Shown here: one piece after another, positions 1 through 64,000 of the stretch
Layout: each line of letters begins with the position of its first letter
Numbering within the stretch: the stretch's first letter is position 1
Assembly: GCA_014894395.1 (NCBI GenBank)
Contig: JADBLO010000094.1
Location: 346 to 64,345 of the forward strand
Origin: Thermoplasmata archaeon
GTDB lineage: Archaea > Thermoplasmatota > E2 > DHVEG-1
Length of the DNA stretch: 64,000 bases
Direction: 5' to 3'
Notes under the pieces: model-generated
Told to the model about the DNA's origin: nothing
The model's database searches: none
What the model saw: only the letters and a program-made list of their open reading frames with translations
Position numbers and translations under genes: made by a program

Positions 1-1873
1 ATCGGTAAAGGAAATATAATCATCATCACCGTCAAATAAATAACAAGAACCAATTTTCCCATCAACAAGATTTGATATTGTCATGCTACCATGAGGAACC
101 CCATTATTGCTGTTCCCTGTGTTATCCTGAACCACACCGGTTGGTGCCTTGGAGAGGTGATACACTGCTTCGAATCCATCCCAAACTTTCTCTGGATACG
201 CCATGTAAAGAGATGATGGATTATCATAATACATGAATATCACAGTATCAATAGTTGAAGAAAGCAAAGGTATTTTAACCCAGGTCACAACCTTTCCTGT
301 TGATTGATTAAATAGGTCGATATCATGGTAAAGTTTGGAGGCAACACCGATATTATTCATAAAAAGGATATCACCGCCATCAGCACGTGCTTTCATTAAA
401 TCTGCATCGATTGTGCTAATAAGTATTGGGAAATTATTTTGATTACTTATCAGTTGCGTATGATCAATAATAATTTGTTTTCGATACTGCCAGCCGAAGT
501 TAAAAGGATCAAATTGAGAGGGATATCCGGTCTCAAAGTTGAAGACTTTGCGCGTCCAATATGTTCCATCGGTGACGTTCACAAACCAGCAATATGAATC
601 ACCATACGTTAGACTACTCACCGGAACAGTATAGGTTCCATCATGAACACCTACTTCATGTTTGGAACCAATATTTGGTGTTGTTTCCACGCTGTATTCC
701 ATCGCGTCACCTTGATAATCTTTAAGAGTAAACTGCAGGGATGGAATGTCCATGGGCACATCTTTTTCTCCGTTTGCTGGTATCGGATTTGTTAGGATAG
801 GTGCTACCGGTTCTGTCGTAAATGTCATGGTTTTTTCTATACTGTCTTTCCCATCGGTCACCTGGATATACCAGGTATACTGGACGAGACTTTCCAAACC
901 ACTGATAGGAACCGAGTAAGTCCCATCTGGCTTTAGGCCACCGCTCCCTGATCCGATATCAGGCTCGGTGGTCACATTATAACTCATGAGGTCACCATTT
1001 GCATCGTTTATTTCAAAGCGCAATTCTGTCGTCGATATCGGAACCATCTGTTGTCCATCAGCAGGATCTGTCTGAGTGATTTCTGGTGAGCAGTTCGGTG
1101 GGTAGAACTCAAATTCCTCAGCAGTGACTCTGGTATAGAGCGCGTATCCGAATATCCCGTATGACCGGATCGGAGGGAGGAAAATGCTAAATCCGATGCC
1201 CCAGAAGCCTAGTGCGATACCCTTTTGTTGTCCACCAGCAAGAAAACCGGTGCCAGAAATCAAACCACCAACAGAGGTAATGCCCTCTGGTGTTGACCAC
1301 CAGATGAAAGCCCTGGGAATCGGGGTGAGAAGGAATGGTATGAACCGAGGGAGGATGATGATGGGAAACGCAGACCCAGATCCAAATGTCGCGAAATTAC
1401 AGAACCATTCTGATGCCTTGCTTTGAAAAGGTTGGATGTTTGTACGGAGACGCAGTGATGGCATACTAGAGGGTTGTGTAAGAGAGTTAAGTTGATCCTT
1501 TGACATCGTTGTTGGGAGTGCATGGTTTTCTATAAGAAGATCAAAAAATTCTTGTTGTACTCGCTGGGTTTTTTGGTCATACGGATTGAGTGTGGTTTCT
1601 TTTTTTAATTCTTGATATTTTTCGTAGATTTTCAAGACATCGGAGATAGGGAGCATCGTCTCTTGTTTTTCCAAACCATTTTTTCCTATCACATAGAAAG
1701 TAAAAGTTGAGGTTTTTTCAGTCGCTGGAACTGACGCTGCAATCTTGTTTTGTTGTGCTATCAATGCATTTGTTTGCCCTATACTACTTGGAACAATGCT
1801 AGTTAAGAGCAACAGTATGATAATTACTAAAATGATCCCTTCTTTAAAAATATAATTTTTTATTTCTTTCACC
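1..1873 (-). CDS. Secreted/membrane DUF2341 + LamG (concanavalin A-like) domain protein, paralog 1. Start at 1873; the C-terminal part lies beyond the window edge.
   Basis: Reverse complement of 1873 gives ATG GTG AAA GAA ATA AAA..., i.e. MVKEIKNYIFKEGIILVIIILLLLTSIVPSSIGQ, a signal peptide. The protein is near-identical in organisation to the 4340..6688 gene (about 85-88% nt identity in sampled stretches). AGGAG lies upstream of the ATG. The frame stays open to position 1. Confidence 0.75.
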
Positions 1874-1968
1874 ATAGATGATACTCAACTCCTATACATT
1901 TTTTTCATATTGTATTTTTTTCCTTCCCTCTCTTAAAAGAGGCGGCAACTTGATTATTTTTATTGAGT

Positions 1969-4314
1969 TTATAATCCTGGTACTTCCGGCCCGATATTTA
2001 AGAAATCTGCCGGATCGTTTTGATTATAATAGGAAACGTTAATCCATGCAGAGGATCGAGCTATTTTCGAGAAACGCAGCTCATCAATAGTTCCATACCA
2101 CCTATATGCTGAAGACGAACTTACGCATGCTCGTCCGATGTATACCGTAAAATCCCCGGCAGTTGGATTTGCTTGTGTTGTAGTAATCGGTGTCCCTTTT
2201 ACTCCATTTTTATAGACGGTACTTTCCCCACCTAAACCAGTGAACACGCCGACTGCATGTGTCCAAACATCAACAGAAAAAGCATCTGTGACACTACATA
2301 AATCATAATTATTTGTGAACAAATCTAATCGATCATTATACTGATACAATAAAATAGTATTTTTATTGCTTTGTACACTCCTATCAAATATCCTATGTTC
2401 CCCACTTATGCTTTTTGGGATTGCCCATGCTTCAATGGTATATGAGATTATACCACCAAATGCTGACTGAGTACCAACGTATATTTCACTATTTGTCATA
2501 TCAAAATATCTTCCTTTTCCTATGCGTCCAGTTGTGACGGGGGTATAGGTATTCGCTGTTGCATTGAAGTGATTTGACGTACTGTCTGCAACTTTTGTTC
2601 CTGATGTTTCCCCGAAATGCCATACAGCCACATAATTTGAATCCCAGGTTTTTTCAGGATATGCTTGATCGATACAGCTTGGGTTACCATAATACATGTA
2701 AAAAACCGTATCATTACTTGAGGAAAGAGCGGGGATATTCACCCATGTGATAAGTGTACCAGATGATGCATCGTAGGATTCAAGGTCATGATATACTCGT
2801 GTTGATATCCCAGCATCGTTCATGAACAAGATATCGCCTCCGTCCACTTGTGCTTTCTGGGAAAGATCGGTATCACTCGTACTGATAAGCACTGGGAAAT
2901 TCGTCAGATCATCAGCGACTTGTGTATGGTCGATGGTAATCTGTTTTCGGTACTGCCAGCCGAATTCAAAAGGATTAAATTGGGAGGGATACCCTGTTTC
3001 AAAACTAAATACCTTCCTCGTCCAGTGTGTCCCATCGGTCGCATTCACATACCAAAGATAGGTTGCTCCATATGTTAAACCGCTCACCGGAACCGTATAG
3101 GTTCCATCATGAACACCATTCTGCTGCCCGGAGCCAATGTTTGGTGATGTTTCTACAGTATAGTCCATTGCATCCCCCTGATAATCTTTTAAGGTGAACT
3201 GCAGGGATGGGATATCCATGGGTACATCTCGTTCCCCATCGGCTGGTATGGGATTCGAGATGATTGGTGCTATTGCTTCTGTGGTAAACGTCATGGTTTC
3301 TTCTGTCGTATCTTTCCCATCCGTCACCTGAATATGCCAGGTATATTTTGTCAGATCCACCAGTCCTGACACAGGAACCGTGTACACCCCGAAGGGTTTG
3401 AGATTTCCACTAGCAGACCCGATGTCAGGTTCGGTGGTGACCGTGTAACTCATGAGATCGCCGTCAGCATCCTGTATCCGAAATTGTAACTCTGAAATTG
3501 AAAGTGGGATATTTTGTCCTCCATCAGCAGGAAGAACATCAGAAATTTCTGGTGCTCTATTGGGTGGATAATGTTCGACATATTCTGCGGTTGTAGACGC
3601 TAGTAATGCATATCCGATGAATCCGTATAGAGTGTAACCTGGTAGTGCGTAGGAGATGCCAATTCCCATGAAACCGAATGCGAACCCTGTTTGTGCACCT
3701 TCTGCAACATAGCCTTTGCTGGTGAGCAGGTTTGCTGCAGTGGAGAGGCCAGTGCCTAGCCACAGCATCGCTATACGAGGTCTTGGGAGAAGAAATAACG
3801 GAATTAGTATTCCTGATCCCTCCCCGCCCATGCTGCAGAGCGCACAGGTTCCTCGGTTGGCAAATGGTTGTGGTAAGGATGCTGTGTTTCCTGTCTTTTG
3901 TAGTCGCTCTACCCATCTGGGATTGAGTAAGGAAAGATAGGCTTCTTTTGATACACCTTGCGGGATTAATCCTTTTTCATCGAGCAGATCGACAAACGCT
4001 ATTTTTAAGGATTGAGTCTTCTCACTATAAGGATGTTGCGTCATCTCAGATTTCAGCTCTTTCAATTTATCAAAAATCATGGTCGCATCATCTTGTGCCA
4101 GATTGACATTTTGTTTATTATCGCGAGTTTTTCCAAACGCAACACAGGTGACTACCGTTTTTTCCGCGGTTTCGTCTGTCCCTTCTGTGGGAGAGCTGGG
4201 CTGATTTCTTTTTATGATAGACGTGCCTGTAAGACCTGGTACAAAAGATCCACATACAAAAAGAAGTACAATCCCAACAATGGCTCCTTTTATGAAAAAT
4301 TTCTTTTTACTCAT
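1969..4314 (-). CDS. Secreted/membrane DUF2341 + LamG domain protein, paralog 2 (more divergent).
   Basis: 781-aa ORF with N-terminal signal peptide and a Gly/aromatic-rich hydrophobic segment. It carries a DUF2341-like block (ITIDHTQV..NFPVLI..DILF..WVNI..YMYYGN) and a C-terminal LamG-like block (WHF..GTIDELRFS). GGAGG RBS lies 5 nt upstream. Confidence 0.8.
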   Translation of the reverse strand: MSKKKFFIKGAIVGIVLLFVCGSFVPGLTGTSIIKRNQPSSPTEGTDETAEKTVVTCVAFGKTRDNKQNVNLAQDDATMIFDKLKELKSEMTQHPYSEKTQSLKIAFVDLLDEKGLIPQGVSKEAYLSLLNPRWVERLQKTGNTASLPQPFANRGTCALCSMGGEGSGILIPLFLLPRPRIAMLWLGTGLSTAANLLTSKGYVAEGAQTGFAFGFMGIGISYALPGYTLYGFIGYALLASTTAEYVEHYPPNRAPEISDVLPADGGQNIPLSISELQFRIQDADGDLMSYTVTTEPDIGSASGNLKPFGVYTVPVSGLVDLTKYTWHIQVTDGKDTTEETMTFTTEAIAPIISNPIPADGERDVPMDIPSLQFTLKDYQGDAMDYTVETSPNIGSGQQNGVHDGTYTVPVSGLTYGATYLWYVNATDGTHWTRKVFSFETGYPSQFNPFEFGWQYRKQITIDHTQVADDLTNFPVLISTSDTDLSQKAQVDGGDILFMNDAGISTRVYHDLESYDASSGTLITWVNIPALSSSNDTVFYMYYGNPSCIDQAYPEKTWDSNYVAVWHFGETSGTKVADSTSNHFNATANTYTPVTTGRIGKGRYFDMTNSEIYVGTQSAFGGIISYTIEAWAIPKSISGEHRIFDRSVQSNKNTILLYQYNDRLDLFTNNYDLCSVTDAFSVDVWTHAVGVFTGLGGESTVYKNGVKGTPITTTQANPTAGDFTVYIGRACVSSSSAYRWYGTIDELRFSKIARSSAWINVSYYNQNDPADFLNIGPEVPGL

Positions 4315-4339
4315 GTTGTTTCCTCCATTTACAATATTA

Positions 4340-6688
4340 TTATGGACTTGGTTCTTCAGGTCCTAAAAAAATAAAACCAGCAGGGTTGATCTGATTCTCA
4401 TAACTTGTTTTAATCCAATTCATATCTCGATCACTATTAGATATTCTTACTTCATCGATGGTCCCATAAAAATAATCTGTTCCAATACGGTTATCTCCAA
4501 TGTAAAAAGGATATGCATTGGATGAAGTGCCACTCCAGGGAACATTTCCTTCCACGACGTTATCAACATATAAGATAAGTTGAGAACCGGTGGCGACTAA
4601 CGAAACGTAATGCCAGTTGGTATCTCTAAAAGTATCAATGCTTTCAATTTTTTGGGTACCATCAGCATAAACATAATATTTTTCATCATGGTAACGAAAA
4701 ACAGAGGGGTCGTTTTTGTGGATACTCATAAACACATCACCACCAGTAGATGGGTCTGCTTCATCAGTACTAAAAGCAACCCAGCATTCCAGGGTGAATT
4801 TCGACATGCTATCTGTGTTTGAGTAGGTAGAAATGCTGTCTGTCCTTGCATCATAGACTTCGCCGCCATCTATTTTCGCAGAGGTGGTATGCGTAGTTCC
4901 TGAGGTAGTACAATCCTTTCCGTTGCTTGTAGAATCGTATCGTGTTTCATATGATTCTTTCAAATGCCAAACTCCCCAAAAGTTCGCATCCCATGTTTTC
5001 TCTGGATACTGCTGCGGAAGACACGTTGGATTTCCATAATACATGTAAAACGTCGTGTCCTCATTTGATGAAACATGCGTGAGGTTCACCCAGGCAATCA
5101 ATGCCCCGGTCTCATGATTAAAGGATTCGATTTCATAATTAAACCGTGTTGAGACACCAGCGCTATGCATGAAAAGAATGTCCTCGCCATTTTCTCGTGC
5201 CTTTTGACTCAGATCAGCGTCAACGATGCTGAGGAGGACTGGAAAGTTCTCTACGTCACCAGCGACATTTGTATGATCGATTGTGATCTGCTTCCGGTAC
5301 AACCAGCCGTACTCAAATGGGTTAAATTGTGCAGGAAATCCGGTTACAAAGCTGAATGTTTTACTGACCGGATGTGCCCCATCGGTGACATTCACAAACC
5401 AACGATACGCGGTGTCCTGTGCAAGGCCACTCACGGGAACAGTATAGGTACCATCGTGGACGCCATTCACATGCGCGGAACCAACATTTGGTGACGTTTC
5501 TACCGTATAATCCATTGCATCTCCCTGGAAATCCATTATAGTGAATTTCAGCACAGCGAGATCAGAAGGCACCTGACGTTCTCCATCTGCTGGTGACGGA
5601 TTTGAAATCAATGGAGCAACATTTTCTGTCATAAACGTCATGGTTTTTTCTATGGCATCTTTCCCATCGGTGACCTGGATACGCCAGGTGTACTGGGTAA
5701 GACTTTCTAACCCAGAAATAGAGATTGAATAGACACCATTTGATTTCAAACCTCCACTCCCTGACCCAATATCAGGATATGTTGTCACATTGTAACTCAT
5801 GAGGTCACCATCTTCATCGTTAATTTCAAAGCGCAAATTAGCAGTAGACAGGGGGATCATTTGTTGTCCATCGACAGGGTCAGTTTGACTGATTTCTGGT
5901 GGGTTGTTCGGCGGGTAGAATTGAAATTCCTCAGCAGTGACTCTGGTAAATACTGCATATCCGAAGATCCCATACGACATGATCGGTGGGAGGAAAATGC
6001 TAAATCCTATGCCCCAGAAACCAAGTGCGATACCTTTTTGTTGTCCTCCTGCGAGAAAACCGGTGCGGGAAATCAAACCACCCACAGAGGTGATACCTGA
6101 TGGTGTTGACCACCATACGAATGCTCGGGGGATAGGTGTGAGAAGGAATGGTATTAATCGTGGGAGGATGATAATCGGAAACGCTGATCCTTCTCCAAAT
6201 GTCGCGAAATTACAGAACCATTCTGAGGCTTTATTTGGAAAAGGTTGGATGCCGGTGCGGAGATGCGTTGGTGGTATAACCGGGGGTTGTGTAAGAGAGA
6301 TAAGTTGGTCTTTAGACATCCCTGTCGGGAGAGCATGGTTTTCTTCGAGAAGATCAAAAAATTCTTGTTTTACGCGCTGGGTTTTATCACTATACGGATT
6401 GGATGTCATTTCTTTTTTTAATTCTTGATACTTTTCATAGATTTTCAAGGTATTTGAAGCAGAGAGTATCTTCTCCTGTTTTTCTAAGCCATTTTTTCCA
6501 ATGACATACAATGTAAAAGATGAGGTTTTTTCAGTCGATGGAAGTGAGGTTTTAGTAATATTTTGTTGTTGTGTCGATGCGTGTGTTTGCCCTATGCTAC
6601 TTGGGACAATGCTTGTCATGAGTAATAGAACAAAAATTCCAAAAATTAATCCGCTTTTAAATTTTATATTTTTCATCTCTTTCCCCAA
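4340..6688 (-). CDS. Secreted/membrane DUF2341 + LamG domain protein, paralog 3.
   Basis: 782-aa ORF with the same architecture as paralogs 1 and 2: signal peptide, hydrophobic hairpin at about aa 160-255, Fn3-like repeats, DUF2341 motifs and a LamG-like C-terminus (GTIDEVRISN). Confidence 0.8.
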   Translation of the reverse strand: MGKEMKNIKFKSGLIFGIFVLLLMTSIVPSSIGQTHASTQQQNITKTSLPSTEKTSSFTLYVIGKNGLEKQEKILSASNTLKIYEKYQELKKEMTSNPYSDKTQRVKQEFFDLLEENHALPTGMSKDQLISLTQPPVIPPTHLRTGIQPFPNKASEWFCNFATFGEGSAFPIIILPRLIPFLLTPIPRAFVWWSTPSGITSVGGLISRTGFLAGGQQKGIALGFWGIGFSIFLPPIMSYGIFGYAVFTRVTAEEFQFYPPNNPPEISQTDPVDGQQMIPLSTANLRFEINDEDGDLMSYNVTTYPDIGSGSGGLKSNGVYSISISGLESLTQYTWRIQVTDGKDAIEKTMTFMTENVAPLISNPSPADGERQVPSDLAVLKFTIMDFQGDAMDYTVETSPNVGSAHVNGVHDGTYTVPVSGLAQDTAYRWFVNVTDGAHPVSKTFSFVTGFPAQFNPFEYGWLYRKQITIDHTNVAGDVENFPVLLSIVDADLSQKARENGEDILFMHSAGVSTRFNYEIESFNHETGALIAWVNLTHVSSNEDTTFYMYYGNPTCLPQQYPEKTWDANFWGVWHLKESYETRYDSTSNGKDCTTSGTTHTTSAKIDGGEVYDARTDSISTYSNTDSMSKFTLECWVAFSTDEADPSTGGDVFMSIHKNDPSVFRYHDEKYYVYADGTQKIESIDTFRDTNWHYVSLVATGSQLILYVDNVVEGNVPWSGTSSNAYPFYIGDNRIGTDYFYGTIDEVRISNSDRDMNWIKTSYENQINPAGFIFLGPEEPSP

Positions 6689-6732
6689 GATACATTAATC
6701 ACACTCTGTATATTAACCTTATTAGAAATATT

Positions 6733-6750
6733 AATATATTAACAAGGGTG
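6733..6750 (-). promoter_or_regulatory. Putative archaeal TATA-like element upstream of the 4340..6688 gene.
   Basis: AT-rich ttaatatattaatattt about 45-60 nt upstream of the ATG on the minus strand, in a divergent intergenic region. Sequence only. Confidence 0.2.
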
Positions 6751-7055
6751 GTAATGTGAGAACCAGACGACATAATGCTAAGTACAGTCATTTATCCCGA
6801 TTTCTCTTCATCCTTGGTAATTTGAGTTTGTATCGAAGACATCTCGTGCGTATAACAGTTCACAAGCCCCCCATTTCCCTAGTGCGATGTACGTCTTATT
6901 TGAACACATGACTCCCCCCAGCCCCATACATCCCATCTGTTCGTTTTCCCCTGTTTGTACCCATACGGTGCAGATCCCCTTATTAAAGGCGCTGGTGAAA
7001 TCAGCAAAGGAAAAAAGTCAAATAAAGAACCGGACATTATGGTACTGTGAAAATA

Positions 7056-8249
7056 ATGACAAAAAAAGCGGTCATTTTAGCGGCTGGCGAAGGAAAACGG
7101 CTCAGGCCGTTCACCGAGACCATGCCCAAAGTCATGCTCCCTGTTGCCAACAAACCATTGCTCGAATACGTGTTTGACGCGACCAGAAAAAGCGGGATTG
7201 ACGAAATCGTCGTTGTCGTCGGCTACAAAAAAGAAGTCATCATGGAGTATTTCAAAGACTATAAGGATGTCAAGATAACCTACGTCATTCAAGACAGACA
7301 ACTCGGAACCGCCCATGCACTCCTTCAAGCAAAGAAACACATCAAAGACTCGTTCATCGTCCTTGCTGGAGACAACATCATCGACCCAGGCAGCATCGCA
7401 AAGCTCCTAAAAGACCAGTCAGAATATTCACTGCTTATCAAAGAACACCCGCATCCTTCAAAATATGGGGTCGTGTTTATCGAAAATCGCAGTATCAGAC
7501 GAATCGTGGAAAAACCAAAAGAAGACGTCGGCAAATACATCTCTACCGGCATCTACAAACTTCCTCGCTCGGTGTTCACTGATATTGAACAATGCACCTC
7601 GGAAGGTGCTCACGCGCTTTCATCCATCATTCAATCCCTGGTCGACAAAGGAAAACACATCAACACGGTTCTTGCGAAATCATGGATGGATATCGTCTAC
7701 CCCTGGGACCTTATCTCCGTCAACGAAGTGATGATCCAAGGAACGGCGGCATCCACCAGCGGTGTCATCGAAAAAGGCGTCACCCTGAAAGGCCTGGTAT
7801 CGGTAGGAAAAGACACTAAAATCTACTCAGGCTGCTACATCGTCGGACCAGTCGTCATCGGCGACAGCTGCGAAATAGGACCTCATGCGTGCATCTTCCC
7901 CTCCACCAGCATCGGGAACAACACTGTGGTTCACCCGTTCAGCGAAATACGAAGCAGCGTAATTATGGATGATGTACATATTGCATCAAACTCACATATC
8001 TCACGCTCCGTCATCGGGAAAGGATGCATTATTGGGGATAACTTCTCCACTATCACCGCCAAGGTCACCATTGAGATCGATGACGAATTAAAGAAAATTG
8101 ATACACCAATAGGAGCAATGATCGGAGAAGATTGCATCATTGAAAGTCACGTCGTGGTTGATCCTGGAAAAATCATCGGCAGGAAATGCAAAATCAGCCC
8201 CATGAAACATATCATAAAAAATATTCCGAGCGAAAGCAAAGTGATGTAA
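7056..8249 (+). CDS. glmU: Bifunctional sugar-1-phosphate nucleotidyltransferase / acetyltransferase, archaeal GlmU-like (N-terminal NTP-transferase plus C-terminal left-handed beta-helix).
   Basis: MTKKAVILAAGEGKRLRPFTETMPKVMLPV is a nucleotidyltransferase G-rich loop, and the C-terminal half carries hexapeptide repeats. The ORF track start at 7047 is GTG; the first ATG is at 7056. Confidence 0.85.
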   Translation: MTKKAVILAAGEGKRLRPFTETMPKVMLPVANKPLLEYVFDATRKSGIDEIVVVVGYKKEVIMEYFKDYKDVKITYVIQDRQLGTAHALLQAKKHIKDSFIVLAGDNIIDPGSIAKLLKDQSEYSLLIKEHPHPSKYGVVFIENRSIRRIVEKPKEDVGKYISTGIYKLPRSVFTDIEQCTSEGAHALSSIIQSLVDKGKHINTVLAKSWMDIVYPWDLISVNEVMIQGTAASTSGVIEKGVTLKGLVSVGKDTKIYSGCYIVGPVVIGDSCEIGPHACIFPSTSIGNNTVVHPFSEIRSSVIMDDVHIASNSHISRSVIGKGCIIGDNFSTITAKVTIEIDDELKKIDTPIGAMIGEDCIIESHVVVDPGKIIGRKCKISPMKHIIKNIPSESKVM

Positions 8250-8250
8250 C

Positions 8251-10065
8251 GTGTGTGGAATCATAGGGTATGCAGGATTTCGAGACGCGCGAACCGTCTT
8301 ACTCGAATCATTGAAACGACTTGATTACCGAGGGTACGATTCAGCTGGCGTCGCCATTATCGATAAAAAACTAAAAGTCTACAAGGAAGTCGGTGAGATT
8401 GCAAACGTTGAACGCTTAATACCCAAAATCAAAGGGACAACTGGGATTGGCCACACTCGATGGGCGACCCATGGGGGTGTGACGAAAGAAAACGCACATC
8501 CGCACGTCAGTTGCGATAAAAAAATTGCGATCGTCCATAATGGGATCATTGAGAACTTCAGCAAGCTCAAAGAAGAACTAAAAAAGAAAGGGCATACATT
8601 CCTCTCCCAAACAGATTCAGAGGTCATCGCTCATCTCATCGATGATGCATACAAAGGAAACCTGGAGGATGCGGTAGTCGCAGCGGTAAAAAAGATCCAA
8701 GGATCCTATTCGATAGTCGCCGTCAGTGAAGACGAGCCTGAAAAAATCGTAGGTGTACGAAAAGAAAGCCCGCTTGTCATCGGTGTTGGAGATAGTGAAA
8801 ACTTCCTCGCCTCCGACATCACCGCATTTCTAAAATACACAAAACGGGTGATATTCCTCAACGATGGAGAACTCTGTGTGCTCACAAAGAACACCATCAA
8901 TGTTGTTGATAAGAACAGAAAGTCGATCAAAAAGAAAGAAGAACTTATCACCTGGAATGTGAAAGACGCGGAGAAATCAGGGTTTGCGCATTTCATGCTT
9001 AAGGAAATCTATGAGCAACCTGATACCGTCCATCACGTTCTCAGAGGACGTATCTCAGAAATCGAAGAAACCATCACGTTCCCTGAAAACGTCGAAAAGC
9101 TCCTGAGCAATGAGATCAACTCCGTTCACATCGTTGCTTGCGGCACTTCATTTTATGCTGGTCTTGTTGGTAAATACCTGATCGAACAACTGACGAACAT
9201 CCCGGTTTTCGTAGAGCTTGCCTCAGAGTATCGATATTTTGGGGTACGAAATGAATCTTCGCTTGTTATTGCCATCACACAATCCGGGGAAACCGCTGAT
9301 ACACTTGCTGCATTACGCGAGGCACAGATGTCAGGGTGTAAAACACTGGTGGTGACCAACGTCATCGGGAGCACAGCAACCCGTATCTCTGATGGATATA
9401 TCTTGCAGCAATCAGGCCCCGAGATCGGTGTTGCTGCGACCAAGACATTCACCTCTCAAATCATTGTTCTGTTCCTCATTGCCCTCAAGATTGCATTGCT
9501 TCAGAAGAAGCTTGGGTCTAATGAGCTGTACAACTACATCTTCCATCTAAAAGAACTCCCTCGGCACGTCCGAGACGTCCTGGAGCGAAGCAATGACATC
9601 ATTGCTATCGCAAAACATCTCAAAGATGCAAAATCAGTGTTTTTTATTGGAAGGGGCATCAACTACCCGCTCTCCCTTGAAGGAGCGTTGAAGTTGAAAG
9701 AAATCTCATATATACATGCAGAAGGGTTTGCTGCTGGTGAACTGAAACATGGACCGTTCGCACTCCTGACAAAAGACACCCCGGTTGTCGCCATCGTCAC
9801 ACAAGACGAAACCTATGAAAAGATCCTTGCAAACATCGGTGAAATCAAAGCACGAGGATCTACTGTTATTGCGATCGCAGAAGACAAAGATACCGAAATC
9901 GAAAACCATGCTGACTTTGTGCTCCGCTTCCCCGCAAGCTCTCATGTGCTCCCTTGTATTGCTATCACCGTTGTTCTTCAGTTACTTGCCTATCATGTTG
10001 CTCATCTCCGGAAATGCCCGATTGATAAACCACGGAACCTTGCAAAATCAGTAACCGTTGAGTAA
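8251..10065 (+). CDS. glmS: Glutamine--fructose-6-phosphate aminotransferase (isomerising).
   Basis: N-terminal MCGIIGY (Cys nucleophile glutaminase domain) and two SIS domains. 604 aa. GTG start. Confidence 0.92.
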   Translation: MCGIIGYAGFRDARTVLLESLKRLDYRGYDSAGVAIIDKKLKVYKEVGEIANVERLIPKIKGTTGIGHTRWATHGGVTKENAHPHVSCDKKIAIVHNGIIENFSKLKEELKKKGHTFLSQTDSEVIAHLIDDAYKGNLEDAVVAAVKKIQGSYSIVAVSEDEPEKIVGVRKESPLVIGVGDSENFLASDITAFLKYTKRVIFLNDGELCVLTKNTINVVDKNRKSIKKKEELITWNVKDAEKSGFAHFMLKEIYEQPDTVHHVLRGRISEIEETITFPENVEKLLSNEINSVHIVACGTSFYAGLVGKYLIEQLTNIPVFVELASEYRYFGVRNESSLVIAITQSGETADTLAALREAQMSGCKTLVVTNVIGSTATRISDGYILQQSGPEIGVAATKTFTSQIIVLFLIALKIALLQKKLGSNELYNYIFHLKELPRHVRDVLERSNDIIAIAKHLKDAKSVFFIGRGINYPLSLEGALKLKEISYIHAEGFAAGELKHGPFALLTKDTPVVAIVTQDETYEKILANIGEIKARGSTVIAIAEDKDTEIENHADFVLRFPASSHVLPCIAITVVLQLLAYHVAHLRKCPIDKPRNLAKSVTVE

Positions 10066-10078
10066 GGAGAAAAGAACC

Positions 10079-11284
10079 ATGAAATGTGTGATTCTTGCTG
10101 CAGGTGAAGGAAATCGGATGCATCCTCTCACCTATACAAGACCAAAGGTAATGCTTCCTATTGCAGGTAAACCAATCCTTGAATGGAACCTGTTGAATGT
10201 TCGTGCTGCCGGTTTGAAAGAGTTCATTTTTGTCGTGAGTTATAAAAGCGAGATGGTACGAGAATATTTTGGCGACGGGAAGCCATGGAACGTTAAGATA
10301 AACTATGTAAATCAAGGGAAAGCCATGGGAACTGCACATGCTATCGGAACAGTCGAGCCGTTCGTGAGCGACTGCATCGTTCTCTGTGGCGATACGATTT
10401 TTGGCACCAACGACATCAAACAAATCGCAAAGAAAGGTACCAAGATAGGATTAGTAAAGATTGACAATGCAACAGAGTACGGTATTGTGGAACTCAAGGG
10501 AAAACATGTGGTTAAAATCTACGAGAAAATGGAACATCCATTATCCAACGTCATCAACGCAGGCATCTACCATTTCAACAAACATATCTTTGACGCTATT
10601 CGAAAGACGGGAAAATCACCGCGAGGCGAATTTGAAATTACTGATTCTATCAATACGCTGGTGAGTAAAGAACCAATGGAAGGCGTATTCCTCAAAGAAT
10701 GGCGAGACGTTGTCTACCCGTGGCATCTGCTTGATGCAAATGAGGAGCTATTAAAGAAGTTGAAGACAAAAATCCAGGGAACTGTTGAAAAGAACGTAAC
10801 AGTGAAAGGAATCGTTGTGGTGGGGAAAGGTACGGTGATTCGTTCAGGTACCTATATCGAAGGTCCGGTAGTAATCGGTAATAATAGTAAAATCGGCCCA
10901 AATTGTTACCTTAGACCGTTTACCACTATTGGGAATAACTGTCATGTCGGAAACGCCTGCGAAGTGAAAAACTCAATCATTATGGACTATAGTAACGTCC
11001 CACATCTGAATTATGTTGGTGACTCCATCATTGGACAGCACTGTAATCTTGGAGCAGGAACCACGGTTGCAAACCTCAGGCTTGATAAAAATAATATTAT
11101 TGTTACATTGAACGGAAAGAAAATCGATTCCAAACGACGGAAACTCGGGATGGTCATGGGAGATAATGTACAAACCGGGATTAACTCAATTATCAACGTT
11201 GGCACCATGATTGGCAACAATGTGTTCATTGGTCTTGGAGCTATGGCAAAAGGGGAAATAAAACCAGATACAAGGATACTATAA
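10079..11284 (+). CDS. Second bifunctional sugar-1-phosphate nucleotidyltransferase / LbH acetyltransferase, a GlmU-like paralog.
   Basis: MKCVILAAGEGNRMHPLTYTRPKVMLPIAGKPILE, with LbH repeats in the C-terminal half. GGAG RBS lies right after the glmS stop. The track start at 10058 is a TTG extension. Confidence 0.85.
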   Translation: MKCVILAAGEGNRMHPLTYTRPKVMLPIAGKPILEWNLLNVRAAGLKEFIFVVSYKSEMVREYFGDGKPWNVKINYVNQGKAMGTAHAIGTVEPFVSDCIVLCGDTIFGTNDIKQIAKKGTKIGLVKIDNATEYGIVELKGKHVVKIYEKMEHPLSNVINAGIYHFNKHIFDAIRKTGKSPRGEFEITDSINTLVSKEPMEGVFLKEWRDVVYPWHLLDANEELLKKLKTKIQGTVEKNVTVKGIVVVGKGTVIRSGTYIEGPVVIGNNSKIGPNCYLRPFTTIGNNCHVGNACEVKNSIIMDYSNVPHLNYVGDSIIGQHCNLGAGTTVANLRLDKNNIIVTLNGKKIDSKRRKLGMVMGDNVQTGINSIINVGTMIGNNVFIGLGAMAKGEIKPDTRIL

Positions 11285-11344
11285 TGAGACCTGTTTATCG
11301 TCGTGCATTATCTATTTAAGATAAATATCTAATTCACCAAGCGA

Positions 11345-12970
11345 ATGATTGCACGAAAATCCATGCTTATTGTCATCGCTCAGTTCCTTACTAGATCTCT
11401 TGGTTGGGTAGGATTAGTTGTACTAGCAAAACTATGGGGAGGATTTGCACCTGAGGCTCTTGGTGTCATTGGTTTTGCCATGTCATTTGTTGGAGTATTT
11501 TACATCGTTGCTGATCTTGGTTTTGGTCAGGCTCATATAAAGAGAATATCTGAAGGAAAAGATCTCGGTACATGCATTGGGACTTTTTTTACAATCAAAA
11601 TGATCCTCACTAGCGCAATGGCAGGCATTGTACTTCTGGCCATGTTTCTCTTGGAAAATGTGCTTCATCAAGGCTTCCGTGATGCGACAAAACAATCAGT
11701 TGTTCTCGTCTTTCTTATTTATTACGTATTACTCAGTATTCAACAGATAGCATCGTATACGTTTAATGGCAAAGGCGAAATAGCGAAAATGCAAATCACC
11801 TCTATTTTTGAAAATATCGTAAAAGTACCTCTGATGATTCTTGTCGCCCTTGCAGGGGTTGGTCTAGTAGGTCTTGCTCCGGTCATAGAGTGGCCTGCGT
11901 TTCTTCGTCCGGCTCAACAATTTGTCGCAGGTCATCCAATCGGGTCTTTAGCGATGGCGTACGTATTTGGGATAGCGACAACGGTGCTCGTCGGGTTTTG
12001 GTTGATGAAAAAATATCCTTGGAAAAAACCAGACCGGGAGCTTGGTAAAAATTATCTTTCCTTTGCAATGCCGATGTTTCTTTTTACAATTATCTCAACG
12101 ATCTCTGGAAATATCGATAAACTCATGATTGGGTATTTTTGGACAGCAACAGAAGTTGGATATTATTTTTCTGTACAACAGATATTACAGATTATCTTAG
12201 TTATTTTTGTCGCATTTAATACTGTTCTATTTCCTGAATTTTCCGTATACAATGCGAAAAAAGATTTTGAAAAAATAAATAAAACAACTCGCACCGCGGA
12301 AAGATATATCTCTATGATTATTATTCCCCCCGCGGTAGTAATTATACTATTTGTAAATCAGGTGATTAGTATAATGCTGAATAGCGCTTTTTTGCCAGCG
12401 GCATCAACTCTCATCGTATTAACCGTATACGCACTCCTTATAAGCCTTATGGCACCATATTATTCATTAATAGCCGGTCTAAACAAACCTAGTATTTATG
12501 CAAAAATTGGTTTGGTGATATGTCTTATAAATATCACCTTGAACTTATTGTTCATTCCGCAATGGGGGTTACTGTCACCGTTAGGAATTAATGGACCCAC
12601 AGGTGCGGCAGTTGCTATGGTATTATCTATTATGGTTGGTTTTATCTGGGTACGATTTTCAGCTAAAAAGTTAACAGGTATTCATCTGTTACAGACGCAT
12701 ACACCACGCCATATTATCGCTGGTGTGGTGATGGGGCTCTTTTTGTATCTCTTTGCGTTTCACACGACATTTTTCTCCGCCATTCATTGGTATCATCTCC
12801 TGTTTTTTTCAGGACTTGGCTTAGTGATTTATCTTGGAGTATTATTTGTATTACGAGAGTTTACTAAAAAAGACCTCCATTTTTTCTTGGATTTACTTCA
12901 GCCTAAAAAAATGCTAAGCTACATTAAATCTGAATTAAAAGAGCAAAAAGAGGATATTAAAAATAAATAA
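11345..12970 (+). CDS. Polysaccharide/oligosaccharide flippase of the MOP superfamily (Wzx/AglR-like).
   Basis: 541 aa, polytopic with about 12-14 predicted TM helices, in the polysaccharide-biosynthesis-protein family. Confidence 0.8.
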   Translation: MIARKSMLIVIAQFLTRSLGWVGLVVLAKLWGGFAPEALGVIGFAMSFVGVFYIVADLGFGQAHIKRISEGKDLGTCIGTFFTIKMILTSAMAGIVLLAMFLLENVLHQGFRDATKQSVVLVFLIYYVLLSIQQIASYTFNGKGEIAKMQITSIFENIVKVPLMILVALAGVGLVGLAPVIEWPAFLRPAQQFVAGHPIGSLAMAYVFGIATTVLVGFWLMKKYPWKKPDRELGKNYLSFAMPMFLFTIISTISGNIDKLMIGYFWTATEVGYYFSVQQILQIILVIFVAFNTVLFPEFSVYNAKKDFEKINKTTRTAERYISMIIIPPAVVIILFVNQVISIMLNSAFLPAASTLIVLTVYALLISLMAPYYSLIAGLNKPSIYAKIGLVICLINITLNLLFIPQWGLLSPLGINGPTGAAVAMVLSIMVGFIWVRFSAKKLTGIHLLQTHTPRHIIAGVVMGLFLYLFAFHTTFFSAIHWYHLLFFSGLGLVIYLGVLFVLREFTKKDLHFFLDLLQPKKMLSYIKSELKEQKEDIKNK

Positions 12971-13009
12971 ATTAAGAGGGCTTTTTGTAGCATATACTAC
13001 TTACATTTT

Positions 13010-14098
13010 TCATACATTTTTTTCCATAAATTCAACTATTTCCTTTAACTGATTAAAGTCTACATGAACTCCTTCTTTTTGTATGTTTTGAGCCTCTTCC
13101 ATTATTGGCTTCCAACTATGATTTATACGTGCTAAATGTATTTTTTGTTTTAACTTTTCAGGAACGAACTGCATTATTTGGTCACGTAAGGTTGCCACTG
13201 AAAAAAGAAGGCGCCTATTTTTACAGTAATCCAGGTATGCTTCAACAGCTAATTTAAAATCTTCTAGAACTATTTCTTTGTCGGCCCCATCAATCCTAGA
13301 TAATTCAGTTGTCATGCTCTCATAAAAAAGATTCACTTCTTTTCGATAACGAGGATCTTTTAGCCATGTGTCGAACTGTAATTTTCTGTTATGTTCTTTA
13401 AAATCTATTGGTTTATTTTCTTTGTTCCTCAGCCACATCAGATCTTCAATCACTATTGATTTTCCCTGATAGCATGTTGCTAACTCGAATATAAGTTCTT
13501 CAATGTATGGTGATGAAAATTTTTCTTTTGTGAGTATTGTCATGCTTTTTTTCCATACTTCAGAACGTTGCACTGCGTATATGGTCGAACAAACATATGG
13601 GTTCATGTGCTCAATCATTCTTTCTCTGGTTGTTCCTTCAAAACACCTATAGCCTTTCATTTCATTGTACATTGATGTTGCCATTATTCCGCTTTTTGTA
13701 GTATAAAATCCTATGCACCTTCCAATACATGCTACAATGTCTTTGTTATTTTTCAAATATTCCATACATTTTTCAAGTGAACTTGGAATAAAAAACTCAT
13801 CATCGCACAACATTGCTGTGTATGCTGTATCTATCAATTCCAATGATTTTCTTATCCGGTCATGGAGGTATTTTGGAATATGATAATAATGCACATTATC
13901 CCCAAGGCCTTTGAGGCCCTCAGTGTTTATTGGTGTACTCGTTCCGTCCAATACATATAGTGTCACTGGTGAATCAGACCAAAAATGCATCTGTCTTAGT
14001 GCATAGTGTTGACGATTGTATGTTGGCACAACAAGTGTAAGTTCCGAAAGATTTGGCATTTCGTTCCAGTCAATTTTAATCATTTCCTGCCTGCTCAT
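13010..14098 (-). CDS. Glycosyltransferase, GT2-like.
   Basis: N-terminal LTLVVPTYNRQHY (GT2 VVPTYN motif), followed by LCDDE. 362 aa. Confidence 0.6.
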   Translation of the reverse strand: MSRQEMIKIDWNEMPNLSELTLVVPTYNRQHYALRQMHFWSDSPVTLYVLDGTSTPINTEGLKGLGDNVHYYHIPKYLHDRIRKSLELIDTAYTAMLCDDEFFIPSSLEKCMEYLKNNKDIVACIGRCIGFYTTKSGIMATSMYNEMKGYRCFEGTTRERMIEHMNPYVCSTIYAVQRSEVWKKSMTILTKEKFSSPYIEELIFELATCYQGKSIVIEDLMWLRNKENKPIDFKEHNRKLQFDTWLKDPRYRKEVNLFYESMTTELSRIDGADKEIVLEDFKLAVEAYLDYCKNRRLLFSVATLRDQIMQFVPEKLKQKIHLARINHSWKPIMEEAQNIQKEGVHVDFNQLKEIVEFMEKNV

Positions 14099-14115
14099 TT
14101 ATTTCAATTTCATTT

Positions 14116-14877
14116 TTATTTCGTCTTTTTTAGATATCCATCTGGTGCAACTGTAATTAATAATTTGTTTTCTATATTTTTATCAATTTCGAATTCAGGA
14201 TGCGATTTCAAATATTCCCAAACTGCGGTTTTCGGATTATTTCCATTTCCCCAGGGCCGATCTGCAAATAAATTATCGTTCAAATCTTCAATGACAGTAT
14301 CAAATACCACACAATAACTTCCTTTTGAAACGAGTGGCCCATATGCATTCAGTTCAGCCAATACATGTGCATGCGTATGATTTGAATCCAAACAAACCAA
14401 AATATTGTTGTAGTTCTGTGCAAAATCATGAACCTGCTTGACTATGTTTTTGTCAATTGAAGATCCCTGCAGCATTTCTATTTTTTCTGATAGCGGATGT
14501 TTTTCTATCTCAACCCTGTTATGTGCTCTTATATCGATATCGATCCCGAGCACCTTGCCTCTTTTAATTGCTTTTGATGCTTCTAGCAATGTAATCATGG
14601 AAGCACTTAAGATCAGTGAACCTCCATGGGCAATACCCGTTTCAATAATGAGATCTGGCTTTACGGCCCAAATCAGTTCCTGCATTGCAATGATGTCTTG
14701 TGGATACTGAATTATCGGCCTGCCAAGCCATGAAAAATTATAGGTATACTTGGATACTGACGAAGCGTTCATGAAGTTATGGGCGCAGGATTTCATCTCT
14801 TCGTTTTGACCATTTGCATCAATTCTTTCTCTTACTTCTTTTTCAAAGTTCATGGTGATCCACCTGTATGCAATCAA
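14116..14877 (-). CDS. CmcI/cephalosporin-hydroxylase-family class I SAM-dependent methyltransferase, likely a sugar O-methyltransferase.
   Basis: LIIETGIAHGGSLIL and overall PF04989-like pattern. 253 aa. Confidence 0.75.
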   Translation of the reverse strand: MIAYRWITMNFEKEVRERIDANGQNEEMKSCAHNFMNASSVSKYTYNFSWLGRPIIQYPQDIIAMQELIWAVKPDLIIETGIAHGGSLILSASMITLLEASKAIKRGKVLGIDIDIRAHNRVEIEKHPLSEKIEMLQGSSIDKNIVKQVHDFAQNYNNILVCLDSNHTHAHVLAELNAYGPLVSKGSYCVVFDTVIEDLNDNLFADRPWGNGNNPKTAVWEYLKSHPEFEIDKNIENKLLITVAPDGYLKKTK

Positions 14878-14952
14878 ATTGGTTGTTCGATTGTACCACT
14901 TTGGAATGAAAATTGGTAATAATAACTCATGCTATACCTGATATGAGTAAAT

Positions 14953-14968
14953 ACTCATCTTTACCTTT
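14953..14968 (-). promoter_or_regulatory. Putative TATA-like box for the transcription unit starting at 14877.
   Basis: The reverse complement of cctttatatatctaaa contains atatataaag, about 80 nt upstream of the start codon, in a 122-nt intergenic gap. Confidence 0.2.
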
Positions 14969-14999
14969 ATATATCTAAATTTATCTCATTTTTATCCTG

Positions 15000-15908
15000 C
15001 TACTCTGATTGCTTCAATAATTCCGTTGTGTAGTTCCTTATTTTTTCCGGTGTCAACCCATATTTGTCAGCAAAATAATTCTTGTCTCCGACGGTTCTTT
15101 CAAACCCATCAGGAGGGGCAAGAGAATATAACTCCGTTGTATACAATTTTGATTCTACGAGAAACTGGCTCAGTATATTATAAAGTCCAGAACTGGCAAC
15201 ATGGTCCTCAACAACCAATATTTTAGGATATTGCAGGAAAACCCTAGACATTTCGTCCTTTTCAAATGGTTTAATTTTATTCATACAATAAACAGAAAAT
15301 GCACCATCTGTACCTGCAGCCTTCAGACAATTCTCCAGCATCGTCCCATGGGTTATAACCAGGAGACGGGAGCCGCGATTTTCGGTAACCATATGATTAA
15401 GACCTATTTGTTCAGAAGGGAGATCGAGACAACCTTTTCCAATCCTTACATAGGAAGGATTCTTATGCTTGAATATATCCTCAAAAACAATACGAACTGA
15501 TGCCATTGTGGAAGGGGAATAAATATTCATATAGGGAAATACTTTGATACAACCTATGTCGTCAATTACCTGATGTGTAGGACCAAGGCCGCCATTGTCA
15601 TAGCCTGTCGATGTCCCCACAAGAACTACAGGATAATTATGTAGACAGATGTCGTTTCTTATCTGTTCATAACATCTCTGAATCAGGAAATTTGAAATCG
15701 TGTAACAGACCGGACGAAATCCCACATTGCATAGTCCAGCACTTATTCCTATCATATTCTGCTCTGCAATACCGACATTAATAAACCGTTCTGGGAATTC
15801 TTTTTGGATCGGATCCACCAAACCAAGCCCCATATCGGCCACAACTAGGAAGATGGTCTTATCCTTGCACATCTGTTCAATGAGTTGTGTAAAAAATACG
15901 TTCCTCAT
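15000..15908 (-). CDS. Transketolase, C-terminal (pyrimidine-binding) subunit of a split transketolase.
   Basis: Pyr/TK-C domain motifs (GPTHQ, ISNF). The start overlaps the upstream TPP-subunit stop by 4 nt. Confidence 0.88.
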   Translation of the reverse strand: MRNVFFTQLIEQMCKDKTIFLVVADMGLGLVDPIQKEFPERFINVGIAEQNMIGISAGLCNVGFRPVCYTISNFLIQRCYEQIRNDICLHNYPVVLVGTSTGYDNGGLGPTHQVIDDIGCIKVFPYMNIYSPSTMASVRIVFEDIFKHKNPSYVRIGKGCLDLPSEQIGLNHMVTENRGSRLLVITHGTMLENCLKAAGTDGAFSVYCMNKIKPFEKDEMSRVFLQYPKILVVEDHVASSGLYNILSQFLVESKLYTTELYSLAPPDGFERTVGDKNYFADKYGLTPEKIRNYTTELLKQSE

Positions 15909-16756
15909 GTCTGCCGCCTCTTTGACAGTTCAATAGATGCTTTTTTATATTCTTCATCATTCGGTGGTCTGTAATGCCAGACATTATTATTTTCCATAAA
16001 TGAAACGCCTTTGCCTTTGATCGTATGGCAGATAATCGCGCCAGGGGTCTCTGATTCCTTCAGCCTTTGAATTGTTTGACAGATTTGTTCTTCATCATGT
16101 CCGTCAACCTCAAATGTTTTAAAACAAAAGCTTTCGAGTTTGTCTTTTAGGGAGTTAAATGAACAATAGGAATTGATGTCTTTGGTGCCGCCTAAACCAT
16201 TCATGTCTACCAGGACGCAAAGGTTATCAAGTTTCAGATGTCCTGCGAGAAGAAGTGCCTCCCAGTTAGACCCCTCATGGAGTTCTCCATCGCCGACAAT
16301 TACATATACTCTTGAATCAAGTCCTTTCGATTTCAAGCCGATTCCTATCCCAACCGCAACCGAAAGTCCATGTCCGAGAGCTCCCGTAGAGTGTTCTACA
16401 TATGGGACAAAGTGGCTCGCATGGCCACTTAGTATCGACCCGTTCTTATAGTATGTCATAAGCTCTTCATCGGATAACAGGCCTAAATGGTTTAATATAA
16501 CGTAAAGGGCTGCCGCCGAATGCCCTTTGCTGAGAATGACACGGTCTCTGTCGTCTCTTTTATCCTTTATTTTTTTGATATCAATACCCCTATACACTGC
16601 AGATAGAATTTCAATAACCGAAAAAGAGGATCCAATATGAGACGCCTTGGATTGGTAAATAATATCCAATACTCGTTTTCGTAGTAGATCTGTCTTCTGC
16701 GTCTCTTTTCGGCTGTCAATACTACTTCGTCCCATTGTTAATTCCCTTTCCTTCAT
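15905..16756 (-). CDS. Transketolase, N-terminal thiamine-diphosphate-binding subunit.
   Basis: GDGELHEGSNWEALLLAGHLKLDNLCVLVDMNG TPP-binding motif, plus HSTGALGHGLS. Confidence 0.88.
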   Translation of the reverse strand: MKERELTMGRSSIDSRKETQKTDLLRKRVLDIIYQSKASHIGSSFSVIEILSAVYRGIDIKKIKDKRDDRDRVILSKGHSAAALYVILNHLGLLSDEELMTYYKNGSILSGHASHFVPYVEHSTGALGHGLSVAVGIGIGLKSKGLDSRVYVIVGDGELHEGSNWEALLLAGHLKLDNLCVLVDMNGLGGTKDINSYCSFNSLKDKLESFCFKTFEVDGHDEEQICQTIQRLKESETPGAIICHTIKGKGVSFMENNNVWHYRPPNDEEYKKASIELSKRRQT

Positions 16757-17544
16757 CCTGTAATATCTTTCTTCTTCCTGGAGGGATGGTCGATTTTTAC
16801 AATACCAGTTCTGGCCTTAAGCCCCGATTTACCGTTATCCGTAATGATTAAAGGATAAAGTTTCTTCTCAACACAGAAACTGTAAAAGCCATTGGACCAA
16901 TCGAGGTCGTCAGCCATAATTAGGGCATTTGAATTCAATTTTTCCCATACTAACGTCATTTCTTGTTTTATAAAAGCAAACGAATGGTCACTATCATGGT
17001 TATACAGATCAATCTTCTCATTCAACCTTGGAATCTCTTCAAGACTATTTCCCCGTATGAGTGTCCACCGCTCTTTCTGGGCAGGATGAACGATAAAACC
17101 AATATCCAGTCCTTGGGGTATGTCCTCGGAATCACCCACTAAATAATGCCTCGACATTTTGTCATCCGAATTTCTTGGAAGATCAATGGAAATCAACTTA
17201 CCAAAATGATTCCTTCTTAATGCATTCAGAATAAAACAGGTTGTTCCTCCATAAAACACTCCGGTCTCAAGGCAGACGGAAGGTCGATTGAGTCTGACGA
17301 GAATGTATAAGATAATCCTTTGTATCGCAAACCAATCTACTGATTCCAGGTTGCTATGTCTGAATATACCCTTTTGATACGTGAGCCTTACCTTTTGAAT
17401 CTGTTCATTTATCTCGTCCAAAAACTGTTGATCTCCCAATAATTCCTTGTACAGCTGATCTATCTTTGTAAACTCTACATTGAGATAATCAGCTAAGAGT
17501 TCGAGACTCATTGTATTAAGCGAACGGCATAATGCTGGGTCCAT
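16753..17544 (-). CDS. Class I SAM-dependent O-methyltransferase (TylF/Methyltransf_24-like). The probable true start is Met12 at 17511.
   Basis: SVCLETGVFYGGTTCFI and LIMADDLDW motifs. An ATG at 17509-17511 sits 4 nt after the stop of the small upstream ORF. Confidence 0.7.
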   Translation of the reverse strand: MDPALCRSLNTMSLELLADYLNVEFTKIDQLYKELLGDQQFLDEINEQIQKVRLTYQKGIFRHSNLESVDWFAIQRIILYILVRLNRPSVCLETGVFYGGTTCFILNALRRNHFGKLISIDLPRNSDDKMSRHYLVGDSEDIPQGLDIGFIVHPAQKERWTLIRGNSLEEIPRLNEKIDLYNHDSDHSFAFIKQEMTLVWEKLNSNALIMADDLDWSNGFYSFCVEKKLYPLIITDNGKSGLKARTGIVKIDHPSRKKKDITG

Positions 17545-17719
17545 TTTTTGTTTCCCTCTTTACAAGAAATTCTCTTCTTTCCCTTAATCTCTCTTCGTTG
17601 CCTATGCGAACGCCCTTCGCTGTCCACACAGCCTGGTTAAAAGGGCCGTAAGCATTTACTATCTCAATCTGGTCGGCTGAGATTCTCTCATCCACTTTGC
17701 TAGAGAGGTGTACCATCAT
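17516..17719 (-). CDS. Small hypothetical protein (67 aa).
   Basis: ATGATGA overlap with the stop of the upstream epimerase gene, giving translational-coupling geometry. The ORF ends 4 nt before the Met12 start of the downstream methyltransferase. No recognisable domain. Confidence 0.3.
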   Translation of the reverse strand: MMVHLSSKVDERISADQIEIVNAYGPFNQAVWTAKGVRIGNEERLRERREFLVKRETKNGPSIMPFA

Positions 17720-18627
17720 TGGTCACCCAGAAAAGCATTCAAGTCACGTAAGCCCTGCTCGAGGTTGATTTTCGGCCCCCAATGGAGAAGCTCTTTTGCT
17801 TTCTTGTTTGAGACTGGTCTGATGCTTATGTTATTAGGAGTTGTCTCAACAATCTCGGGATTCTTATTCAAGATTTTCTTTGAAGTCTCAATTACTTCAC
17901 CGAGTCTTAAAAGCCTGTTGCCCTCAAGGTTTATTATATTGAAGCCAGGCAAGCCAATTGACTTAACAATGCCCTCAACGATGTCAGAAACATTGATAAA
18001 GCACCTTCCGGTCCGAAGGGATCCGACAGTAATCTTGTCCTGCGTCCTGACCTGGTTGAAAAGAGACTCAACAGCTGACCAATTGTCTTTCCTGCTGCCA
18101 TAGATTATGCCGAATCTCAGGATAGCCACAGGGCAGAAGCCGTGCTTTGAATTCTGGCGGAGATTTCCCTCTGAGACTAGCTTTGAAAGGGCATACTCAG
18201 AGGTATGGTTGGCGATATTGATAATTGAATCCTCTGTCTTTTCCTCCCCTTCAACAAAATTGTCATAAACCCATTCTGTTGATGCGAAAATAAACTGTTT
18301 GACATTCCTCTGCTCTGCTGCTTGCATCAAGTTCAGCGTTCCCATCACATTGATAGTGAAACATTCATATGCCTTGTTCTTGCAATCAGAGTCCCTTGAC
18401 AAGGCTGCGAGGTGGATGATTGCATCAGCGCCGTCTGGAATGAGCTCTGCAATCTCCGGCTTGTTTATGTCAGCTGAGAAATATTCTGACCGCTGTACCT
18501 TTGGCAAATCCACACAGACAGTCTTGTAGCCAAGCGAATGACATTTTTTCACAAGTTCCTTGCCAACAAATCCTTCTGAGCCGGTTATGAAAATTGTTTT
18601 CGGACGATGTGCCTTGTTTTCTTGCAT
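17716..18627 (-). CDS. NAD-dependent sugar epimerase/dehydratase/reductase (extended SDR).
   Basis: TIFITGSEGFVGKELV Rossmann motif plus a YxxxK region. The first ATG gives MQENKAH; the track start at 18639 is a TTG extension. Confidence 0.8.
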   Translation of the reverse strand: MQENKAHRPKTIFITGSEGFVGKELVKKCHSLGYKTVCVDLPKVQRSEYFSADINKPEIAELIPDGADAIIHLAALSRDSDCKNKAYECFTINVMGTLNLMQAAEQRNVKQFIFASTEWVYDNFVEGEEKTEDSIINIANHTSEYALSKLVSEGNLRQNSKHGFCPVAILRFGIIYGSRKDNWSAVESLFNQVRTQDKITVGSLRTGRCFINVSDIVEGIVKSIGLPGFNIINLEGNRLLRLGEVIETSKKILNKNPEIVETTPNNISIRPVSNKKAKELLHWGPKINLEQGLRDLNAFLGDQ

Positions 18628-18808
18628 TTTTATCACCAACAGCTGAATGTATTTTATTGGCCTTTAATCACATTTCATCTTCTGTCAACTTTCTGAGGTT
18701 TCCTTTGGGATTTGATGTAACCATGAGACGCGTATTTTTTTCATCAACCCTGAATTCAAGAGTGATTTTTATGAAATCCTTAATGGCGTCAAGTGTATTG
18801 GCATGACC

Positions 18809-19714
18809 TTAATGTATTTTTCTGAAGTATTCAATAGTTTTTTCAATCCCTTTTTCAATGCTAAACTTTGGTTTCCATCCTACATCTGCTTTAATCCTTG
18901 AAATATCTGCCCAGAAATCCATGAGGGGAGAATCCGCAGGTTTTCCACTTTCTGAAACATACCTTTCGTTTAAATTATATAAGCGATAGACCGTGTTAAT
19001 GATATGTAGAATCTCCGTGGAATACCCTGAACCAATATTGTATACTTCTCCCTTCATCTCCTTAGTGATTAGCAGGGAAATCGCTTCGGCCACATCTTCG
19101 ACGTATACGAAATCATTTCGAGAATGAGGGGTTTTAATGTTCGGATGATCACCTGAACGAATAGAGGTAATAATATGCGGGATAAGAGAATGACCTTTCT
19201 GCTCTGGCCCATATACGTAAAACAGTCGTGTCCAGATAAATTCCATGTGATTTTCCCGAGCGATTTCTCGCCCCATTAAATGTAATGCATGTTTTGCCGC
19301 GGTGAACGCGCTCGATGGCTTTACCACTGAATCTTCATCAAGTTTGCCAGATTTCTGTCCGTATTCCCAACAACTTCCAGTACAAAGAACACGTTTGCAA
19401 CCAATCTCAGCTAACATTACAATCAAATTCAAACCATAGATCAGATTTTTCATGCTGGTTTTATAATCATAGTTTGGAATGTCCCCCCATGCCATGTGAA
19501 TAGTTACATCAGGTTGAAATTTTTTAACCACATCTTTCCACGCATCGATATTTGAAAGATCTCCCACGAATGCCGTTATTTTTTTATGATAATCAGTAAA
19601 AGACGGTTTTTCAGATTCTTGAATCAATAAAAGTAAATCGTGTTCTTCCTCCATCAACTTTCTTACTACATGAGTACCAATGAAACCTGTTCCTCCAGTA
19701 ACGAAAATTCTCAT
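18809..19714 (-). CDS. NAD-dependent sugar epimerase/reductase (extended SDR).
   Basis: MRIFVTGGTGFIGTHVV. 301 aa. Overlaps the upstream cupin-gene stop by 4 nt. Confidence 0.8.
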   Translation of the reverse strand: MRIFVTGGTGFIGTHVVRKLMEEEHDLLLLIQESEKPSFTDYHKKITAFVGDLSNIDAWKDVVKKFQPDVTIHMAWGDIPNYDYKTSMKNLIYGLNLIVMLAEIGCKRVLCTGSCWEYGQKSGKLDEDSVVKPSSAFTAAKHALHLMGREIARENHMEFIWTRLFYVYGPEQKGHSLIPHIITSIRSGDHPNIKTPHSRNDFVYVEDVAEAISLLITKEMKGEVYNIGSGYSTEILHIINTVYRLYNLNERYVSESGKPADSPLMDFWADISRIKADVGWKPKFSIEKGIEKTIEYFRKIH

Positions 19715-20253
19715 TCTATTTCCAAACCCCTAAATTTTTCGACAAACTCTTTGAAGCTTTGCGCTTTCGAATCCTTCTCCGATAAGAGGGGATTAGACAC
19801 CGGCCATTTTATTCCAAGATCAGAGTCATTCCATTTAATAGTACCCTGACTTGTAGGATTATAGTAATTACTCATTTTGTACAGTAACGTGCAATCATTG
19901 GTTAAGGTGCACATGCCAAGTGCAAGACCTTTTGGAACGTACAGCATGTTTTTATTCTGTTCAGAGAGAATCGCGCTATCCCAGCAACCAAACATTGAGG
20001 AGTTTTTCCGTATATCAACAAACACCATAAAAATCTCCCCATGGACTGCTCTCACGAGTTTTGTTTCCGTGTTCGGTGGAAATTGAAAATGAAGCCCTCG
20101 TATCGTCCCTTTTTGCTTTGAATAGGAATGATTCTCTTGAACCCACCGCTGTTCTAAACCATGGTCTTGAAATAACGTATCATCATAGGTTCTCATAAAA
20201 AATCCCCTATGATCTTCGTGAACCTCTAATTCGATTTCAAAGACTCCCTTCAT
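19711..20253 (-). CDS. NDP-4-keto-6-deoxy-sugar 3,5-epimerase (RmlC-like cupin).
   Basis: MKGVFEIELEVHEDHRGFFMRTY is the typical RmlC N-terminus. The probable start is the Met at 20253, preceded by AAAGAAAG; the track start at 20289 is an extension. Confidence 0.85.
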   Translation of the reverse strand: MKGVFEIELEVHEDHRGFFMRTYDDTLFQDHGLEQRWVQENHSYSKQKGTIRGLHFQFPPNTETKLVRAVHGEIFMVFVDIRKNSSMFGCWDSAILSEQNKNMLYVPKGLALGMCTLTNDCTLLYKMSNYYNPTSQGTIKWNDSDLGIKWPVSNPLLSEKDSKAQSFKEFVEKFRGLEIE

Positions 20254-21511
20254 TTTTCTTTCTTTTATCTGCATTGTAGTCACAAACACTCATCATTGCT
20301 GGGGTATTCGGTAATGGGATGATACAGGTACCCGTATAATTAAACCTCTTTTTTAAAATCGTGATGATTTCGTCTGTGAAATTCCACGCTAAAATAAATA
20401 CACACTTCGGGTTTTTACTCATGACCTGTTCTGGGCTGTCAATAGGGATATGGGTTCCTGCGGTGTACCGTTTATGTTTCAAGGGATTCTGATCAGCGAT
20501 GAGAGAAATATATTGCGTGTCAATCCCACAATAATTCAGTAAGGTGGAACTTCGTGCTGATGCGCCATACCCAACAAGGGGTCCACTTGCATCAGTTACT
20601 TCTTTCATCATCTTTAATAATTGTTCACGATGAACATGAACTCGCCGTGAAAAATCTTGCCAGCTACTCAAATCATTAAGTTTCTTTTTCTGTTCGGTAT
20701 CTCGATATGATTGAACGGTGTGCGCCTCTGCTTCCTTGTTTTTTTTCACATATAAAATCAATGATCCACCACTAATCGGACTCTCATTGATATCAACCAC
20801 AAATAGTCCGAATCGATGCAACAACGCTTCAACACTTTTCAAGGTAAAATAACATAAATGCTCATGATAGATCGAATCATAATGCAACTCATCATAGATT
20901 CTTCCTGCATAGTGGACCTCCAACGCAAGTAAACCATCTGTTTCTAAAACTCGGGAAAGCCCGTCTACAAAATCATGAAGATGCGCCACGTGCGGAAGAA
21001 CATTCCGTGCGATCACCACTTTCGCCGGACCATGCTGCTTCAGTATTTCCTCTGCGACTTGAACTCCAAAAAAGCTGCATTTCGTTGGAATACCCTGTGC
21101 AATAGCTATCTTGACAATGTTCTCTGCAGGATCAACTCCAAGAACCAGATACTTGTTTTTCACAAAGGGCTGTAGAAATGTCCCGTCGTTACTCGCAACT
21201 TCGAGGACATATCCTTTATTCAAATCGTGAACGCGAGTGACAATTTCTCGATAAAACATCTGTGCATGGTCTTGAGCTGTATGAGACGTACCGGTAACCC
21301 AAACGTAATTTGAAAATAACTTCTTTGGATCGACCGTGTAATTTAACTGAACCAGATTACATTCTGGACACCAACTTAATGAAAGAGGATACAACGGCTC
21401 TTTTTCGGTTGCAGTTTTCAGTAGAGAATTGGCTGGGGGTTGGTTCCCAAGGTCGAGAAATTCGACGATATGTTTGTTTTCACAGACTCGGCAACATTTG
21501 ATGTGTGTCAT
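20237..21511 (-). CDS. NDP-hexose C-methyltransferase (TylCIII-like) with an N-terminal zinc ribbon.
   Basis: CRVCENKHIVEFLDLGNQPPANSLL, where the C4 ribbon is completed by CPECN, plus a class I methyltransferase core. 424 aa. Confidence 0.8.
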   Translation of the reverse strand: MTHIKCCRVCENKHIVEFLDLGNQPPANSLLKTATEKEPLYPLSLSWCPECNLVQLNYTVDPKKLFSNYVWVTGTSHTAQDHAQMFYREIVTRVHDLNKGYVLEVASNDGTFLQPFVKNKYLVLGVDPAENIVKIAIAQGIPTKCSFFGVQVAEEILKQHGPAKVVIARNVLPHVAHLHDFVDGLSRVLETDGLLALEVHYAGRIYDELHYDSIYHEHLCYFTLKSVEALLHRFGLFVVDINESPISGGSLILYVKKNKEAEAHTVQSYRDTEQKKKLNDLSSWQDFSRRVHVHREQLLKMMKEVTDASGPLVGYGASARSSTLLNYCGIDTQYISLIADQNPLKHKRYTAGTHIPIDSPEQVMSKNPKCVFILAWNFTDEIITILKKRFNYTGTCIIPLPNTPAMMSVCDYNADKRKKNEGSL

Positions 21512-21540
21512 GCGTATGTCCTCAAGGTATTGTTTTATCT

Positions 21541-23367
21541 TTAAGTGAAATCGGATTCGTTCATCGTATAAATTGCATCAGCATAATCTTTTGTTTTTTT
21601 AATGATAGGTACTTCGTCTATTTCTCGAGACTTAATGATTTTTTCGGTCTGTTTTGTAGAGCATTTCTTGTAGTCAATATAAAACTCTTTGAGTCGCTGA
21701 ATTCGCACCGTGTCGTTGATATCGACGTAAATATGGTAATCAGAGAGGTTTCGGACGTCTTCGATATCTAATGAGACAATTCCATCGATGATACCGATGC
21801 CATGCTCTTCGATATATAATGGGGTAGAATTTTTCTTTTGGGTGACCTGTCGTGTTTGTGAGTCATACACCGGAGGGTAGATTTTCTCCCCGTGTTTAAG
21901 GCGGGTGATTGTCTCCGATATTTTTGTATATTGATACCGCTCACGCACTGTTTCATTTCCTTTTCGTTCGTTGAGTCCAAGCAGCCAATTATCAAGAGGA
22001 ATAATAGTACTTGGGATTTTTTTCCCTTTGAGATCTTCTTGTATTTTTTTTGCAAGGATTGTTTTCCCGGACCTGCTGCACCCTGCGATTGAGACGATAA
22101 ATCTTGTTTTGTCTGACTTCATATAGGTTTCAAGTAAGGATTCAAATAAAGTATAATACGTATCAATTCGTTTGTTGGCTGTTGATCCAAGGAGTGAATG
22201 AACCACCTGTAGCAGATTTTTCTCTGGTGTCACTAGTATGGTCTTGACACCAGCAGCATTCCCTGCTTGCAGATCACGTTCATCATCACCGATAAAAACT
22301 GTTTTTGAAAGATCTAATTGATGATCCCGGGCAGCTTGGAAGAACATTCCGGGTTTTGGTTTCCTACATTCACAGTTTTCATCCCACCCATGAGGACAAT
22401 AGTAGATGCCATCGATCTTCGCCTTATTGTTGTGTAATTCTCTCTGAAGATGTTCATGGATACTGCGGAGATCCGACTCAGTCATTACACCCCGAGCAAT
22501 CCCTGCTTGGTTCGTGATAAGATAGACGTGATATCCATTTTTTGTGAGAAGTTCCAATGCTTCTATGGCCCCTGGTAGGAATTCGAATTCATTCCACTTC
22601 TTCACATACTCTGCTTTAGGTGGTTTTTTATTAATGACGCCATCCCTATCCAAGAAAATCACTTTCTTTGGCTGGAGGAATCTTTCTGTCAGTGGCAAAC
22701 GCTCTAATGACCCAATGCTATAATATCTATAATCCACCAAATATCCGGATAACTGATGATTTTCGATGAGTTTTGGAATGATGACATTCTGAAAAGAAAA
22801 ATTCTCACCAGGCATCCATTCTGTTATCTTCTTACTGAGAATGAAAAAACCGACATCTACCCCGTTGAGATCTTTCGCTTGCCTTGTTCGATCGTAGGTT
22901 ATGACATATCCTTTCTCATCCACAAACACATTATTTTTCGTTATTTTGTCTTTGTTCGTATATATCGTAACGCTTGCCATAGTCTTTTGTTTTTCATGGA
23001 ATTCCACAAGTTTCTTTAGATCCAACGGGAGATAATTATCGCAATACGTCAAGAGGAAAAACTCCTGGAGGAGCTCCTCTGCTTTTTTTATTCGTGTTCC
23101 GGTCTCATCTGAAAGATCACTTATCGAATATTTTATTTTCACTCCGAATCTTGAACCATCTCCGAAATACTCCGTGATTTTTTCAGGAAGATACCCGAGC
23201 AAGAGCACGATTTCACAGATTCCGTTTTCTTTCAACAGGCCTATGAGATATTCGAGAAATGGTTTCCCATTCATTAAAATCATTGGCTTTGGTACTGTAT
23301 CGGTCAGCGGTTGTAGTCTTGTTCCTCGTCCTCCAGCAAGGATTACAGCTTGTTTAACTGAAAGCAT
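21541..23367 (-). CDS. Tri-domain fusion: heptose-1-P nucleotidyltransferase (HddC-like), D,D-heptose-1,7-bisphosphate phosphatase (GmhB-like HAD), and a uridine-kinase/phosphoribulokinase-family P-loop kinase domain.
   Basis: N-terminus MLSVKQAVILAGGRGTRLQPLTD is the NTP-transferase domain. The middle has VIFLDRDGVIN...CECRKPKPGMF...FIGDDERD, the GmhB HAD motifs with a Cys/zinc loop. The C-terminus has IVSIAGCSRSGKTILAKKI...IPLDNW...KHGEKIYPPVYD...GIIDGIVSL...YHIYVDINDTVRIQRLKEF...KDYADAIY, which aligns motif-for-motif with Udk/PRK. Confidence 0.8.
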   Translation of the reverse strand: MLSVKQAVILAGGRGTRLQPLTDTVPKPMILMNGKPFLEYLIGLLKENGICEIVLLLGYLPEKITEYFGDGSRFGVKIKYSISDLSDETGTRIKKAEELLQEFFLLTYCDNYLPLDLKKLVEFHEKQKTMASVTIYTNKDKITKNNVFVDEKGYVITYDRTRQAKDLNGVDVGFFILSKKITEWMPGENFSFQNVIIPKLIENHQLSGYLVDYRYYSIGSLERLPLTERFLQPKKVIFLDRDGVINKKPPKAEYVKKWNEFEFLPGAIEALELLTKNGYHVYLITNQAGIARGVMTESDLRSIHEHLQRELHNNKAKIDGIYYCPHGWDENCECRKPKPGMFFQAARDHQLDLSKTVFIGDDERDLQAGNAAGVKTILVTPEKNLLQVVHSLLGSTANKRIDTYYTLFESLLETYMKSDKTRFIVSIAGCSRSGKTILAKKIQEDLKGKKIPSTIIPLDNWLLGLNERKGNETVRERYQYTKISETITRLKHGEKIYPPVYDSQTRQVTQKKNSTPLYIEEHGIGIIDGIVSLDIEDVRNLSDYHIYVDINDTVRIQRLKEFYIDYKKCSTKQTEKIIKSREIDEVPIIKKTKDYADAIYTMNESDFT

Positions 23368-23373
23368 GTGTTC

Positions 23374-24423
23374 TCACGTCATCCAGTACATCTTCTTGTT
23401 TACCTTTTTTTCATTCATCAGGTATTTCAATTGCAATGTGCGATTGCATTGTCTTCCCCGAAACATAGCTTCCGTGAAATGTATTTCATCAAAAAAAGAA
23501 ACAATCTCATTTCCGCCCCGAAAGAGATCCCACTCTGGTTTGTAATACTCTTTTAATACGGAAAGTATCTTTACAAACGAAACTCGGTATGTTCTGGCAT
23601 CTGATCCATGTTCGCCCGTATAAATTATAGTTGATCCCTTCACAACATTTTGTGCAGCTTCTGCGAGTTGTTTTACTGTAAAATTACCATCATTAATACC
23701 AACATTAAATGATTCATTTGAGATTAGTTTTTCTGGTGCTTCAATACCTGCAATAAATGCATTTGATACATCCCTGATATGGACGACGGGTCGCCATGGT
23801 GACCCATCGCTTTTTACTTCTATTTTCCCTGTTGTATAAGCACTAGCGATAAAGTTATTGTAAACGATGTCACATCGCAACCTTGGGCTTACCCCGAAAA
23901 CGGTCGATGGGCGAAAACATACAACGGTAAAATCATCATCCCCTAGCTTCTTCAATTCACATTCCGCATCCCATTTCGTTTTTGCGTACATCGTAATAGG
24001 ATTCTTTTCACTTGTATCCTCATCTAGTTCTTCATCTGTCTTTGCCACCCCGTACATACTTTGAGATGAAGAATATACAAAACGCTTAATTCCAATTTCT
24101 TTTGCCAATGTAGCCAATCTGATCGTTGCAACATAATTGATATCATATGTTAATTTTTGATTGAGTTCGCCCAATGGATCATTAGACAGAGCTGCAAGAT
24201 GAATGATGGCATCAATACCCTTCAGATCTGCTTTTGAGACCTTTCGGATATCTTTGTTAATTTGCTGTATATTAGTATCTAACTTCTTCAATTCGCAACC
24301 TTTGTAATAATCCGTGTCAAAACCTTTTACGGTATAGCCTCGATCTAAAAGGAGTTTTGTCAATATGCATCCGATATATCCTCTGTTCCCAGTTACAAGA
24401 ATATTCACAATATCCCTCCACAT
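23374..24423 (-). CDS. NAD-dependent sugar epimerase/dehydratase (extended SDR), a candidate GDP-heptose-modifying enzyme.
   Basis: NILVTGNRGYIGCIL Rossmann motif, SSSQSMYG, YAKTK. 349 aa. Confidence 0.8.
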   Translation of the reverse strand: MWRDIVNILVTGNRGYIGCILTKLLLDRGYTVKGFDTDYYKGCELKKLDTNIQQINKDIRKVSKADLKGIDAIIHLAALSNDPLGELNQKLTYDINYVATIRLATLAKEIGIKRFVYSSSQSMYGVAKTDEELDEDTSEKNPITMYAKTKWDAECELKKLGDDDFTVVCFRPSTVFGVSPRLRCDIVYNNFIASAYTTGKIEVKSDGSPWRPVVHIRDVSNAFIAGIEAPEKLISNESFNVGINDGNFTVKQLAEAAQNVVKGSTIIYTGEHGSDARTYRVSFVKILSVLKEYYKPEWDLFRGGNEIVSFFDEIHFTEAMFRGRQCNRTLQLKYLMNEKKVNKKMYWMT

Positions 24424-24428
24424 ACATT

Positions 24429-25022
24429 TTATTTCTTTTGTCTTTGTTGCTCTTCTCTGATTAATGATGTTAAAAGATGCTCAAGAAGCAGGTGAATGTC
24501 CTCTACGCGCTGCATATAATTACTCGGTGCATGGATGTTCTCTTGGGCGCATCTGAGTAATGCGCCTCCATCATATCCAGAAATACCTATAGTTATCCCT
24601 CTGTTTTCGTTTGCATATTTTATGGCTTTAACCACATTCGCCGAATTCCCACTGCCACTAATACCGATTATGACATCGCCAGGTTCCATTAAATTCTTCA
24701 ATTGTTCGACAAAAATATCATCATAGCTTGCATCATTTGCCCATGCCAGCATGGTTGGAATATTATCAGTGAGTGCAATCGCTTTAAACCTGGGAAATCC
24801 ATCGACAATGGTTCCTTTTGAAAGATCACTTACAAAATGAGATGCTGTTGAGGCACTACCCCCATTTCCCATTATAAAAATCGTTTTTCGTTCAGTTCGT
24901 GCTTTCAACAAAATAGTCGCAATAGTGTCCATTTTTTTTACAAGATCTCGCTCCATTACATTTAATATTGTGTGTATTTCCTTTAAATAATCCTTCGTAA
25001 ATTTTTCCCTGAAGTTATCCAT
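24429..25022 (-). CDS. gmhA: Sedoheptulose-7-phosphate isomerase (phosphoheptose isomerase, SIS domain).
   Basis: IFIMGNGGSASTASHFVSDLSK SIS motif. 197 aa. Confidence 0.85.
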   Translation of the reverse strand: MDNFREKFTKDYLKEIHTILNVMERDLVKKMDTIATILLKARTERKTIFIMGNGGSASTASHFVSDLSKGTIVDGFPRFKAIALTDNIPTMLAWANDASYDDIFVEQLKNLMEPGDVIIGISGSGNSANVVKAIKYANENRGITIGISGYDGGALLRCAQENIHAPSNYMQRVEDIHLLLEHLLTSLIREEQQRQKK

Positions 25023-25024
25023 AC

Positions 25025-26005
25025 TTAATCACTCACGTAGATAATTCTGCTTCCAGATGCCTCGAATGCAAATGTTACATCTTTCAAATCATGAAGTGCT
25101 TTTCTTACAAAATCTTGCTTTTCTTTTTCACAGTAGAACAACAAAAAACCGCCTCCTCCAGAACCCAAAATTTTCCCCCCGATTGCTCCAGCTTTTCGGG
25201 CTTTTTCATAATATGAATTGATAATAGGATTTGAGATTTTACTTGCGAGTTGTTGTTTGTACATCCATCCTTGATGAAGTATTTCTCCGAATCTCGTGAG
25301 ATCGTTGTTTCTTAATGCCTCTTGAAGTTCGCGAACCTGCTCAACCATTTTATCATAAATATGGAGTTTGTCTTCTGTTTTTTTAATTTGTTCCGTTAAA
25401 ATATCTCCTGATGTGATCTGTTTTCCCATATAAAACATAAGTAAATTTTCTTTTAATTTTTCTTTAATTTCTTTCTTGAAAATAATCGGATTCACTATGA
25501 CACTTTCATCTGCATTAAATTGTATATAGTTAAATCCCCCATATGCTGCTGCATATTGATCCTGTTTTCCGATTGGGTGTCCTAGTATGTCGATTTCAAT
25601 TCTACATGATTCCTGAGCCAATGTTTCAGCTGAGACATGTTCCCCTTTAAATGCATGAAGTGCGTGTAACGTTCCTACAACAATACTACTCGAAGCACCT
25701 AATCCGGATCCCTCCTGCGCTGGTAGAAGATCTGACATGTAAACGATTTCCAGTCCCTTCGTAATACCAGTCATTTTTAATGCATCCCGAACAAGATTAT
25801 GCTCGATCTCATCGACAGTTTTAACATATTCTATTTTTGAGTAGGCTACACGAATATTATCTGTGAATCTTTTATTCACGGTGATATATACATATTTGTT
25901 AATTGCAGTACTGATCACCGCACCGTGTCCATGTTGATAATATGCACGAATATCTGATCCACCGCCTACAAAACTCATTCGTAATGGTGTTCTTGAGATA
26001 ATCAT
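25025..26005 (-). CDS. hddA: GHMP-family sugar kinase, HddA-like D-glycero-alpha-D-manno-heptose-7-phosphate kinase.
   Basis: ISRTPLRMSFVGGGSDI N-terminus, the GHMP ATP motif PAQEGSGLGASSS, and a GGGGFLLF C-terminal motif. Confidence 0.8.
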   Translation of the reverse strand: MIISRTPLRMSFVGGGSDIRAYYQHGHGAVISTAINKYVYITVNKRFTDNIRVAYSKIEYVKTVDEIEHNLVRDALKMTGITKGLEIVYMSDLLPAQEGSGLGASSSIVVGTLHALHAFKGEHVSAETLAQESCRIEIDILGHPIGKQDQYAAAYGGFNYIQFNADESVIVNPIIFKKEIKEKLKENLLMFYMGKQITSGDILTEQIKKTEDKLHIYDKMVEQVRELQEALRNNDLTRFGEILHQGWMYKQQLASKISNPIINSYYEKARKAGAIGGKILGSGGGGFLLFYCEKEKQDFVRKALHDLKDVTFAFEASGSRIIYVSD

Positions 26006-26294
26006 GCTTTTTCCATCCTTTTTTCTTCATTTCTCAATATGTCTCAAATTGTAGACGCTTACTCCTTTATTCATACGGATGAGACTACTAGTGATAAGCG
26101 CCCTTGTATTTAACTTTTTTATAGGAGACCAAAGCAAAGATTTGAGACCGGCACAGAGTATTGATAATCCCATAAGTAACCAGACTACACTGTTCAGACC
26201 ATATTTGTAAGAGAGACAATAATTCATGAAATATTTAAATCATATACATATTTTTCCTTTAACCGTGAACATTAAATCTTTAAAAGTCTCCATT

Positions 26295-27350
26295 TTATGA
26301 AAATAATAATCGTTTTATTTCTTCTTTTGAAATCGGTTTGACATCTCTTGACGAGTATCGACCTAAGCTACAATGCCGTGCATTGGGATAATCTGAGATT
26401 CCAAAACTAAGACTAGGCATCTCAAGCTGCGGAGGAATTATCAACATATCATCAGTCTCAAATCCTACTGCTGCTTCCGATTCGGTCATTAACTCTTCAA
26501 ACATTTTCTCGCCAGGCCGTAGTCCGATGATTCTTTTTTCAATGGTTTCTTTTTTATGATGATATTTTTCCGCGTATGCTTCAATGATAACGTCAACAAG
26601 ATCTCCTAGTCTGACGACCGGCATTTTCAGGATGAAGACTTCTCCTCCTTTTGCCAAGACTGTTGCTTTGAATACCAACTCAATAGTATCAGAGACCAAC
26701 ATCATGAATCGTGTCATTTCCGGGTTTGTAATCGTGATTGGTTTTTTTTGTCGAATCTGTTCTTCGAAAAGGGGGATAACTGATCCTCGTGAGAATGAGA
26801 CATTCCCGAAACGTACTGAAGAAAAAATCGTTGGTTTGACTCCTTTTCCCTCATTAGCATCGATAATAAGTTTCTCAGCAAGGAGTTTTGTTGCACCCAT
26901 AGTATTTACTGGGTTTACTGCTTTATCAGTGCTAATGTTAATGACTCGATTTACACCCGATGCAAGAGCTGCTTCAATAACATTTTTTGTCCCGAGAACA
27001 TTAGTTTTAATTGCTTCGAATGGATTGTATTCACAGAGTGGAACATGTTTGAGCGCAGCTGCATGGTAGACAATATCGATATCCTCCATGGCAAGTAAAA
27101 CTCGTTCTTTATCACGGATGTCCCCTATTAAGAATCTTCTGTCAGAGATTTCATGCATCATCTTAGGTCCGCTATTGTCTATCTCATGCATCATTCGAAA
27201 CGTATTATCTTCGTCATTACTGAAGATTCGTACGACCTCTGGTTTGTATTTTAATACGCTTCGTACGATTTCACTTCCGATGCAACCAGTTCCACCAGTG
27301 ACTAAGATTTTTTTTCCTCGAAAGATGTTTTCTAATTGTTTTTGCATCAT
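26295..27350 (-). CDS. UDP-N-acetylglucosamine 4,6-dehydratase (PglF/PseB/CapD family, Polysacc_synt_2).
   Basis: ILVTGGTGCIGSEIV, then HAAALKHV, then GATKLLAEKL. Confidence 0.85.
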   Translation of the reverse strand: MMQKQLENIFRGKKILVTGGTGCIGSEIVRSVLKYKPEVVRIFSNDEDNTFRMMHEIDNSGPKMMHEISDRRFLIGDIRDKERVLLAMEDIDIVYHAAALKHVPLCEYNPFEAIKTNVLGTKNVIEAALASGVNRVINISTDKAVNPVNTMGATKLLAEKLIIDANEGKGVKPTIFSSVRFGNVSFSRGSVIPLFEEQIRQKKPITITNPEMTRFMMLVSDTIELVFKATVLAKGGEVFILKMPVVRLGDLVDVIIEAYAEKYHHKKETIEKRIIGLRPGEKMFEELMTESEAAVGFETDDMLIIPPQLEMPSLSFGISDYPNARHCSLGRYSSRDVKPISKEEIKRLLFS

Positions 27351-28498
27351 GTTCCTCTACATCCTTTTTCAATCACAGAAATAATGTAATCCATTTCCTT
27401 TTTTGTTAAGGATGGATAGAGTGGGAGTGTAAGTACTTTTTCTGCTATTTCTTCAGTGACTGGCAAATCACTTTTTTTGTAGTTAAATTCTTTTATGTAG
27501 AATGTTTTCAGGTGAATCGGCTCGAAGTAGACTTTCGTCATGATCCCTGCCTTGGTGAGGTGTTGCTGCAAATGGTCCCTGGTTTTTTTATCAGGTAGTT
27601 CGATGGTGTAGAGCTGGTAGACATGATACTCACCTTTGGATTCAGCCGGTGTTCGTATATCCTTTATCTTTGAGAGTTTTTTTGTATAATACGCTGCTTT
27701 TTCTCTGCGCATTTGTATGATTCTGTTAAATTTCTTGAATTGTGAAAGCACGAGTGCTGCATTGATACTTGGCAGTCGGTAATTATAGCCTGCTTGGATG
27801 TAATCTAACTCTCGGGTGGTCGCGAAATATCCCTCTTTACTTTCGACACGACCATGAGAGCGAATCAGCTGGAGTTTTTCAGTAATAGCTTTTGAATCGG
27901 TGACAACGATGCCGCCTTCCCCTGCGGTAATGACCTTGTTTTGGCAGAAGCTGAACATCGCAGCATCACTGAAAGTTCCTACACGTCTGTTATGTATTTT
28001 TGCTCCCAGTGATTCTGCAGCATCCTCGATAAGTACGAGGTGATGATCTTTTGCGATTTCTTGTAACGCTTTGATATTTTTACAAGGTCCTCCGCCATAA
28101 TGAATAGGGATGATCGCTTTGGTTTTACTGGTTATTTTTTCTTTAACATCTTCAGGGTCAAGAGCATAGGATTGCTTCTCGATGTCAGCAAACACAGGCG
28201 TCGCACCTGTAAGGACGACGACGTTTGCGGTGGCGATAAAGGTAAATGACGGGACAATAACTTCATTTCCGTGTTTGATATCATAGGCCAGAAGTGTTGC
28301 ATGAAGCGCTGATGTCCCTGAGTTAAACGAAACTCCGAATTTTTTCCCAATAAAACCAGCGATGTTGTCTTCCAATGTCTGTATTTCGGGACCCATGGTC
28401 CAGTAACTTCCCCGTTTGATGACCTTGGTGACTGCGACGACATCTTGTGTATCCCAGTACATCTTGAAGAGAGGAATTTTCCAATTCATTTTTTTCAT
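27347..28498 (-). CDS. DegT/DnrJ/EryC1-family PLP-dependent nucleotide-sugar 4-aminotransferase (PglE/PseC-like).
   Basis: 383-aa DegT family with a PLP-lysine region. Overlaps the upstream gene by 4 nt. Confidence 0.88.
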   Translation of the reverse strand: MKKMNWKIPLFKMYWDTQDVVAVTKVIKRGSYWTMGPEIQTLEDNIAGFIGKKFGVSFNSGTSALHATLLAYDIKHGNEVIVPSFTFIATANVVVLTGATPVFADIEKQSYALDPEDVKEKITSKTKAIIPIHYGGGPCKNIKALQEIAKDHHLVLIEDAAESLGAKIHNRRVGTFSDAAMFSFCQNKVITAGEGGIVVTDSKAITEKLQLIRSHGRVESKEGYFATTRELDYIQAGYNYRLPSINAALVLSQFKKFNRIIQMRREKAAYYTKKLSKIKDIRTPAESKGEYHVYQLYTIELPDKKTRDHLQQHLTKAGIMTKVYFEPIHLKTFYIKEFNYKKSDLPVTEEIAEKVLTLPLYPSLTKKEMDYIISVIEKGCRGT

Positions 28499-28617
28499 CC
28501 TTTTTCTGTTTGTTTTCTCGAGAGGGGATACCTTCAGCCTATGATCAGATGGTGCCTGTGTCGGTTTTGTTGTAAGGACATATCTTATATGTCTTCAGCT
28601 AGGGAGACCACAGGACA

Positions 28618-29763
28618 TTATATTTTGACTTCGTCGCCGTTTCGTAACGCCTGTTCTACGTTCTTTCTCAGTCGCCATATCCCATCTCGCTTCTCAACAA
28701 TATCTCTATTAGCAAATCTATCAACGACTTTCCAGAAATCCTCCTCTTTATAATTGATATAATTAAGGAAATCTTTTAACATTTTCTTATCTAACTTCCA
28801 ATCTTCTTCGAGTACTTTTTCTACGACTTTTTCACGAGAGATTCTACCTTCTCTAATCCAAAGACTTCCGACCTCGGTCACTCGCTGATGCCCAAACTTC
28901 GGGAACTTAAACCAGGTATGAGTAAGATACCCGACAGAGTCAATCTGATCATATTGCTCTAAATACCCATCCCTTTTCCATTCCCCTGTGTCATCCAATG
29001 TCTTAAATCCTCTCGTCCGAGCGAATTCCATGTTTTTATAGCCACTCCAAGGCATATAATAACTAAGAAACCTTGGGTCTAGTTTTACTTTATTTATCTG
29101 TTCAAGAGTTGGAAATATCGCAGGATTAACATCTTTCATCGTAATTTTATCATCTAACCAAACCTCCCAGGGTACGGGCTTTGCAACATCATTTGTTATT
29201 TGCTTAATCGCACTTGGAGTCTCTTCTGTATGAGGTCCACCGTATAAATAATTCGTATCTTCTCCATAGATGACTAAGGGAATATTCAATTTTACTGCTG
29301 TTGAATAGGGATAAGCATAAATCGCTCTATCAAAATACCATGTAGGAGAACCAAGTTTCTCAAGAGCCTTACGAAACAAGGTCTTACATACCTGTGGGTT
29401 CAAAGACATAATATGCGCATCTACTCCGAATTCTTTGAGGAGATTATTCCAGTTATGCTCACCTGTTTTTGTCCAGGTAAAATTATTTACACTTACAATA
29501 AGAGGGTTCATATGTAATTTTTCTTTAAAGACATGTACCTGGAAATAACTATCTTTTCCTGAACTCGCTGCAATTATACAATCGTAATAATCTCCGTTTA
29601 TTCCTCTGTATTGATCAGCGAGCATCTCAAGTTCTTTCCATCTTTTTTTCCAATCAATTTTTTTTAATTGTTCTGCGACTCTACAGGGATAACATATTCC
29701 TTCCTTGTCAAATTTCATATATGGCCGTGAGTCCGGCATGACACATTTCTTACAATATCTCAT
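28618..29763 (-). CDS. N-acetyl-sugar amidotransferase (PP-loop ATP pyrophosphatase, WbuX/PseA family), the acetamidino-forming enzyme.
   Basis: N-terminal zinc ribbon CKKCVMPDSRP...CYPCR followed by the PP-loop IIAASSGKDS. 381 aa. Confidence 0.8.
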   Translation of the reverse strand: MRYCKKCVMPDSRPYMKFDKEGICYPCRVAEQLKKIDWKKRWKELEMLADQYRGINGDYYDCIIAASSGKDSYFQVHVFKEKLHMNPLIVSVNNFTWTKTGEHNWNNLLKEFGVDAHIMSLNPQVCKTLFRKALEKLGSPTWYFDRAIYAYPYSTAVKLNIPLVIYGEDTNYLYGGPHTEETPSAIKQITNDVAKPVPWEVWLDDKITMKDVNPAIFPTLEQINKVKLDPRFLSYYMPWSGYKNMEFARTRGFKTLDDTGEWKRDGYLEQYDQIDSVGYLTHTWFKFPKFGHQRVTEVGSLWIREGRISREKVVEKVLEEDWKLDKKMLKDFLNYINYKEEDFWKVVDRFANRDIVEKRDGIWRLRKNVEQALRNGDEVKI

Positions 29764-30197
29764 TTGATCACCTTGTATAATTCTTCAATTTCTTTTTTTG
29801 TTAGTTTTCTTATAGCTTTAGCTGGAACGCCGTAGGCTACAGTATTATCCGGTATATCAGTAATTACAAAGCTGAATGCACCGATAATCGCGTTTTCTCC
29901 AATGGTAACATCAGGCATGACTACGGAATGTGTTCCCACACGGCAATTCTTTTTCAGGGTGATGTTCCCTTCTTTATTGTCGATTGTGGAAATCGAATAA
30001 AGGGAGCAGTGAGACCCGATTTGAACGTAGTCTTCCAGGGTAACACCTTTTTTTGCGTTAATGTAGGTAAAGGCACCGATGTCCACACGTTTACCTAGTT
30101 TTAGGTTCTTATGATGCTGGCACATCCAATTCCATTTTGTCGTATCGTTTTTATCGAAGGTGGGTTGTTTCCATTTTGTAAATCGTTTCTTGGTCAT
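29760..30197 (-). CDS. Hexapeptide-repeat (LbH) N-acetyltransferase (PglD/NeuD/LegH-like).
   Basis: Hexapeptide repeats IGSHCSL...VGTHSVV...IGENAIIGAFSFV. 145 aa. Confidence 0.75.
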   Translation of the reverse strand: MTKKRFTKWKQPTFDKNDTTKWNWMCQHHKNLKLGKRVDIGAFTYINAKKGVTLEDYVQIGSHCSLYSISTIDNKEGNITLKKNCRVGTHSVVMPDVTIGENAIIGAFSFVITDIPDNTVAYGVPAKAIRKLTKKEIEELYKVIK

Positions 30198-30208
30198 ATG
30201 CTTTCAAC

Positions 30209-31360
30209 TCAATACGTTATTTGTTTTTGAATGAGTCCTTCATCAAGAGGTATCTCTTTAAAGATTTTTATCATATGTTGTGCAGCGTTCCCGTCACCAA
30301 ACTGATTCTTACAGGTATCAACCTTTCGTTGGAATTCTTTATTGTGAAGAGCAAAATCGATAGCGTTGATAATACTGTTTTTTTCTGGCGGGATATCAAG
30401 GATGTTTGCAGATCGTCCTCGTCCTTGCTGTCGGCTTCCGATATTGATCACCGGGATTTTAAACGAAGGCGCCTCGATGATCCCACTACTGGAATTCCCA
30501 AGCATTAGATCAACTGATTTCATGATACTGAGATACTCTTCATGCGGTATATTTTTAAAGGCATGAAGATATGGTTTTTTTTCATATGTTGTTATCAGAT
30601 CAATGAATTTTTTCCCACCTGCATCACAGTTTGGATACAGGAGAACAGTCTGTTCTTTCAACGAATCAAGCGCCAGGAATAATTCTTTGAGTTGAGAGTA
30701 ACCTCGGTCTTTTAACGTTGTAATCGGATGTTGAACGACCAGAAACGCTGTTTTATTTGGATTAAGATGATGTTTTTTGAAGGTTTCTTCCTTTGAAGCT
30801 AGCTTCGTATGCATGATAGTATCAAGGGTGAGTGCCCCCGTGACAAAAATTCTTTTTTTCTCCTCGCCCATCTTTTCTACGCGTTCAGCATTTTCTTTGG
30901 TATGAACAAGGTGGATATGGGCAATTTTTGTGATCGCGTGTCGGATGGATTCATCGATGGTCGTGCCGCTGACGTCCCCACCGTTGATATGCGCTATCGG
31001 TATGTTCAGATAGGCGGCCGCGAGTGCGGCTGCGAGTGATTCACTTCGATCCCCAAGGACCACAAGAATGTCAGGGTGATTTTTATCAAGAAATGTTGCG
31101 AAATTGTTGATACCAGATGCAAGATATTCCGCCATGTGTTTGAGTTGATCTCCTTTCAGCGTCATGCGGATTTTTTTTGCGGACGGAAAATCTTTTTTAA
31201 CGATTTTGTAGGTATTCCCAAATTGAGACAGCAGATGCATCCCGGTGATTATCGGCAGTAATTTTAGATCTTTTTCTTGTTGGATTGCGTGCATGAGAGG
31301 TTTGAGATATCCGTATTCTGCACGGGTACCGGTAACGACTGCAATCGTTCTCATAATCAT
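30209..31360 (-). CDS. UDP-N-acetylglucosamine 2-epimerase, hydrolysing type (NeuC/LegG-like).
   Basis: RTIAVVTGTRAEYGYLKPLM in the NeuC family. 383 aa. Confidence 0.85.
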   Translation of the reverse strand: MIMRTIAVVTGTRAEYGYLKPLMHAIQQEKDLKLLPIITGMHLLSQFGNTYKIVKKDFPSAKKIRMTLKGDQLKHMAEYLASGINNFATFLDKNHPDILVVLGDRSESLAAALAAAYLNIPIAHINGGDVSGTTIDESIRHAITKIAHIHLVHTKENAERVEKMGEEKKRIFVTGALTLDTIMHTKLASKEETFKKHHLNPNKTAFLVVQHPITTLKDRGYSQLKELFLALDSLKEQTVLLYPNCDAGGKKFIDLITTYEKKPYLHAFKNIPHEEYLSIMKSVDLMLGNSSSGIIEAPSFKIPVINIGSRQQGRGRSANILDIPPEKNSIINAIDFALHNKEFQRKVDTCKNQFGDGNAAQHMIKIFKEIPLDEGLIQKQITY

Positions 31361-32409
31361 TCTACCATATTCAGACGAATAAGCTCATCTTTTGTTATAG
31401 ATTTTTTTGTTTTCTTCCCCAGGATTTGTTCTATTTGGGTTGGTGAAAGACCAATCCCAGGTCGTTTGACAGCAAGCATGTTTTTATGGATAATTGCACC
31501 TTTTTTGATGTTTTGGTTCGCGACAATGCTTTTTCTGACCAGCTTCATAATTTCTTTTTCAGAGGGTGTTGGTTTTTTCGCGTAACTCCCCAGGGTTGTT
31601 TCGACGTTTCTGATCGCAGTAACCATCTGTTTGAGTTCCTCTGGTTCAAGCGATGCTTTATGGTCAGGACCTGACAGTGTCTTGTCAAGAGTGAAATGCT
31701 TCTCGATAACTACGGCTCCAAGAGTTGCCGCCATAATCGGAACGATCATGCCCAGTGTATGATCCGAGTATCCAACCAGACAGCCCAGGGTGTTTTGCAT
31801 GGTCAGCATAGCACGCAGGTTTACTTCCGCTAGCGGGCAGGGGTAATTGGTAGTACAGTGAAGGGCGATAATCTGATGGTTCCCAGTTGCATGAATCGTT
31901 CGAATAGCAGCACGTACTTCATTAAGGGTGGCCATGCCGGTTCCCAGGATGAGTGGTTTGTGTTTCCGTGCTGCATATTGCAGCGCAGGTGTATTGGTGA
32001 GATCCCCGGAGCCAAACTTATATGCTAAAACAAGGTCCTCTAAGAAATCAATAGCATCAAATGAATGAGGTGTGGATAAAAACAATATCTTTTTTTGATC
32101 GCAATATTTTTTCAGTTGTTTGAATTCATCATAAGTTAGTTCGTAGCGTTTGATCATCTCGAGTTGTTTGAGGTTTTTCCCGATGTTCTTCTTGGCGTAT
32201 GATGCGATTCCTACATCGTCGGTGACGACTCCTTCTGCTTTGAAGGTCTGGAACTTTACTGCATCCGCGTTAGCAGAGACAGCTGCGTCTACGAGTTTCT
32301 TTGCAACGCTAAGTTTTCCGTTGTGGTTCACGCCTGCTTCAGCTATGATAAAACAAGGGTAACCCTCGCCGATATGTCTATCTCCAATCGTTATGTTTTT
32401 TCTCATCAT
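31357..32409 (-). CDS. Nonulosonic acid synthase (NeuB/LegI/PseI family) with a C-terminal SAF domain.
   Basis: YPCFIIAEAGVNHNGKLSVAKKLVDAA...ADAVKFQTF, with a C-terminal antifreeze-like (SAF) domain. Confidence 0.9.
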   Translation of the reverse strand: MMRKNITIGDRHIGEGYPCFIIAEAGVNHNGKLSVAKKLVDAAVSANADAVKFQTFKAEGVVTDDVGIASYAKKNIGKNLKQLEMIKRYELTYDEFKQLKKYCDQKKILFLSTPHSFDAIDFLEDLVLAYKFGSGDLTNTPALQYAARKHKPLILGTGMATLNEVRAAIRTIHATGNHQIIALHCTTNYPCPLAEVNLRAMLTMQNTLGCLVGYSDHTLGMIVPIMAATLGAVVIEKHFTLDKTLSGPDHKASLEPEELKQMVTAIRNVETTLGSYAKKPTPSEKEIMKLVRKSIVANQNIKKGAIIHKNMLAVKRPGIGLSPTQIEQILGKKTKKSITKDELIRLNMVE

Positions 32410-32415
32410 GTTGAG

Positions 32416-33267
32416 CTACCAAATTGTGAATCCACCATCAACAACAAGGTTATGTCCCGTCACATATGAGGAGGCATCGGACGCAAGAAAAATAATACTC
32501 CCGTTAATCTCATCAAGATTTGCTTTTCGCCCAAGAGGTGTTCGTTCAGAATAGTTCTTCAGAAAAATCTTATCTTCTTTCTCATGATAAATCCCACCCG
32601 GCGAGATACAATTTATTCGGATATTATATCCTCCATAGTACGCAGCAAGGTATCTTGTAAAATTAATAAGACCGCCTTTTGCTGCATTATACGAACCATG
32701 AGAGTAAATTCTTTCAAGATCTGGAGATTTCTTCACGTAAATCTCATGGAGATTTGTTCCAACGTACATTCGTTGGTCGTTCCCCACAATACCATACACT
32801 GAGGAGATATTGATGATGGAGCCTTTTCGTTGTTTTTTCATTATTGGGATAAATGTTTGAATCGTTAGAAACGGTATTGTAAGATTTCCTAATAAACCGA
32901 CATTCCAACTTTCCAAGCTAACATCCTCGAATGGTAAATAAAAATCATCGCTTTTTGCACTTGTTGAATTTATTAATATGTCAATTGTTTTTTCTTTCTC
33001 AAGGATTTTTTCTTTTAGTTGTAACAAGTCATTTTTATCTGTAGCATTGACGTTCATCATCTCAAATTTTTCAGAGTAATTTTTTTTAAGCATTGTTATT
33101 TCTTTTGATTCGTCTGTATTACTATCGCAACAATACACTGTCGCATTATTTTCCAATAATGCTTTACAAAATTCTTTGCCCAGATAGCCGTTTCCCCCAA
33201 AGACTAAAGCAACTTTATTTTTTAAATCAAAAAGTTCCATTTTCATAACCCCACTTGTTCTATACAA
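32416..33267 (-). CDS. Short-chain dehydrogenase/reductase (classical SDR).
   Basis: KVALVFGGNGYLGKEF Rossmann motif and a YNAAK catalytic motif. Confidence 0.75.
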   Translation of the reverse strand: MYRTSGVMKMELFDLKNKVALVFGGNGYLGKEFCKALLENNATVYCCDSNTDESKEITMLKKNYSEKFEMMNVNATDKNDLLQLKEKILEKEKTIDILINSTSAKSDDFYLPFEDVSLESWNVGLLGNLTIPFLTIQTFIPIMKKQRKGSIINISSVYGIVGNDQRMYVGTNLHEIYVKKSPDLERIYSHGSYNAAKGGLINFTRYLAAYYGGYNIRINCISPGGIYHEKEDKIFLKNYSERTPLGRKANLDEINGSIIFLASDASSYVTGHNLVVDGGFTIW

Positions 33268-34243
33268 TCTTCTGCCATGATTTTAATGTACTAGAGAGTT
33301 CAGCTTTCTCAATGACGTTCATAACCTCCACGCCATCGTGAAATGTTGATTTTGGTATTTTTCCATTTGATATACATGCAATGAAATCTTCCATTTCTTG
33401 TTGATATGTTTTTTCCCAATCTTGCTTTTCTTTTTTGTATAATACATTGGCATTACCTGTATTATCAGTAAACGTGATTTCTGGTTTTGAATACGTATAT
33501 TCCAGAATTCCTTGAGAACCAAACACAACTCCGTTTCTAATATTTTTCGGATTTAAATAATCTAACTCAATTGTAATAAGTGCATTGTTCTTCAATCTAC
33601 AGATTAAATAGGCGTTGTCGTCGACATCAATTTCTAAAGAAGATATCTTTCCAACTACGGCTAGTAACTCTTTTGGAACACCAAAAAGATAATGCATGAT
33701 ATCAATCTCATGGGATAATGTCCGAATGACACCCCCGCCCAGTTCTTTTCTTGCATAATATTCTTTTCTGTAATCAGCATAAGGATGCCAAAGTGGGAGA
33801 TATTGCCCGCAATAAAGATGCGCTTTATAGACTTCTCCGAGTTTTTTTGAATCAAGAAAATTTTTTACGGTATTGATAACATCATCATATCGTAATGTAA
33901 AACCAACGAGCACTTTTGAAAGATCATACTGTTTCAGTTCTTTTATATCAGAAAGATGATTTGCCAAGGGTTTTTCTACAAAAACCGGTATTTTGTTTTC
34001 AAGCGCTTTTTTCATTGTTTTAATATGGAACGAGGTTGGATTTGCGATAATCACTCCATCAAGACAAAGGTCGTAGAACTCATCCTGATTGTAAATTTCT
34101 TTAATAGTTTGCAAATCAGGAGGTAATTTAGTTAATGCCCCTTTTTTAGTTCGGAGCGCATAAATATCTGTAATTCCTAGTTTGAAAAGACTTCTTGCAT
34201 GTCGTTGCCCGATTGATCCTAACCCAATGATACCAATCTTCAT
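33260..34243 (-). CDS. Gfo/Idh/MocA-family NAD(P)-dependent oxidoreductase.
   Basis: MKIGIIGLGSIGQRHA. 327 aa. Confidence 0.8.
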   Translation of the reverse strand: MKIGIIGLGSIGQRHARSLFKLGITDIYALRTKKGALTKLPPDLQTIKEIYNQDEFYDLCLDGVIIANPTSFHIKTMKKALENKIPVFVEKPLANHLSDIKELKQYDLSKVLVGFTLRYDDVINTVKNFLDSKKLGEVYKAHLYCGQYLPLWHPYADYRKEYYARKELGGGVIRTLSHEIDIMHYLFGVPKELLAVVGKISSLEIDVDDNAYLICRLKNNALITIELDYLNPKNIRNGVVFGSQGILEYTYSKPEITFTDNTGNANVLYKKEKQDWEKTYQQEMEDFIACISNGKIPKSTFHDGVEVMNVIEKAELSSTLKSWQKIV

Positions 34244-35010
34244 TTTTGTTCACTTTTTGTTTTTAATTTTATTGATTTTTTCTGGGAAGAAAACCGTGCT
34301 TTGAACAGTTCTGCGCAATGTTGATTAATTTTTACTATTTCAGGGTGTAAATCGAGGAATTTAATGATTTCAGCTGTCGACTTCTTGTAGGTGTCTTTCC
34401 CAAGTGCTTCAAACAAAGCTAAAAAAAATTCATAATCCTCTGGATAATCAAGGGTTAATCGATAGTTTTCTCGTATTAGTTCTTTTGGAGTACTCATTTT
34501 GATGACGATAAACCTTTCTGGTGTAAAATAATCTCCCCAGATTTCCGTGTCTTTTTCTTCTTTTATTTCAAGAACCTTTTTTAAAGCTTCTACCTTAATA
34601 CCATAAAAGTAAAAACCGTGTGGCAAATCGAAAGTTCGTATTAAATCAGCACCTGTTTTTTGATATTCTTTAATCATATCATCAATGAAATCATATCCAA
34701 CCAATGGACAGTCTGCCGTGACATTAATAATATAATCAATTTTGTAGTATTGAGCAGCCATATACAGACGTTCTAAAACATCAGCTTCACTACCTCTGAA
34801 GCATTTCACGTGTTCTCTTTTAGCGATTTGACAAAGAACATCATCTTGGGAATTTGTAGAAGTAGCAATAATAATCTCATCAACACTGCTGCACAGTTTT
34901 AACCTATCGATCATCAGCGCTATTATCTCTCTATTATGTATTTTAAGGGTGAGCTTGAGAGGTAATCGGGTTGATTTCATCCTAGCGGTTATTAAAAAAC
35001 CTATTTTCAT
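34240..35010 (-). CDS. CMP-nonulosonic acid synthetase (acylneuraminate cytidylyltransferase, NeuA/LegF-like).
   Basis: MKIGFLITARMKSTRLPLK. 256 aa. Confidence 0.85.
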   Translation of the reverse strand: MKIGFLITARMKSTRLPLKLTLKIHNREIIALMIDRLKLCSSVDEIIIATSTNSQDDVLCQIAKREHVKCFRGSEADVLERLYMAAQYYKIDYIINVTADCPLVGYDFIDDMIKEYQKTGADLIRTFDLPHGFYFYGIKVEALKKVLEIKEEKDTEIWGDYFTPERFIVIKMSTPKELIRENYRLTLDYPEDYEFFLALFEALGKDTYKKSTAEIIKFLDLHPEIVKINQHCAELFKARFSSQKKSIKLKTKSEQK

Positions 35011-35031
35011 GATTGTTCACGAGTATCCGTA

Positions 35032-36093
35032 TTATATGTTTGTGAAGGTATCCAGATTCAATGTTTTAAACTTATACTCAATTTTAGTGAAATCAATCAC
35101 TTCGTCTTTTTTAATATCGACTTTCGCTTTAGAACCTAAGAGATATAAGAACTGTTTTTGTTGAATCGTGCTTTCTTCCGGCGTTCGTTTGAACCAGAGA
35201 TTCAAAGTGGAGAGTTTTTCACCTTTTTTAATATCCCGCTTTGCGACTATTGCTTTTTTCATAGGTCCAACATTCCCATATGCTTTTTCGGGTTCACTAA
35301 GTGTTATTTGTCCACTGCCATGGATTTCGAGTGCTACTTTCATAAGATCACGGATGCAGCTCATGTGTTTCTTACCAACAGCAGCATGGTAGTCGATGCG
35401 TTCTTTTCCAGGATATGGTGTGTAATGTTTCTCTAGTATAGGGAAACCCATGAAAGCGGCTGCAACACTGATTCCTGCGTTATTCGGGTCGTCGAATCCG
35501 GTGTGGTCAGCGTACCCAACTGGAAGATGAAACAGGTTCTGGATAGCATGCATTTTTGCCAGATTGATATCTGAATAGTCCGTTGGATAACTCTGAAACC
35601 CGTACATGAGCAGAATATCGTGTTTCTCCTTATGTTTCAAGAAATCAACTGCATAGGAGATATCGTTGATGGAAGAGCCCCCAATCCCAAGGATAATACG
35701 ACCATCAAACTTAGCTATCTCTGAAAGCATAAAATGATCGTTAAGACTTGTTGCATGAAGTTCTATAGCGTGAACCTTTTTTTTCTTACGGATGATGTAC
35801 TGGATGCTTTCTACATCATCGCATAGCACGATAATCTCAAGCTTTTTTTTGGCGGTATAAGATAAGATGTCATTCCATTGATTTTCTGTAAAAATCCAAT
35901 GTTTCATCGTCTGATATAAAGGATGTGTTTTTTTTATATAACTATCAAGGTTTAATAAAAGATGGAATTTAATTGCATTCAGCCTTAATGAGGCAATCTC
36001 CTCGATCATTTGATAAAGGTATTTGATGTCTCCTTCATGATTATATGCGGTTTCAGCGATGATATAGGGATTAAGAGTATAGTTCTGTATCAT
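35032..36093 (-). CDS. Second NeuB-family nonulosonic/ulosonic acid synthase paralog with a SAF domain.
   Basis: PYIIAETAYNHEGD, a NeuB TIM-barrel plus a C-terminal SAF domain. 353 aa. Clearly distinct from the 31357..32409 copy. Confidence 0.85.
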   Translation of the reverse strand: MIQNYTLNPYIIAETAYNHEGDIKYLYQMIEEIASLRLNAIKFHLLLNLDSYIKKTHPLYQTMKHWIFTENQWNDILSYTAKKKLEIIVLCDDVESIQYIIRKKKKVHAIELHATSLNDHFMLSEIAKFDGRIILGIGGSSINDISYAVDFLKHKEKHDILLMYGFQSYPTDYSDINLAKMHAIQNLFHLPVGYADHTGFDDPNNAGISVAAAFMGFPILEKHYTPYPGKERIDYHAAVGKKHMSCIRDLMKVALEIHGSGQITLSEPEKAYGNVGPMKKAIVAKRDIKKGEKLSTLNLWFKRTPEESTIQQKQFLYLLGSKAKVDIKKDEVIDFTKIEYKFKTLNLDTFTNI

Positions 36094-36158
36094 TGATTAT
36101 TCCTCCATCGGATAGAAACGAGCCACTTATCTGCCGTTTTGTAGTGGCAAATCAGAAA

Positions 36159-37745
36159 TTACCTATAAACCTTTTCCCTTACAGAAATTTTTTGGTTAAT
36201 GCCAAGGTCAGTGAAGAATTTCTCAAAGTGTTTTTCTGGATTCTTTGTGAAAAAAAGATCTGCGATAGCTTTGGCCTCGACAATCGAATCTTGATAATGA
36301 GACAAGATTGTTTTTACGGTATTAACAAACTGTGCAGGGGTTGTCGTGATATATGAGGTTCTGTTGTCCTTTGTCAAAGAGTAGATGTCAATGAAGATAT
36401 TAGGCGTCCCAAACGCCATTGCCTCCAGTCCGCTGGTGGAGTACACCGTGGAGTGGATGTCAGCGATGTTGAATAGTGTGAAGATATCATCATATTTATC
36501 AATCAGGATGATGTGTTTATTTTGTTTTAATCCAGAGTAGTCGTTTTTGTCATAGGGGTGAGGTTTGAAAAGGATGCCGACATCCATGTTGTGTTTTGCG
36601 AATTGTTCTGCTACTTTGAGGATATAACCTTGAATGTCTTTGGCAATAATCCATTGGGAAGTGAATAATATATTATGAGGAAATGGTGAGAATGATTGTT
36701 TCAGAGCAGGGAGTGTTTTTCTCTCCATCAGGGTGCGTTGAAGGTACGGGTATCCTGTTGAGATAACCTTGTCTGCATCGAAGAGGTTACCGTTTCGTAC
36801 CATTTCTGCGTAGATTTCACCATGTGTGAGGAGATACTCGGGAATGCAATCTTTGTTTGTTGTAGGGGTCGCCCGTCGGTACGCGGGGAGGTATGCGGTG
36901 ATGAGACCATGTTGGAGTTCTATCGGCGGAATTCCAAGTTCTCTGCATGCTTGGGAAAGTGCCATGGGGAATCTGCCGTATCCGCATCGGATGAGGACTG
37001 CTTTTGGTTTTATCTTTTTAAGGATGTTGTAGAGGAAGTGTTTGATGTGGGTAAAGACTGTTATGAAGTCGTAGATGTCGCTTGTGAGTTTGTCTTTATC
37101 GACAGAGGCAGTGGTGCTGATGTATTCGATGATATCCTGGAGGACATCTTCAGATTCTAGCGTAATGTTTTTGCGACCGGTAAATCTATTGAAGAGCAGA
37201 TTCCAGAAGGTTTTTGACCAGAGTGGAACGTGCATGGGGACATGATATCGTGAGAATATTGGATGGTCATATTTTCTTCGGTATCCGCTGGTTTCTGGCC
37301 ATTCGAAGACAGCGAGGTTGTCTCCCAGGATCTCATAGAGTGGATCTAGGTAGATATCGTAATAGGTGTCTTTGTAGAGTTTTCTGCTTTCGCCGCTGGA
37401 AAAACCACAGACGGTTATGTTTTTTGGAAGACGGAGGGGAATAAAACTTTCTTTGAAAAGAGAAATAACGGATTTGATGCTGGTTTTGCTGAGTTTTTTA
37501 TTTATGGTTTGTTCGCCGAGTTTCTGGAAATTTGAATACAGGAAGACACGCATGAGGTTCCAAATTTTGGTTCCGTCAGAAAGACGTAGTGAGTCGGTTT
37601 TGAATTTTTGTTCGATGGTTTCAATGAGTTGGTACGCGGTTTGGTCGTTGATTTTTCCTGCGATCCTAAGGTCGTATTCGTTGTAGAATGCCATGATTTC
37701 AGAGGCGAGTTGTTCCGGTGTAATTTTTTTCATAGACAACGTCAC
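36159..37745 (-). CDS. HP-motif GT-B glycosyl/glycerophosphotransferase (TagF/capsule-polymerase/NeuS-like), a candidate nonulosonic-acid transferase.
   Basis: C-terminal ILFKPHP...DIHSTVYSTSGLEAMAFGTPNIFID matches the Glyphos_transf / HP-motif family. 528 aa. Confidence 0.5.
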   Translation of the reverse strand: MTLSMKKITPEQLASEIMAFYNEYDLRIAGKINDQTAYQLIETIEQKFKTDSLRLSDGTKIWNLMRVFLYSNFQKLGEQTINKKLSKTSIKSVISLFKESFIPLRLPKNITVCGFSSGESRKLYKDTYYDIYLDPLYEILGDNLAVFEWPETSGYRRKYDHPIFSRYHVPMHVPLWSKTFWNLLFNRFTGRKNITLESEDVLQDIIEYISTTASVDKDKLTSDIYDFITVFTHIKHFLYNILKKIKPKAVLIRCGYGRFPMALSQACRELGIPPIELQHGLITAYLPAYRRATPTTNKDCIPEYLLTHGEIYAEMVRNGNLFDADKVISTGYPYLQRTLMERKTLPALKQSFSPFPHNILFTSQWIIAKDIQGYILKVAEQFAKHNMDVGILFKPHPYDKNDYSGLKQNKHIILIDKYDDIFTLFNIADIHSTVYSTSGLEAMAFGTPNIFIDIYSLTKDNRTSYITTTPAQFVNTVKTILSHYQDSIVEAKAIADLFFTKNPEKHFEKFFTDLGINQKISVREKVYR

Positions 37746-37806
37746 TTTTCTTGTTTACAGGGTAGTGTGATTAATATTAAATACGTTCTGCCGTTTTCCT
37801 GAAGGG

Positions 37807-38802
37807 ATGGTAGAGTCTTACCCGAAGGTTTCATTTTTAATACCAGTCTTAAACGAAGAAAAAACCCTGGCGCAGTCATTAGACTCCTTGCTTGCGGTGG
37901 AGTACCCAGCAGAAAAGATGGAGATTTTACTTGCGATAGGGAAATGTAATGATAACACGCGGGTGATTGCTGAGGAGTATGCGAAAAAATATCCGAACAT
38001 ACGAATCCTTGAGAATCCGACAGGAAATACATCGATCGGTCGGAACATATGTATTAAACAATCGACCGGTGAGATGCTGATGAATTACTCTGGTCACGTG
38101 GTCACCGAGAAAAACCTGCTTAAGGAGCTTGCGTTGAGGTTGCAGAGCTTGCCTGCTGATGTTGTCGCGGTTGGTTGTTCGAATCTTTCACCAGGGAAGC
38201 AGAATTTTGTTGGGGAGGTGTCTGGCGCTGCGTTTTTGAGTTTTATGGGTGGTCGGAGTTTCTTTTCTCAGAACGCGGTGTTTCCAGAAGAAAAGTACAC
38301 GGATCATTTGTCGTTTTCGTGTTATCGAAAAGAGGCTGTGGAAAAAGTCGGTGGTTTTGATCCTGTTTTTTGGTGTGGTCAGGATTATGAACTTGATATC
38401 AGGCTTCGGAAGGTAGGATACAAGATTTTGTATACACCGAAAACAAAGGTGTATCATTTTAAGCGGGATTCAATTCGGTCGTTGTGGCGTCAGATGTATC
38501 GGTATGGGATTGCTCGTGCGAAGATGGTAAAAAAGCATCCTGATACCTTGAAGTTTTTCCATTTGCTCGGGCCAGGGTTCATCCTTGGTGGCATTCTTGT
38601 GGTGTTGTTGACCGTATTAGGTTTGCTACCGTTATGGGTGATTCCTTGCCTCGTCGTAGCATATATATTGATGTCATTGGTCAGTACACTTCAGATTACA
38701 CGAAAACCGAGCGTGGTCGTGAGTAGTATCTTGTTTTATTTGTTGATCCATATCGGGTATGGCGCTGGTTTTCTTAGAGGAGTAATGTATAGTAAACTTT
38801 AG
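37807..38802 (+). CDS. Glycosyltransferase family 2 with a C-terminal membrane anchor.
   Basis: VSFLIPVLNEE GT2 N-terminus, a DxD region, and 2-3 C-terminal TM helices. 331 aa. Confidence 0.8.
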   Translation: MVESYPKVSFLIPVLNEEKTLAQSLDSLLAVEYPAEKMEILLAIGKCNDNTRVIAEEYAKKYPNIRILENPTGNTSIGRNICIKQSTGEMLMNYSGHVVTEKNLLKELALRLQSLPADVVAVGCSNLSPGKQNFVGEVSGAAFLSFMGGRSFFSQNAVFPEEKYTDHLSFSCYRKEAVEKVGGFDPVFWCGQDYELDIRLRKVGYKILYTPKTKVYHFKRDSIRSLWRQMYRYGIARAKMVKKHPDTLKFFHLLGPGFILGGILVVLLTVLGLLPLWVIPCLVVAYILMSLVSTLQITRKPSVVVSSILFYLLIHIGYGAGFLRGVMYSKL

Positions 38803-38887
38803 AAAGTAGGGCTGTTATTCTTAAATAGGGGAGACGAATTATCGGTAGTGTCGCCACGTTTTTTCTCGTGGGAAAAGAGAGGCAGAT

Positions 38888-39910
38888 ATGAAAAAGTTGA
38901 ACATCGCAGTGGTCGGTGTTGGTCATATTGGTTCCCAGCATGCAAAGCATGCAAGCAGCCTGGGTAGTTTAGTGGCTGTCTGTGATATCAAACAAGAACG
39001 GGCGAAAACAGTCGCAGCGCAGTACCAGTGTAAATCGTTTTTTTCCCTTGATGAGTTGTTAGCAGGTGAGAAGAACCTAGATCTGGTTGCAGTGTGTACT
39101 CCAAATGGGTTACATGCGGAACATAGCATAAAAGCGTTGAAAGCAGGCTGTAACGTGTTGTGTGAGAAGCCGATGGCGACAACGGTACGTGATTGTGAAC
39201 GGATGATTCATACTGCTGAGGAGACAAACAAACGATTGTTTATCGTGAAGCAGAATCGGTTTAACCCTCCAGTCAAGGCATTAAAAAAAGTAATTGACGA
39301 AGGAAAACTAGGCAGGATTCTCAACGTGCAGGTGAATTGTTTCTGGAATAGGAATCAGGAGTATTATACCTCGTCTGATTGGCGTGGGAAGTTGACAATG
39401 GACGGTGGGACTCTGTTTACACAGTACAGTCATTTCATTGATTTGTTGTATTGGTTTGTTGGTGACGTTGAGGAAGTCCGCGCGTTTACCGAAAATTTTT
39501 TACATAAGGGTGTCGTGGAGTTTGAGGATACCGGTGTGGTGGTGTTGAAGTTTGCGAATGGTGCTCTGGGGACGATTAATTTTACGATTGATAGTTTTGG
39601 GAAGAACATGGAAGGTTCCATTACTTTGTTTGGGGAGAAAGGGACCGTAAAAGTTGGTGGTCAGTATCTGAACCTCTTGGAGTACCAGTCCATCGATGGG
39701 TATGAGATCACCGGGTTGGAACCAGGGAACCCCCCAAATACGTATGGCGCAAATAAGGGATCAATGTCAAATCATGATAAGGTCTATCAGAACGTGATTG
39801 ACGTGTTGGTCCATGGGGGGAGCATTGCGACTGATCTGTTAGATGGATTAAAGACCGTGCAGATTATTGAGAAGATCTACAAGGCTGCAATAAAAGGTCA
39901 TGGTCATTGA
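38888..39910 (+). CDS. UDP-N-acetylglucosamine(uronate) 3-dehydrogenase-like Gfo/Idh/MocA oxidoreductase (WbpB-like).
   Basis: LNIAVVGVGHIGSQHA. 340 aa. Clustered with the WbpD- and WbpE-like genes. Confidence 0.8.
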   Translation: MKKLNIAVVGVGHIGSQHAKHASSLGSLVAVCDIKQERAKTVAAQYQCKSFFSLDELLAGEKNLDLVAVCTPNGLHAEHSIKALKAGCNVLCEKPMATTVRDCERMIHTAEETNKRLFIVKQNRFNPPVKALKKVIDEGKLGRILNVQVNCFWNRNQEYYTSSDWRGKLTMDGGTLFTQYSHFIDLLYWFVGDVEEVRAFTENFLHKGVVEFEDTGVVVLKFANGALGTINFTIDSFGKNMEGSITLFGEKGTVKVGGQYLNLLEYQSIDGYEITGLEPGNPPNTYGANKGSMSNHDKVYQNVIDVLVHGGSIATDLLDGLKTVQIIEKIYKAAIKGHGH

Positions 39911-39920
39911 GGGATAGGTT

Positions 39921-40388
39921 ATGAGGAATAAACCGACGATTAAGAAAGCACAAATAAAGGATGTGACGTTCGGGAAGAATGTCACTGTTGTTGAGCCGGT
40001 GAATCTCTATGAATGTGAGATCGGCGATGATTGTTTCATTGGCCCGTTTGTGGAAATCCAGCGGAACGTGAAGATTGGGAATAATTGTCGCATCCAGTCG
40101 CATGCGTTTATCTGTGAGCTTGTTTCTATCGGTGATTTCTGTTTTATTTCTCATGGTGTGAAGTTTGTGAATGATTTGTTTTCCGTAGGCAAGCCAGCTG
40201 GCGGGGATCGGTCGTTGTGGAGACCGACGAAGGTTGGTAGCTACGTGTCGATTGGGACGAACGCGACGATTCTTCCAGTGACGATTACGGATAACGTGGT
40301 GATTGGCGCTGGCTCTGTGGTAACCAAAGATATCCGTGAGCCTGGGGTGTATGCGGGGAACCCTGCTCGGAAGTTGCGATCACTGTAG
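39921..40388 (+). CDS. LbH 3-amino-sugar N-acetyltransferase (WbpD-like).
   Basis: Hexapeptide repeats. 155 aa. Confidence 0.8.
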   Translation: MRNKPTIKKAQIKDVTFGKNVTVVEPVNLYECEIGDDCFIGPFVEIQRNVKIGNNCRIQSHAFICELVSIGDFCFISHGVKFVNDLFSVGKPAGGDRSLWRPTKVGSYVSIGTNATILPVTITDNVVIGAGSVVTKDIREPGVYAGNPARKLRSL

Positions 40389-40400
40389 GAGTAATGCAGT

Positions 40401-41501
40401 ATGAATATTCCTCTTGTTGATTTGAAGGCAAATTACCTTTCCATTAAAAACGAGATTGATAGCGCTATTCAGGATGTGTTGAACAGTAGTTCGTTTATCA
40501 TGGGACCGTTTGTAAAACGATTTGAGGAGAATTTCGCGCGGTTCTGTCAAGTGAAGCATGCTGTCGGGTGTGCGAATGGGACTGCTGCGGTTCATCTTGC
40601 GTTACTGGTCGCTGGAGTAAAGAATGGTGATGAGGTTCTGACGGTCCCCAATACGTTTATTGCGACGACGGAGTGTATCTCGTATGTTGGCGGTAAAATC
40701 AAGTTTGTTGATGTTGCGCCACAGACCGCACTCATTAATATTGACGCTCTTGAGAAAGCGATCACAAAAAAGACAAAAGCACTTATTGTCGTGGACTTGT
40801 ACGGACAGATGCCTGATATGCAAAGAATTCGAGAGATTGCAATTAAGCATGACTTGTTTTTGATTGAGGATGCGGCACAGGCACATGCCGCGGAGTGGAA
40901 CGGTCATCAACCAGGGTATTACGGTGATATCGCGTGTTTCAGTTTCTTCCCTGCGAAGAACCTTGGGTGTTATGGCGATGGCGGCGCGGTGACGACCAAC
41001 TATGATGAGCTTGCGGAGAAATTACGGTTGTTAATGAACCATGGACGGACGACGAAGTATGAACATACGATTGAAGGGTATAATTATCGACTCGATGCGC
41101 TACAAGCGGCAATACTTGATGTGAAGCTTACTCATCTGTTAAAATGGACAGATTTACGCAGGGAGCATGCGCGCTTCTATGATAGGAATCTGCCTTCGAA
41201 TGTTGGTAGGATTATTGAGGCCAAGGGAGCAAAGCATGTGTATTACATGTATGAGATACGTGTAAAACCGCGTGATGAGCTTATAGCATATCTGAAACAG
41301 CAGGGGATCGAGTGTGGGATTCATTATCCGCTTCCGTTGCATCTGCAGCCAGCATATGCTTCGTTGGGATTTAGAAAAGGTCAGTTTCCGGTTTCAGAGC
41401 AGCTTGCTCAAGAGATCATTTCCATTCCGATCTATCCTGAGCTAAGCAGTGAACAGCGTGATTGCATCGTCGATCATATAAAAAAATTCGTTCATAAATA
41501 A
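40401..41501 (+). CDS. DegT-family PLP-dependent 3-aminotransferase (WbpE-like).
   Basis: DegT/DnrJ/EryC1 family. 366 aa. Confidence 0.88.
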   Translation: MNIPLVDLKANYLSIKNEIDSAIQDVLNSSSFIMGPFVKRFEENFARFCQVKHAVGCANGTAAVHLALLVAGVKNGDEVLTVPNTFIATTECISYVGGKIKFVDVAPQTALINIDALEKAITKKTKALIVVDLYGQMPDMQRIREIAIKHDLFLIEDAAQAHAAEWNGHQPGYYGDIACFSFFPAKNLGCYGDGGAVTTNYDELAEKLRLLMNHGRTTKYEHTIEGYNYRLDALQAAILDVKLTHLLKWTDLRREHARFYDRNLPSNVGRIIEAKGAKHVYYMYEIRVKPRDELIAYLKQQGIECGIHYPLPLHLQPAYASLGFRKGQFPVSEQLAQEIISIPIYPELSSEQRDCIVDHIKKFVHK

Positions 41502-41512
41502 TGTCTTTTTCT

Positions 41513-42397
41513 TCAGATAGGTTCCTGTTTGTTCAGGTTTTTTATATACGCTGAAACCCCGGATTTGAGTTCATCGTTTTTCAGCGCGAAATCAATGATT
41601 GCTTGGATGTAGCCGAGTTTGTCACCGATGTCGTATCGTTTTCCTTTGAATGCACAGGCGTATACCTTTTGAGATTCACAGAGGAGATTAATAGAGTCTG
41701 CAATTTGAAGTTCGTTATTGACACCAGGCTGTGTGCGTTTCATAGCATCAAATATCTCAGGAGTGAACACGTATCGTCCGACTGCAGCTAGTGTTGATGG
41801 TGCTTCTTCGATTTTTGGTTTTTCGACGATATGTTCGACGAGATACAGCTCATGCGCACTCGTGTTTATTTTGGTTGCTTTCACGGCCCCGTACCTGTTG
41901 ATTTTTTCTCGTGGGACGTCTTGAACCGCAATGACTGAAGAATGGTAGGTACTGTAGACATCGATGAGTTGTTTGGTGCAGGGTGTCTCAGAAAGGATGA
42001 TGTCGTCGCCTAAGAGGACGGCGAAGGGTTCATTACCGATGTGCTTTTCTGCGGCAAGGATAGCATCGGGTAATCCTTTTGGGTCTTTCTGTCTGATGTA
42101 ATGAACGTTAGCCATAGAGGAAATCTCTTTAATTGTTTTCAAGAGATCGTCTTTTTTATGTTTTGCAAGATGCATTTCCATTTCTGGTGATTCATCAAAA
42201 TAATCCTCGACTGCGCGCTTTCCTCGCCCGGTGATGATGATGATATCGTCCAGGCCTGCGTCGACTGCTTCTTTGACGACGTAGTGAATCGCCGGTGTGT
42301 CAATGATAGGGAGCATTTCTTTTGGCATTGATTTTGTCACTGGGAGAAATCTGGTTCCTAGTCCTGCTGCGGGGATCACTGCTTTTTTAATGTTCAT
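41513..42397 (-). CDS. UTP--glucose-1-phosphate uridylyltransferase (GalU/AglF-like).
   Basis: MNIKKAVIPAAGLGTRFLPVTKSMPKEMLPI. The ATG is at 42395-42397; the track start at 42457 is probably an extension. Confidence 0.85.
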   Translation of the reverse strand: MNIKKAVIPAAGLGTRFLPVTKSMPKEMLPIIDTPAIHYVVKEAVDAGLDDIIIITGRGKRAVEDYFDESPEMEMHLAKHKKDDLLKTIKEISSMANVHYIRQKDPKGLPDAILAAEKHIGNEPFAVLLGDDIILSETPCTKQLIDVYSTYHSSVIAVQDVPREKINRYGAVKATKINTSAHELYLVEHIVEKPKIEEAPSTLAAVGRYVFTPEIFDAMKRTQPGVNNELQIADSINLLCESQKVYACAFKGKRYDIGDKLGYIQAIIDFALKNDELKSGVSAYIKNLNKQEPI

Positions 42398-42398
42398 T

Positions 42399-43664
42399 TT
42401 ACCAACATACTCCTTCATAGATTTTCGCGTTTTTTGCTTGTTCGAGTCTTCTTCCATCGATAACGATTTTTCCCTGGTAATCTAAGGTGGTGAATTCTTT
42501 CCATTTTGTGGTGATAAGGATCGCGTCTGCGGTAAGGACCTCTGAAGCGGATGAACAGTATTGTATCTGGGGGTAGAGTGTCTTAAAATTATCCATTGCT
42601 TGGGGGTCGTATGCTTTGATATGCGCCCCGTTTCTGAGCAGTTCTTTGATGATTGGTATCGCCTTGCTGTCTCTGATGTCATCGGTGTTTGGTTTGAAGG
42701 CAAGTCCGAGGACGCCGATGGTTTTTCCTTTCAGCTTAGGGATATGTTTCTTGAGGATTTCGACGAGCCGGAGTGGTTGGTCAGTGTTGACAGCTTTGGC
42801 GCTTTCAATGATACGTGCGTGTTCTTTGATTTCTTTTGCCCAGGCGATGAGCGCGTCAACGTCCTTGGGGAAACAGGAGCCGCCCCAGCCTATTCCTGAG
42901 TCAAGGAATGGTCTGCCGATTCGTTTATCAAGTCCCATTCCTGTAGCAACGTCGTAGGTGTCAATACCGAGTTTTTTACAGAGGTTTCCGATTTCGTTGA
43001 TGAAGGATATTTTTGTGGCAAGGAACGCGTTGCTTGCGTATTTGATCATCTCTGCTGCGGACAACGACGTCTCTATGATAGGGCAGGAGAAGTTCTTGTA
43101 GAGGTCTCGCACGGCGACCCTGCTTCTTTCATCGTTGAAACCAATGACAATGCGGTCTGGTTCAAGGAAGTCTTGTATGGCGACTCCTTCTTTGAGGAAC
43201 TCTGGGTTCATGGCTAGTCCGATGTCTGTGCCGACTTTTTTGCCTGAGTATTGTTCGAGAAGAGGTAACACGATGTTGTGTGTGGTTCCTGGGAGTACGG
43301 TGCTTTTCACGACGACGAGATGCCAAGAATTTTTTTTCTTCAGGATAGTTGCTATCTGTTTTGTTGCTTCTTTCACATACGATAAATCGATGGTGCCGTT
43401 TTTCATTGATGGTGTGCCGACGCAGATGAACGTAATGTCGGTGTTCATGAGTGCGGTCTGGTAGTCTATTGTTGCCGATATTTTGTCCTTATAGGTGAGC
43501 AGAAGGCTTTCTAATCCTTCTTCGTAGATAGGCGAGACGCCGTTGTTTATTTTGCGTACTTTCTCAGGGTTGATATCAACACAGGTGATCGTATGTCCTA
43601 GTTTTGCAAAACAGGCGCCGGTGATAAGTCCAACGTATCCAGTTCCAATGATGGAGAGATTCAT
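42399..43664 (-). CDS. Nucleotide-sugar 6-dehydrogenase (UDP-glucose/UDP-GlcNAc/UDP-ManNAc dehydrogenase family, WbpA/WecC-like).
   Basis: MNLSIIGTGYVGL, 421 aa, with a catalytic Cys region. Confidence 0.88.
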   Translation of the reverse strand: MNLSIIGTGYVGLITGACFAKLGHTITCVDINPEKVRKINNGVSPIYEEGLESLLLTYKDKISATIDYQTALMNTDITFICVGTPSMKNGTIDLSYVKEATKQIATILKKKNSWHLVVVKSTVLPGTTHNIVLPLLEQYSGKKVGTDIGLAMNPEFLKEGVAIQDFLEPDRIVIGFNDERSRVAVRDLYKNFSCPIIETSLSAAEMIKYASNAFLATKISFINEIGNLCKKLGIDTYDVATGMGLDKRIGRPFLDSGIGWGGSCFPKDVDALIAWAKEIKEHARIIESAKAVNTDQPLRLVEILKKHIPKLKGKTIGVLGLAFKPNTDDIRDSKAIPIIKELLRNGAHIKAYDPQAMDNFKTLYPQIQYCSSASEVLTADAILITTKWKEFTTLDYQGKIVIDGRRLEQAKNAKIYEGVCW

Positions 43665-43693
43665 AGTTGAGAATGGAAAACTTTCTTGTTCTT

Positions 43694-44635
43694 TTAAAGG
43701 TTGGCGTGAAGCACGTCTCTGATGGCTTTTCTGACCGCTTCATCTGAGGTGAGGGTTGCTTTCCAGCCAAGTGTGTTTATCTTCTGTGCGTCAAGTTGGA
43801 ATCGTGGGACGTCTCCTTTCCAGCCGCGTATTCCTCCGGTGTACTTGAATGATACATTTTTGAGTTTCATTTCCTCAGCTACCATTTCTGCGATGCGTGT
43901 CACGGTGGTGGTAGTGTCGCAGCTGAGGTTAAAGAGGTTCATTTTCTCTTGGGCATGTGTGAATCCGAAGAGGATGCCGTCGACGCAGTCGCTGACGTAG
44001 AGATAGGGTTTGCATTGTTTACCGTCTCCGAGGATTTCTAATTCTTTTGGGTTTTTCTTGAGTTTTTCTATGAAATCGACGATCACGCCGTGAGTACCCC
44101 GCGCACCGACGACGTTAGCGAATCGATAGATCCAGGTTTGGAAATCAAAGGTGCCGCAGAATGCGCTGATGAGCCCTTCTGCCCCAAGTTTCCCCGCACC
44201 GTACAGAGAGATAGGCAGGGTTGGCCCATACGTCTCTGAAAGGGAGGATTCTTGTGTTTCCCCATAGACAACGGAGCTTGAGGAAAACACGATTTTTTTG
44301 ATGCTGCTATGTCGCATTGCTTCCAGGATGTTGTAGGTTGCAACAATCCCTTGATTGAGATCCAGATCGGTTTGTTTTTCTCCGAGTCGTACGTGAGGGT
44401 TTGCAGCGAGATGGAATACGATGTCATGGCCTTGGATTTCTTTTTTTACTCGTTTGAGATCAAGTAAATCAGCTTTGATAAACGTAAAATTCTCTTGGTG
44501 TAGGTGGTGTTGTATGAATTGTTTGTCTCCTGAGCTGAGGTTGTCGTAGACGGTGACCGTATGTCCGTTTTCGATGAGTGAGTCGACGAGATGGCTGCCT
44601 ATGAATCCGGCGCCGCCAGAAACAAACGCTTTCAT
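43694..44635 (-). CDS. NAD-dependent nucleotide-sugar epimerase (UDP-glucose/UDP-glucuronate 4-epimerase-like).
   Basis: MKAFVSGGAGFIGSHLVD and YGAGK. 313 aa. Confidence 0.85.
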   Translation of the reverse strand: MKAFVSGGAGFIGSHLVDSLIENGHTVTVYDNLSSGDKQFIQHHLHQENFTFIKADLLDLKRVKKEIQGHDIVFHLAANPHVRLGEKQTDLDLNQGIVATYNILEAMRHSSIKKIVFSSSSVVYGETQESSLSETYGPTLPISLYGAGKLGAEGLISAFCGTFDFQTWIYRFANVVGARGTHGVIVDFIEKLKKNPKELEILGDGKQCKPYLYVSDCVDGILFGFTHAQEKMNLFNLSCDTTTTVTRIAEMVAEEMKLKNVSFKYTGGIRGWKGDVPRFQLDAQKINTLGWKATLTSDEAVRKAIRDVLHANL

Positions 44636-44749
44636 GGGGGAGGAATCCTCTACGTTGTTTATTTTCCCTTCGATGAGAGGCGCACTTGTATGAAACGAAA
44701 CATTTTATAAAGAACTACGACTTTCTTTACTACAGGCAGGAATGGATAT

Positions 44750-44932
44750 ATGAAACAACGGATTCATCGAAATAAACTCATGTTCCATTGGATCACGAAG
44801 CATCATGAGATCGTGGTCGGGTTTAAACAGGCACGATATGGCACCTGTCGTAAATGTGGGAAGAGCATCCCTGAAGGAGATTCTCTGTGTGACGCGTGTT
44901 TTTCCAAAGATAAGGATGTCAGTAAGAAATAA
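44750..44932 (+). CDS. Small zinc-ribbon protein (60 aa).
   Basis: CRKCGKSIPEGDSLCDAC is a C4 ribbon. Sits in isolated intergenic context; weak. Confidence 0.3.
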   Translation: MKQRIHRNKLMFHWITKHHEIVVGFKQARYGTCRKCGKSIPEGDSLCDACFSKDKDVSKK

Positions 44933-45042
44933 AAAAAGAAGTGAAAGGTTTTTTGTTTCTCTCTGTTGTTTGGTGAAATGCCATTTATGGGTGAGGAAAA
45001 AGAATTTTGAAGCGCTTTTGTTATTGGTAGGGGTAATTATTT

Positions 45043-45234
45043 CTAGCCTTTTTTGACGTTGACTGCTTTTAGTCCTCTGTCGCTGTCTTCAGTTTCGTAC
45101 TCAACTTTATCGCCTTCGTTCAGGTTTAATTCCGCTGGTACCGATGATCGGTGGAGAAATATATCTTTTCCATCTTCGCCAACGATGAACCCATAGCCCT
45201 TTCGCGTATTATACCATTTTATTGTTCCTTTCAT
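45043..45234 (-). CDS. csp: Cold-shock protein (CspA family, cold-shock domain).
   Basis: MKGTIKWYNTRKGYGFI...FLH contains the RNP1-like KGYGFI motif. 63 aa. Strong AGGAGG RBS. Confidence 0.85.
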   Translation of the reverse strand: MKGTIKWYNTRKGYGFIVGEDGKDIFLHRSSVPAELNLNEGDKVEYETEDSDRGLKAVNVKKG

Positions 45235-45493
45235 GGTGGTTATTCCTCCTTATTTATTTCGGAGTTTTTTACAAAAGAACTAAAACAAAATGTTTCAAAG
45301 GCTGAGCTATGAAACGGTCGTTTCTCGTCCTTTGTACGAATTGAAATTCTGCTATTCTTTTAAATAGGTTTCTATTGAAAAAAATTGAGGGGTGTTGTGG
45401 GAATGAAATCGGTCCAGTTTTCTTTTGTTTTATTTTTTTATATTTTATTTCTTAGAAAAAAATATATACCTTAGTACATATTCGCATGTCATG

Positions 45494-46345
45494 GGGAGGA
45501 AAAAGGTGAGTAGAAAAATTCTCCTGAAGAAAGGTGTAGCCGTTGCCATTATCCTCTTGTTTCTTGGAGTCGCTGTTGTACCTAGCATCAACATCAGCCT
45601 TGTCAAGGCAGCTACCGACAATGATCTTGTTGAGGTAACTACCGAGGCGTATGGTATCAAAGGCTTCGGGAATCATACCGTGAAGCTCACCAAACAGCAA
45701 TATCAGAATTTGGAGCTGTATCTGGTTGGTTTCAGAGATCGATTGAATACAACGACAACCAGGGAAGAAGCTGTCCCTCTTTTCAAGGAAGCAGTCGTGG
45801 AATTGAACAAGTACGGGTTGCTCCCAAAGGGGATGAGTGTTGAACACGCACAAAGACTGGTAACTGGATATTATCAAAATTCCAATAGCCTCCGTACGAT
45901 TCAAAATAATTTTCAGAGCATAGCGAAGATTAAACAGAAACAAAATCTGAATCCGAACATGAAGAATGCGTTTTGTTTACTTTTTGCTGCTGCTACGAAA
46001 ATCCCTGATTATTCTCCGAGCCCATTTATCATTCCGTTTGGTGTTTTGCTTGTTTTTGGGTTAATTCCGGCATTCTTAGTATCACTGATAGGAGCAGAGG
46101 AGTTAGCAAACGCCTTGGCAGAGATAGGAATTTTTATCTGGACACTGAATCCTTTTCGAGTATTCAACTTCGTGTTGTTTATGGGGTATGAGGTAGAGCT
46201 TCGTTCATTTGGTCTGAAAGGTCTCGTTCATGAGAATTTAAACAGTGGTGGTTTATTTATGGGCTATTCTGGCTTAATGCTGTCCCCATTCAGTGACAAA
46301 ACGTATTTCTTAGGGTTTACTTTAAGTGTGAATGGTCTTAGTTAG
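45494..46345 (+). CDS. Membrane protein sharing the N-terminal module of the DUF2341-family proteins but lacking their extracellular domains.
   Basis: The start MGRKK...VAIILLFLGVAVVPS is an N-terminal signal/anchor. The GLLPKGMSVEHAQRL motif aligns with HALPTGMSKDQLISL and GLIPQGVSKEAYLSL in the 4340..6688 and 1969..4314 proteins. A Gly/aromatic hydrophobic segment follows. The track start at 45425 is an AT-rich extension. Confidence 0.55.
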   Translation, partial: GRKKVSRKILLKKGVAVAIILLFLGVAVVPSINISLVKAATDNDLVEVTTEAYGIKGFGNHTVKLTKQQYQNLELYLVGFRDRLNTTTTREEAVPLFKEAVVELNKYGLLPKGMSVEHAQRLVTGYYQNSNSLRTIQNNFQSIAKIKQKQNLNPNMKNAFCLLFAAATKIPDYSPSPFIIPFGVLLVFGLIPAFLVSLIGAEELANALAEIGIFIWTLNPFRVFNFVLFMGYEVELRSFGLKGLVHENLNSGGLFMGYSGLMLSPFSDKTYFLGFTLSVNGLS

Positions 46346-46424
46346 CACCTCTTTTTACCAATAATTTTGCAAAAAAATATTAATATATGATATGCATTAG
46401 CATTGCATAAGGGGGAATGAAAGA

Positions 46425-47486
46425 TTGAATGGTAAAATATTATCTCTTATTGTTTGTACGCTGATGATTGTGAGCACTGTTGTACCTGTATCTGGAATTG
46501 TACTAATGGAAAAGACTTCTCATCCTTTAACAAAAGGGAACATTCTTTATGTTGGTGGAAGTGGTCCGAATAATTATACCAAGATCCAAGATGCCGTCAA
46601 TGCATCAAGTAATGGGGATACTGTGTTTGTGTATGATGATTCCTCGCCGTATGTAGAAAACATTGTGATTGATACCTCAATATCTTTAATTGGTGAGGAT
46701 AAAAATACTACCATCATTGATGGTGCAATCAATGGTCACGGTGTAAATATCACCGCAGATAACGTAACGGTAATTGGGTTCACTATCCAGAATTGTAGTA
46801 ATGGATCGGGAATTTGTATATCCTCAAATAATAACAGAATCACAGATAATATCATATTGAATAATAGGTTTGGCATCGGAACATATTATGGTAACCCATT
46901 TGAACTCCCAGCGTTTCCAGGCAGCGGGTATAACACGATTACAAATAATCTAATCATTCGTAATGAGGGGTGTGGTATTTTATTGAATGGTCAAAATAAC
47001 ACCGTTAATGGCAATATTATTTCTCAAACCGAGTATGGAATTATGTTAGCGGTAGCGGTGGCCAATAATATCTCAAATAATATTATCTCCGAGAATGAGA
47101 ATGGTATCTTTATTGCAGCTTCATATAATAATGTGATTTATCGGAATAATATATCGCATAATGAAAATCTCGGTGTTCTTACCTTTTGCACTTCCTCAGA
47201 TATCATCCTTCAGAATAATTTTATTGGGAATGGACAGAATGCATATTTTAATCAGCCGATACTTACACGGTTTCGGATTCTTAAAAACACTTTACATTTT
47301 CCAATTAGTCGAAGTGTTTGGGATCAGAATTATTGGGATAGACCAAGGATACTGCCCTATATGATTCCTGGATTGATCAGTTTAATTCGTGGACCTATTA
47401 CTGACACCCCATACATTTTTGATTATTTTCAGATTGATTGGCATCCTGTACAAGAACCATACGATATTCCTTTACAAGATGGGTGA
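46425..47486 (+). CDS. Secreted right-handed parallel beta-helix repeat (PbH1/NosD-like) protein.
   Basis: Signal peptide, then repeated NNxIxxN motifs (ITDNIILNN, ITNNLIIRN, VNGNIISQT, ISNNIISEN, IYRNNISHN). Confidence 0.7.
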   Translation: MNGKILSLIVCTLMIVSTVVPVSGIVLMEKTSHPLTKGNILYVGGSGPNNYTKIQDAVNASSNGDTVFVYDDSSPYVENIVIDTSISLIGEDKNTTIIDGAINGHGVNITADNVTVIGFTIQNCSNGSGICISSNNNRITDNIILNNRFGIGTYYGNPFELPAFPGSGYNTITNNLIIRNEGCGILLNGQNNTVNGNIISQTEYGIMLAVAVANNISNNIISENENGIFIAASYNNVIYRNNISHNENLGVLTFCTSSDIILQNNFIGNGQNAYFNQPILTRFRILKNTLHFPISRSVWDQNYWDRPRILPYMIPGLISLIRGPITDTPYIFDYFQIDWHPVQEPYDIPLQDG

Positions 47487-47492
47487 CACGAA

Positions 47493-47900
47493 ATGAAAAC
47501 AGGATATAGACTGGTAGGGTTGGTTGTTGCTATCTTCTGTTTGTTTCTCCTGAATTCTATGCCCATTGTGAACGCAAATACTGATCATTTTACCAATAGT
47601 GTAGTACTTGTCATAGGGAAATGCAATACGGTATCCACAACCGCGTTGTGGTTATTTGGTTTTAAGTTCGTCTATAACAAGGAAGTTATTATTCAAGCGA
47701 ATGGTGCAGAGGGGGAGAAGATAAATGCGCTGATATTACCTTCTAAAATTGGATTTTATTTTGGTCAGGAAAATATTTTCATACAGATGGAAGGGGCAAA
47801 AGGTCTCTTTTTTTGGGGGGAAAAATCCTTGTTCTTTCATAATGTCCCACCACGGATATTTGCATTTTGTAAAGCAGTAGATATCTGGGTGAGTTATTAG
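47493..47900 (+). CDS. Small secreted hypothetical protein.
   Basis: Signal-peptide-like N-terminus and no recognisable domain. 135 aa. Confidence 0.35.
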   Translation: MKTGYRLVGLVVAIFCLFLLNSMPIVNANTDHFTNSVVLVIGKCNTVSTTALWLFGFKFVYNKEVIIQANGAEGEKINALILPSKIGFYFGQENIFIQMEGAKGLFFWGEKSLFFHNVPPRIFAFCKAVDIWVSY

Positions 47901-48001
47901 GGATTTCGTTCGAGAAGAATACGATAAGTTTCGCTCCTTGCACCCTTATTTTTTTCATCAATTTTGTTATTCTGCCATCTAAAAAAAGCTCACATTCTCC
48001 A

Positions 48002-48529
48002 TTACTCGAGTAAAAGCAACCCATAGTAATTTTGAGGGCTGTGATAATCGTGAACCACTTCAATCGGATAACCCGCTGTCCTTGCAGTTTGGTACACATC
48101 GATGCCACAGGCTTCCATTGAAGGACGTGCTTCTTCCGGATGTGTACATCCTTTTTCCATATCGCATTTGTCACAGAGGGAACAGGGACCTGAGCCCATG
48201 CCAAATGCTTTGTAATAGCCGGAAAGAAACGCCTCACGCTCAAGGGTTGAGACAATGGTTTTTACATCCGTCCATTTCGAGGGACAATGAATCAAGAGAG
48301 CGGTTTTATATTCGTCGAGCATCCGTCTCGTTTCTTGCGGGGTTGGAGAAAAAGGTGGGCACGTGAGATGTTGACCGTATCCATCACAACCATACTGACA
48401 TTTCCGTCGTACCCATTCTGCGGTAAATACTTTTTTTGGAGAGATGATTGATGCTTTTTTTGCTCCTAACTTTCGAGCTCTTTGTATAAAATATGTTGGT
48501 AAAGGAAGAGACTTTTCACTCATCAACAC
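48002..48529 (-). CDS. DUF2284 family predicted metal-binding protein.
   Basis: Cys-rich motifs CQYGCDGYG...CPP...CSLCDKC...C. 175 aa. Confidence 0.7.
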   Translation of the reverse strand: MLMSEKSLPLPTYFIQRARKLGAKKASIISPKKVFTAEWVRRKCQYGCDGYGQHLTCPPFSPTPQETRRMLDEYKTALLIHCPSKWTDVKTIVSTLEREAFLSGYYKAFGMGSGPCSLCDKCDMEKGCTHPEEARPSMEACGIDVYQTARTAGYPIEVVHDYHSPQNYYGLLLLE

Positions 48530-48616
48530 TCATACATGATTATTTACCATTTAAATAATTCTGTTAAATAGTTGATTGAAACATTTTACGAATTAAAGAC
48601 GAGTTAAAATAGGAAA

Positions 48617-49077
48617 TTAATTTTTTGTACAAAATGAAGTTTTGACCACATGTTGTTTGGTTTTTCCATACTCATAGGTGGGGTTATACGGGCTTGTTTC
48701 ATCGCCGGGGATGCTTGTTACTGGGGCAATTGCCTCCGTCGAACTACTGTAAATGAAATGCTGTACACCGTGTTGAAGAGCGTCTCCTGCAATGGTCTGT
48801 GTCGCCTTCACATTATGGTTATACAATAAGTCCCAGGGGTCGTGAAACCGCATCAACCCCGCGAGATGAACGACGACATCAACATCTTTGGTAACGTCTT
48901 TAAGGGAACCTGGTTTGAGCAGATCTGCCTTTCTCATCTCGATTCCCTGTTTTTCATACATCAATACCTTTTCCGTATCTCTGAACGTCCCTACAAGATC
49001 ATAGCTCTTTTTTTCAGTAGCTCCTGTGCAAGATGAGCCCCAATAAAACCAGTTACTCCGGTGATTAACACGTTCAT
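48617..49077 (-). pseudogene. Frameshifted and C-terminally truncated NAD-dependent epimerase/dehydratase gene.
   Basis: The ATG at 49075-49077 gives MNVLITGVTGFIGAHLAQELLKK, then an in-frame stop. The rest of the homology (VDVVVHLAG, FIYSSS, YGKTK) continues in the +1 frame after an A7 homopolymer. The ORF ends at about 200 aa, with the C-terminal third missing and non-coding sequence after it. Confidence 0.6.
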
Positions 49078-49305
49078 GATAGTCTCCTACGCAACTCGCA
49101 TTTGGTAATACATTTGTTGATTTTATATCTGTTGACCAGTTCTTTATTGTTTTTGGATTGAGATAATTGTTATACGATGAGAGATAGAGTGTAGCGATGG
49201 GAATTGGATATCGATACGAATATATTATTAACAATCGTTAAGATTATATAGGGGATTGATGGTTATTTTTATTAGGAGTCTTAAGAATTTACCGAGGGTT
49301 ATCCG

Positions 49306-51348
49306 ATGAGCGATATAATGGTTTGGAAAAAATATGGATCATTACTTTTTGTAGTACTTCTTGCAAGTGTATCTGTACTACCATTCGTTGCAGATGCTGC
49401 AGATTCGACCACTTTTATTCAATCTCCAATCCACTATTTGAATGATCCAAGAGGGAATGATTGGTGGCCGATGTTCCGCCATGATGTAACACATAATGGT
49501 TTTTCAACGACAACCGCACCGGAAGATAATCAAGTGCTGTGGTCGTATCAGACGAATTATGTCATCTCATCGTCACCTGCAATGTCTCATGGGCGAGTCT
49601 ATATTGGTTCATGGGACTGGAACCTATACTGCTTAGATATGGATAGCGGGAGTCTCGTATGGAATTATTCAACAACGGGGGAGATTACTTCGTCTCCAGC
49701 AGTTGCAAATGGGAAAGTCTATGTCGGTTCACAGGATTCAAAGCTGTATTGTCTGAATGCGATTGATGGAACATTCCTCTGGAGTTATAAAACAGATTTT
49801 ATCATTGATACCTCACCGACCGTTATAGACGACAAAGTATTTTTTGGTTCTAGTGACGGTTCACTATACTGTTTAGACGCAGATGATGGATATCTCCTCT
49901 GGAAATATCAAACAGGGAGTGTTATCGTGTCATCTCCAGCAGTGACAGATGAAAAGGTCTATTTTGGTGTTACGAATGGTGATTTCTTATGTGTGGATAG
50001 TGATAATGGAGCTTTCATCTGGGAATATACCATGACCGATGGAACATACTCTTCGCCGACAGTATTTGATGGAAAGATTTACTTTGGATCAAATGACAAA
50101 AACGTGTATTGTTTGGATGCGGATGATGGGAGTCTGATGTGGAATTATAGCGCACTCAGCGAAGTCCATTCATCACCCGCAATCGCATATGATTATCTCT
50201 ATATCGGTACGAGCGATGGGAGGTTGCTCTGTCTAACCAGAGACACCGGTGGGTTTGTATGGAGCTATCAAATAAGCGGTAGTGTCGAATCATCACCTGC
50301 AGTTGCTGATGGCAAGGTCTATTTTGGTACAAATCCGTGTTGTGGTTTTTTAAGTTATTTCATCTGTCTTAATGCATTTAGTGGAACCAAGATTTGGGAG
50401 TATAATTTTAACCTACTAACAGGTTCAAAATCATCCGCTGCCCTTGCAGCAAGTAAGGTGTTTGTTGGTTCCGCAGACGGAAAAGTGTATGCATTCGGAG
50501 ACATAGAATTCCTCGCTGATGCAAACGGCCCCTATCACGGTGTTATCAACACGTCGGTTGATTTTATAGGATCGGCGTATGGAGGAGAACTAGGTTTTTC
50601 ATGGTACTGGGACTTTGGTGATAACGCGACATCAACAGATCAGAATCCAACACATGCCTATGCGTCTCTAGGGGAGTATACGGTGACGCTCACTGTGACA
50701 GATAACATTGGTGATGTGACAACGGATGAGACATCGGTATTTATTGAAATACCGAATACACCACCTGAAATACCAGTAATCGATGGTCCAACAACGGGAA
50801 AACCAGGAAAGTCCTATGAGTACACCTTCACTGCATCAGACTCAAATGGGGATAAGATCCTCTATTCTATTGATTGGGGAGATAACACGACGAGTGGATG
50901 GATAGGACCATTTCTCTCTGGAGTTGAGCTGAAACGAGAGCATACGTGGTCTGAAAAAGGGTCATATATAGTGAAAGCCAAAACAAAAGACAACCATGGC
51001 GCAGAGAGCAACTGGTCAGATCCCTTTGAAATGACGATTACTGCACCAACACTTGATATCGAAATAAAAGGTGGGTTTGGCGTCACAGTTACAATTATAA
51101 ACGATGGCGATGCTCCTGCGACGAATGTCTCCTGGAACATCACATTCGATAGCGGTTTTGTCTTCCCTGCGTTAAAAAATGGTATGATCCCTACGATTTC
51201 TGCAGGTGGACAAGCACCAATACAAGTGTTGGTGTTCGGCTTTGGTAAAACGACATTTACCGTCTCAGTGATGTGTAACGAGGAAATATCTGCCAAAAAA
51301 ATTGCACATGCATCGCTGTTGCTGTTCTTTGTTATCGGGGTAAAATAA
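49306..51348 (+). CDS. Secreted PQQ-like beta-propeller repeat protein with PKD domains and a C-terminal membrane anchor.
   Basis: Signal peptide, then repeated VYxGSxDxxLYCLDAxxGxxxWxY blades, then WDFGDNATSTDQNPTHAY...YTVTLTVTDN PKD motifs, then a hydrophobic C-terminus. 680 aa. Confidence 0.85.
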   Translation: MSDIMVWKKYGSLLFVVLLASVSVLPFVADAADSTTFIQSPIHYLNDPRGNDWWPMFRHDVTHNGFSTTTAPEDNQVLWSYQTNYVISSSPAMSHGRVYIGSWDWNLYCLDMDSGSLVWNYSTTGEITSSPAVANGKVYVGSQDSKLYCLNAIDGTFLWSYKTDFIIDTSPTVIDDKVFFGSSDGSLYCLDADDGYLLWKYQTGSVIVSSPAVTDEKVYFGVTNGDFLCVDSDNGAFIWEYTMTDGTYSSPTVFDGKIYFGSNDKNVYCLDADDGSLMWNYSALSEVHSSPAIAYDYLYIGTSDGRLLCLTRDTGGFVWSYQISGSVESSPAVADGKVYFGTNPCCGFLSYFICLNAFSGTKIWEYNFNLLTGSKSSAALAASKVFVGSADGKVYAFGDIEFLADANGPYHGVINTSVDFIGSAYGGELGFSWYWDFGDNATSTDQNPTHAYASLGEYTVTLTVTDNIGDVTTDETSVFIEIPNTPPEIPVIDGPTTGKPGKSYEYTFTASDSNGDKILYSIDWGDNTTSGWIGPFLSGVELKREHTWSEKGSYIVKAKTKDNHGAESNWSDPFEMTITAPTLDIEIKGGFGVTVTIINDGDAPATNVSWNITFDSGFVFPALKNGMIPTISAGGQAPIQVLVFGFGKTTFTVSVMCNEEISAKKIAHASLLLFFVIGVK

Positions 51349-51474
51349 TCCTCGTTCCGCTCCATTCTTTCCTTTTATTGTAAAGAGGAAATGTTGTTTC
51401 TTTAAGCATTACTGACCTTCATTTATATATTATTTTATGGACAATATCCTTTGATGTTTCTGAATAAAAGGAGG

Positions 51475-51491
51475 TTTTTTTTAAAAAAAAA
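51475..51491. terminator. Bidirectional oligo-T/oligo-A tract between convergent genes.
   Basis: aaaggagg-T8-A9-gag, so each convergent transcript meets a run of at least 8 U downstream of its stop, which is the archaeal oligo-T terminator type. Confidence 0.35.
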
Positions 51492-51507
51492 GAGAAAATG
51501 CGATGGT

Positions 51508-53994
51508 TTACTGGTAGCCACCGATTTTTAACGTAGGATCGCCGAGCAACACCCATTGTTGAACGGATTTTGGATGTCCCGCAGCAAGATCGGTCATGTC
51601 GAAGGTATTGACGTAGCTTGTCAGAGTCTGCTGGTATGCTTGCCCTAGGATATCGAGTCCTTCCGCTCCGTACTGTTTGAAGAATTCAATGGTGATCCAT
51701 CCGTCACCACCGCCTGTTGTGAGATCAATACCAGGCATACCATACCCAAGCCCTGTGTTTCCCATGGTAGCGATGGCACCGCCATGTGGGTTTCGAATCA
51801 GTCTCCAACTGAATGCTTCTGGAACCGGCGTCCCGTAACACCACATGTGTATTTTTGGGAAGTTCGGAAACACATAAATCATAGCATCAAGAAGCCCATA
51901 CACCATCGAGACATTGAACTGACTGTTATGACAACCACCAATCACTGCAATGGGGAGTTTCTCTTCATTTCGAATGGTATCCATCGGGAATATCGGCTTT
52001 GTAAAATATGGTGACCAAGGACGCAGCGTGGTTACTTCAAGCCCGGTGATGCTTCCATATTTACGATTTCCTGGAATACCAGGATAATGATCAGCCCACA
52101 CGTTTGGACTGCCGTGACCGGAAAGGAAAATAAAACCAGCACCTTCGTTCCATGCATTAATGACGTCCTGCTCTCCGGTGTATTTACCATTGGATGCCCA
52201 GATGATATCACGTTGGAACTCTTCCGGCATGTAATACAGAGCACCGCCTCTGCCAAGTAACGCCTGTTCACCAGTGGTATATTCTCCTTCGTAGTACATC
52301 TCTGTGTTATTTCGCCAGTCTTCAAACACGATATCATCGGTGCTATTTTTTATCCACACATGGATGCTGCTGAGATTCCCGTATGGTTTGGGGTCATAGC
52401 TTTTTCCCCGGATGGTAAGAACCTCATCAAGATAGCTCATGTTTGCCCAGAAGTAGAATTCGTTACAATAGGCTTCTCCATCATTGGGGACATAGGTAAA
52501 ATCGGTGTTGCCAAGAACATTTCCTTCTGAAACAGTCACGATTTCAGCGATGGGTAAACCTGGGTAATGGTTGATCCGTAAATTATCATTATGGTTGAAG
52601 GTGAGGTTGGTCTCTTTGATTTTGTCAACGGTGACATTGATTGTTTCAATGGGTCCGTATTCTGCAGAAGGGTTGCTGCTCTGCGCATAAATCGTGTATG
52701 CTCCTGTTGGGAGACCAGTTGTGTCCCATTGTATGTTTAAATCCTTTTGGTCAAGGAACCCGTCACCACTGATAACCGTCATTTTCTTGAACCACTCAGC
52801 CCCGTAGGTAGTAGTCTCATAGTTGATGATTTTTTTGACCACAGTTCGTACCTCAGCAACGCTTACGCAAGCAAGTCTGCCAAGAGCAACATCAGGGTAG
52901 AGATCAAGTCCTGTGTCATTTTCAACCCCTGGTTTTCCCCACGCAGCAAAAACCCCATCACCATTGGGATCCCAGCTTGAGAAATTTCCTCCGTTTTCGT
53001 AGATATCAGCATAGTATAAATCACTGATAACACCAGGGTCAAAATATGTTACTTCAGCGGTTAAGGGGAATTTCGGGTCGTCATAGAGATTGGTGTATCG
53101 AACAGGAACATTCCAGCCTTTGCTGCCTTGGTTAGCATCGTCTCTGGGTTTTGCACAAAACATGCTTTTCAGTCCACCGATGAGCAGGACTGAGGTTATC
53201 CCCTGGGTTTCTATAGCGTCTTTGATGAAGTATTTGATTTGTTCTGGTTTATCAACACCGACATACTCGGCATAAATATCCTCTGTGGTTTTCAAATATG
53301 TACTAACATTATAACTGTTTTTATGATCGATAAGTGGTTGAAGTGCGCTTTCAAATTTTTCTGGTGCAATGATGACTAGATCATATGCGCTGGTTGCTGG
53401 AAACGGGGAATGCGCTAAAGGTGTATAGGTAACACTGATGTCTGCGTTGTTTGCTATCTGTAAGGTTCCTGTTGCTGGTGTGTATCGAATCGGATAATAA
53501 TGAATAGAAAGGAAGGTAACATGTTGGTTGTTTTTGTTTAATCCGACGCCGGTTGTTGTGGTGTACCAGGTTGTTGGATATGGTGTTGTCATTGCATAAA
53601 TGGATTCATCTTTCATCGTGGTACCGGCAGCGATACTTTGATATTCTGGGGTGAGGGGAAGGAGCGCAGCTGCTGGTTTGATTTCTTGGTCGATATACTG
53701 AGTGGTGATGTCTTGTGGGGTAAGAGAAACACGAATATCGGTTGATCCAAATGGTAGTTCAATGATATGAACGAGTTCTGGAAGTCGTGGATGACCTGTG
53801 ATGGAGAGATACGTTGAAGACCCTGCGAGTTCAAGCATGATATAATCGTTGTTTGCTGATTGGATCTCCACCTGTGGTGTGGAGAGATGTTGAGATAGAG
53901 ACATGGTTGCCTGTTGGTTGGTTTTTATTCCTACGACTCCTAGTGTGGAGCCAACAAGAATTCCTACAATAAACAGTATTGCTATTTTTTTCAT
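51508..53994 (-). CDS. Secreted gingipain-like (peptidase C25 family) cysteine peptidase-domain protein.
   Basis: Signal peptide, then the C25-like N-terminal block LVIIAPEKFESALQPLIDHK...SVLLIGG. Candidate catalytic His (FLSGHGSP) and Cys (IGGCHNS) lie about 60 aa apart. 828 aa. Confidence 0.55.
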   Translation of the reverse strand: MKKIAILFIVGILVGSTLGVVGIKTNQQATMSLSQHLSTPQVEIQSANNDYIMLELAGSSTYLSITGHPRLPELVHIIELPFGSTDIRVSLTPQDITTQYIDQEIKPAAALLPLTPEYQSIAAGTTMKDESIYAMTTPYPTTWYTTTTGVGLNKNNQHVTFLSIHYYPIRYTPATGTLQIANNADISVTYTPLAHSPFPATSAYDLVIIAPEKFESALQPLIDHKNSYNVSTYLKTTEDIYAEYVGVDKPEQIKYFIKDAIETQGITSVLLIGGLKSMFCAKPRDDANQGSKGWNVPVRYTNLYDDPKFPLTAEVTYFDPGVISDLYYADIYENGGNFSSWDPNGDGVFAAWGKPGVENDTGLDLYPDVALGRLACVSVAEVRTVVKKIINYETTTYGAEWFKKMTVISGDGFLDQKDLNIQWDTTGLPTGAYTIYAQSSNPSAEYGPIETINVTVDKIKETNLTFNHNDNLRINHYPGLPIAEIVTVSEGNVLGNTDFTYVPNDGEAYCNEFYFWANMSYLDEVLTIRGKSYDPKPYGNLSSIHVWIKNSTDDIVFEDWRNNTEMYYEGEYTTGEQALLGRGGALYYMPEEFQRDIIWASNGKYTGEQDVINAWNEGAGFIFLSGHGSPNVWADHYPGIPGNRKYGSITGLEVTTLRPWSPYFTKPIFPMDTIRNEEKLPIAVIGGCHNSQFNVSMVYGLLDAMIYVFPNFPKIHMWCYGTPVPEAFSWRLIRNPHGGAIATMGNTGLGYGMPGIDLTTGGGDGWITIEFFKQYGAEGLDILGQAYQQTLTSYVNTFDMTDLAAGHPKSVQQWVLLGDPTLKIGGYQ

Positions 53995-54266
53995 ATTATT
54001 TAAGACCCCCTATTTTATTATTTTATATTATGGTTCAGTAGTAATTAAATATTTTGGTCATCCCTTCAACAGTACGATAGAGGTTATTCTCTCCTTTTAA
54101 TGGCAGTATATGTGCTATCACTTCGATTTTTCTTTATTAATTAGTTACTACAAAATAATGATGTAAATCATATGTTGTATTCGACTCATTTTTGGGGGTA
54201 CAACCGAAATATGTTGTATAGATTGGAGATCAAACATCGTGTGATCTTTCGTTTATGGTTATCGCA

Positions 54267-55409
54267 TTACTTGTTTTTGACTTCTTTAACACTAAGAAAT
54301 TCAGCGGCGTCCCCCTTGTAAATTGTTGGTGTCACAGTAATTTCCACTAACAACTCAGTATGTTCTTTGGTGAATAACACAGTTCTAAAAGAGTTTGAAG
54401 TAACACCTTTTAATCTATTGAGATAGTATTTTCTGGCATCCTCAAAGCCGTGAGGAGCGATAAAAACAAAAAAACTCTTCTGTAAAAGTTCATTACTTTC
54501 ATAACCGAGAAAATCAGCAAAGGAATTGCTAATTTGTTTGAAAATCCCTCTCTGTACGACCGCAACGACTTCATTCGTATCATCAATAATGAGACGATCC
54601 TCCATTTTTTCTTTCATAAAAATTTTGTCATCCGCGGGGATATTTCTTACGAGGTTTTTCTCATCAATCTGAATTTTTTCTTTTGATTCAAAATAAGGGA
54701 TAACGCGATCAGTAAACATTTTCTCCTGGTTTATAAGATTTCTTCGTCGCTCTTCGATATCGTTTTCCAATTTTTCAATTCGTACTGTTTTTCTTTCAAG
54801 GTCCTCTAACATGGTCTGCATTTTTTGAAGAATAGTATCTGACACTTTTTTTAGTTCAACCGTGCTCTCTGAGAGAAGAGACGTCTGAGGTTGCTGATTG
54901 ACGTTCGCATTTTTTGCAAAGAGAGACTTGACTCGCACAGAAGTAGGTTCCTTCTCCATAATTTTCATCGCTACCGGTTCTTTTTTACGGAGCATCGTCG
55001 GGGTTTCTACACCTTTTAAGACGTACTGATAATCGATGAGAACAACAAGGAGCAGACAACCAAACAGACCATAGTGATAGACATATGCTATATCCATTGG
55101 GCTAAACATAATGGTGAACCCCAAGCTCGATAACATCACAGAGGTCGGGAGGAAAGAGAGAAGTAAATTTCGTTTACCGGACCGTAGATGCAGATACATA
55201 TCGGCGAGTATAATCATCAAGGAAAGTAATCCCAGTTGCACGTTGCTCAATCCTGATAAAAGATAAAAGGGCGTGAGTTCAAAGATGAACTTTGGTTCAA
55301 AGGCGGCTCTGAAAAAGAAAATAAACACGAACTTCACCAAGAGATAAATTGAAAAAAATATGAATAGGCAACAGGGAAAAAGCCAAGAACGACGACTATA
55401 CTTTTTCAT
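54267..55409 (-). CDS. Membrane protein with N-terminal TM helices, a coiled coil and a C-terminal PAS-like domain.
   Basis: 4-5 hydrophobic helices, an LEDLERKTVRIEKLENDIEERRR coiled coil, and a PAS-like C-terminal fold. 380 aa. Confidence 0.5.
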   Translation of the reverse strand: MKKYSRRSWLFPCCLFIFFSIYLLVKFVFIFFFRAAFEPKFIFELTPFYLLSGLSNVQLGLLSLMIILADMYLHLRSGKRNLLLSFLPTSVMLSSLGFTIMFSPMDIAYVYHYGLFGCLLLVVLIDYQYVLKGVETPTMLRKKEPVAMKIMEKEPTSVRVKSLFAKNANVNQQPQTSLLSESTVELKKVSDTILQKMQTMLEDLERKTVRIEKLENDIEERRRNLINQEKMFTDRVIPYFESKEKIQIDEKNLVRNIPADDKIFMKEKMEDRLIIDDTNEVVAVVQRGIFKQISNSFADFLGYESNELLQKSFFVFIAPHGFEDARKYYLNRLKGVTSNSFRTVLFTKEHTELLVEITVTPTIYKGDAAEFLSVKEVKNK

Positions 55410-56088
55410 AGTTTCCTCGTCTTTTTTCTAGCATCCCTGTTTTTTTAAGATAATACACGACACCAATCGACCCGAGTACTATTGCGATTAAATCGACAAG
55501 ATACGGAGGGATATCGATAGTAATTCGTAAACCTATCCAAGGAATCACAATAGTATTGCCGCTTCTCATTGATTCTTCACTGTTGTAATAGATATATGCC
55601 TCTGCGGGGGTGGATCCCGCTCTATCATTTATCACAATGCTTAAGCCGGTAAAAAATGTTTTTTGAAAGACGAATCGTACTGCAATGTCGCAGCGTTCAT
55701 CGATGGTTTCTTTCTTGTTTGATTTTTCGAAAAAACACTTTTCGATAACCAATAAATGATTATTCTCAGGTGTTTCGCTGAATTCATTTATTTCAACATA
55801 GGAGTCCAAACTCGTATATTGTTGGAAAATAAACGTAGAGAGCCTTACGCCATAATTGTCGAGGGTCACACTCACATTATTGATATCAGCCCAGGAGTTA
55901 TAATCTGAAATATTGAGATACACTCGGATAAAATTATCCTGCTCCTCAACACGGATATACCCGTATTTTGGTGGGACGTTTATTACTCCTACACCTGCTT
56001 GCCCTGCGCTTGCGTTCAGCGGAACAAGTACTGAACAGAGGACGAGGGTTGTGAACATTAGTAGAAAGGGTAAAATGATTTTTCTCAT
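55396..56088 (-). CDS. Secreted hypothetical protein with a C-terminal TM anchor.
   Basis: Signal peptide, C-terminal hydrophobic helix plus a basic tail. Overlaps the downstream gene by 14 nt. Confidence 0.45.
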   Translation of the reverse strand: MRKIILPFLLMFTTLVLCSVLVPLNASAGQAGVGVINVPPKYGYIRVEEQDNFIRVYLNISDYNSWADINNVSVTLDNYGVRLSTFIFQQYTSLDSYVEINEFSETPENNHLLVIEKCFFEKSNKKETIDERCDIAVRFVFQKTFFTGLSIVINDRAGSTPAEAYIYYNSEESMRSGNTIVIPWIGLRITIDIPPYLVDLIAIVLGSIGVVYYLKKTGMLEKRRGNYEKV

Positions 56089-56098
56089 TTTTTCTCTG

Positions 56099-57493
56099 TT
56101 ACCTCATTCTATTTTTAACGTATGATAAAACCATATAGATAACAACAAGCAGAACGACGATGATGACAATGATCTGCACGATGAAACCAGGGTTCGCAGA
56201 TGTTCCTTTGTCAGGTGATGCTGGCGGTCCAATGGTTATTTGAGTTGTATAGGTTTTAATTACTTCATCACTGCTTACTTTATAGGTAAGGATACCTGTT
56301 TTTCCCTCACCGAGAGCTTCAACGGTCACGACTATAGTCCGTTCTGAAGTATTTGTGGAAGTAAAAGAAATCGGAGAACGTGTTTCAGTAATGCCATCAT
56401 ACAATTTTAGCGCACTAATGTTTTTTTCATCTGCTGATACGTCTACAGTTACTGCCCCGTTACCGGAAACATATACATTGATATCTCGGATTTCCCCCTC
56501 ATACATGTTTAATCTTTCTAAATACTGGAAGGTTATCCCTGTGCCTTGGATTTCATCTAGTCTATAGTTGCTATGCCCTACATAGATGACCAACTGAGGT
56601 ACGTCTATAATAAAGGAGGTGTACAAGGTAACGGTCGCATTTGTATCGACGAAATATGAGCGAGGATATGAGCCGTTTAATTGTACATCCATTCTTTTAA
56701 TCCCAGGCGGCCAACTTTTCGAATGGACTATAACATAATGAGTGATGATATCATCCGGTAAAAATTTTTTATTTAGATCTGTAATTTCGATATCGTTGTA
56801 TTTTTCGTAATCGATATTTACGTTCAGCGGAATATTACCAATATTTCCTATCTTAAAGAAATTATCACCTTGAGCATCCATGATGGTGAATGGATCAACA
56901 TAAAATATGATTGAAGATGGTTTGCTCAATGAGATACCGGTTTTTGGTTTTTCTACGACAATACTCTCAGAATGAACTGTAGTTCCATCTTTTGATACTT
57001 CAACAGTCCAGTTTTCAAAATAGTCTACAATGTTAGGCATTGCATCCTTTATTCCTATACAAAAACTGTACAGAGTAGTGTTATTATAACAAGAATCCTG
57101 TTTTATGTACTCAGGACCATACCCGCTTACATCGTTCCAGACTGTTATATTATTTTTATCGTATTTCCACTCATAATAATTTGTTTCATTTTTATTTCCA
57201 GTTGTGAGTGTTATTCCTTTATAGAACCTCAATGACAATTCATCGATTATCTGATTCATGGTAATATTCACATACTGCCAGACACCAGCGACAAACACAG
57301 GTTTGTTAAAACGAGTTTGTTGTTCACCCTGCAACATCTTAATGGATAGAGATACCTCATCAGCTGCTGCTGTTGCAACAGTTGATACCAAGGTGCATAA
57401 ACATATTATGAGTATAAAAAAAACGATACTATGTTTTCTTGTTTGTTTTCCCACTCTCCTCTCTCCTGTAGTAAATCTAGACTGCTGAGTCAC
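56099..57493 (-). CDS. Cell-surface protein with a PGF-CTERM-like anchor.
   Basis: Signal peptide. The C-terminus NPGFIVQIIVIIVVLLVVIYMVLSYVKNRMR is a PGF tripeptide, a TM helix and a basic tail. Confidence 0.5.
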   Translation of the reverse strand: MTQQSRFTTGERRVGKQTRKHSIVFFILIICLCTLVSTVATAAADEVSLSIKMLQGEQQTRFNKPVFVAGVWQYVNITMNQIIDELSLRFYKGITLTTGNKNETNYYEWKYDKNNITVWNDVSGYGPEYIKQDSCYNNTTLYSFCIGIKDAMPNIVDYFENWTVEVSKDGTTVHSESIVVEKPKTGISLSKPSSIIFYVDPFTIMDAQGDNFFKIGNIGNIPLNVNIDYEKYNDIEITDLNKKFLPDDIITHYVIVHSKSWPPGIKRMDVQLNGSYPRSYFVDTNATVTLYTSFIIDVPQLVIYVGHSNYRLDEIQGTGITFQYLERLNMYEGEIRDINVYVSGNGAVTVDVSADEKNISALKLYDGITETRSPISFTSTNTSERTIVVTVEALGEGKTGILTYKVSSDEVIKTYTTQITIGPPASPDKGTSANPGFIVQIIVIIVVLLVVIYMVLSYVKNRMR

Positions 57494-57654
57494 CCATCCA
57501 TACTTCTTATCTTTATTCGTATATTAAAGTCTTTCTTTGAAAAGATATTTTTTCGATAGTAATTAAGAGAGGAAGAGCATGACAAAATGACTTTACATTA
57601 CATACAAAAAATAAAATTTTTATTAAAAAAAAGGGGGGGATTGGTGTTGTATCA

Positions 57655-58827
57655 CTATGTTGTCGTCAGATGATATCGTATCGCGGCAACATAGTCACCA
57701 GCCATTTGACCTATGGGAATGTTACATTTATACTCAACATCATCGGTGGTCAGATTGGTACCATTAGCTTGTGCAAGATGGTATGTTCCAATAAGTCCGT
57801 AGAAATAGATCCCACTACCGCTCGCAGTGAAATTGTCGAAGATATCTAAATCGCCACCGCGTACCCAAATCCTCTCTCGAGAAATCGTTGCTCCTGGAAA
57901 CGTTCTATGAGTTAAATCCTCGACGTCGGTAGAGAGAGAATAATTCCCGTTCGACCGTGTCACGAGTGTTATATTACTGTTCGCAGTCGCATTTTCTCCT
58001 GGGTGACCAATAATAGTCGGCCATCCAGCACTGACGATCTCACTATACGAGTAAATACCGTACTCATCGTTTATCCAAATAGTGCTCGATTGTGGGGCAT
58101 CTTCACCACTATCAGTAACTGCTATTTTAAAATTCCAGGACTCAACATCATCCGTTGTATTGTAGGTATTGTTCCAGATCCCGTCACCAGGAGCATACCT
58201 CACCTGATAACCTGGAATAAACGAAAATGTTAGATTATGACATTCTGTATGACCAGCACTCCCATAAGGATCGAACCCGACTGTATCTGAATGTGTCCCT
58301 TCAGTAATCTCACCACCATGAGGCCATAGCATCCTCCAGACAGCAGTACCCGTAGTGTTCTTATATTGAAGGAATAGATTCCAATTTCCACCCGATGTTT
58401 GATTATAAGTGCTACCGTCGTTCCCTTGATCATACCAAGCGGTGATATTTATGAATTGAATATCATCCCAGCCCTGATCACTACTGATATTAACAATGAA
58501 TCTGTATTCTGCACTATCGTTTATATCATTCTGTGCATTGAGTCTGGATACCCAGGTTCCAGACTGTTTGTACTGAAAATCATACCAATTGATTCTCGGA
58601 GGAAAATGCAGGACTGTTACATTCAAAGTTGTTGAATTATGCCATATATCAGGGATATCACCAGGATCGGCTTTCCCAATCATGATGATTGGTCCAAAAA
58701 GAAAGATATTTACTACTAGAGAGACGATTATTGTTATTCCTATTATAGCAGAAAACAACTTTCTCTTTCGTTCCATCTCCATTTTTTTTACCTTCATCCA
58801 CTCCATTATCAAGTTACTTACCGACAT
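57655..58827 (-). CDS. Sequon-rich secreted protein, member of a three-gene paralogous family (WYDQGN...NLFLQY..TGTAVWRM motif family).
   Basis: N-terminal anchor/signal. About 17 N-x-S/T sequons in 390 aa. Conserved blocks are shared with 59019..60140 and the repeats of 60286..64000. Confidence 0.6.
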   Translation of the reverse strand: MSVSNLIMEWMKVKKMEMERKRKLFSAIIGITIIVSLVVNIFLFGPIIMIGKADPGDIPDIWHNSTTLNVTVLHFPPRINWYDFQYKQSGTWVSRLNAQNDINDSAEYRFIVNISSDQGWDDIQFINITAWYDQGNDGSTYNQTSGGNWNLFLQYKNTTGTAVWRMLWPHGGEITEGTHSDTVGFDPYGSAGHTECHNLTFSFIPGYQVRYAPGDGIWNNTYNTTDDVESWNFKIAVTDSGEDAPQSSTIWINDEYGIYSYSEIVSAGWPTIIGHPGENATANSNITLVTRSNGNYSLSTDVEDLTHRTFPGATISRERIWVRGGDLDIFDNFTASGSGIYFYGLIGTYHLAQANGTNLTTDDVEYKCNIPIGQMAGDYVAAIRYHLTTT

Positions 58828-59018
58828 GCTAACAAATGTCAGGTATACTTTTTGGGAGTCAACGTATATAAAGATTTTTTGTCAAAACGTCACTCTGTAA
58901 TAGAATCATTTTAAGATAATGTTTAGATAAAAATTGATGCGATTAAAAAAAACCAAAACCGAATAATGGGTTAATATCTGATTTCAAAATAGAGGGATTA
59001 CAGTGTGTTGATAAATTC

Positions 59019-60140
59019 CTATGTAGTTTTTAGATGATAACTTATAGGAGCTGTATACTCCCCCGAGATCTGACCGAGAGGGACATCACACGTATACTCA
59101 ATATCGCTCGTTGAAAAAATCGTTCCATTTGCTTGATTACGATGATATGTTCCAGCAGATCCATAGAGGTAGACTACATCATTAAAGGCGGTGAAATTAT
59201 TTGGTAGAGCCAAATCACCACCTCGCACCCAAATCCTTTTACGAGACATATTTGCAGTAGGATGTGTTCGATGAGTTAAGTTCCCTACATCTACAGAAAG
59301 CGAATAATTCCCGTTCGAACGAGTGATAAGGGTAATATTGCTTTCTGCTGTCGCATTTTGCCCAGGATATGCATAGATAACAGGCCATCCCGCACTTATC
59401 ATTTCAGTATACGAGTAAATCCCGAATTCATCTCGAACCCAAGAAACGTACCCTTGCTCATTTGAAGCGTAGATTTTAAAATTCCAAGATTCAGGATCAT
59501 TTGTAGCATTACGGGATGTATTCCAACTCCCATCCCCAGGAGCATATCGAAATTGATATCCGGGGACAAACGAAAATGTTAGATTATGACACTCGGTAAA
59601 TCTTGGACTACCAATGGGATCATGCACAACTCTCTCGGTATATTGACCCGCAGTAACCTCGCCACCATGAGGCCATACCATCCTCCAGACAGCGGTTCCT
59701 GTAATGTTTTCATACTGAAGGAACAAATTCATGTTCCCACCAAACGTCTGGTTATAGACGGTATTCTCATTTCCTTGGTCATACCAAGCGGTGATATTCA
59801 CATACGTGATATTTTCCCATTGATAATCACTACTAATATTGACAATAAATCTGTATTCTGCACTAGCGTTTACATCACTCGGTGTATTAAGTCTAGAGAT
59901 CCAAGTCCCAGACTGATTGTACTGAAAATCATACCAATTAATCCTTGGCTCTCTATAGAGAACCGTAACGTTTAAGGTCGTCGCGTTATACCATTCTTCG
60001 CTAATATTTCCAGGATTAGCTTGCGCATTTTTCACGACAAAAGGCTCAAGACAGAACATACCAGTGAATAATGATAATACCAACGCTGTTACAACGAGAA
60101 CCGAATATATGCTCTGCTTTCCCATCCTTCTAGCCCTCAC
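59019..60140 (-). CDS. Sequon-rich secreted protein, paralog of 57655..58827.
   Basis: Signal peptide and about 20 N-x-S/T sequons in 373 aa. Shared blocks NITAWYDQGN, NLFLQYENITGTAVWRMVWPHGGE and NLTFSFVPGYQFRYAPGDGSWN. Confidence 0.6.
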   Translation of the reverse strand: MRARRMGKQSIYSVLVVTALVLSLFTGMFCLEPFVVKNAQANPGNISEEWYNATTLNVTVLYREPRINWYDFQYNQSGTWISRLNTPSDVNASAEYRFIVNISSDYQWENITYVNITAWYDQGNENTVYNQTFGGNMNLFLQYENITGTAVWRMVWPHGGEVTAGQYTERVVHDPIGSPRFTECHNLTFSFVPGYQFRYAPGDGSWNTSRNATNDPESWNFKIYASNEQGYVSWVRDEFGIYSYTEMISAGWPVIYAYPGQNATAESNITLITRSNGNYSLSVDVGNLTHRTHPTANMSRKRIWVRGGDLALPNNFTAFNDVVYLYGSAGTYHRNQANGTIFSTSDIEYTCDVPLGQISGEYTAPISYHLKTT

Positions 60141-60285
60141 TAGTTTTTACCTAATATTTTGTAACATGATTATATGTTAGGGTGCATGTCACTAATTCAT
60201 TGTCCATGATATAAAACTTTGGGTCTTGAATTTCTTTATTTTTTTTCAAGGAATCGAATTACGTAGCAATGGGGTGATCTTAATT

Positions 60286-63200
60286 TTATTTCTGTTTTAT
60301 CTTCGTGGCTACATGAGCCGTATATTCTCCTTGGATGGTACCAAAGGGTATGTAGACATTGAACTGCACGTAAACGATTTGGCTTGTGTTGTTTTTATGA
60401 AAAATACCTGATATGTTGATTACGTCAATAGCATTTAATTCTCGGATGCCATTAAACATCATATCGGCAGTGATATCATCATTAGGATCTGCATTTGCAC
60501 AGATATAGACATTATTTGCGATGGGGATGATATCACCTGACGAAACATTCGTAAGATTCTCTTCAAAAAATATACTAATATTATAGTCGTAGTTTGAAGA
60601 ATAGGTGATGTTGACAACATTCGATGTCGCATTATACCCTGGTGCTGCTCGGACATCCACCCAGTTTTTTTCAGGCAAAATAGTAGCAAATTTGTAGACT
60701 CCATACTCATCCCTCTTCCATGATTTTAAGCCAGAAGCGCCTATAACGGTGATGTTAAAGTTCCATGAAAATGAATCGCTGGTAGTGTTTTTGGTAGTGT
60801 CCCAAGTGTTATTACTGCACGCCCACCTCGTTTGACTTAGAGGTTTGAAACTTATGTTGACAATCCTCGTGGTGCTATTGATAATGGTTTCGGAACAATT
60901 TCCACTGATGATTTGCGCTTCATTATCTGGCCAAAGCATTCTGAACTGCGCAGTTCCAGTGGTATTCCTATATTGCAGAAACATATTTAGATTGCTGCCT
61001 AAGGTTTGATTGTAACTGCTGGTCTCGTTACCATGGTCATACCAAGCCATGATATTGACGTATTGAATATCAACCCATCCATTTCTATCAGTGATGTTGA
61101 TAGTAAACAAATATTCATTGTTAACATCAAGAAGCCCGGTGATATTATTTAGTTTGGAAACAGTACTATTCCTTAGATCATAGAAGTTTATTATCGGTGA
61201 AGAAAGATTTGGAGTGTAAAAACACCTCGCATCAGCGTTCAGTGGTGCTGGTTCATCAGATGAACCAGCTTTCTTTCCTATGCTGTAGAACTCATAATAA
61301 CCTCTGCCATTTGGAAAATTAAAACTCCAGTTCCAAGGGACATTAGAATCAGGATTAGAGGCATTATTCCAGATCATCCAATCTATAAAAGTTGTTGCAT
61401 TGACCCATATCTGATCGATATAGACATCATCCTCATTATCTGATCCACTACATTCAAACATGATTTGTGCAGTAGCTGTGAGGTCGTAAGCAGACTCATT
61501 TATCCACACGGTTGTATGGTAGAACTGATCATTAACAAAATCATCATTTGCATCATAATCAGCCACAGTCACCCAGCCAGTTCCATCATTGTACTTCACC
61601 CAGAAATCTTCAATAATTTCCACTGTATAGAACCAGAACTCGACTTTAAGATAATTATATCCGGGGGTTTCAAGATCCATGGTATTGGTATGATAAAACG
61701 ATGACGCAACACCGCTGTTATCCTGAATATTCGCAGCACTACTTCCTTGATGTGCATATGTTCCACCAGTATATCGTGAACAATCGTCCCCGCCATCAGT
61801 ATAATTGCCCCACCCAAGTTCAAAGTCATCGTAGGTTAACGTATCCCACCCAGTAAAATTATGGTCACTCCAGCGGTAGTACAATGTAACATTATCGACA
61901 GCAGTATAATTAGAAGCAGTAATAATAAAAGGTGATGATGTGACATTGTATGGAGAGAACGGATCAACTGAAGTGTTAAGCGGCATCGTGGTAAAATGAA
62001 ATATGGCAGAGACATTATTTATACTATCATTGACTGCTACTTTCCAATAGTAAGTGATAGAGTAATTCTCGAATTGTGAAAAGACATAACTAACCGTGGA
62101 ATTCGCACTTATACTACTGTTCGTATTTCTTAAAATCCAAACTCCGGTTCTATTCTCATACCAATACACATCAAGTGCAGCTCCCTCAGTATCATTTGCC
62201 CAGATCTGACAAAGGGATTGGAGTTCAACAGTAGTAGTACCATTTGGTGCAGGGGATATGAGTTCAATAGTTGGAGCATTTCCTCTCGGGTTGTAATGAC
62301 ATCTCGCATCAGCATTCAGTGGTGCTGGTTCATCAGATGATCCTGCTTTCCGTCCTATGCTGTAGAATTCATAGTAACCGATACCATTGGAGAAGGTGAA
62401 GTTCCAACTCCAAGGACTGTTCTCATCTGGATTGCTTACATTGTTCCATTTTGTATATCCCTGTTCCTCACTGCCAAAACTATTCCAGGACGGTGGCGTT
62501 GCCCGATATTTTCTCACAAATACATTATCCACCAATACATAATTTGACGAATCCATACTTACCCCATGAACATGCGAAACTAGATAATCAGCGGTTGTTT
62601 TGGTAGAATCTGTTACCGAACGAGCGCTATCGCCAGCTGGAGCAGATGGTGTGATTTTTGCTGAATAATCAGCATCTGAAACATTTATTTTAACATGATA
62701 CCAGGTACCTGTTGAAACAACAGGAAAAGCAGTTCCTATCTGGGTCCAGTTTGTAGGCGCAAAAAATTCAAAAAAACCCCCATCAGCCGCTGAATTCTGT
62801 AACTGCCAACAATATCCATTAGTCCAAGATAAATCATTTACTCTCCAACCAAATTGATGAATAACTCTTGGGGTCCCAGCTAAATACACATCATATTCGA
62901 TAATGCCATTTAGTATCTTGTAGGTGGTACGAATCCTTGTGTCTTGATCGCTTCTATTAGCAGGTATTGAGTTGTCAGGATCATGTCTCAGCGCTGGAGC
63001 TGAATTCCCCTGACTCTGATTAATATAAATTGAATCGGTGTTCCACGAGTCCATTACCCATTTACTTAATCCATTTGAAAAATCATCAAAGAAATAAAAC
63101 GTGTTTGTCCCGTTGCTTGTTGTTGAGGCACTGCTATTTCCGTAGTACATCCAAATGTCTGTATCATTGAGTGAATTGTTTAACCAGAAAGTAGCTTGAG

Positions 63201-64000
63201 TATCGGTAGTATAGTTCTTAAGCCAATAGGATAGTTGTGTTGTATTATCTGAATAACTTATAAATCTAGTATCACCGAAATCACTTCGTGCATGACCATT
63301 GCAGGTAACGTTTCCGCCACTTGTATTTCCTACAATGATTTTCATCTGATAGCCCCCATTTTTTCCAGTTATGGACAACAGCTTTTTGTACGACCAGCAT
63401 GGATTCCACCATGCTGAATTTTGAGAGGAATAATAATACCAGATGGTCACATTTTTCACATCATCACTTGCTGTTGCACTGATCGATAATGGAGAGATCG
63501 TGACGTTGTACGGTGAAATGGAATTGACCTGGGAGGATGGCTTAGATGTGGAATATCCACATTGCGTATCATACTCTGGTGACGATGGTGGATCTTCTCT
63601 ATTGCCTGCCTGATCATACGCTATACTATAGAACCGATAGTGGCCTTCTCCGCTGGGGAAATTGAAATTCCAACTCCAAGGTGTATTTTCATCTCTGCTA
63701 AAAGAAGTCCAAGCATTCCAACTTGATGTGTTACCTGTCCTATATTGATAGTAAAGAGTGACATTTTTAATTCCGCTCAGTTCATCACTTGTATTGGTCA
63801 CACTAATCAGTAGTGGGTTTCCTGTGGCATTATGCCAATATGTGGTAATTGGGTCAACCTGCGAAGAAGGTTTTACAGTTTCATAACCACATGATGTGTC
63901 ATTGCCCGTAAAATACTCGGCATTACTATCATTATCTACAGCAATACTATAGAATCGATAGTATCCTTCTCCATTTGGAAATGTAAAAATCCATGAAATA
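60286..64000 (-). CDS. Giant sequon-rich surface protein with internal repeats; the 5' end lies beyond the window edge, so the gene is partial.
   Basis: The frame stays open upstream of the track start (63801 is an internal GTG) through position 64000. The module PWSWNFxFPNGxGYYEFYSIG.KAGSSDEPAPLNADARC.Y recurs at least 4 times. The C-terminal portion resembles the two smaller paralogs. Confidence 0.65.
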   Translation of the reverse strand, partial: ISWIFTFPNGEGYYRFYSIAVDNDSNAEYFTGNDTSCGYETVKPSSQVDPITTYWHNATGNPLLISVTNTSDELSGIKNVTLYYQYRTGNTSSWNAWTSFSRDENTPWSWNFNFPSGEGHYRFYSIAYDQAGNREDPPSSPEYDTQCGYSTSKPSSQVNSISPYNVTISPLSISATASDDVKNVTIWYYYSSQNSAWWNPCWSYKKLLSITGKNGGYQMKIIVGNTSGGNVTCNGHARSDFGDTRFISYSDNTTQLSYWLKNYTTDTQATFWLNNSLNDTDIWMYYGNSSASTTSNGTNTFYFFDDFSNGLSKWVMDSWNTDSIYINQSQGNSAPALRHDPDNSIPANRSDQDTRIRTTYKILNGIIEYDVYLAGTPRVIHQFGWRVNDLSWTNGYCWQLQNSAADGGFFEFFAPTNWTQIGTAFPVVSTGTWYHVKINVSDADYSAKITPSAPAGDSARSVTDSTKTTADYLVSHVHGVSMDSSNYVLVDNVFVRKYRATPPSWNSFGSEEQGYTKWNNVSNPDENSPWSWNFTFSNGIGYYEFYSIGRKAGSSDEPAPLNADARCHYNPRGNAPTIELISPAPNGTTTVELQSLCQIWANDTEGAALDVYWYENRTGVWILRNTNSSISANSTVSYVFSQFENYSITYYWKVAVNDSINNVSAIFHFTTMPLNTSVDPFSPYNVTSSPFIITASNYTAVDNVTLYYRWSDHNFTGWDTLTYDDFELGWGNYTDGGDDCSRYTGGTYAHQGSSAANIQDNSGVASSFYHTNTMDLETPGYNYLKVEFWFYTVEIIEDFWVKYNDGTGWVTVADYDANDDFVNDQFYHTTVWINESAYDLTATAQIMFECSGSDNEDDVYIDQIWVNATTFIDWMIWNNASNPDSNVPWNWSFNFPNGRGYYEFYSIGKKAGSSDEPAPLNADARCFYTPNLSSPIINFYDLRNSTVSKLNNITGLLDVNNEYLFTINITDRNGWVDIQYVNIMAWYDHGNETSSYNQTLGSNLNMFLQYRNTTGTAQFRMLWPDNEAQIISGNCSETIINSTTRIVNISFKPLSQTRWACSNNTWDTTKNTTSDSFSWNFNITVIGASGLKSWKRDEYGVYKFATILPEKNWVDVRAAPGYNATSNVVNITYSSNYDYNISIFFEENLTNVSSGDIIPIANNVYICANADPNDDITADMMFNGIRELNAIDVINISGIFHKNNTSQIVYVQFNVYIPFGTIQGEYTAHVATKIKQK
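61250..64000 (-). repeat. Intragenic nucleotide repeats, period roughly 1.1-1.3 kb, inside the giant surface-protein gene.
   Basis: Similar DNA blocks occur at about 61255-61380, 62335-62450, 63600-63725 and 63930-64000, all encoding the YYEFYSI...PWSWNF module. Confidence 0.5.

Follow-up and report, generated by a model that had tools for sequence, protein, structure and literature searches.

The window analysed here, a stretch of 64,000 nucleotides from a Thermoplasmata archaeon, contains at 21541-23367 on the minus strand a genuine three-domain enzyme of an NDP-heptose operon of the 6-deoxy/C-methyl-heptose type. A nucleotidyltransferase, a GmhB phosphatase and a kinase of the PF00485 fold follow one another in a single ATG-initiated, uninterrupted ORF of 608 aa plus stop codon, and all three domains have kept their catalytic motifs. 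An earlier note, made from the letters of the sequence, had described this ORF as a fusion of an HddC-like nucleotidyltransferase, GmhB and a PRK/Udk-family kinase, and the ORF list, Pfam and NCBIfam agree with this architecture. Textbook heptose routes use a GHMP kinase (HddA) or a PfkB kinase (HldA/HldE). The C-terminal domain defines a third, unrelated kinase family that is found only in heptose cassettes, in many bacterial and archaeal phyla. We tentatively propose, with a probability of about 30%, that this kinase phosphorylates heptose-7-phosphate and thereby feeds the GmhB and HddC domains to which it is tethered.

The fusion and its domain arrangement

An identical protein (P0001) is present in NCBI, and the source annotations are limited to “uridine kinase”, “histidinol-phosphate phosphatase family protein” and “HAD-IIIA family hydrolase”. 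An assembly artefact joining separate genes was ruled out because the same fusion is carried by an independent JGI assembly of a near-identical strain (L090), in which the ORF is gapless and 93.9% identical at the nucleotide level, and by 22 further retrieved loci (23 of 84 loci fused). In addition, GC3 is uniform, with 0.39–0.40 in each of the three domains.

The AF2 model of the full-length protein has a pLDDT of 92.1 and a pTM of 0.67. Its only internal low-confidence stretch (pLDDT <50) is aa 395–398, which lies in the inter-domain linker (aa 384–404, 22156-22218, minus strand). Linker length differs between homologues, and in the model the kinase domain is predicted to be tethered to the GmhB domain through this flexible segment. 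When the full-length model was searched with Foldseek, the top 50 consisted of single-domain nucleotidyltransferase matches only, so that a PNKP-like HAD plus kinase architecture was discarded. Matches to designer pentatricopeptide-repeat proteins were spurious and originate from the helical segment between linker and P-loop.

Nucleotidyltransferase and phosphatase domains

The N-terminal domain (aa 1–230, 22678-23367, minus strand) is a nucleotidyltransferase of the HddC/MurU type according to Pfam (PF00483, aa 7–140, 3.8e-21) and Foldseek, which places MurU (8hhd, TMt 0.90) and Yersinia pseudotuberculosis HddC (6jq8, TMt 0.86) close to it. The motif search confirmed the G-loop LAGGRGTRLQPLTDTVPKP at 23284-23340, of the G-G-x-G-T-R-L...K type. 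Among the NCBIfam models MurU scores 107.9 bits (cut-off 250), slightly above HddC (NF049965, 97.9 bits, cut-off 300), both below their cut-offs. That the domain would act on heptose-1-phosphate as HddC does, with specificity for GTP, is read from the operon context alone.

The second domain (aa 231–394, 22186-22677, minus strand) is a GmhB-type HAD-IIIA phosphatase. It matches HAD and Hydrolase_like models in Pfam (aa 235–380, 2.3e-13 and others), exceeds the cut-off of the GmhB model NF006506 (184.1 bits, cut-off 178) and falls just under that of TIGR00213 (145.0 bits, cut-off 149.6). The DxD nucleophile motif FLDRDGVIN (22630-22656, D240-R-D242-G-V), the C-x-H...C-x-C zinc loop YYCPHGWDENCECRKPKPG (22348-22404) and the GDxxxD motif GDDERD (22270-22296, D361-D362...D365) are all present, and D240, D242, C324, H326, C332, C334, D361 and D365 are invariant in the homologue alignments. 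The association of GmhB with gmhA and a heptose-7-phosphate kinase is also found, with SIS and GHMP genes one to two genes upstream, an arrangement kept in most related loci. Domains 1 and 2 represent the last two canonical steps of NDP-heptose synthesis: GmhB would remove the 7-phosphate from D-glycero-D-manno-heptose-1,7-bisphosphate and the HddC/MurU-type transferase would then make the NDP-heptose.

The surrounding operon

All neighbouring genes considered here lie on the same strand as the fusion gene. Directly upstream, with its stop 6 nt from the ATG of the fusion gene, is a conserved extended SDR of the NDP-sugar epimerase/dehydratase family (23374-24423), preceded by a SIS-domain phosphoheptose isomerase that is GmhA-like (24429-25022; 95–116 bits with the gmhA models, below their cut-offs). 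The next gene encodes a GHMP kinase (25025-26005), whose best NCBIfam match is HddA (NF049969, 152 bits, cut-off 600) and which is the candidate heptose-7-phosphate 1-kinase. An HddA-like kinase is therefore encoded separately, as the earlier note had stated, with two genes (SDR and SIS) in between. Downstream follows a tailoring block (17716-21511) with the same gene order in related loci: an NDP-sugar C-methyltransferase (20237-21511), an RmlC-type 3,5-epimerase (19711-20289) and two SDRs (18809-19714 and 17716-18639). The block at 13010-17544 holds variable tailoring or transfer genes, namely a Methyltransf_24 protein (16753-17544), a transketolase-like split pair (15905-16756 and 15000-15908), a CmcI-type O-methyltransferase (14116-14877) and a GT2 (13010-14098); the near-identical strain L090 gives no alignment over 14903-17700.

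Like the described four-enzyme heptose route, the operon has a GmhA-like SIS protein, an HddA-like GHMP kinase and domains of the GmhB and HddC types, with SDR, RmlC and SDR genes for tailoring after them. It differs in the fusion of GmhB with HddC and in the fifth, PF00485-type kinase, which has no counterpart there. In full-text literature searches we found no paper on HddC-GmhB fusions and none tying a PRK/Udk-type kinase to heptose clusters, in line with the earlier statement that the third domain has no assigned role in described heptose pathways.

Fold and conserved residues of the kinase domain

The C-terminal domain (aa 395–608, 21544-22185, minus strand) matches PF00485 over aa 424–600 with 6.6e-10 and 39.6 bits (gathering score 22), covering model positions 1–187 of 196. 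Modelled alone it reaches a pLDDT of 90.6, and Foldseek relates it to UCK2 (4.7e-12), Udk and PRK with a probability of 1.00 and TM-scores of 0.65–0.77. The best TM-score is to the FrcK-like 3c8u, a putative fructose-transport-system kinase (TMq 0.77), the best single-sequence PDB match is PRK (2.4e-10) and the best PDB match of the kinase profile is 1rz3 (3.6e-13).

The Walker A motif GxxxxGK[ST] (G429/G434/K435/T436), the catalytic Asp (D459), the acidic Walker-B residue (D528) and the lid arginines (R555/R558) are invariant or nearly so. The P-loop SIAGCSRSGKTI is located at 22057-22092, with G429, G434 and K435 invariant. The motif IPLDNWLL (21979-22002) carries the invariant Asp459, which aligns with the catalytic base Asp62 of UCK2 and with Asp57 in the LDD(Y/F)H motif of PRK and would act as base for the substrate hydroxyl. 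The adjoining family-specific motif NERKGNETVRERYQY (21925-21972) contains the invariant R468 and the nearly invariant R477; in the kinase-domain alignment Y480 is likewise invariant and R475 nearly so. The hairpin PPVYDSQTRQ (21847-21876) provides Y501, the counterpart of PRK Tyr103 and UCK2 Tyr112, and R506. The lid region INDTVRIQRLKEFYIDYKK (21664-21720) contributes R555 and R558 as Udk-like ATP/lid arginines; in the same alignment K567 corresponds to PRK Arg164 and the invariant F562-Y563 occupy the positions of PRK Arg159-Asp160. The motifs that had been named for this domain at the outset were all recovered, as Walker A SIAGCSRSGKT, PPVYD, IIDGIV and IYVDIND. P-loop and catalytic Asp are invariant in 37 fused homologues, down to 28% identity, which excludes a degenerate P-loop. 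By these motifs domain 3 appears to be an intact P-loop kinase of the PF00485 fold.

In PRK the phosphate of Ru5P is bound by Arg64, Arg67 and Tyr103, and Arg159-Asp160-...-Arg164 form a catalytic, Ru5P-binding loop (CrPRK numbering; bioRxiv 10.1101/422709). By aligning the present kinase with the UCK2 and PRK sequences, we placed its conserved arginines in the acceptor pocket. R468 maps to the phosphate-binding segment Arg64-Arg67, with two HMMER alignments disagreeing by 1–3 positions. With R468, R475, R477, R506 and Tyr501, the acceptor side would resemble the binding site for the distal Ru5P phosphate in PRK, and the acceptor is probably an anionic heptose intermediate.

The kinase domain is probably neither uridine kinase nor phosphoribulokinase

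The udk and PRK models score the kinase domain with 48–60 bits, far below their NCBIfam cut-offs (PRK05480 58.6 vs 180 and TIGR00235 53.4 vs 220.3 for udk; PRK07429 48.5 vs 236 for phosphoribulokinase). Compared with human UCK2 and Thermus thermophilus Udk, the fold is the same (Foldseek E 5e-12, TM about 0.7), and Walker A, the catalytic Asp (Asp62 in UCK2), Tyr112 and the lid arginines are kept. However, UCK2 Asp84, which binds the ribose hydroxyls, corresponds to a variable position (Thr481 in this protein), His117, which reads the base, is replaced by the invariant Arg506, and heptose cassettes are the sole genomic context. Phosphoribulokinase likewise has the same fold, and putative counterparts of its Ru5P-phosphate ligands Arg64/67 and Tyr103 are present. 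In contrast to PRK, the kinase comprises about 200 aa without the C-terminal dimerisation half, carries an invariant Phe-Tyr in place of Arg159-Asp160 and does not reach the cut-off of the PRK model; the annotated part of the window shows no gene context of the PRK type. Because the specificity residues of both enzymes are replaced, the kinase appears from its alignment to be neither a uridine/cytidine kinase nor a phosphoribulokinase. Of the Udk/PRK assignment in the earlier note, the fold stands (PF00485, Foldseek) and the family membership does not: “Udk/PRK” seems to name the fold only, and the domain is best treated as a subfamily of its own.

The closest profile relative is 1rz3 (Geobacillus stearothermophilus RBSTP0775, a structural-genomics protein) of the PRK07667 “kinase” family, which is also the best NCBIfam kinase model, with 59.7 bits but a cut-off of 221. 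The N-terminal helix, the P-loop, a D-D/N-aromatic motif and an ER..GNE-like segment are common to both. We know of no heptose context for 1rz3.

Distribution and gene arrangements of the kinase family

At E<=1e-30 the kinase family comprises 122 clusters at 50% identity, and full-length tri-domain proteins make up 35 of the best 120 listed matching clusters. We retrieved 84 loci with the kinase, which divide into 59 with a separate kinase ORF, 23 with the tri-domain protein and two with a HAD plus kinase protein; HAD plus kinase proteins have about 390 aa. Separate kinase ORFs are located directly 3’ of gmhB in 36 of 59 cases, and in some loci they overlap or abut the stop of an hddC-gmhB gene. 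The kinase thus occurs fused to GmhB, as a separate gene abutting gmhB, or adjoining gmhA or hddA; in one large clade it lies directly upstream of gmhA. The tri-domain proteins themselves fall into two clades that are only about 30% identical to each other. In a metagenome profile scan homologues were traced down to 23% identity, and all with enough flanking sequence are located beside NT/HAD, SIS or GHMP genes. Four longer stand-alone kinase ORFs (L115, L116, L121 and L131) were inspected for extra N-terminal domains; none were found, and their length is due to mere stop-to-stop extensions.

The remote clade L147/L150 has kept NT-HAD-KIN, GHMP and SIS without RmlC or C-methyltransferase, and therefore the presence of the kinase goes with the core genes rather than with those for tailoring. 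On the other hand, three loci (L013, L025 and L037) with the same gene order and a 60–70% identical NT-HAD protein are without the kinase. The core set consists of GmhA, HddA-like GHMP kinase, GmhB and HddC, with the kinase as a conserved but optional fifth member of these NDP-heptose cassettes, and the fusion itself is not an essential feature. Using a jackhmmer profile we found the GHMP kinase in 25 of 27 well-flanked kinase-bearing cassettes and in 32 of 36 kinase-less ones, and the GHMP kinases of both groups are orthologues. Since the GHMP gene is retained in 25 of 27 kinase-bearing loci, a simple non-orthologous displacement of HddA by the kinase was rejected. The exceptions L118 and L140, two well-covered operons, have SIS, NT-HAD and kinase with no GHMP kinase within 14.5 kb; hddA may lie elsewhere in these genomes.

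For partner genes we clustered the ORFs of 44 kinase-positive and 52 kinase-negative loci and applied Fisher tests. In this comparison no gene besides the kinase itself was strongly positively associated. Negatively associated ORF clusters were those confined to kinase-negative loci, and probably reflect lineage effects and shadow ORFs on the opposite strand.

Possible reactions of the kinase

Our proposal is that the kinase would convert heptose-7-phosphate to heptose-1,7-bisphosphate as a second, GHMP-independent route. The tethered GmhB would take over the bisphosphate directly and HddC would act next, forming an HldE-like kinase-phosphatase-transferase line that runs parallel to HddA and raises flux. 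In favour of this reaction is the Rosetta-stone pattern of a separate gene abutting hddC-gmhB versus the fused forms, and a precedent exists in PFK-2/FBPase-2, in which a P-loop kinase fused to a phosphatase turns a sugar monophosphate into a bisphosphate by phosphorylation at the anomeric hydroxyl; there, however, the kinase subfamily is unrelated, the phosphatase is a histidine phosphatase instead of a HAD and the function is regulatory, not biosynthetic. The two loci without GHMP kinase are as expected if the kinase can do the job of HddA (2 loci vs 0, not significant). Against it, the reaction would be redundant with HddA, retained in 25 of 27 kinase-bearing cassettes, because the retained GHMP orthologue must be the heptose-7-phosphate kinase in kinase-less cassettes, and the near-identical L013, L025 and L037 work without the kinase. 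Furthermore, the characterised PF00485 enzymes known to us phosphorylate primary alcohols, not anomeric hydroxyls. This last point would suit a rather unlikely alternative, in which the finished nucleotide sugar is phosphorylated, most plausibly at the primary 7-OH of NDP-heptose, and the O-phospho-NDP-heptose is transferred as such or used in further chemistry, so that glycans of kinase-bearing and kinase-less cassettes would differ by one phosphate. Presence and absence among otherwise identical cassettes is typical of optional glycan decorations, with HddA retained the phosphorylation by this kinase would be a second one of a different kind, a diphosphate could be accommodated by the Arg-rich acceptor side, and W461, Y480 and Y501 are aromatic residues that align where UCK2 lines its nucleoside pocket. 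Nucleotide sugars or nucleotide-linked groups are substrates of some P-loop kinases, such as the zeta toxins (UDP-GlcNAc) and Cj1415. Yet the kinase gene is grouped with gmhB, gmhA and hddA of the core instead of tailoring genes or glycosyltransferases and persists without tailoring genes, no co-varying GT, phosphatase or other partner was found, putting a 7-phosphate back beside a fused 7-phosphatase could start a futile cycle if specificity is not strict, and to our knowledge there is no O-phospho-NDP-heptose donor.

A feeder or salvage/repair kinase, acting on the 7-OH of free sedoheptulose or D-glycero-D-manno-heptose to give S7P or heptose-7-phosphate, appears more doubtful still. The free sugar could arise from off-target hydrolysis by the tethered promiscuous HAD phosphatase, and such a role would explain two kinases per cassette (for C7 and C1), the auxiliary status of the gene and its position upstream of gmhA; the primary-alcohol chemistry fits the superfamily, as does the best TM-score to 3c8u (TMq 0.77), a protein whose own function is only predicted. 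The four conserved acceptor-side arginines, however, suggest an anionic rather than a neutral sugar, and neither a transporter nor an evident supply of free sedoheptulose or heptose was seen in the cassettes. The earlier note had considered both a sugar-phosphate intermediate and regeneration of the nucleotide used in activation; the alignment favours the former. A Udk-like nucleoside or nucleotide kinase that supplies the nucleotide of the transferase is improbable: UCK2 and Udk are the closest folds, JGI uses the name “uridine kinase” and, as in the base pocket of UCK2, Tyr501 and the aromatic character of position 480 are conserved, but the udk models stay at 53–59 bits against cut-offs of 180–220, Asp84 (ribose) is not conserved, His117 (base discrimination) has become an invariant Arg, an NMP product would be two steps from the NTP needed by the transferase, and the family is confined to heptose cassettes, with no housekeeping members. 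We give least credence to a PRK-like C1 kinase that converts S7P and ATP to sedoheptulose-1,7-bisphosphate and so diverts or regulates the S7P pool, or to a non-catalytic ATP-binding regulatory domain. PRK is the best single-sequence PDB match (2.4e-10) and its phosphate-site Arg/Tyr counterparts may be kept; against this stand the invariant Phe-Tyr at Arg159-Asp160, the low PRK07429 score (48.5 vs 236) and the loss of sedoheptulose-1,7-bisphosphate from the pathway because it is not a GmhA substrate. The invariant Lys435, Asp459, acidic Walker-B residue and lid arginines argue for catalysis and against a purely regulatory domain.

Relation to known systems

A kinase fused to the nucleotidyltransferase of its own sugar-activation pathway is known from Escherichia coli HldE, a bifunctional heptose-7-phosphate kinase/heptose-1-phosphate adenylyltransferase, and from other kinase-pyrophosphorylase fusions such as Bacteroides FKP and AmgK-MurU. 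HldE combines a PfkB/ribokinase-fold kinase with a cytidylyltransferase-fold transferase, serves the beta-anomer/ADP route and has no phosphatase domain, whereas the present protein carries a P-loop kinase of the PF00485 fold, alongside which the operon encodes a dedicated GHMP kinase.

LPS cores, capsules, S-layers and archaeal N-glycans are built in part from nucleotide-activated heptoses. A heptose is present in the glycans of Thermoplasmatales (PMC12448462), and the innate-immune sensor ALPK1 has NDP-heptoses as ligands, with heptose bisphosphate as a further innate-immune agonist (PMC11461863). The kinase may be a new analogous heptose-phosphate kinase, may act in salvage or may produce a phosphorylated sugar nucleotide that is new. 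O-phosphorylation of a nucleotide-activated heptose, e.g. at O-7, would be a reaction absent from every described heptose pathway; should this not very likely case hold, it would imply a new class of phospho-NDP-heptose metabolites and phospho-heptose surface glycans in diverse uncultured bacteria and archaea, and such a metabolite would matter more widely, since NDP-heptoses and heptose bisphosphate are innate-immune agonists (PMC11461863). The tri-domain protein could in addition serve as a compact biocatalyst for NDP-heptoses. For annotation, the family definition corrects a systematic error: its stand-alone members are named “uridine kinase” by JGI and the fused ones are hidden in “HAD-IIIA family hydrolase” entries.

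A single gene encodes three domains

The gene at 21541–23367 on the minus strand is one ORF with an ATG start and encodes 608 aa. Pfam assigns three separate, non-overlapping regions to this protein: an NTP_transferase domain (aa 7–140, 3.8e-21), HAD-type hydrolase models (aa 235–380) and the PRK/uridine-kinase family PF00485 (aa 424–600, 39.6 bits; gathering score 22). The middle domain exceeds the curated cut-off of the NCBIfam GmhB model NF006506 (184.1 vs 178). The N-terminal domain reaches 107.9 bits with the MurU model and 97.9 bits with the HddC model, each under its cut-off; fold and context, not the curated model, are the grounds for calling it HddC-type. No model stands out for the C-terminal domain, for which ‘kinase’ PRK07667, udk, PRK and FrcK-like models give similar scores (45–60 bits, all far under the cut-offs). 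Catalytic motifs are intact in all three domains. The transferase has LAGGRGTRLQPLTDTVPKP; the GmhB domain has FLDRDGVIN, GDDERD and the Cys/His zinc loop; and the kinase has SIAGCSRSGKT (Walker A), LDNW, PPVYD and IIDG together with its lid arginines. The fusion of an HddC-like transferase, GmhB and a PRK/Udk-fold kinase that the earlier note had read from the DNA is thus confirmed, and its GmhB and HddC-type domains are ordinary. In the full-length model confidence is high inside each domain (pLDDT 92.1); a pTM of 0.67 and a disordered linker at 395–398 suggest a tethered kinase without rigid packing. Designer pentatricopeptide-repeat structures in the PDB matched window 22120–22185 (aa 395–417; E 1e-10 to 1e-5), the helix between linker and P-loop; these are weak repeated matches summed and do not indicate homology.

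An assembly artefact joining separate genes could be ruled out. GC3 is uniform over all three domains (0.39–0.40), and an independent JGI metagenome assembly (locus L090) contains this gene too (93.9% nucleotide identity), gapless and in the same uninterrupted frame. Moreover, 23 of the 84 kinase-bearing loci retrieved have the single-ORF tri-domain form. These include a remote clade (L145–L151) whose kinase is 23–26% and whose transferase-HAD part is about 30–35% identical to the window protein. An identical protein from a Thermoplasmata MAG is present at NCBI (P0001), and full-length tri-domain proteins account for 35 of the 120 best-listed match clusters (47–78% identity).

The fusion gene lies in a heptose operon

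The operon is long, lies on the minus strand and leaves little space around the fusion gene; in gene order it contains an HddA-like GHMP kinase (25025–26005), followed by a GmhA-like SIS protein (24429–25022) and an extended SDR (23374–24423), which ends 6 nt before the fusion gene. The separate HddA-like kinase noted earlier two genes from the fusion is therefore present, with SIS and SDR between. An NDP-sugar C-methyltransferase gene (20237–21511) starts 29 nt after the fusion gene and is followed by an RmlC-type 3,5-epimerase (19711–20289), two SDRs, a methyltransferase, a split transketolase-like pair, a CmcI-type O-methyltransferase and a GT2. The listed RmlC ORF (GTG start at 20289) shares 53 nt (20237–20289) with the end of the C-methyltransferase ORF; translation of RmlC probably starts at an internal Met a few codons further on.

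The described GDP-heptose route runs from GmhA via HddA and GmhB to HddC, with subsequent tailoring by dehydratase, epimerase and reductase (PMC10680097), and the operon has the same gene content. Heptose is a constituent of Thermoplasmatales surface glycans (PMC12448462). We consider the operon a variant of the known GDP-heptose/6-deoxyheptose system that differs by the PF00485 kinase and has additional C-methyl and possibly two-carbon-branch modifications.

In the transketolase/DXP-synthase-like pair (15000–16756, minus strand) the N- and C-terminal halves are separate genes inside the sugar operon. E1_dh and Transketolase_C pairs also occur in the related cassettes L004, L008, L056 and L108, which points to ThDP-dependent addition of a two-carbon branch to the heptose and away from a role in central metabolism. 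The heptose operons of L090 and the window are collinear (about 94–95% DNA identity). Window 14903–17700 (vs 11486–13405 of L090), containing a Methyltransf_24 gene and the split pair, is unaligned, suggesting that a tailoring module was exchanged between these close relatives.

The kinase family is found in heptose cassettes

Searching with the kinase domain only, we found stand-alone proteins of 192–231 aa with 45–61% identity. In L001, L002 and L004 their genes are located directly 3’ of a two-domain hddC-gmhB gene in the order GHMP – SIS – SDR – [transferase+HAD] – kinase – RmlC; the kinase start overlaps the hddC-gmhB stop in the first two loci and lies 10 nt past it in the third. When 1.84 billion representatives were searched exhaustively with a kinase profile, 122 clusters matched at E≤1e-30 and 505 at E≤1e-10. 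Most matches are about 200 aa long, some of about 390 aa are HAD+kinase proteins, and tri-domain proteins (590–640 aa) make up 13 of the 150 best. A metagenome scan with the same profile yielded 71 loci.

Among homologues with enough flanking sequence, all real ones, down to 23% identity, are located beside transferase/HAD, SIS or GHMP genes. The heptose context is missing solely from weak matches confined to the P-loop region (L154–L160). The kinase takes one of four positions. It is fused to gmhB or adjoins it; it immediately precedes gmhA (a large Bacteroidota/Chlorobiota/Desulfobacterota clade); it immediately precedes hddA (L117, L121, L131); or it is part of a fusion with hddA as the next gene (L145–L151). 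This last, remote clade keeps the transferase-HAD-kinase, GHMP, SIS and SDR genes and lacks RmlC and the C-methyltransferase, so it is the core pathway, rather than the tailoring genes, that the kinase accompanies. This PF00485 kinase forms a family of its own and is a new, fifth component of heptose cassettes, found only there in this analysis. Databases label it ‘uridine kinase’ or conceal it in entries named ‘HAD-IIIA family hydrolase’ or ‘GmhB’, and a full-text literature search returned no paper on a heptose-cassette PF00485 kinase family. It overturns nothing, and offers enzymologists and glycobiologists a clear, directly testable lead.

The kinase is an optional component

The two-domain HddC-GmhB fusion (about 400 aa without the kinase) is very widespread among uncultured lineages, with 219 confirmed stretches in species-representative genomes. 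It is usually annotated as GmhB or HAD-IIIA hydrolase only, so the transferase half is overlooked. The best 80 of these stretches (L010–L089) come from Patescibacteria/CPR, DPANN archaea, Acidobacteriota, Verrucomicrobiota, Omnitrophota, Chlamydiales and others, and only 14 of the 80 carry the kinase. The carriers are archaea (Thermoplasmatales, other Euryarchaeota, Woesearchaeota) and bacteria (Bdellovibrionota, Desulfobacter, Thermodesulfobacteriota, Bacteroidia, Chitinophagaceae, Chlorobiota, Acidobacteria and a ‘Proteobacteria’ MAG); protein matches also came from Chloroflexota, Altiarchaeales and Desulfobacterium members. Close relatives, for example L013, L025 and L037, have the gene order of the window, GHMP-SIS-SDR-[transferase-HAD]-C-methyltransferase-RmlC-SDR, with the kinase absent.

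Considering only loci flanked on each side by 5 kb or more, a GHMP kinase is present in 25 of 27 kinase-bearing and 32 of 36 kinase-less cassettes. The kinase is hence additional to, and co-occurs with, HddA, is associated with the core genes and is optional in NDP-heptose cassettes. The two kinase-bearing exceptions (L118:5547–11845 and L140:1473–9127) comprise SIS/GmhA, transferase-HAD, kinase, C-methyltransferase, RmlC, SDR, a GDP-mannose-dehydratase-type SDR (4,6-dehydratase) and a B12-binding radical-SAM enzyme; a GHMP kinase is absent from these operons across 14.5 kb. Apart from these two kinase-bearing loci, none combines the presence of SIS with the absence of GHMP. When kinase-bearing and kinase-less loci were compared (44 vs 52), no other gene showed a strong positive association with the kinase.

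Predicted active site of the kinase

The P-loop is not degenerate, as the earlier note had allowed it might be: G429, G434 and K435 are invariant in 37 fused homologues down to 28% identity, as are D459, R468, G529, L533, R581 and E585, with W461, R477, Y501, R506, R558, Y563 and K567 nearly invariant. The confident domain model (pLDDT 90.6) superposes on UCK2, Thermus Udk, PRK and the FrcK-like 3c8u; the best PDB profile match is 1rz3, a structure with no assigned function. In the HMMER alignment to UCK2, Asp459 and Tyr501 correspond to Asp62 and Tyr112, Asp84 falls on a variable position and His117 on Arg506; Asp62, Asp84 and His117 of UCK2 are the catalytic base, a ribose ligand and a base-reading residue. 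In PRK the phosphate of Ru5P is bound by Arg64, Arg67 and Tyr103 (bioRxiv 10.1101/422709). R468 lies approximately within the Arg64–Arg67 segment, where the two HMMER alignments differ by 1–3 positions, and Y501 corresponds to Tyr103, and the catalytic/Ru5P-binding loop Arg159-Asp160 is a conserved Phe-Tyr in the kinase family. Since the specificity positions of both enzymes (Asp84, His117, Arg159-Asp160) are replaced, the domain is predicted to be a competent hydroxyl kinase that is neither Udk nor PRK; the earlier family assignment stands for the fold, supported by superposition and PF00485, and fails for either enzyme identity. Extra conserved arginines that the alignment places on the acceptor side suggest an anionic acceptor.

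Possible reaction of the kinase

We infer that the acceptor is a phosphorylated heptose intermediate. As a tentative proposal (probability about 0.3), the kinase would phosphorylate heptose-7-phosphate at O-1 and hand the product to the tethered GmhB and then HddC, making the fusion protein an HldE-like assembly line parallel to HddA. We favor this because a kinase that is fused to a sugar nucleotidyltransferase usually produces the sugar-1-phosphate used by that transferase (HldE, FKP, AmgK-MurU), because in PFK-2/FBPase-2 a P-loop kinase that phosphorylates an anomeric hydroxyl is likewise fused to a phosphatase, and because L118 and L140 lack a GHMP kinase. A PRK-like geometry would also fit, the distal phosphate being gripped by Arg/Tyr and O-1 presented to ATP. 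The chief argument against the proposal is that HddA is retained, which would make this activity redundant. A decoration kinase producing O-phospho-NDP-heptose would agree with the optional presence and with primary-alcohol chemistry but is mismatched with the core-gene neighborhood, and we regard it as unlikely.

Doubtful to a higher degree is a salvage or feeder kinase acting on free sedoheptulose or heptose, which accounts for two kinases and for the position beside gmhA but poorly matches the arginine-rich site. Of the functions suggested earlier, sugar-phosphate phosphorylation is favored by the conserved acceptor-side arginines; nucleoside or nucleotide phosphorylation for NTP supply is highly improbable, with the Udk specificity residues missing and a distribution limited to the cassettes. 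A C1-kinase for S7P, or a non-catalytic domain, ranks lowest.

Other genes in the window

A nonulosonic-acid operon adjoins the heptose operon (26295–36093, minus strand). It encodes a PseB-like 4,6-dehydratase, a DegT aminotransferase, a hexapeptide acetyltransferase, NeuC, an SDR, a GFO/IDH oxidoreductase, a CMP-transferase, a WbuX N-acetyl-sugar amidotransferase (28618–29763, minus strand, 324 bits), NeuB (minus strand, 438 bits) and a second, divergent NeuB paralogue (35032–36093, minus strand, 154 bits). On the plus strand, two paralogous GlmU-like nucleotidyltransferase and hexapeptide-repeat genes (7047–8249 and 10058–11284) enclose a GlmS-type amidotransferase (8251–10065). A Wzx-type flippase comes next (11345–12970). 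The GC skew changes sign near 36 kb (about 36000–38000), where the minus-strand gene run (13010–37745) gives way to plus-strand genes (from 37807). This most likely reflects gene-strand bias, and a replication feature is unnecessary as an explanation.

What the first reader, a model, noticed from the sequence alone, without database searches (positions are those of the whole stretch)
21541..26005. Complete GDP-D-glycero-alpha-D-manno-heptose pathway in an archaeal surface-glycan cluster
GmhA (24429..25022), the HddA-like GHMP kinase (25025..26005), and GmhB + HddC (in the fusion) are contiguous and co-directional with an SDR (23374..24423). Heptose pathways are characteristic of bacterial LPS, capsules and S-layer glycans, and are rarely described in archaea. 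The gene set implies heptose-containing, and further modified, glycans on this organism's surface.
Basis: partly seen in the sequence, partly recalled or inferred. Interest (0 to 1): 0.6.

Follow-up and report, generated by a model that had tools for sequence, protein, structure and literature searches.

The report
Variant heptose pathway, archaeal glycan cluster
Four adjacent genes in this archaeal genome fragment do encode the enzyme types needed to make a nucleotide-activated seven-carbon sugar for the cell surface. They belong to a widespread, unstudied variant of the known bacterial pathway, with an extra kinase and altered active sites, so the exact sugar is still unknown.

Summary
ORFs 25025-26005 (GHMP kinase), 24429-25022 (SIS isomerase), 23374-24423 (SDR) and 21541-23367 (fusion) lie 2-6 nt apart on the minus strand. 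Each matches a heptose-pathway family best.

- The fusion has three domains, not two: nucleotidyltransferase, GmhB phosphatase and a uridine-kinase/PRK-like P-loop kinase.
- The isomerase carries Asp and Glu where canonical GmhA has its conserved zinc ligands Glu68 and Gln175. Q175E alone inactivates Burkholderia GmhA.
- The transferase lacks HddC's guanine-binding EXXPLGTGGA motif. "GDP" and "manno" are therefore unproven.
- The SDR is closest to 6VO6, which I recall as Cj1427, the Campylobacter GDP-heptose C4-dehydrogenase.

The genes that follow are a C-methyltransferase, an RmlC-like epimerase and further SDRs. In eight further loci the gene set kinase, SIS, SDR, transferase-GmhB, kinase and epimerase recurs; six continue with the second SDR before the contig ends. 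The same gene types occur in Thermoplasmatales, Chloroflexota, DPANN archaea and other bacteria at 55-80% identity.

This is a horizontally shared cassette for a modified heptose. Heptose is already documented in Thermoplasma glycans, so heptose in an archaeon is not new. The cassette variant is uncharacterised.

The parts
25025..26005 (-). GHMP sugar kinase, HddA-like (heptose-7-phosphate 1-kinase type), 326 aa
   Evidence: It has PF00288 and PF08544. HddA model NF049969 scores 2.1e-44 and 152 bits (cut-off 600), against fucokinase at 77 bits. PDB matches are 3K85 at 2e-46, WcbL at 5e-39 and 4N3O at 3e-33. The PLR and GKQDQ motifs are conserved with 3K85. Orthologues of 42-87% identity lie in the same cassette in 11 loci.
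24429..25022 (-). SIS-domain isomerase of a GmhA-related subfamily with altered metal and catalytic residues, 197 aa
   Evidence: It has SIS_2 and SIS domains. The best families are GmhA models, at 116 and 110 bits, below cut-offs of 276 and 209. The best PDB match is GmhA 1X92. Its signature is HF..D and (V/I)ED.H where canonical GmhA has HF..E and IQE.H. This signature is conserved in all cassette orthologues. The ligand positions are defined in PMC5705639.
23374..24423 (-). Extended SDR closest to the solved structure 6VO6/6VO8 (recalled as C. jejuni Cj1427, the NDP-heptose C4-dehydrogenase), 349 aa
   Evidence: It matches PF01370 at 1.1e-40. The best solved relative is 6VO6/6VO8 at 1.5e-34, and the next best scores only 6e-21. 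YxxxK is present. Orthologues of 41-84% identity lie next to the fusion gene in nine loci.
22672..23367 (-). Sugar-1-phosphate nucleotidyltransferase domain of the fusion (residues 1-232)
   Evidence: It matches PF00483 at 3.8e-21. The GGRGTRLQPLT motif is present. The best solved relatives are 8X7S, a UTP-glucose-1-P uridylyltransferase (1e-26), then Yersinia HddC 6JQ8 (3e-20). The HddC model scores 97.9 bits against a cut-off of 300. The guanine-binding motif is replaced by YSISDLSDETGTRIKKA.
22183..22671 (-). GmhB-type HAD-IIIA heptose-1,7-bisphosphate 7-phosphatase domain (residues 233-395)
   Evidence: NF006506 scores 184.1 bits, above its cut-off of 178. PDB matches are GmhB structures 3L8H, 4PNH and 2GMW. 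The DRDGV, TNQ and GDDERD motifs and the CPHx6CxC loop are conserved across the family.
21541..22182 (-). Uridine-kinase/phosphoribulokinase-like P-loop kinase domain (residues 396-608); substrate unknown
   Evidence: It matches PF00485 at 6.6e-10. Stand-alone homologues of about 206 aa and 49-58% identity are encoded directly after the two-domain gene in L011 and L013. The AlphaFold2 model has pLDDT 85.5. The best Foldseek matches are uridine kinases, PRK and 3C8U. HAD-kinase and transferase-HAD-kinase fusions recur.
20237..21511 (-). TylC3/TcaB9-type sugar C-methyltransferase
   Evidence: It has PF08421, PF13489 and PF08484. Orthologues of 66-67% identity occupy the same position in L007, L008 and L012.
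19711..20289 (-). RmlC-like NDP-4-keto-sugar 3,5-epimerase
   Evidence: TIGR01221 scores 195.7 bits, above its cut-off of 155.75. PDB matches to dTDP-type RmlC reach 7e-44, against about 1e-17 for C. jejuni GDP-heptose epimerases. Orthologues of 56-66% identity follow the fusion or kinase gene in L001 and L007-L013.
18809..19714 (-). Extended SDR that partners the epimerase; presumed C4 reductase, but with Phe in place of the catalytic Tyr
   Evidence: It matches PF01370 at 4.3e-44. Orthologues of 48-54% identity follow the epimerase in L007-L012. All six members examined read (A/S/P)F..AK where YxxxK is expected.
17716..18639 (-). Second extended SDR with an intact YxxxK; candidate ketoreductase
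   Evidence: It matches PF01370 at 1.2e-31. A 61% identical orthologue is in the Chloroflexota cassette L009.
16753..17544 (-). Class I methyltransferase (Methyltransf_24)
   Evidence: It matches PF13578 at 7e-17.
15000..16756 (-). Split transketolase-like ThDP enzyme (N subunit 15905-16756, C subunit 15000-15908)
   Evidence: The N subunit has PF00456; the C subunit has PF02779 and PF02780. The N subunit scores 236 bits against a transketolase model. The C subunit matches DXS and transketolase about equally. Orthologues are in L005.
14116..14877 (-). CmcI/rhamnosyl-type O-methyltransferase
   Evidence: It matches PF04989 at 7e-98. A 43% identical orthologue is in L009.
13010..14098 (-). Glycosyltransferase (GT2-like, TIGR04440 domain) at the end of the co-directional block
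   Evidence: It has PF00535. TIGR04440 scores 124.8 bits, above its cut-off of 70.

Best explanation
The region is the core of a roughly 13-kb, co-directional cassette (13010-26005) that builds a nucleotide-activated, modified heptose for a surface glycan.

Inferred route:
1. The SIS isomerase converts a ketose phosphate, most likely sedoheptulose-7-phosphate, into a heptose-7-phosphate.
2. The GHMP kinase phosphorylates O-1, giving the alpha anomer as HddA does.
3. The GmhB domain removes the 7-phosphate.
4. The fused nucleotidyltransferase domain makes the NDP-heptose.
5. The SDR closest to 6VO6 (recalled as Cj1427) oxidises C4.
6. The 4-keto intermediate is C-methylated, epimerised by the RmlC-like enzyme and reduced. 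It is then O-methylated and transferred.

What is shown: gene order, family assignments, catalytic motifs of the kinase and phosphatase, conserved synteny, and cross-domain distribution. What is inferred: every chemical step, the substrate, the nucleotide (GDP is not established), the C2 configuration of the product, and the role of the fused uridine-kinase-like domain. The enzymes form a paralogous set, distinct from canonical GmhA and HddC. The cassette is shared between archaea and bacteria by horizontal transfer.
For: Family and structure matches support all four core activities. GmhB passes its curated cut-off.

The SDR's closest solved relative by a wide margin is 6VO6/6VO8. I recall this entry as Cj1427, whose C4-dehydrogenase function and downstream epimerase and reductase logic are described in PMC10680097.

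The gene order kinase, SIS, SDR, transferase-GmhB, kinase, optional C-methyltransferase, RmlC-like is conserved in L001 and L007-L013; the second SDR follows it in L007-L012. A reduced set occurs in L003-L005.

Genes from 26005 down to 18809 are tightly packed or overlapping.

Locus L012 carries both a canonical set and the cassette set. Its canonical SIS scores 192 bits against GmhA, and its canonical transferase scores best against HddC and has the REEKPLGTGGA motif. So the cassette set is a separate lineage.

Over the transferase and phosphatase domains, the window is 66-69% identical to Babeliales, Fusobacteriaceae, Chloroflexota and Woesearchaeota proteins. It is 66% identical to another Thermoplasmatales protein. 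Kinase homologues in Methanoperedens, Fusobacteriaceae and Omnitrophota are 69-75% identical.
Against: Three of the four core proteins fall far below the curated equivalog cut-offs: HddA 152/600, GmhA 116/276, HddC 98/300.

The SIS protein has Asp and Glu at the positions of GmhA Glu68 and Gln175, and Q175E inactivates Burkholderia GmhA.

The transferase lacks the Glu80 motif that binds guanine in HddC.

The RmlC-like enzyme resembles dTDP-type epimerases more than the GDP-heptose ones.

The SDR that follows the epimerase lacks the catalytic Tyr.

The textbook route has no step for the conserved extra kinase. No experiment exists for any member of this cassette in the literature I could search.
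Confidence: 0.7

Rival explanations
1. Strictly canonical reading. [quoted passage not shown]
For: The best-scoring families are GmhA, HddA and GmhB. The best solved relatives are heptose enzymes. The SDR's closest solved relative is 6VO6, recalled as Cj1427, which acts on the GDP-manno-heptose substrate. Among curated models, a mannose-1-P guanylyltransferase scores highest for the transferase domain, at 109 bits.
Against: Glu68 to Asp and Gln175 to Glu fall at ligands described as completely conserved among GmhA orthologues, and Q175E is inactive. HddC's EXXPLGTGGA motif is absent, although it is present in the canonical transferase of L012. One organism (L012) keeps both sets, which argues against redundancy. 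The conserved extra kinase is unexplained.
Confidence: 0.3
2. Variant-product reading. The altered isomerase gives another heptose-7-phosphate isomer, for example the C2 epimer D-glycero-D-gluco. The transferase uses a nucleotide other than GTP, and the SDR acts at C4. The cassette would then yield a heptose such as D-glycero-D-galacto-heptose or derivatives. The uridine-kinase-like protein would be a fifth required enzyme.
For: The active-site substitutions are conserved within the subfamily. The guanine motif is missing. The GmhA homologue HygP is a precedent, since it leads to altro-heptose. D-glycero-D-galacto-heptose occurs in Thermoplasma acidophilum N-glycans and, per the references of that review and my recollection of what those papers report, in Eubacterium saburreum. 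No biosynthetic route for it appeared in the searched library. Carriers of the variant SIS include Thermoplasmata and a Butyrivibrio.
Against: No direct evidence bears on stereochemistry or nucleotide. The correlation with galacto-heptose organisms is anecdotal, and I could not check the T. acidophilum genome. In this window the SDR is followed by an epimerase and reductase set, which fits the Campylobacter logic starting from manno-heptose.
Confidence: 0.2
3. Not a heptose pathway. The same four enzyme types act on another ketose phosphate, for example fructose-6-P to a hexose-1-P, or an octulose phosphate made by the transketolase-like enzyme.
For: All scores except GmhB's are well below the equivalog cut-offs. 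The isomerase active site is altered. A transketolase-like pair sits in the operon.
Against: The GmhB domain passes a heptose-bisphosphate phosphatase cut-off. The kinase is far closer to heptose kinases than to any hexose kinase. The SDR's closest solved relative is 6VO6, recalled as a heptose-specific enzyme.
Confidence: 0.06
4. The cluster is real, but the contig is a mis-binned bacterial sequence, so there is no archaeal heptose pathway here.
For: The window has no rRNA, tRNA or universal marker. The cassette proteins are 66-69% identical to bacterial ones. The taxonomic label comes from MAG binning only.
Against: Two archaeal-type GlmU genes pass TIGR03992 in the flank. The tri-domain cassette lies on contigs from three other assemblies labelled Thermoplasmatales (L001, L007, L008). 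Related cassettes occur in Woesearchaeota, Aenigmatarchaeota, Altiarchaeales and Methanoperedens records. Base composition of the four genes falls within the range of the window.
Confidence: 0.07

Closest known systems
Campylobacter jejuni capsular heptose system (GmhA Cj1424, HddA Cj1425, GmhB Cj1152, HddC Cj1423, then C4-dehydrogenase Cj1427, C3/C5-epimerase Cj1430, C4-reductase Cj1428)
   Same: It uses the same enzyme types in the same logical order: isomerase, GHMP kinase, HAD phosphatase, nucleotidyltransferase, then C4 oxidation, cupin epimerase and SDR reduction. The window's SDR is closest to 6VO6, which I recall as Cj1427.
   Different: Here the transferase and phosphatase are fused, with an additional uridine-kinase-like domain. 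The isomerase has Asp/Glu instead of Glu/Gln at two zinc ligands. The transferase lacks the guanine motif. The epimerase is closer to dTDP-type RmlC. The partner SDR lacks the catalytic Tyr. A C-methyltransferase and a ThDP enzyme are added. The host is an archaeon.
[quoted passage not shown] 2001, cited) and the Burkholderia pseudomallei capsule enzymes (WcbL kinase, GmhA)
   Same: It is the four-step alpha-anomer route using a GHMP kinase. WcbL is a close solved relative of the window kinase (5e-39). The product serves a surface glycan.
   Different: Those enzymes are separate proteins with the canonical GmhA zinc site. No extra kinase is involved. The product is used as manno-heptose or 6-deoxy-manno-heptose.
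ADP-heptose (HldE-type, beta-anomer) genes in archaea: acid-mine Thermoplasmatales relatives (Yelton 2013) and the cross-kingdom heptose enzymes of Tang et al. 2024
   Same: Both are nucleotide-heptose biosynthesis genes in archaea, including relatives of Thermoplasmata, linked to surface glycosylation.
   Different: Those use the ribokinase-type kinase/adenylyltransferase HldE (K03272) and give beta-linked ADP-, CDP- or UDP-heptose. The window uses a GHMP kinase and an RmlA/GMPP-type transferase.
HygP, the GmhA homologue of hygromycin B biosynthesis
   Same: It is a GmhA-family isomerase acting on sedoheptulose-7-phosphate. [quoted passage not shown]
   Different: It comes from an actinomycete antibiotic pathway. 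Its active-site residues were not compared here, and it has no relation to the cassette context.
Uridine-cytidine kinase / phosphoribulokinase family (PF00485)
   Same: The fold and P-loop match. The best structural matches are T. thermophilus uridine kinase, human UCK2, PRK and the putative fructose-transport-system kinase 3C8U.
   Different: Scores lie far below the uridine kinase cut-offs (58 against 180). The family has its own signature (SLDNWLLGL.ERKG.ETVRERFQY, YDP.TR). It is always encoded in, or fused to, a heptose cassette. Its substrate is unknown.

Membership tests
GmhA (sedoheptulose-7-phosphate isomerase) | SIS_2-type domain of about 190 aa, with the closest curated and solved relatives being GmhA | tested here: met
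   PF13580 scores 6.6e-18. The four best NCBIfam hits are GmhA models, followed by DiaA, with no KpsF hit. The best PDB match is 1X92 at 1.6e-28.
GmhA (sedoheptulose-7-phosphate isomerase) | Score at or above a curated equivalog cut-off | tested here: not met
   Scores are 116.1 against 276 (NF010546) and 109.6 against 209.45 (TIGR00441). A canonical GmhA in L012 scores 192 and 185.
GmhA (sedoheptulose-7-phosphate isomerase) | Zinc and catalytic residues His64, Glu68, Gln175 and His183 (B. pseudomallei numbering), stated to be completely conserved among orthologues | tested here: not met
   Both histidines are kept. Glu68 is Asp, Gln175 is Glu and Asp61 is Thr. This holds in all cassette orthologues. 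The residue roles, and the inactivity of the Q175E mutant, come from PMC5705639.
GmhA (sedoheptulose-7-phosphate isomerase) | Converts sedoheptulose-7-P to D-glycero-D-manno-heptose-7-P | not testable with these tools
   This needs an enzyme assay with product NMR.
[quoted passage not shown] | GHMP N and C domains, and closer to heptose kinases than to other GHMP sugar kinases | tested here: met
   Both PF00288 and PF08544 match. HddA scores 152 bits, against fucokinase 77, mevalonate kinase 73 and galactokinase 54. PDB heptose kinases score 2e-46 to 3e-33, against fucokinase at 1e-13.
[quoted passage not shown] | Score at or above the curated equivalog cut-off | tested here: not met
   The score is 152.3 against a cut-off of 600 (NF049969).
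[quoted passage not shown] | Catalytic Arg and Asp (WcbL R13 and D163) | tested here: inconclusive
   The PLR and GKQDQ motifs are conserved with 3K85. Mapping them onto WcbL R13 and D163 is by motif only, not by an alignment to WcbL.
GmhB (heptose-1,7-bisphosphate 7-phosphatase, HAD-IIIA) | Curated cut-off, HAD motifs and the Cys/His zinc loop | tested here: met
   NF006506 scores 184.1, at or above its cut-off of 178. The DRDGV, TNQ, GDDERD and CPHx6CxC motifs are conserved. PDB matches are GmhB structures at 1.5e-31.
GmhB (heptose-1,7-bisphosphate 7-phosphatase, HAD-IIIA) | Preference for the alpha or beta anomer | not testable with these tools
   The beta-named model passes, at 184 against 178. 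The alpha-named model does not, at 142 against 250. The models do not discriminate the anomers reliably.
HddC (heptose-1-phosphate guanylyltransferase) | RmlA/GMPP-type NTP_transferase fold with the GGxGTRL motif | tested here: met
   PF00483 scores 3.8e-21. Yersinia HddC 6JQ8 scores 3e-20.
HddC (heptose-1-phosphate guanylyltransferase) | Best-scoring family, at or above the equivalog cut-off | tested here: not met
   The score is 97.9 against 300. It is outscored by the mannose-1-P guanylyltransferase, MurU and archaeal GlmU models. The best PDB match is a UTP-glucose-1-P uridylyltransferase.
HddC (heptose-1-phosphate guanylyltransferase) | Guanine-binding Glu80 within the EXXPLGTGGA motif | tested here: not met
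   The aligned segment is YSISDLSDETGTRIKKA, with Ser at the Glu80 position. The same deviation is conserved in the cassette family. The motif is present in the canonical transferase of L012. The motif is defined in PMC6981941.
Cj1427-type NDP-heptose C4-dehydrogenase | Extended SDR with YxxxK, and Cj1427 as the closest characterised relative | tested here: met
   6VO6/6VO8 scores 1.5e-34, and the next structure scores 6e-21. The Tyr and Lys are present. That 6VO6 is Cj1427 rests on my memory and on the deposited name matching the Cj1427c annotation. The structure paper was not held.
Cj1427-type NDP-heptose C4-dehydrogenase | Tightly bound NADH recycled by alpha-ketoglutarate, and release of the 4-keto product | not testable with these tools
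   This is a biochemical property described in PMC10680097.
Uridine kinase / phosphoribulokinase (PF00485) | P-loop kinase fold of this family | tested here: met
   PF00485 scores 6.6e-10. Foldseek matches to uridine kinases and PRK have probability 1.00 and TM 0.6-0.75.
Uridine kinase / phosphoribulokinase (PF00485) | Equivalog-level match to uridine kinase or PRK | tested here: not met
   Uridine kinase scores 58.6 against 180, and PRK scores 48.5 against 236. The family has its own conserved signature.

The most novel reading that the evidence does not exclude
The cassette is a distinct, uncharacterised five-activity pathway. A zinc-site-variant isomerase sets a different heptose configuration. 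A transferase without the guanine motif attaches a nucleotide other than GDP. A dedicated uridine-kinase-like enzyme is required. The result would be a heptose such as D-glycero-D-galacto-heptose or C-methyl-branched derivatives. It would supply the missing biosynthetic route for the heptose seen in Thermoplasma N-glycans and some Firmicutes polysaccharides. The cassette would have spread between archaea and bacteria.
Probability: 0.2. Interest if true: 0.65.

Novelty: new variant of a known kind. Interest (0 to 1): 0.45.

Why it matters
Heptose in archaeal glycans is already documented, so the presence of a heptose pathway in a Thermoplasmata genome is not a surprise in itself.

What matters is that these genes are not the textbook enzymes. 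They define a conserved cassette found in many uncultured archaea and bacteria, with three distinguishing features:
- an isomerase carrying a substitution that kills canonical GmhA;
- a transferase without the known guanine determinant;
- an extra kinase of unknown substrate.

Public annotation pipelines label these proteins as the standard heptose enzymes, so metabolic reconstructions may assign the wrong sugar. Working out the product would add a new branch to nucleotide-heptose biochemistry. It could also explain how unusual heptoses in archaeal N-glycans are made. Finally, the cassette gives a clear example of surface-glycan genes exchanged between domains.

Tried and rejected
- **RNA genes:** tRNA and Rfam scans of the window found nothing, so there is no RNA marker for taxonomy.
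- **Promoters and terminators:** the sigma-70 promoter and terminator scan of 12.5-27.5 kb showed no enrichment over shuffles (36 found against 45 expected). It was not informative for an archaeon.
- **Composition test for recent transfer:** the four genes have GC 0.36-0.40 and GC3 0.28-0.39. This lies inside the window's range of 0.33-0.48. The window is almost all glycan genes, so there is no core-genome baseline.
- **Cluster-member look-up:** looking up ten NCBI-derived homologues returned no taxon names.
- **Bootstrapped NJ tree of the transferase-phosphatase region:** the backbone is poorly resolved. Only 24 of 200 replicates place the three Thermoplasmata sequences in a clade free of named bacteria. 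Neither the direction of transfer nor the overall topology can be stated.
- **Cj1427 structure paper:** it is not held, so the identity of 6VO6 and the nucleotide-contact residues could not be checked.
- **Literature searches:** I found no paper on D-glycero-D-galacto-heptose biosynthesis and none on HddA-type pathways in archaea.
- **Kinase-domain structure:** the prediction and fold search confirmed the fold but gave no substrate.
- **KpsF-like or fucokinase identities:** I considered these for the SIS protein and the kinase and rejected them on scores.
- **A separate dTDP-rhamnose pathway:** I considered whether the RmlC-like gene belongs to one. This is unlikely because no RmlA, RmlB or RmlD equivalogs are in the operon, and the epimerase travels with the heptose cassette in eight other loci.

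Full report
**Observation.**
They are separated by 2, 5 and 6 nt.

- The first is a GHMP kinase. Its best curated family is the heptose-7-phosphate kinase HddA (2.1e-44, against fucokinase at 4.8e-22). Its best solved relatives are heptose kinases: 3K85 at 2e-46, WcbL at 5e-39 and 4N3O at 3e-33.
- The second is an SIS_2 protein. Its four best curated matches are GmhA models, followed by DiaA, and its best solved relatives are GmhA structures. No KpsF match appears.
- The fourth contains an NTP_transferase domain (residues 1-230) and a GmhB-type HAD-IIIA phosphatase (residues 234-385). The phosphatase passes the NF006506 cut-off, at 184.1 against 178.

**Source.**
The fusion and the kinase are identical to proteins that NCBI lists from a 'Thermoplasmata archaeon' MAG, on a 74,951-bp contig. 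The window holds no rRNA, tRNA or universal marker.

Three observations are consistent with an archaeal host, but the assignment still rests on binning:
- Two archaeal-type GlmU genes and GlmS lie in the flank.
- Contigs from three other assemblies labelled Thermoplasmatales carry the same tri-domain cassette (L001, L007, L008).
- Base composition of the four genes is unremarkable for the window.

**The genes are part of a larger conserved cassette.**
Downstream on the same strand, tightly packed or overlapping, lie the following genes:

| Coordinates | Gene |
|---|---|
| 20237-21511 | TylC3/TcaB9-type C-methyltransferase |
| 19711-20289 | RmlC-like 3,5-epimerase (passes TIGR01221) |
| 18809-19714 | SDR |
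| 17716-18639 | SDR |
| 16753-17544 | methyltransferase |
| 15000-16756 | split transketolase-like enzyme |
| 14116-14877 | CmcI-type O-methyltransferase |
| 13010-14098 | glycosyltransferase |

Comparison with 13 loci fetched from genomes and metagenomes shows a recurring order. It runs kinase, SIS, SDR, transferase-GmhB, uridine-kinase-like protein, an optional C-methyltransferase, and RmlC-like epimerase. This is seen in L001 and L007-L013 at 44-88% identity, and in L007-L012 a second SDR follows the epimerase. A reduced set occurs in an Aenigmatarchaeota, a Butyrivibrio and a Brennerbacteria genome.

The SDR at 23374-24423 matches the solved structure 6VO6/6VO8 far better than any other (1.5e-34 against 6e-21). 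From memory, and from the deposited name, this entry is Cj1427. [quoted passage not shown] That oxidation lets a cupin epimerase and a C4 reductase make other heptose isomers. The window therefore encodes the logic of the Campylobacter capsular heptose-modification system, extended by C- and O-methylation.

**Why the product name is not established.**
Three of the four core proteins fall far below curated equivalog cut-offs: HddA 152/600, GmhA 116/276 and HddC 98/300. The differences sit at functional positions.

*The isomerase.* In Burkholderia GmhA the active-site zinc is held by His64, Glu68, Gln175 and His183. These are described as completely conserved among orthologues, and the Q175E mutant is inactive. 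The window's SIS protein and every cassette orthologue keep both histidines. They have Asp for Glu68, Glu for Gln175 and Thr for Asp61. Canonical GmhA sequences in the same alignment keep Glu and Gln.

*The transferase.* Yersinia HddC binds guanine through Glu80 of an EXXPLGTGGA motif. The window's transferase aligns YSISDLSDETGTRIKKA there, with Ser at the Glu80 position. The whole cassette family shares this deviation. HddC is not its best-scoring family, and its best solved relative is a UTP-dependent enzyme.

*Two sets in one organism.* Locus L012 carries both a canonical set and the cassette set. In its canonical set the SIS protein scores 192 bits against GmhA. Its stand-alone transferase scores best against HddC and contains REEKPLGTGGA. 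The cassette enzymes are therefore a separate paralogous lineage, not drifted copies.

*Precedent.* The GmhA homologue HygP leads to altro-heptose rather than manno-heptose.

Use of a GHMP kinase still argues for an alpha-linked sugar-1-phosphate. This follows from established knowledge of HddA-type kinases.

**The extra kinase.**
The C-terminal domain has stand-alone homologues of about 206 aa at 49-58% identity. In L011 and L013 these are encoded immediately after, and overlapping, the two-domain transferase-GmhB gene.

A profile search of 1.84 billion representatives found 103 members at E<=1e-30. Most are stand-alone. Some are recurrent HAD-kinase (about 390 aa) or transferase-HAD-kinase (600-640 aa) fusions.

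The AlphaFold2 model (pLDDT 85.5) matches uridine kinases, phosphoribulokinase and a putative fructose-transport-system kinase. The P-loop and many charged residues are invariant, and the family has its own signature. It is therefore probably an active small-molecule kinase and a genuine member of the cassette. The textbook route has no step for it, and I could not assign a substrate.

**Horizontal transfer.**
Over the transferase and phosphatase domains the window is:
- 66-69% identical to proteins from Babeliales, Fusobacteriaceae, Chloroflexota and Woesearchaeota;
- 66% identical to another Thermoplasmatales protein;
- 80% identical to its closest Thermoplasmatales relative.

Kinase homologues in Methanoperedens, Fusobacteriaceae and Omnitrophota are 69-75% identical. 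In a bootstrapped NJ tree a Woesearchaeota sequence groups with Fusobacteriaceae-type sequences (97%). The backbone is unresolved, so exchange between domains is clear but its direction is not. Composition gives no sign of recent arrival.

**Comparison with what is known.**
- Thermoplasma acidophilum N-glycans contain D-glycero-D-galacto-heptose.
- ADP-heptose (HldE-type) genes were noted in acid-mine Thermoplasmatales relatives.
- Functional beta-heptose enzymes are reported across archaea.

Heptose in an archaeon of this lineage is therefore not new. I found no paper describing an HddA-type route in archaea, none describing this cassette, and none on the biosynthesis of D-glycero-D-galacto-heptose.

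A speculative reading is that the variant isomerase sets another C2 configuration and the cassette supplies such unusual heptoses. I give this about 0.2.

**Verdict.**
This is an HddA-type nucleotide-heptose cassette with downstream C4-keto tailoring, shared horizontally between archaea and bacteria (confidence 0.7). [quoted passage not shown] It is a new variant of a known kind, of moderate interest.

Noticed in passing
window 15000-16756 (minus strand): A split transketolase-like ThDP enzyme sits inside the heptose operon. L005 has an orthologous pair. The Chloroflexota cassette L009 has a different, PDH-E1-like split ThDP pair at the same relative position. The pair could supply sedoheptulose-7-P or add a two-carbon branch to a keto-sugar.
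   Followed up: partly
window 18809-19714 (minus strand); homologues in L007, L009-L012: The SDR that always follows the RmlC-like epimerase has Phe in place of the catalytic Tyr of the YxxxK motif in all six members examined. It keeps the GGTGFIG nucleotide-binding motif and a conserved GSCWEYG segment.
   Followed up: partly
window 26295-37745 (minus strand): A full nonulosonic-acid (legionaminic/pseudaminic-type) gene set lies directly upstream. It comprises a PseB/FnlA-like dehydratase, a DegT aminotransferase, a WbuX amidotransferase and an acetyltransferase. It also has a hydrolysing 2-epimerase, two NeuB paralogues, an SDR, a GFO oxidoreductase, a CMP-sugar synthetase and a glycerophosphotransferase-like protein. 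L010 shows the same neighbourhood.
   Followed up: partly
L012:1-3662 versus L012:4141-13369: One metagenomic organism carries two heptose gene sets side by side. The canonical set has a GHMP kinase, an HddC-like transferase with the guanine motif, and GmhA with the Glu/Gln ligands. The other is the variant cassette. This implies two different heptose products.
   Followed up: partly
L014 (IMGVR_UViG_3300017814_000113) and L015-L020: Contigs classed as viral in IMG/VR carry a GHMP heptose-type kinase next to an SIS isomerase. L014 also has a transferase, a GmhB and an SDR. Whether these are true viruses or mis-classified cellular fragments was not checked.
   Followed up: no
window 1969-6688 and 60286-63801 (minus strand): Three very large proteins (781, 782 and 1171 aa) with DUF2341 domains flank the glycan genes; the two at 1969-6688 also have LamG-like domains. 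They are possible secreted or surface glycoprotein targets.
   Followed up: no
window 47779-49234 (minus strand): A 205-aa ORF matches only the N-terminal part of an extended SDR, and short overlapping ORFs lie next to it. This may be a disrupted epimerase/dehydratase gene.
   Followed up: no
window 7047-11284 (plus strand): Two paralogous archaeal-type GlmU-like sugar-1-phosphate nucleotidyltransferase/acetyltransferases flank GlmS. The more divergent copy (7047-8249) has unusually high GC3 (0.56) for the window.
   Followed up: no

Follow-up and report, generated by a model that had tools for sequence, protein, structure and literature searches.

What do the three adjacent minus-strand genes at the end of the 64,000-nucleotide stretch of DNA analysed here (the window; Table 1) contribute to the surface of a Thermoplasmata archaeon? 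The sequence-only reading had seen in them a dedicated glycoprotein coat, possibly an S-layer or sheath. Judged from the gene sequences, it is most economical to assign them to a surface coat or an S-layer-like structure, since the products are secreted, sequon-dense, acidic paralogs encoded among membrane-anchored Ig-like proteins.

Table 1. Genes, domains and signals of the locus (positions within the window).
Feature	Position	Strand	Description	Basis
C25 (gingipain-family) cysteine peptidase	51508-53994	-	secreted, propeptide; Pfam Peptidase_C25 E = 1.9e-52	
4-TM protein	54267-55409	-	polytopic (~4 TM), coiled-coil-like stretch, cytoplasmic PAS domain	
P230	55396-56088	-	signal peptide, small ectodomain, C-terminal TM anchor	
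P464	56099-57493	-	10 sequons; signal peptide, ~four tandem Ig-like beta-sandwich domains	
TATA-like box	~57519-57529	-	before P464	
P390	57655-58827	-	390 aa, second stand-alone paralog	ORF
TATA-like box CTTTATATAC	58864-58873	-	~40 nt upstream of P390 ATG	read from sequence
P373	59019-60140	-	373 aa, stand-alone family module	ORF
TATA-like box	~60209-60220	-	before P373	
Giant, C-terminal 1237 aa	60286-64000	-	multidomain passenger region and C-terminal family module	
Family module of giant, residues ~931-1237	60286-61209	-	extreme C-terminus	
Ig-like motif copy PWNWSFNFPNGRGYYEFYSI, giant residues 889-907	61277-61329	-		repeat search and regex
Other Ig-like motif copies	62354-62406, 63620-63672, 63941-63993	-		
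Strain-specific extra unit	61183-62370	-	net ~1077-1086 nt, roughly 359 aa	blastn/blastp against L051
DUF2341, giant residues 240-314	63058-63282	-	Pfam PF10102, E = 2.4e-16	

The three products were confirmed to be paralogs. P373 and P390 share 59% identity over their full length, and the C-terminal 300 aa of the giant belong to the same family (residues 935-1235 against residues 65-371 of P373: 34% identity, E = 5e-46). The sequence blocks ascribed to all three are present in P373 and P390, whereas the giant has them only in diverged form. Past its Sec signal peptide (predicted cleavage at about AQA/NPG), P373 contains a conserved 20-aa N-terminal segment (WxNxTTLNVTVLxxEPR) followed by two beta-sandwich domains; the C-terminal module of the giant lacks this segment.

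The small paralogs, described earlier as secreted, have Sec-type signal peptides. In both N-termini a hydrophobic segment precedes AQA/NPG or GKA/DPG (read from sequence), which correspond to signal peptidase I type A-x-A sites, and the cleavage region contains neither Cys nor a lipobox. P373 and P390 are thus predicted to be exported via Sec with a cleavable signal peptide. Translation of P390 may start at an internal Met (M11 or M17). No C-terminal membrane anchor was found in either protein, and the mature forms are acidic (pI 4.4-5.0).

Sequons were counted as N-x-S/T (x not P), and the numbers expected were derived from composition-preserving shuffles. P390, P373 and the window part of the giant contain 16, 20 and 61 sequons (4.1, 5.4 and 4.9 per 100 aa; earlier counts for the small proteins were ~17 and 20), compared with 4.9, 5.6 and 25.2 expected (z = 5.6, 7.0 and 8.6), and in none of 10,000 shuffles was any of the observed counts reached. 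The claimed excess over chance therefore stands. Between 47 and 59% of the Asn residues of the three proteins fall in sequons, S and T together making up just 17-20% of the residues. Eight further window proteins with a predicted secreted or membrane-anchored location are less dense (0.5-2.8 per 100 aa), while cytoplasmic proteins of the window mostly have one sequon or fewer per 100 aa. Across 120 family modules the median is 3.95 per 100 aa, and over 80% of 70 family members share approximately 15 sequon positions. Such fixed positions are expected of a structural glycoprotein and count for the coat reading.

Among 1.84 billion proteins the family forms 266 clusters at 50% identity, and it is all but confined to Thermoplasmata MAGs. 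P373 has 404 homologs, none named beyond "hypothetical protein"; an exact look-up of its sequence returned no record, and no description of the family was found in the literature. The stand-alone form accounts for 63 of the 120 listed clusters. The other 57 are large members, 48 of which carry the module within 8 aa of the C-terminus, as expected of a co-assembly module; the passenger architectures ahead of it include PKD, Kelch, BNR-like, DUF2341 and apparently LamG-like domains. The small proteins are 55-87% identical across ~40 species, with dN/dS values of 0.08-0.35, equal to or lower than those of neighbouring genes. The description of the small paralogs as rapidly diversifying is contradicted by these values, which indicate purifying selection, and by the retained sequon positions; diversifying selection on P373 and P390 was rejected on the dN/dS values.

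The family module is modelled as a self-contained pair of beta-sandwich domains of ~300 aa. In the AF2 model of P373 (pLDDT 81) the protein is all-beta from residue 66, with a helix at residues 11-38 ahead of the fold. Foldseek comparison of this model with PDB (50 best matches) and BFVD returned only generic Ig tandems (TM-score ~0.2), among them arrestin, MSCRAMMs, pilins including CsuE, and herpesvirus glycoproteins. P373 and P390 gave nothing significant against Pfam and NCBIfam (the latter matched neither the small proteins nor P464, P230 or the giant), a profile of 70 members had no hits among PDB sequences at E <= 10, and no homology to S-layer families was detectable in Pfam, NCBIfam or PDB sequences.

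The giant ORF was called at 60286-63801 and stays open to the window end, which gives a length of at least 1237 aa; full-length orthologs comprise 1869-1885 aa. A giant ortholog contains three hydrophobic segments with a K/R-rich, sequon-free loop between the second and third, an arrangement that fits a TM hairpin with the remainder of the protein outside. The statement that no named domain is recognizable is correct for the small proteins and incorrect for the giant, in which DUF2341 is significant (60.4 bits against a gathering cut-off of 23.4; 112.5 bits, in two stretches, in the L004 ortholog) and one whole Ig-like module has weak Pfam matches to Big_3_2, Big_13 and Big_7. As read from the sequence, DUF2341 and a trailing segment are nested within one Ig-like module. 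By analogy with two other DUF2341 proteins of the window, the trailing segment looks like a LamG-type jelly roll; the nested insert and this segment gave nothing significant against Pfam, and the giant had no matches among PDB sequences.

The repeated module proposed for the giant corresponds to a 19-aa Ig-like motif (W-x-[WF]-x-F-x-FP[NS]G-x-G[YH]Y-x-FYSI) that does occur four times, but the extension AGSSDEPAPLNADARC accompanies only two of the four copies. Nucleotide repeats of 1.1-1.3 kb, also proposed, are absent: similarity around each copy covers just 53-157 nt (66-77% identity), successive copies start 1077, 1266 and 321 nt apart, and the intervening DNA codes for differing domains. 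Because the motif is short, self-BLAST of the giant protein gave no self-hits at E <= 1e-3. An assembly artefact was rejected, as the copies are diverged and in frame, and the architecture recurs in dozens of independent assemblies.

Copy-number variation, for which comparative genomics had been suggested, was found in the giant in the form of a 1.08-kb module indel relative to a 95%-identical strain, together with mosaic variation. The extra unit, composed of an fn3-like domain and an Ig-like module in which a jelly-roll-like insert is nested, is missing from the ~95%-identical contig L051 and from the other near-clade loci covering that giant region; it is flanked by the direct repeat D3 (61215-61371 / 62292-62448). 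In the L004 and L005 giants the passenger region is arranged differently.

Forty-four loci were obtained from Thermoplasmata MAGs, two closed genomes among them, and the gene cluster is present in ~40 related species. In most loci the order is giant, small, small, P464-like, P230-like, 4-TM protein. Every near-clade locus that spans both genes has the P373 and P390 lineages next to each other. The expansion inferred earlier is modest: each locus has two small copies and a single giant, and solo copies that lack partner genes occur occasionally.

P464, whose gene always lies behind the small paralogs, has a C-terminal TM helix between a Pro/Ser linker and a short basic tail. Its AF2 model (pLDDT 87) returned generic Ig/ASH strings in Foldseek, and its N-terminal domain is homologous to that of the giant (34% identity, E = 1e-16, residues 39-160 of the L004 giant); hhalign showed no relationship between the small family and the P464 family (probability 8%). 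A four-Ig rod followed by a linker, TM helix and basic tail is the usual build of a euryarchaeal envelope anchor, which speaks for a coat. In L024, L040 and L041 a P464-like gene has been duplicated together with the small gene, an argument for one-to-one pairing of anchorless and anchored subunits, as in slaA/slaB. The P230 gene, which has a conserved position in the loci, starts 10 nt past P464 and shares 14 nt with the gene that follows; its product had no match in Pfam or NCBIfam. The 4-TM protein (Pfam PAS_9, E = 3.7e-7; NCBIfam sensory_box) has a membrane domain conserved across the cluster and a variable tail, the L041 ortholog being devoid of PAS. Near-clade loci with enough downstream flank also contain the adjacent gene for the C25 peptidase, whose GHGS His motif aligns with RgpB; the exceptions are L011, and L013, in which it lies ~2.6 kb off. 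In distant clades C25 is not adjacent to the cluster, so that the linkage is limited to the near clade.

P373, P390 and P464 are each preceded by a TATA-like box, a putative promoter element, and oligo-T runs lie behind the stop codons of P373 and P390. Together with the tight coupling of the P464, P230 and 4-TM genes, this arrangement is compatible with abundant subunits accompanied by a stoichiometric membrane complex. A scan for bacterial sigma-70 promoters and terminators was uninformative, the host being an archaeon.

The proposed link to a glycan encoded by the locus was not borne out by synteny, since the clusters of most relatives are flanked by unrelated genes; adjacency to glycan genes recurs only in L042 (four sugar genes) and, as a fragment, in L004. 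No oligosaccharyltransferase was recognized among the window ORFs scanned against Pfam, a set short of some ORFs of at least 150 aa. Other window neighbours encode PQQ/PKD (beta-propeller) and NosD-like (beta-helix) proteins, which are not syntenic in relatives.

These data are tentatively explained, with a probability that we place somewhat below even, by a glycoprotein coat, or S-layer-like canopy, that assembles itself and is kept in place by anchored partners. The three genes would specify a cell-surface module of ~300 aa that is restricted to the lineage and associates with itself. P373 and P390 would be exported via Sec, N-glycosylated at about 15-20 fixed sites and, probably as a heteromer, would jointly form the bulk of the coat, while the C-terminally anchored, Ig-like P464 and P230 would, with the 4-TM protein, hold it on the cell. 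The giant would be anchored in the membrane by an N-terminal TM hairpin, plug into the coat via the module copy at its C-terminus and display variable Ig-like, DUF2341 and apparently LamG-like domains of adhesin or carbohydrate-binding type.

Several observations count against such a coat. The family is without homology to a known S-layer family and its Foldseek matches are generic only; 55-87% identity is unusually high for S-layer proteins; solo copies occur without partner genes; and with 16-20 sequons per ~335 mature residues, one potential glycan site per 17-20 residues leaves little bare surface for the contacts of a two-dimensional lattice. A lattice is also disfavoured by the unordered exterior protein layer, without lattice, of some cultured Thermoplasmatales, members of the class Thermoplasmata (PMC12448462).

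The closest parallel to the proposed coat is the SlaA/SlaB system of Sulfolobales, in which an anchorless, sequon-rich, acidic, all-beta exported protein likewise adjoins a C-terminally TM-anchored, beta-rich partner, and the pair is likewise co-duplicated in some genomes. There is, however, no sequence or specific fold similarity, the subunits here comprise 330 aa rather than about 1400 aa and are two paralogs, and P464 lacks a coiled-coil stalk. SlaA has about 2 sequons per 100 aa, approximately half the density seen here.

Among uncultured Thermoplasmata, most of which have no described envelope proteins, the family offers a specific candidate for the principal surface glycoprotein of a lineage widespread in soil, sediment and wetland, one that brings defined partners and ~15 fixed predicted glycosylation sites per 330 residues. 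It also provides a clear annotation signature, as 0 of 120 listed relatives are named beyond "hypothetical protein". How a conserved, putative assembly module goes together with an adhesin-like giant that varies and recombines bears on virus-host and cell-cell interactions. These results are of use chiefly for annotation and hypothesis generation, and current views stand.

The main competitor of the coat, though an unlikely one, is an extracellular, thread- or pilus-like fibre, with P373 and P390 as major subunits joined end to end by beta-strand complementation, the giant as adhesin or nucleator with a C-terminal pilin-like module, and P464 and P230 as membrane anchors or assembly factors. 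Donor-strand-exchange fibres (chaperone-usher/FimH; archaeal threads, bundling pili, cannulae) are likewise built of Ig-like secreted subunits, and there too the subunit fold recurs at the end of a large adhesin-like protein, as the module does in the large multidomain family members, in the manner of FimH- or PapG-type adhesins. Archaeal threads are described as heavily glycosylated (10.1101/2022.04.26.489512), and dense glycosylation suits small end-to-end contacts. The N-terminal segment absent from the giant includes L56-x-V58-x-V60, which is conserved yet forms coil, with no regular strand, in the AF2 monomer. The final 35 residues of small family members are conserved and sequon-free, and the generic Foldseek matches include pilins and CsuE. 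On the other hand, instead of a single incomplete Ig fold the AF2 model has two complete domains of high pLDDT with no missing strand apparent, and searches of Pfam and PDB sequences matched no FimA, TasA, thread or cannula protein. A free donor strand is not in evidence: P0144 retains the N-terminal segment inside a 1089-aa protein, for which reason a free N-terminal donor strand was rejected as a general rule. Furthermore, P0241 and P0267 have inserts of 700-900 aa before the last two strands, which stay C-terminal, and P0214 extends C-terminally beyond the module, so that the terminal strands look like cis parts of the fold.

In a sub-variant of the fibre reading, modelled on type V pili, C25 would cleave after Arg66 and the C-terminal strand would be exchanged. 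P65-R66 is invariant across 70 small members, and in the near clade a gingipain-family peptidase is encoded next to the cluster. Type V pili of Bacteroidota (FimA/Mfa1, matured by Arg-gingipain), taken together with the T9SS cargo that the C25-type sortase PorU processes, resemble the present system in a subunit of ~350 aa with two beta-sandwiches, an invariant Arg near the N-terminus, a locus that includes a C25-family peptidase, and an extreme C-terminal module. However, Arg66 is lost in distant members, C25 is missing from the cluster in distant clades, and the putative prosegment holds two invariant sequons, arguing against its removal. The lipoprotein signal of type V pilins is absent, and no FimA, Mfa or CTD profile was matched. 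Membership of T9SS/PorU was rejected, as no CTD model was hit and C25 scored 45 bits against the NCBIfam PorU cut-off of 420; moreover, archaea have neither an outer membrane nor a T9SS.

It is also conceivable, albeit improbable, that the locus specifies an undescribed archaeal envelope or appendage system. The module would then be both the polymerizing unit and the plug for giant recombining adhesins, a membrane complex of the two anchored Ig proteins and the 4-TM protein (which carries PAS in the near clade) would organize assembly, and the gingipain-type peptidase would mature the subunits in one clade. If true, such maturation would be an archaeal counterpart of the protease-assisted strand exchange of type V pili.

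Equally doubtful is a lectin-like anchoring module that binds a surface glycan or the anchored Ig proteins and tethers passengers, with stand-alone copies acting as fillers or regulators and not as lattice formers. The C-terminal position of the module behind many passenger types, the linkage of the cluster to anchored partners and a weak CBM-like match (HpiC1-like; E = 0.0011) agree with this possibility, and in the bacterial systems that it resembles (Clostridioides difficile SlpA/CWP with CWB2, Bacillus SLH) one module is shared by the bulk envelope protein and many larger paralogs. The HpiC1 match is nevertheless below its cut-off (19.5 bits against 27), and no ligand-binding motif is known. 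The stand-alone form, which makes up about half of the clusters and is the best conserved, is hard to reconcile with a mere tether. The CWB2 and SLH modules, moreover, are of unrelated fold and sequence; here the envelope is archaeal and membrane-based, the module is almost always extreme C-terminal, and no secondary cell-wall polymer is known.

Finally, the small proteins are very unlikely to be soluble, glycan-shielded, non-structural components of a polymer-degrading or nutrient-binding apparatus formed with C25 and the PQQ/PKD and NosD-like proteins: the neighbouring genes do encode a secreted peptidase (sediment Thermoplasmata are known from the MBG-D literature for extracellular C25 peptidases), beta-propeller and beta-helix proteins, but there is no catalytic or binding signature in Pfam, PDB sequences or NCBIfam, none of these neighbours accompanies the cluster throughout, C25 doing so in the near clade only, and the constant partners are membrane-anchored Ig proteins.

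Two small stand-alone secreted proteins, P390 and P373, are encoded next to a large surface protein (hereafter the giant); their ORFs are listed below with their content of sequons (N-x[not P]-S/T). P390 and P373 share 59% identity over their full length, and the giant matches P373 over residues 935-1235 (65-371 in P373; 34% identity, E = 5e-46). The three-fold paralogy claimed in the sequence-only reading is therefore real, but in the giant it is limited to the C-terminal 300 residues, i.e. to one copy of a family unit of about 300 aa (the module). The giant ORF is stop-free up to base 63999, and the window covers only its last 1237 residues; related contigs encode orthologs of 1869-1885 aa. 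Two plus-strand ORFs antisense to P390 (58589-58900, 103 aa) and P373 (59586-59975, 129 aa) are most likely spurious.

Genes of the module family in the window, with sequon counts observed and expected from shuffled sequences
Gene	Position	Strand	ORF	Sequons	Expected	z
P390	57655-58827	minus	390 aa	16	4.9	5.6
P373	59019-60140	minus	373 aa	20	5.6	7.0
Giant (C-terminal part)	from 60286, open to window end	minus	long ORF	61 (window part)	25.2	8.6

None of 10,000 shuffles of the mature sequences reached the observed sequon counts (maxima of 13 for P390, 15 for P373 and 41 for the giant). Asparagines inside sequons account for 47-59% of all Asn in the three paralogs, with Ser and Thr together forming merely 17-20% of residues. 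The sequon excess noticed at first reading also holds against other secreted proteins: the three paralogs carry 4.1-5.4 sequons per 100 aa, compared to 0.5-2.8 in other predicted exported proteins of the window (e.g. 0.51 in two DUF2341/LamG proteins, 1.2 in both a C25 peptidase and a PQQ/PKD protein, 2.2 in the neighbouring predicted membrane-anchored protein P464 and 2.8 in a NosD-like protein). The trait is family-wide, with a median density of 3.95 per 100 aa in 120 complete modules from representative clusters. The sole non-secreted outlier in the window is a cytoplasmic short-chain dehydrogenase (32416-33267, minus strand; 9 sequons in 283 aa, 3.2 per 100 aa), whose sequon richness is probably an effect of chance or composition.

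A word-seeded search with P373 identified 404 relatives. Those listed are about 340-390 aa long, show 55-86% identity, have no precomputed Pfam domain and, where named, are called only "hypothetical protein" (in a single NCBI record followed by the organism label "Thermoplasmatota archaeon"). When 1.84 billion representative proteins were searched exhaustively by profile, just 266 clusters were returned at E <= 0.001. Scanning one genome per GTDB species revealed 44 family loci, two closed chromosomes included, which originate from soils, lake sediments and wetlands, as judged from isolate names and sample labels. In all, 43 of the 44 are from MAGs labelled Thermoplasmata, Thermoplasmatota, Thermoplasmatales, Euryarchaeota or Methanobacteriota. 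The exception, a 2.2-kb contig (L036; JABMRT010000024.1) assigned to "candidate division KSB1 bacterium", probably reflects misbinning, since all other loci come from archaeal MAGs assigned to Thermoplasmata or a broader parent taxon.

Searches with the module against Pfam, NCBIfam and, by profile, all PDB sequences (E <= 10) gave nothing significant; the sole match was a sub-threshold HpiC1-like one of P373 (E = 0.0011; 19.5 bits, cut-off 27). The AF2 model of P373, built from a 70-sequence alignment (mean pLDDT 81), predicts a signal-peptide helix (residues 11-38), a coil (39-65) and all-beta sandwich domains at approximately 66-250 and 262-372. The 120 complete modules are found in small proteins (63) and large ones (57, up to 4736 aa long), and in 48 of the latter the module ends no more than 8 residues from the C-terminus. 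Several variants depart from this arrangement. In P0241 and P0267 a 700-900-aa Kelch or BNR-like insert lies within the module, ahead of its last two strands, which are kept at the very C-terminus; in P0214 the module comes first, with Kelch repeats downstream; and P0144 (1089 aa) retains the N-terminal segment WHNSSTLNVTVEHEYPRILWYD in the protein interior. Judged by these variants, the two terminal segments more likely belong to the fold in cis than act as free donor strands.

The motif PW(S/N)W(N/S)FxFP(N/S)GxG(Y/H)YxFYSI occurs four times in the giant, with start-to-start spacings of 1077, 1266 and 321 nt. The sequence-only reading had assigned these copies to nucleotide repeats of roughly 1.1-1.3 kb, which proved wrong: nucleotide similarity is confined to 53-157 nt around each copy (66-77% identity), and protein self-BLAST of the giant gave no self-matches at E <= 1e-3. 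The kilobase spacing arises because different domains are inserted between short conserved motif-coding segments. We read the motif as the C-terminal half of a putative Ig-like module about 110 aa long, one example of which weakly matches Big_3_2, Big_13 and Big_7 (E = 4e-4 to 0.02, all under the Pfam cut-offs). Two of the Ig-like modules carry large nested inserts: (i) DUF2341 (E = 2.4e-16) with a segment that, by analogy with the other DUF2341 proteins of the window rather than from a Pfam match of its own, looks like a LamG-type jelly roll, and (ii) a different, beta-rich insert of 165 aa, preceded by an fn3-like domain. Two adjacent secreted paralogs with DUF2341 and Laminin_G_3 domains (1969-4314, 781 aa, and 4340-6688, 782 aa; minus strand) resemble the first insert, and their DUF2341/LamG part shows 28-48% identity to the passenger region of giants in distant loci.

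Full-length giant orthologs (loci L004 and L051) contain hydrophobic segments at about 18-34, 160-176 and 299-315, the loop between the last two being K/R-rich and sequon-free. The predicted topology would thus comprise an N-terminal ectodomain, a TM hairpin and about 1550 extracellular residues with the module at the end. The N-terminal domain of the full-length giant shares 34% identity with the first domain of P464 (E = 1e-16).

Comparison of the window proteins with all fetched loci (tblastn) revealed a conserved gene order: giant, P373-like, P390-like, P464-like, P230-like and a 4-TM protein. The C25 peptidase gene follows next in those near-clade loci whose downstream flank is long enough, with the exception of L011; in L013 it lies about 2.6 kb further downstream, and in distant clades it does not follow the cluster. 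Joint duplications of the small gene with the P464-like gene are present in L024, L040 and L041 (a closed genome), and there are also solo copies of the small gene. P464 is predicted (AF2 model, pLDDT 87) to begin with a signal peptide, continue with about four Ig-like sandwiches in tandem and a Pro/Ser linker, and end in a TM helix with a basic tail; its Foldseek matches are Ig/ASH strings (e.g. hydin, titin and PrgB), and no relationship to the small family was detectable with hhalign (probability 8%). P230, the second predicted membrane-anchored protein, carries a signal peptide and, at its C-terminus, a TM helix. Its gene is overlapped by 14 nt by that of the 4-TM protein, whose membrane part is conserved and whose cytoplasmic tail is variable (PAS in the near clade). 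TATA-like boxes (CTTTATATAC-type) upstream of each of P373, P390 and P464, and oligo-T runs after the stop codons of P373 and P390, suggest that the two small genes are transcribed separately and that P464, P230 and the 4-TM gene form one putative operon.

Some further features were observed around the cluster. The C25 peptidase (51508-53994) aligns only in fragments with gingipain RgpB; the GHGS histidine motif is retained, and the two aligned parts are separated by about 200 residues (roughly 412-609) that lack an equivalent in RgpB. The near clade (L002, L003, L004 and L051) has a conserved gene for a prenyltransferase or squalene-cyclase-like protein (alpha/alpha toroid, about 340 aa) directly upstream of the giant, a place taken in more distant clades by a second copy of the 4-TM protein. 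In L041 (CP070798.1), the gene immediately downstream of the cluster (14905-15399) is archaellin- or type IV pilin-like, as judged by eye from an N-terminus resembling a class III signal peptide.

The most economical model, which we favour tentatively, is that of a self-associating surface module forming a glycoprotein coat. P373 and P390 (anchorless, acidic, pI 4.4-5.0, with predicted fixed glycosylation sites) would make up most of an extracellular coat or S-layer-like canopy, retained on the cell by the co-encoded anchored Ig proteins in a slaA/slaB-like logic. The giant would join this assembly via its C-terminal module copy and expose variable binding-type domains. The main rival, a strand-complemented fibre, including a type V pilus-like variant involving the C25 peptidase and an invariant P65-R66, would suit the dense predicted glycosylation and the placement of the module at the C-terminus of large proteins; we nevertheless consider it rather unlikely, given that the modelled monomer fold is complete, that variants with insertions in the module exist, that the Arg of P65-R66 is lost in distant members and that the C25 linkage is clade-limited. 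That the module serves as a lectin-like anchor is quite unlikely, and a soluble extracellular function is very improbable.

None of the defining sequence features of known S-layer, pilin, T9SS or type V pilus families was found in this family, and no description of it was found in the literature searched. The coat model would work by the same logic as two-component archaeal S-layers and bacterial envelope families with a common assembly module. In cultured Thermoplasmatales species examined in a 2025 study, an exterior protein layer, itself unidentified, has been described (PMC12448462). What appears to be new here is a candidate archaeal surface glycoprotein system based on an unannotated module, the general kind being already known; its value lies in annotation and envelope biology, and it is not surprising in itself.

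Rapid diversification, proposed for this family from the sequence alone, was not borne out for the small paralogs. Between the window and five relatives, dN/dS was 0.08-0.45 for all cluster genes and 0.08-0.35 for the small paralogs, not above P464 or P230, and about 15 sequon positions are occupied in >80% of 70 members, in both paralog lineages. The comparison did reveal copy-number variation in the giant. Relative to L051 (JGI 3300031885, Ga0315285_10006559; about 95% DNA identity), the window contains a net extra 1077-1086 nt at about 61183-62370, encoding roughly 359 aa and flanked by a 157-nt direct repeat (D3). This 1.08-kb unit, a module-number polymorphism between close strains, is also absent from the other near-clade loci covering that part of the giant. 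The passenger region is differently arranged in L004 and L005, and its domain content varies between species. The dS against L051 was 0.51 for the C-terminal module of the giant (60286-61209), whereas it was 0.03-0.11 for P373, P390, P464 and P230, which suggests a mosaic origin by recombinational replacement of this segment.

At approximately 7-45 kb the window contains a large set of sugar-nucleotide and glycan genes, encoding GlmS, several nucleotidyltransferases, a Wzx-type flippase, GT2 enzymes, DegT aminotransferases, C- and O-methyltransferases, an RmlC-like epimerase, two NeuB proteins, a NeuC-type UDP-GlcNAc 2-epimerase, a CTP_transf_3 cytidylyltransferase and a CDP-glycerol transferase. 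Together, the NeuB, NeuC-type and CTP_transf_3 genes (within 30209-36093 and 23374-26005) indicate a predicted capacity for nonulosonic-acid synthesis; the SIS, GHMP-kinase and fused nucleotidyltransferase-HAD-kinase genes of the same regions may, from their Pfam families, represent a heptose pathway. No oligosaccharyltransferase was recognised among the window ORFs scanned, a set that includes some but not all of those of at least 150 aa. P373, P390 and the giant are probably major N-glycan acceptors of the cell, but the dedicated genetic link to this island that had been supposed from their proximity found no support. About 10 kb of other surface-protein genes separate the two, and most relatives have unrelated genes on the flanks of the cluster (e.g. 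for a metallo-beta-lactamase/flavodoxin protein or prenyltransferase-like, ABC transporter or PhoD-like proteins). The adjacency recurs only in L042 (four orthologous sugar genes, 63-74% identity) and L004 (an epimerase fragment). The GC content is 0.34-0.41 at 12000-36000, with negative GC skew over most of the minus-strand sugar genes, and 0.42-0.46 at 36-44 kb, with strongly positive skew (up to 0.29); from this shift in composition, the island may be mosaic or horizontally acquired.
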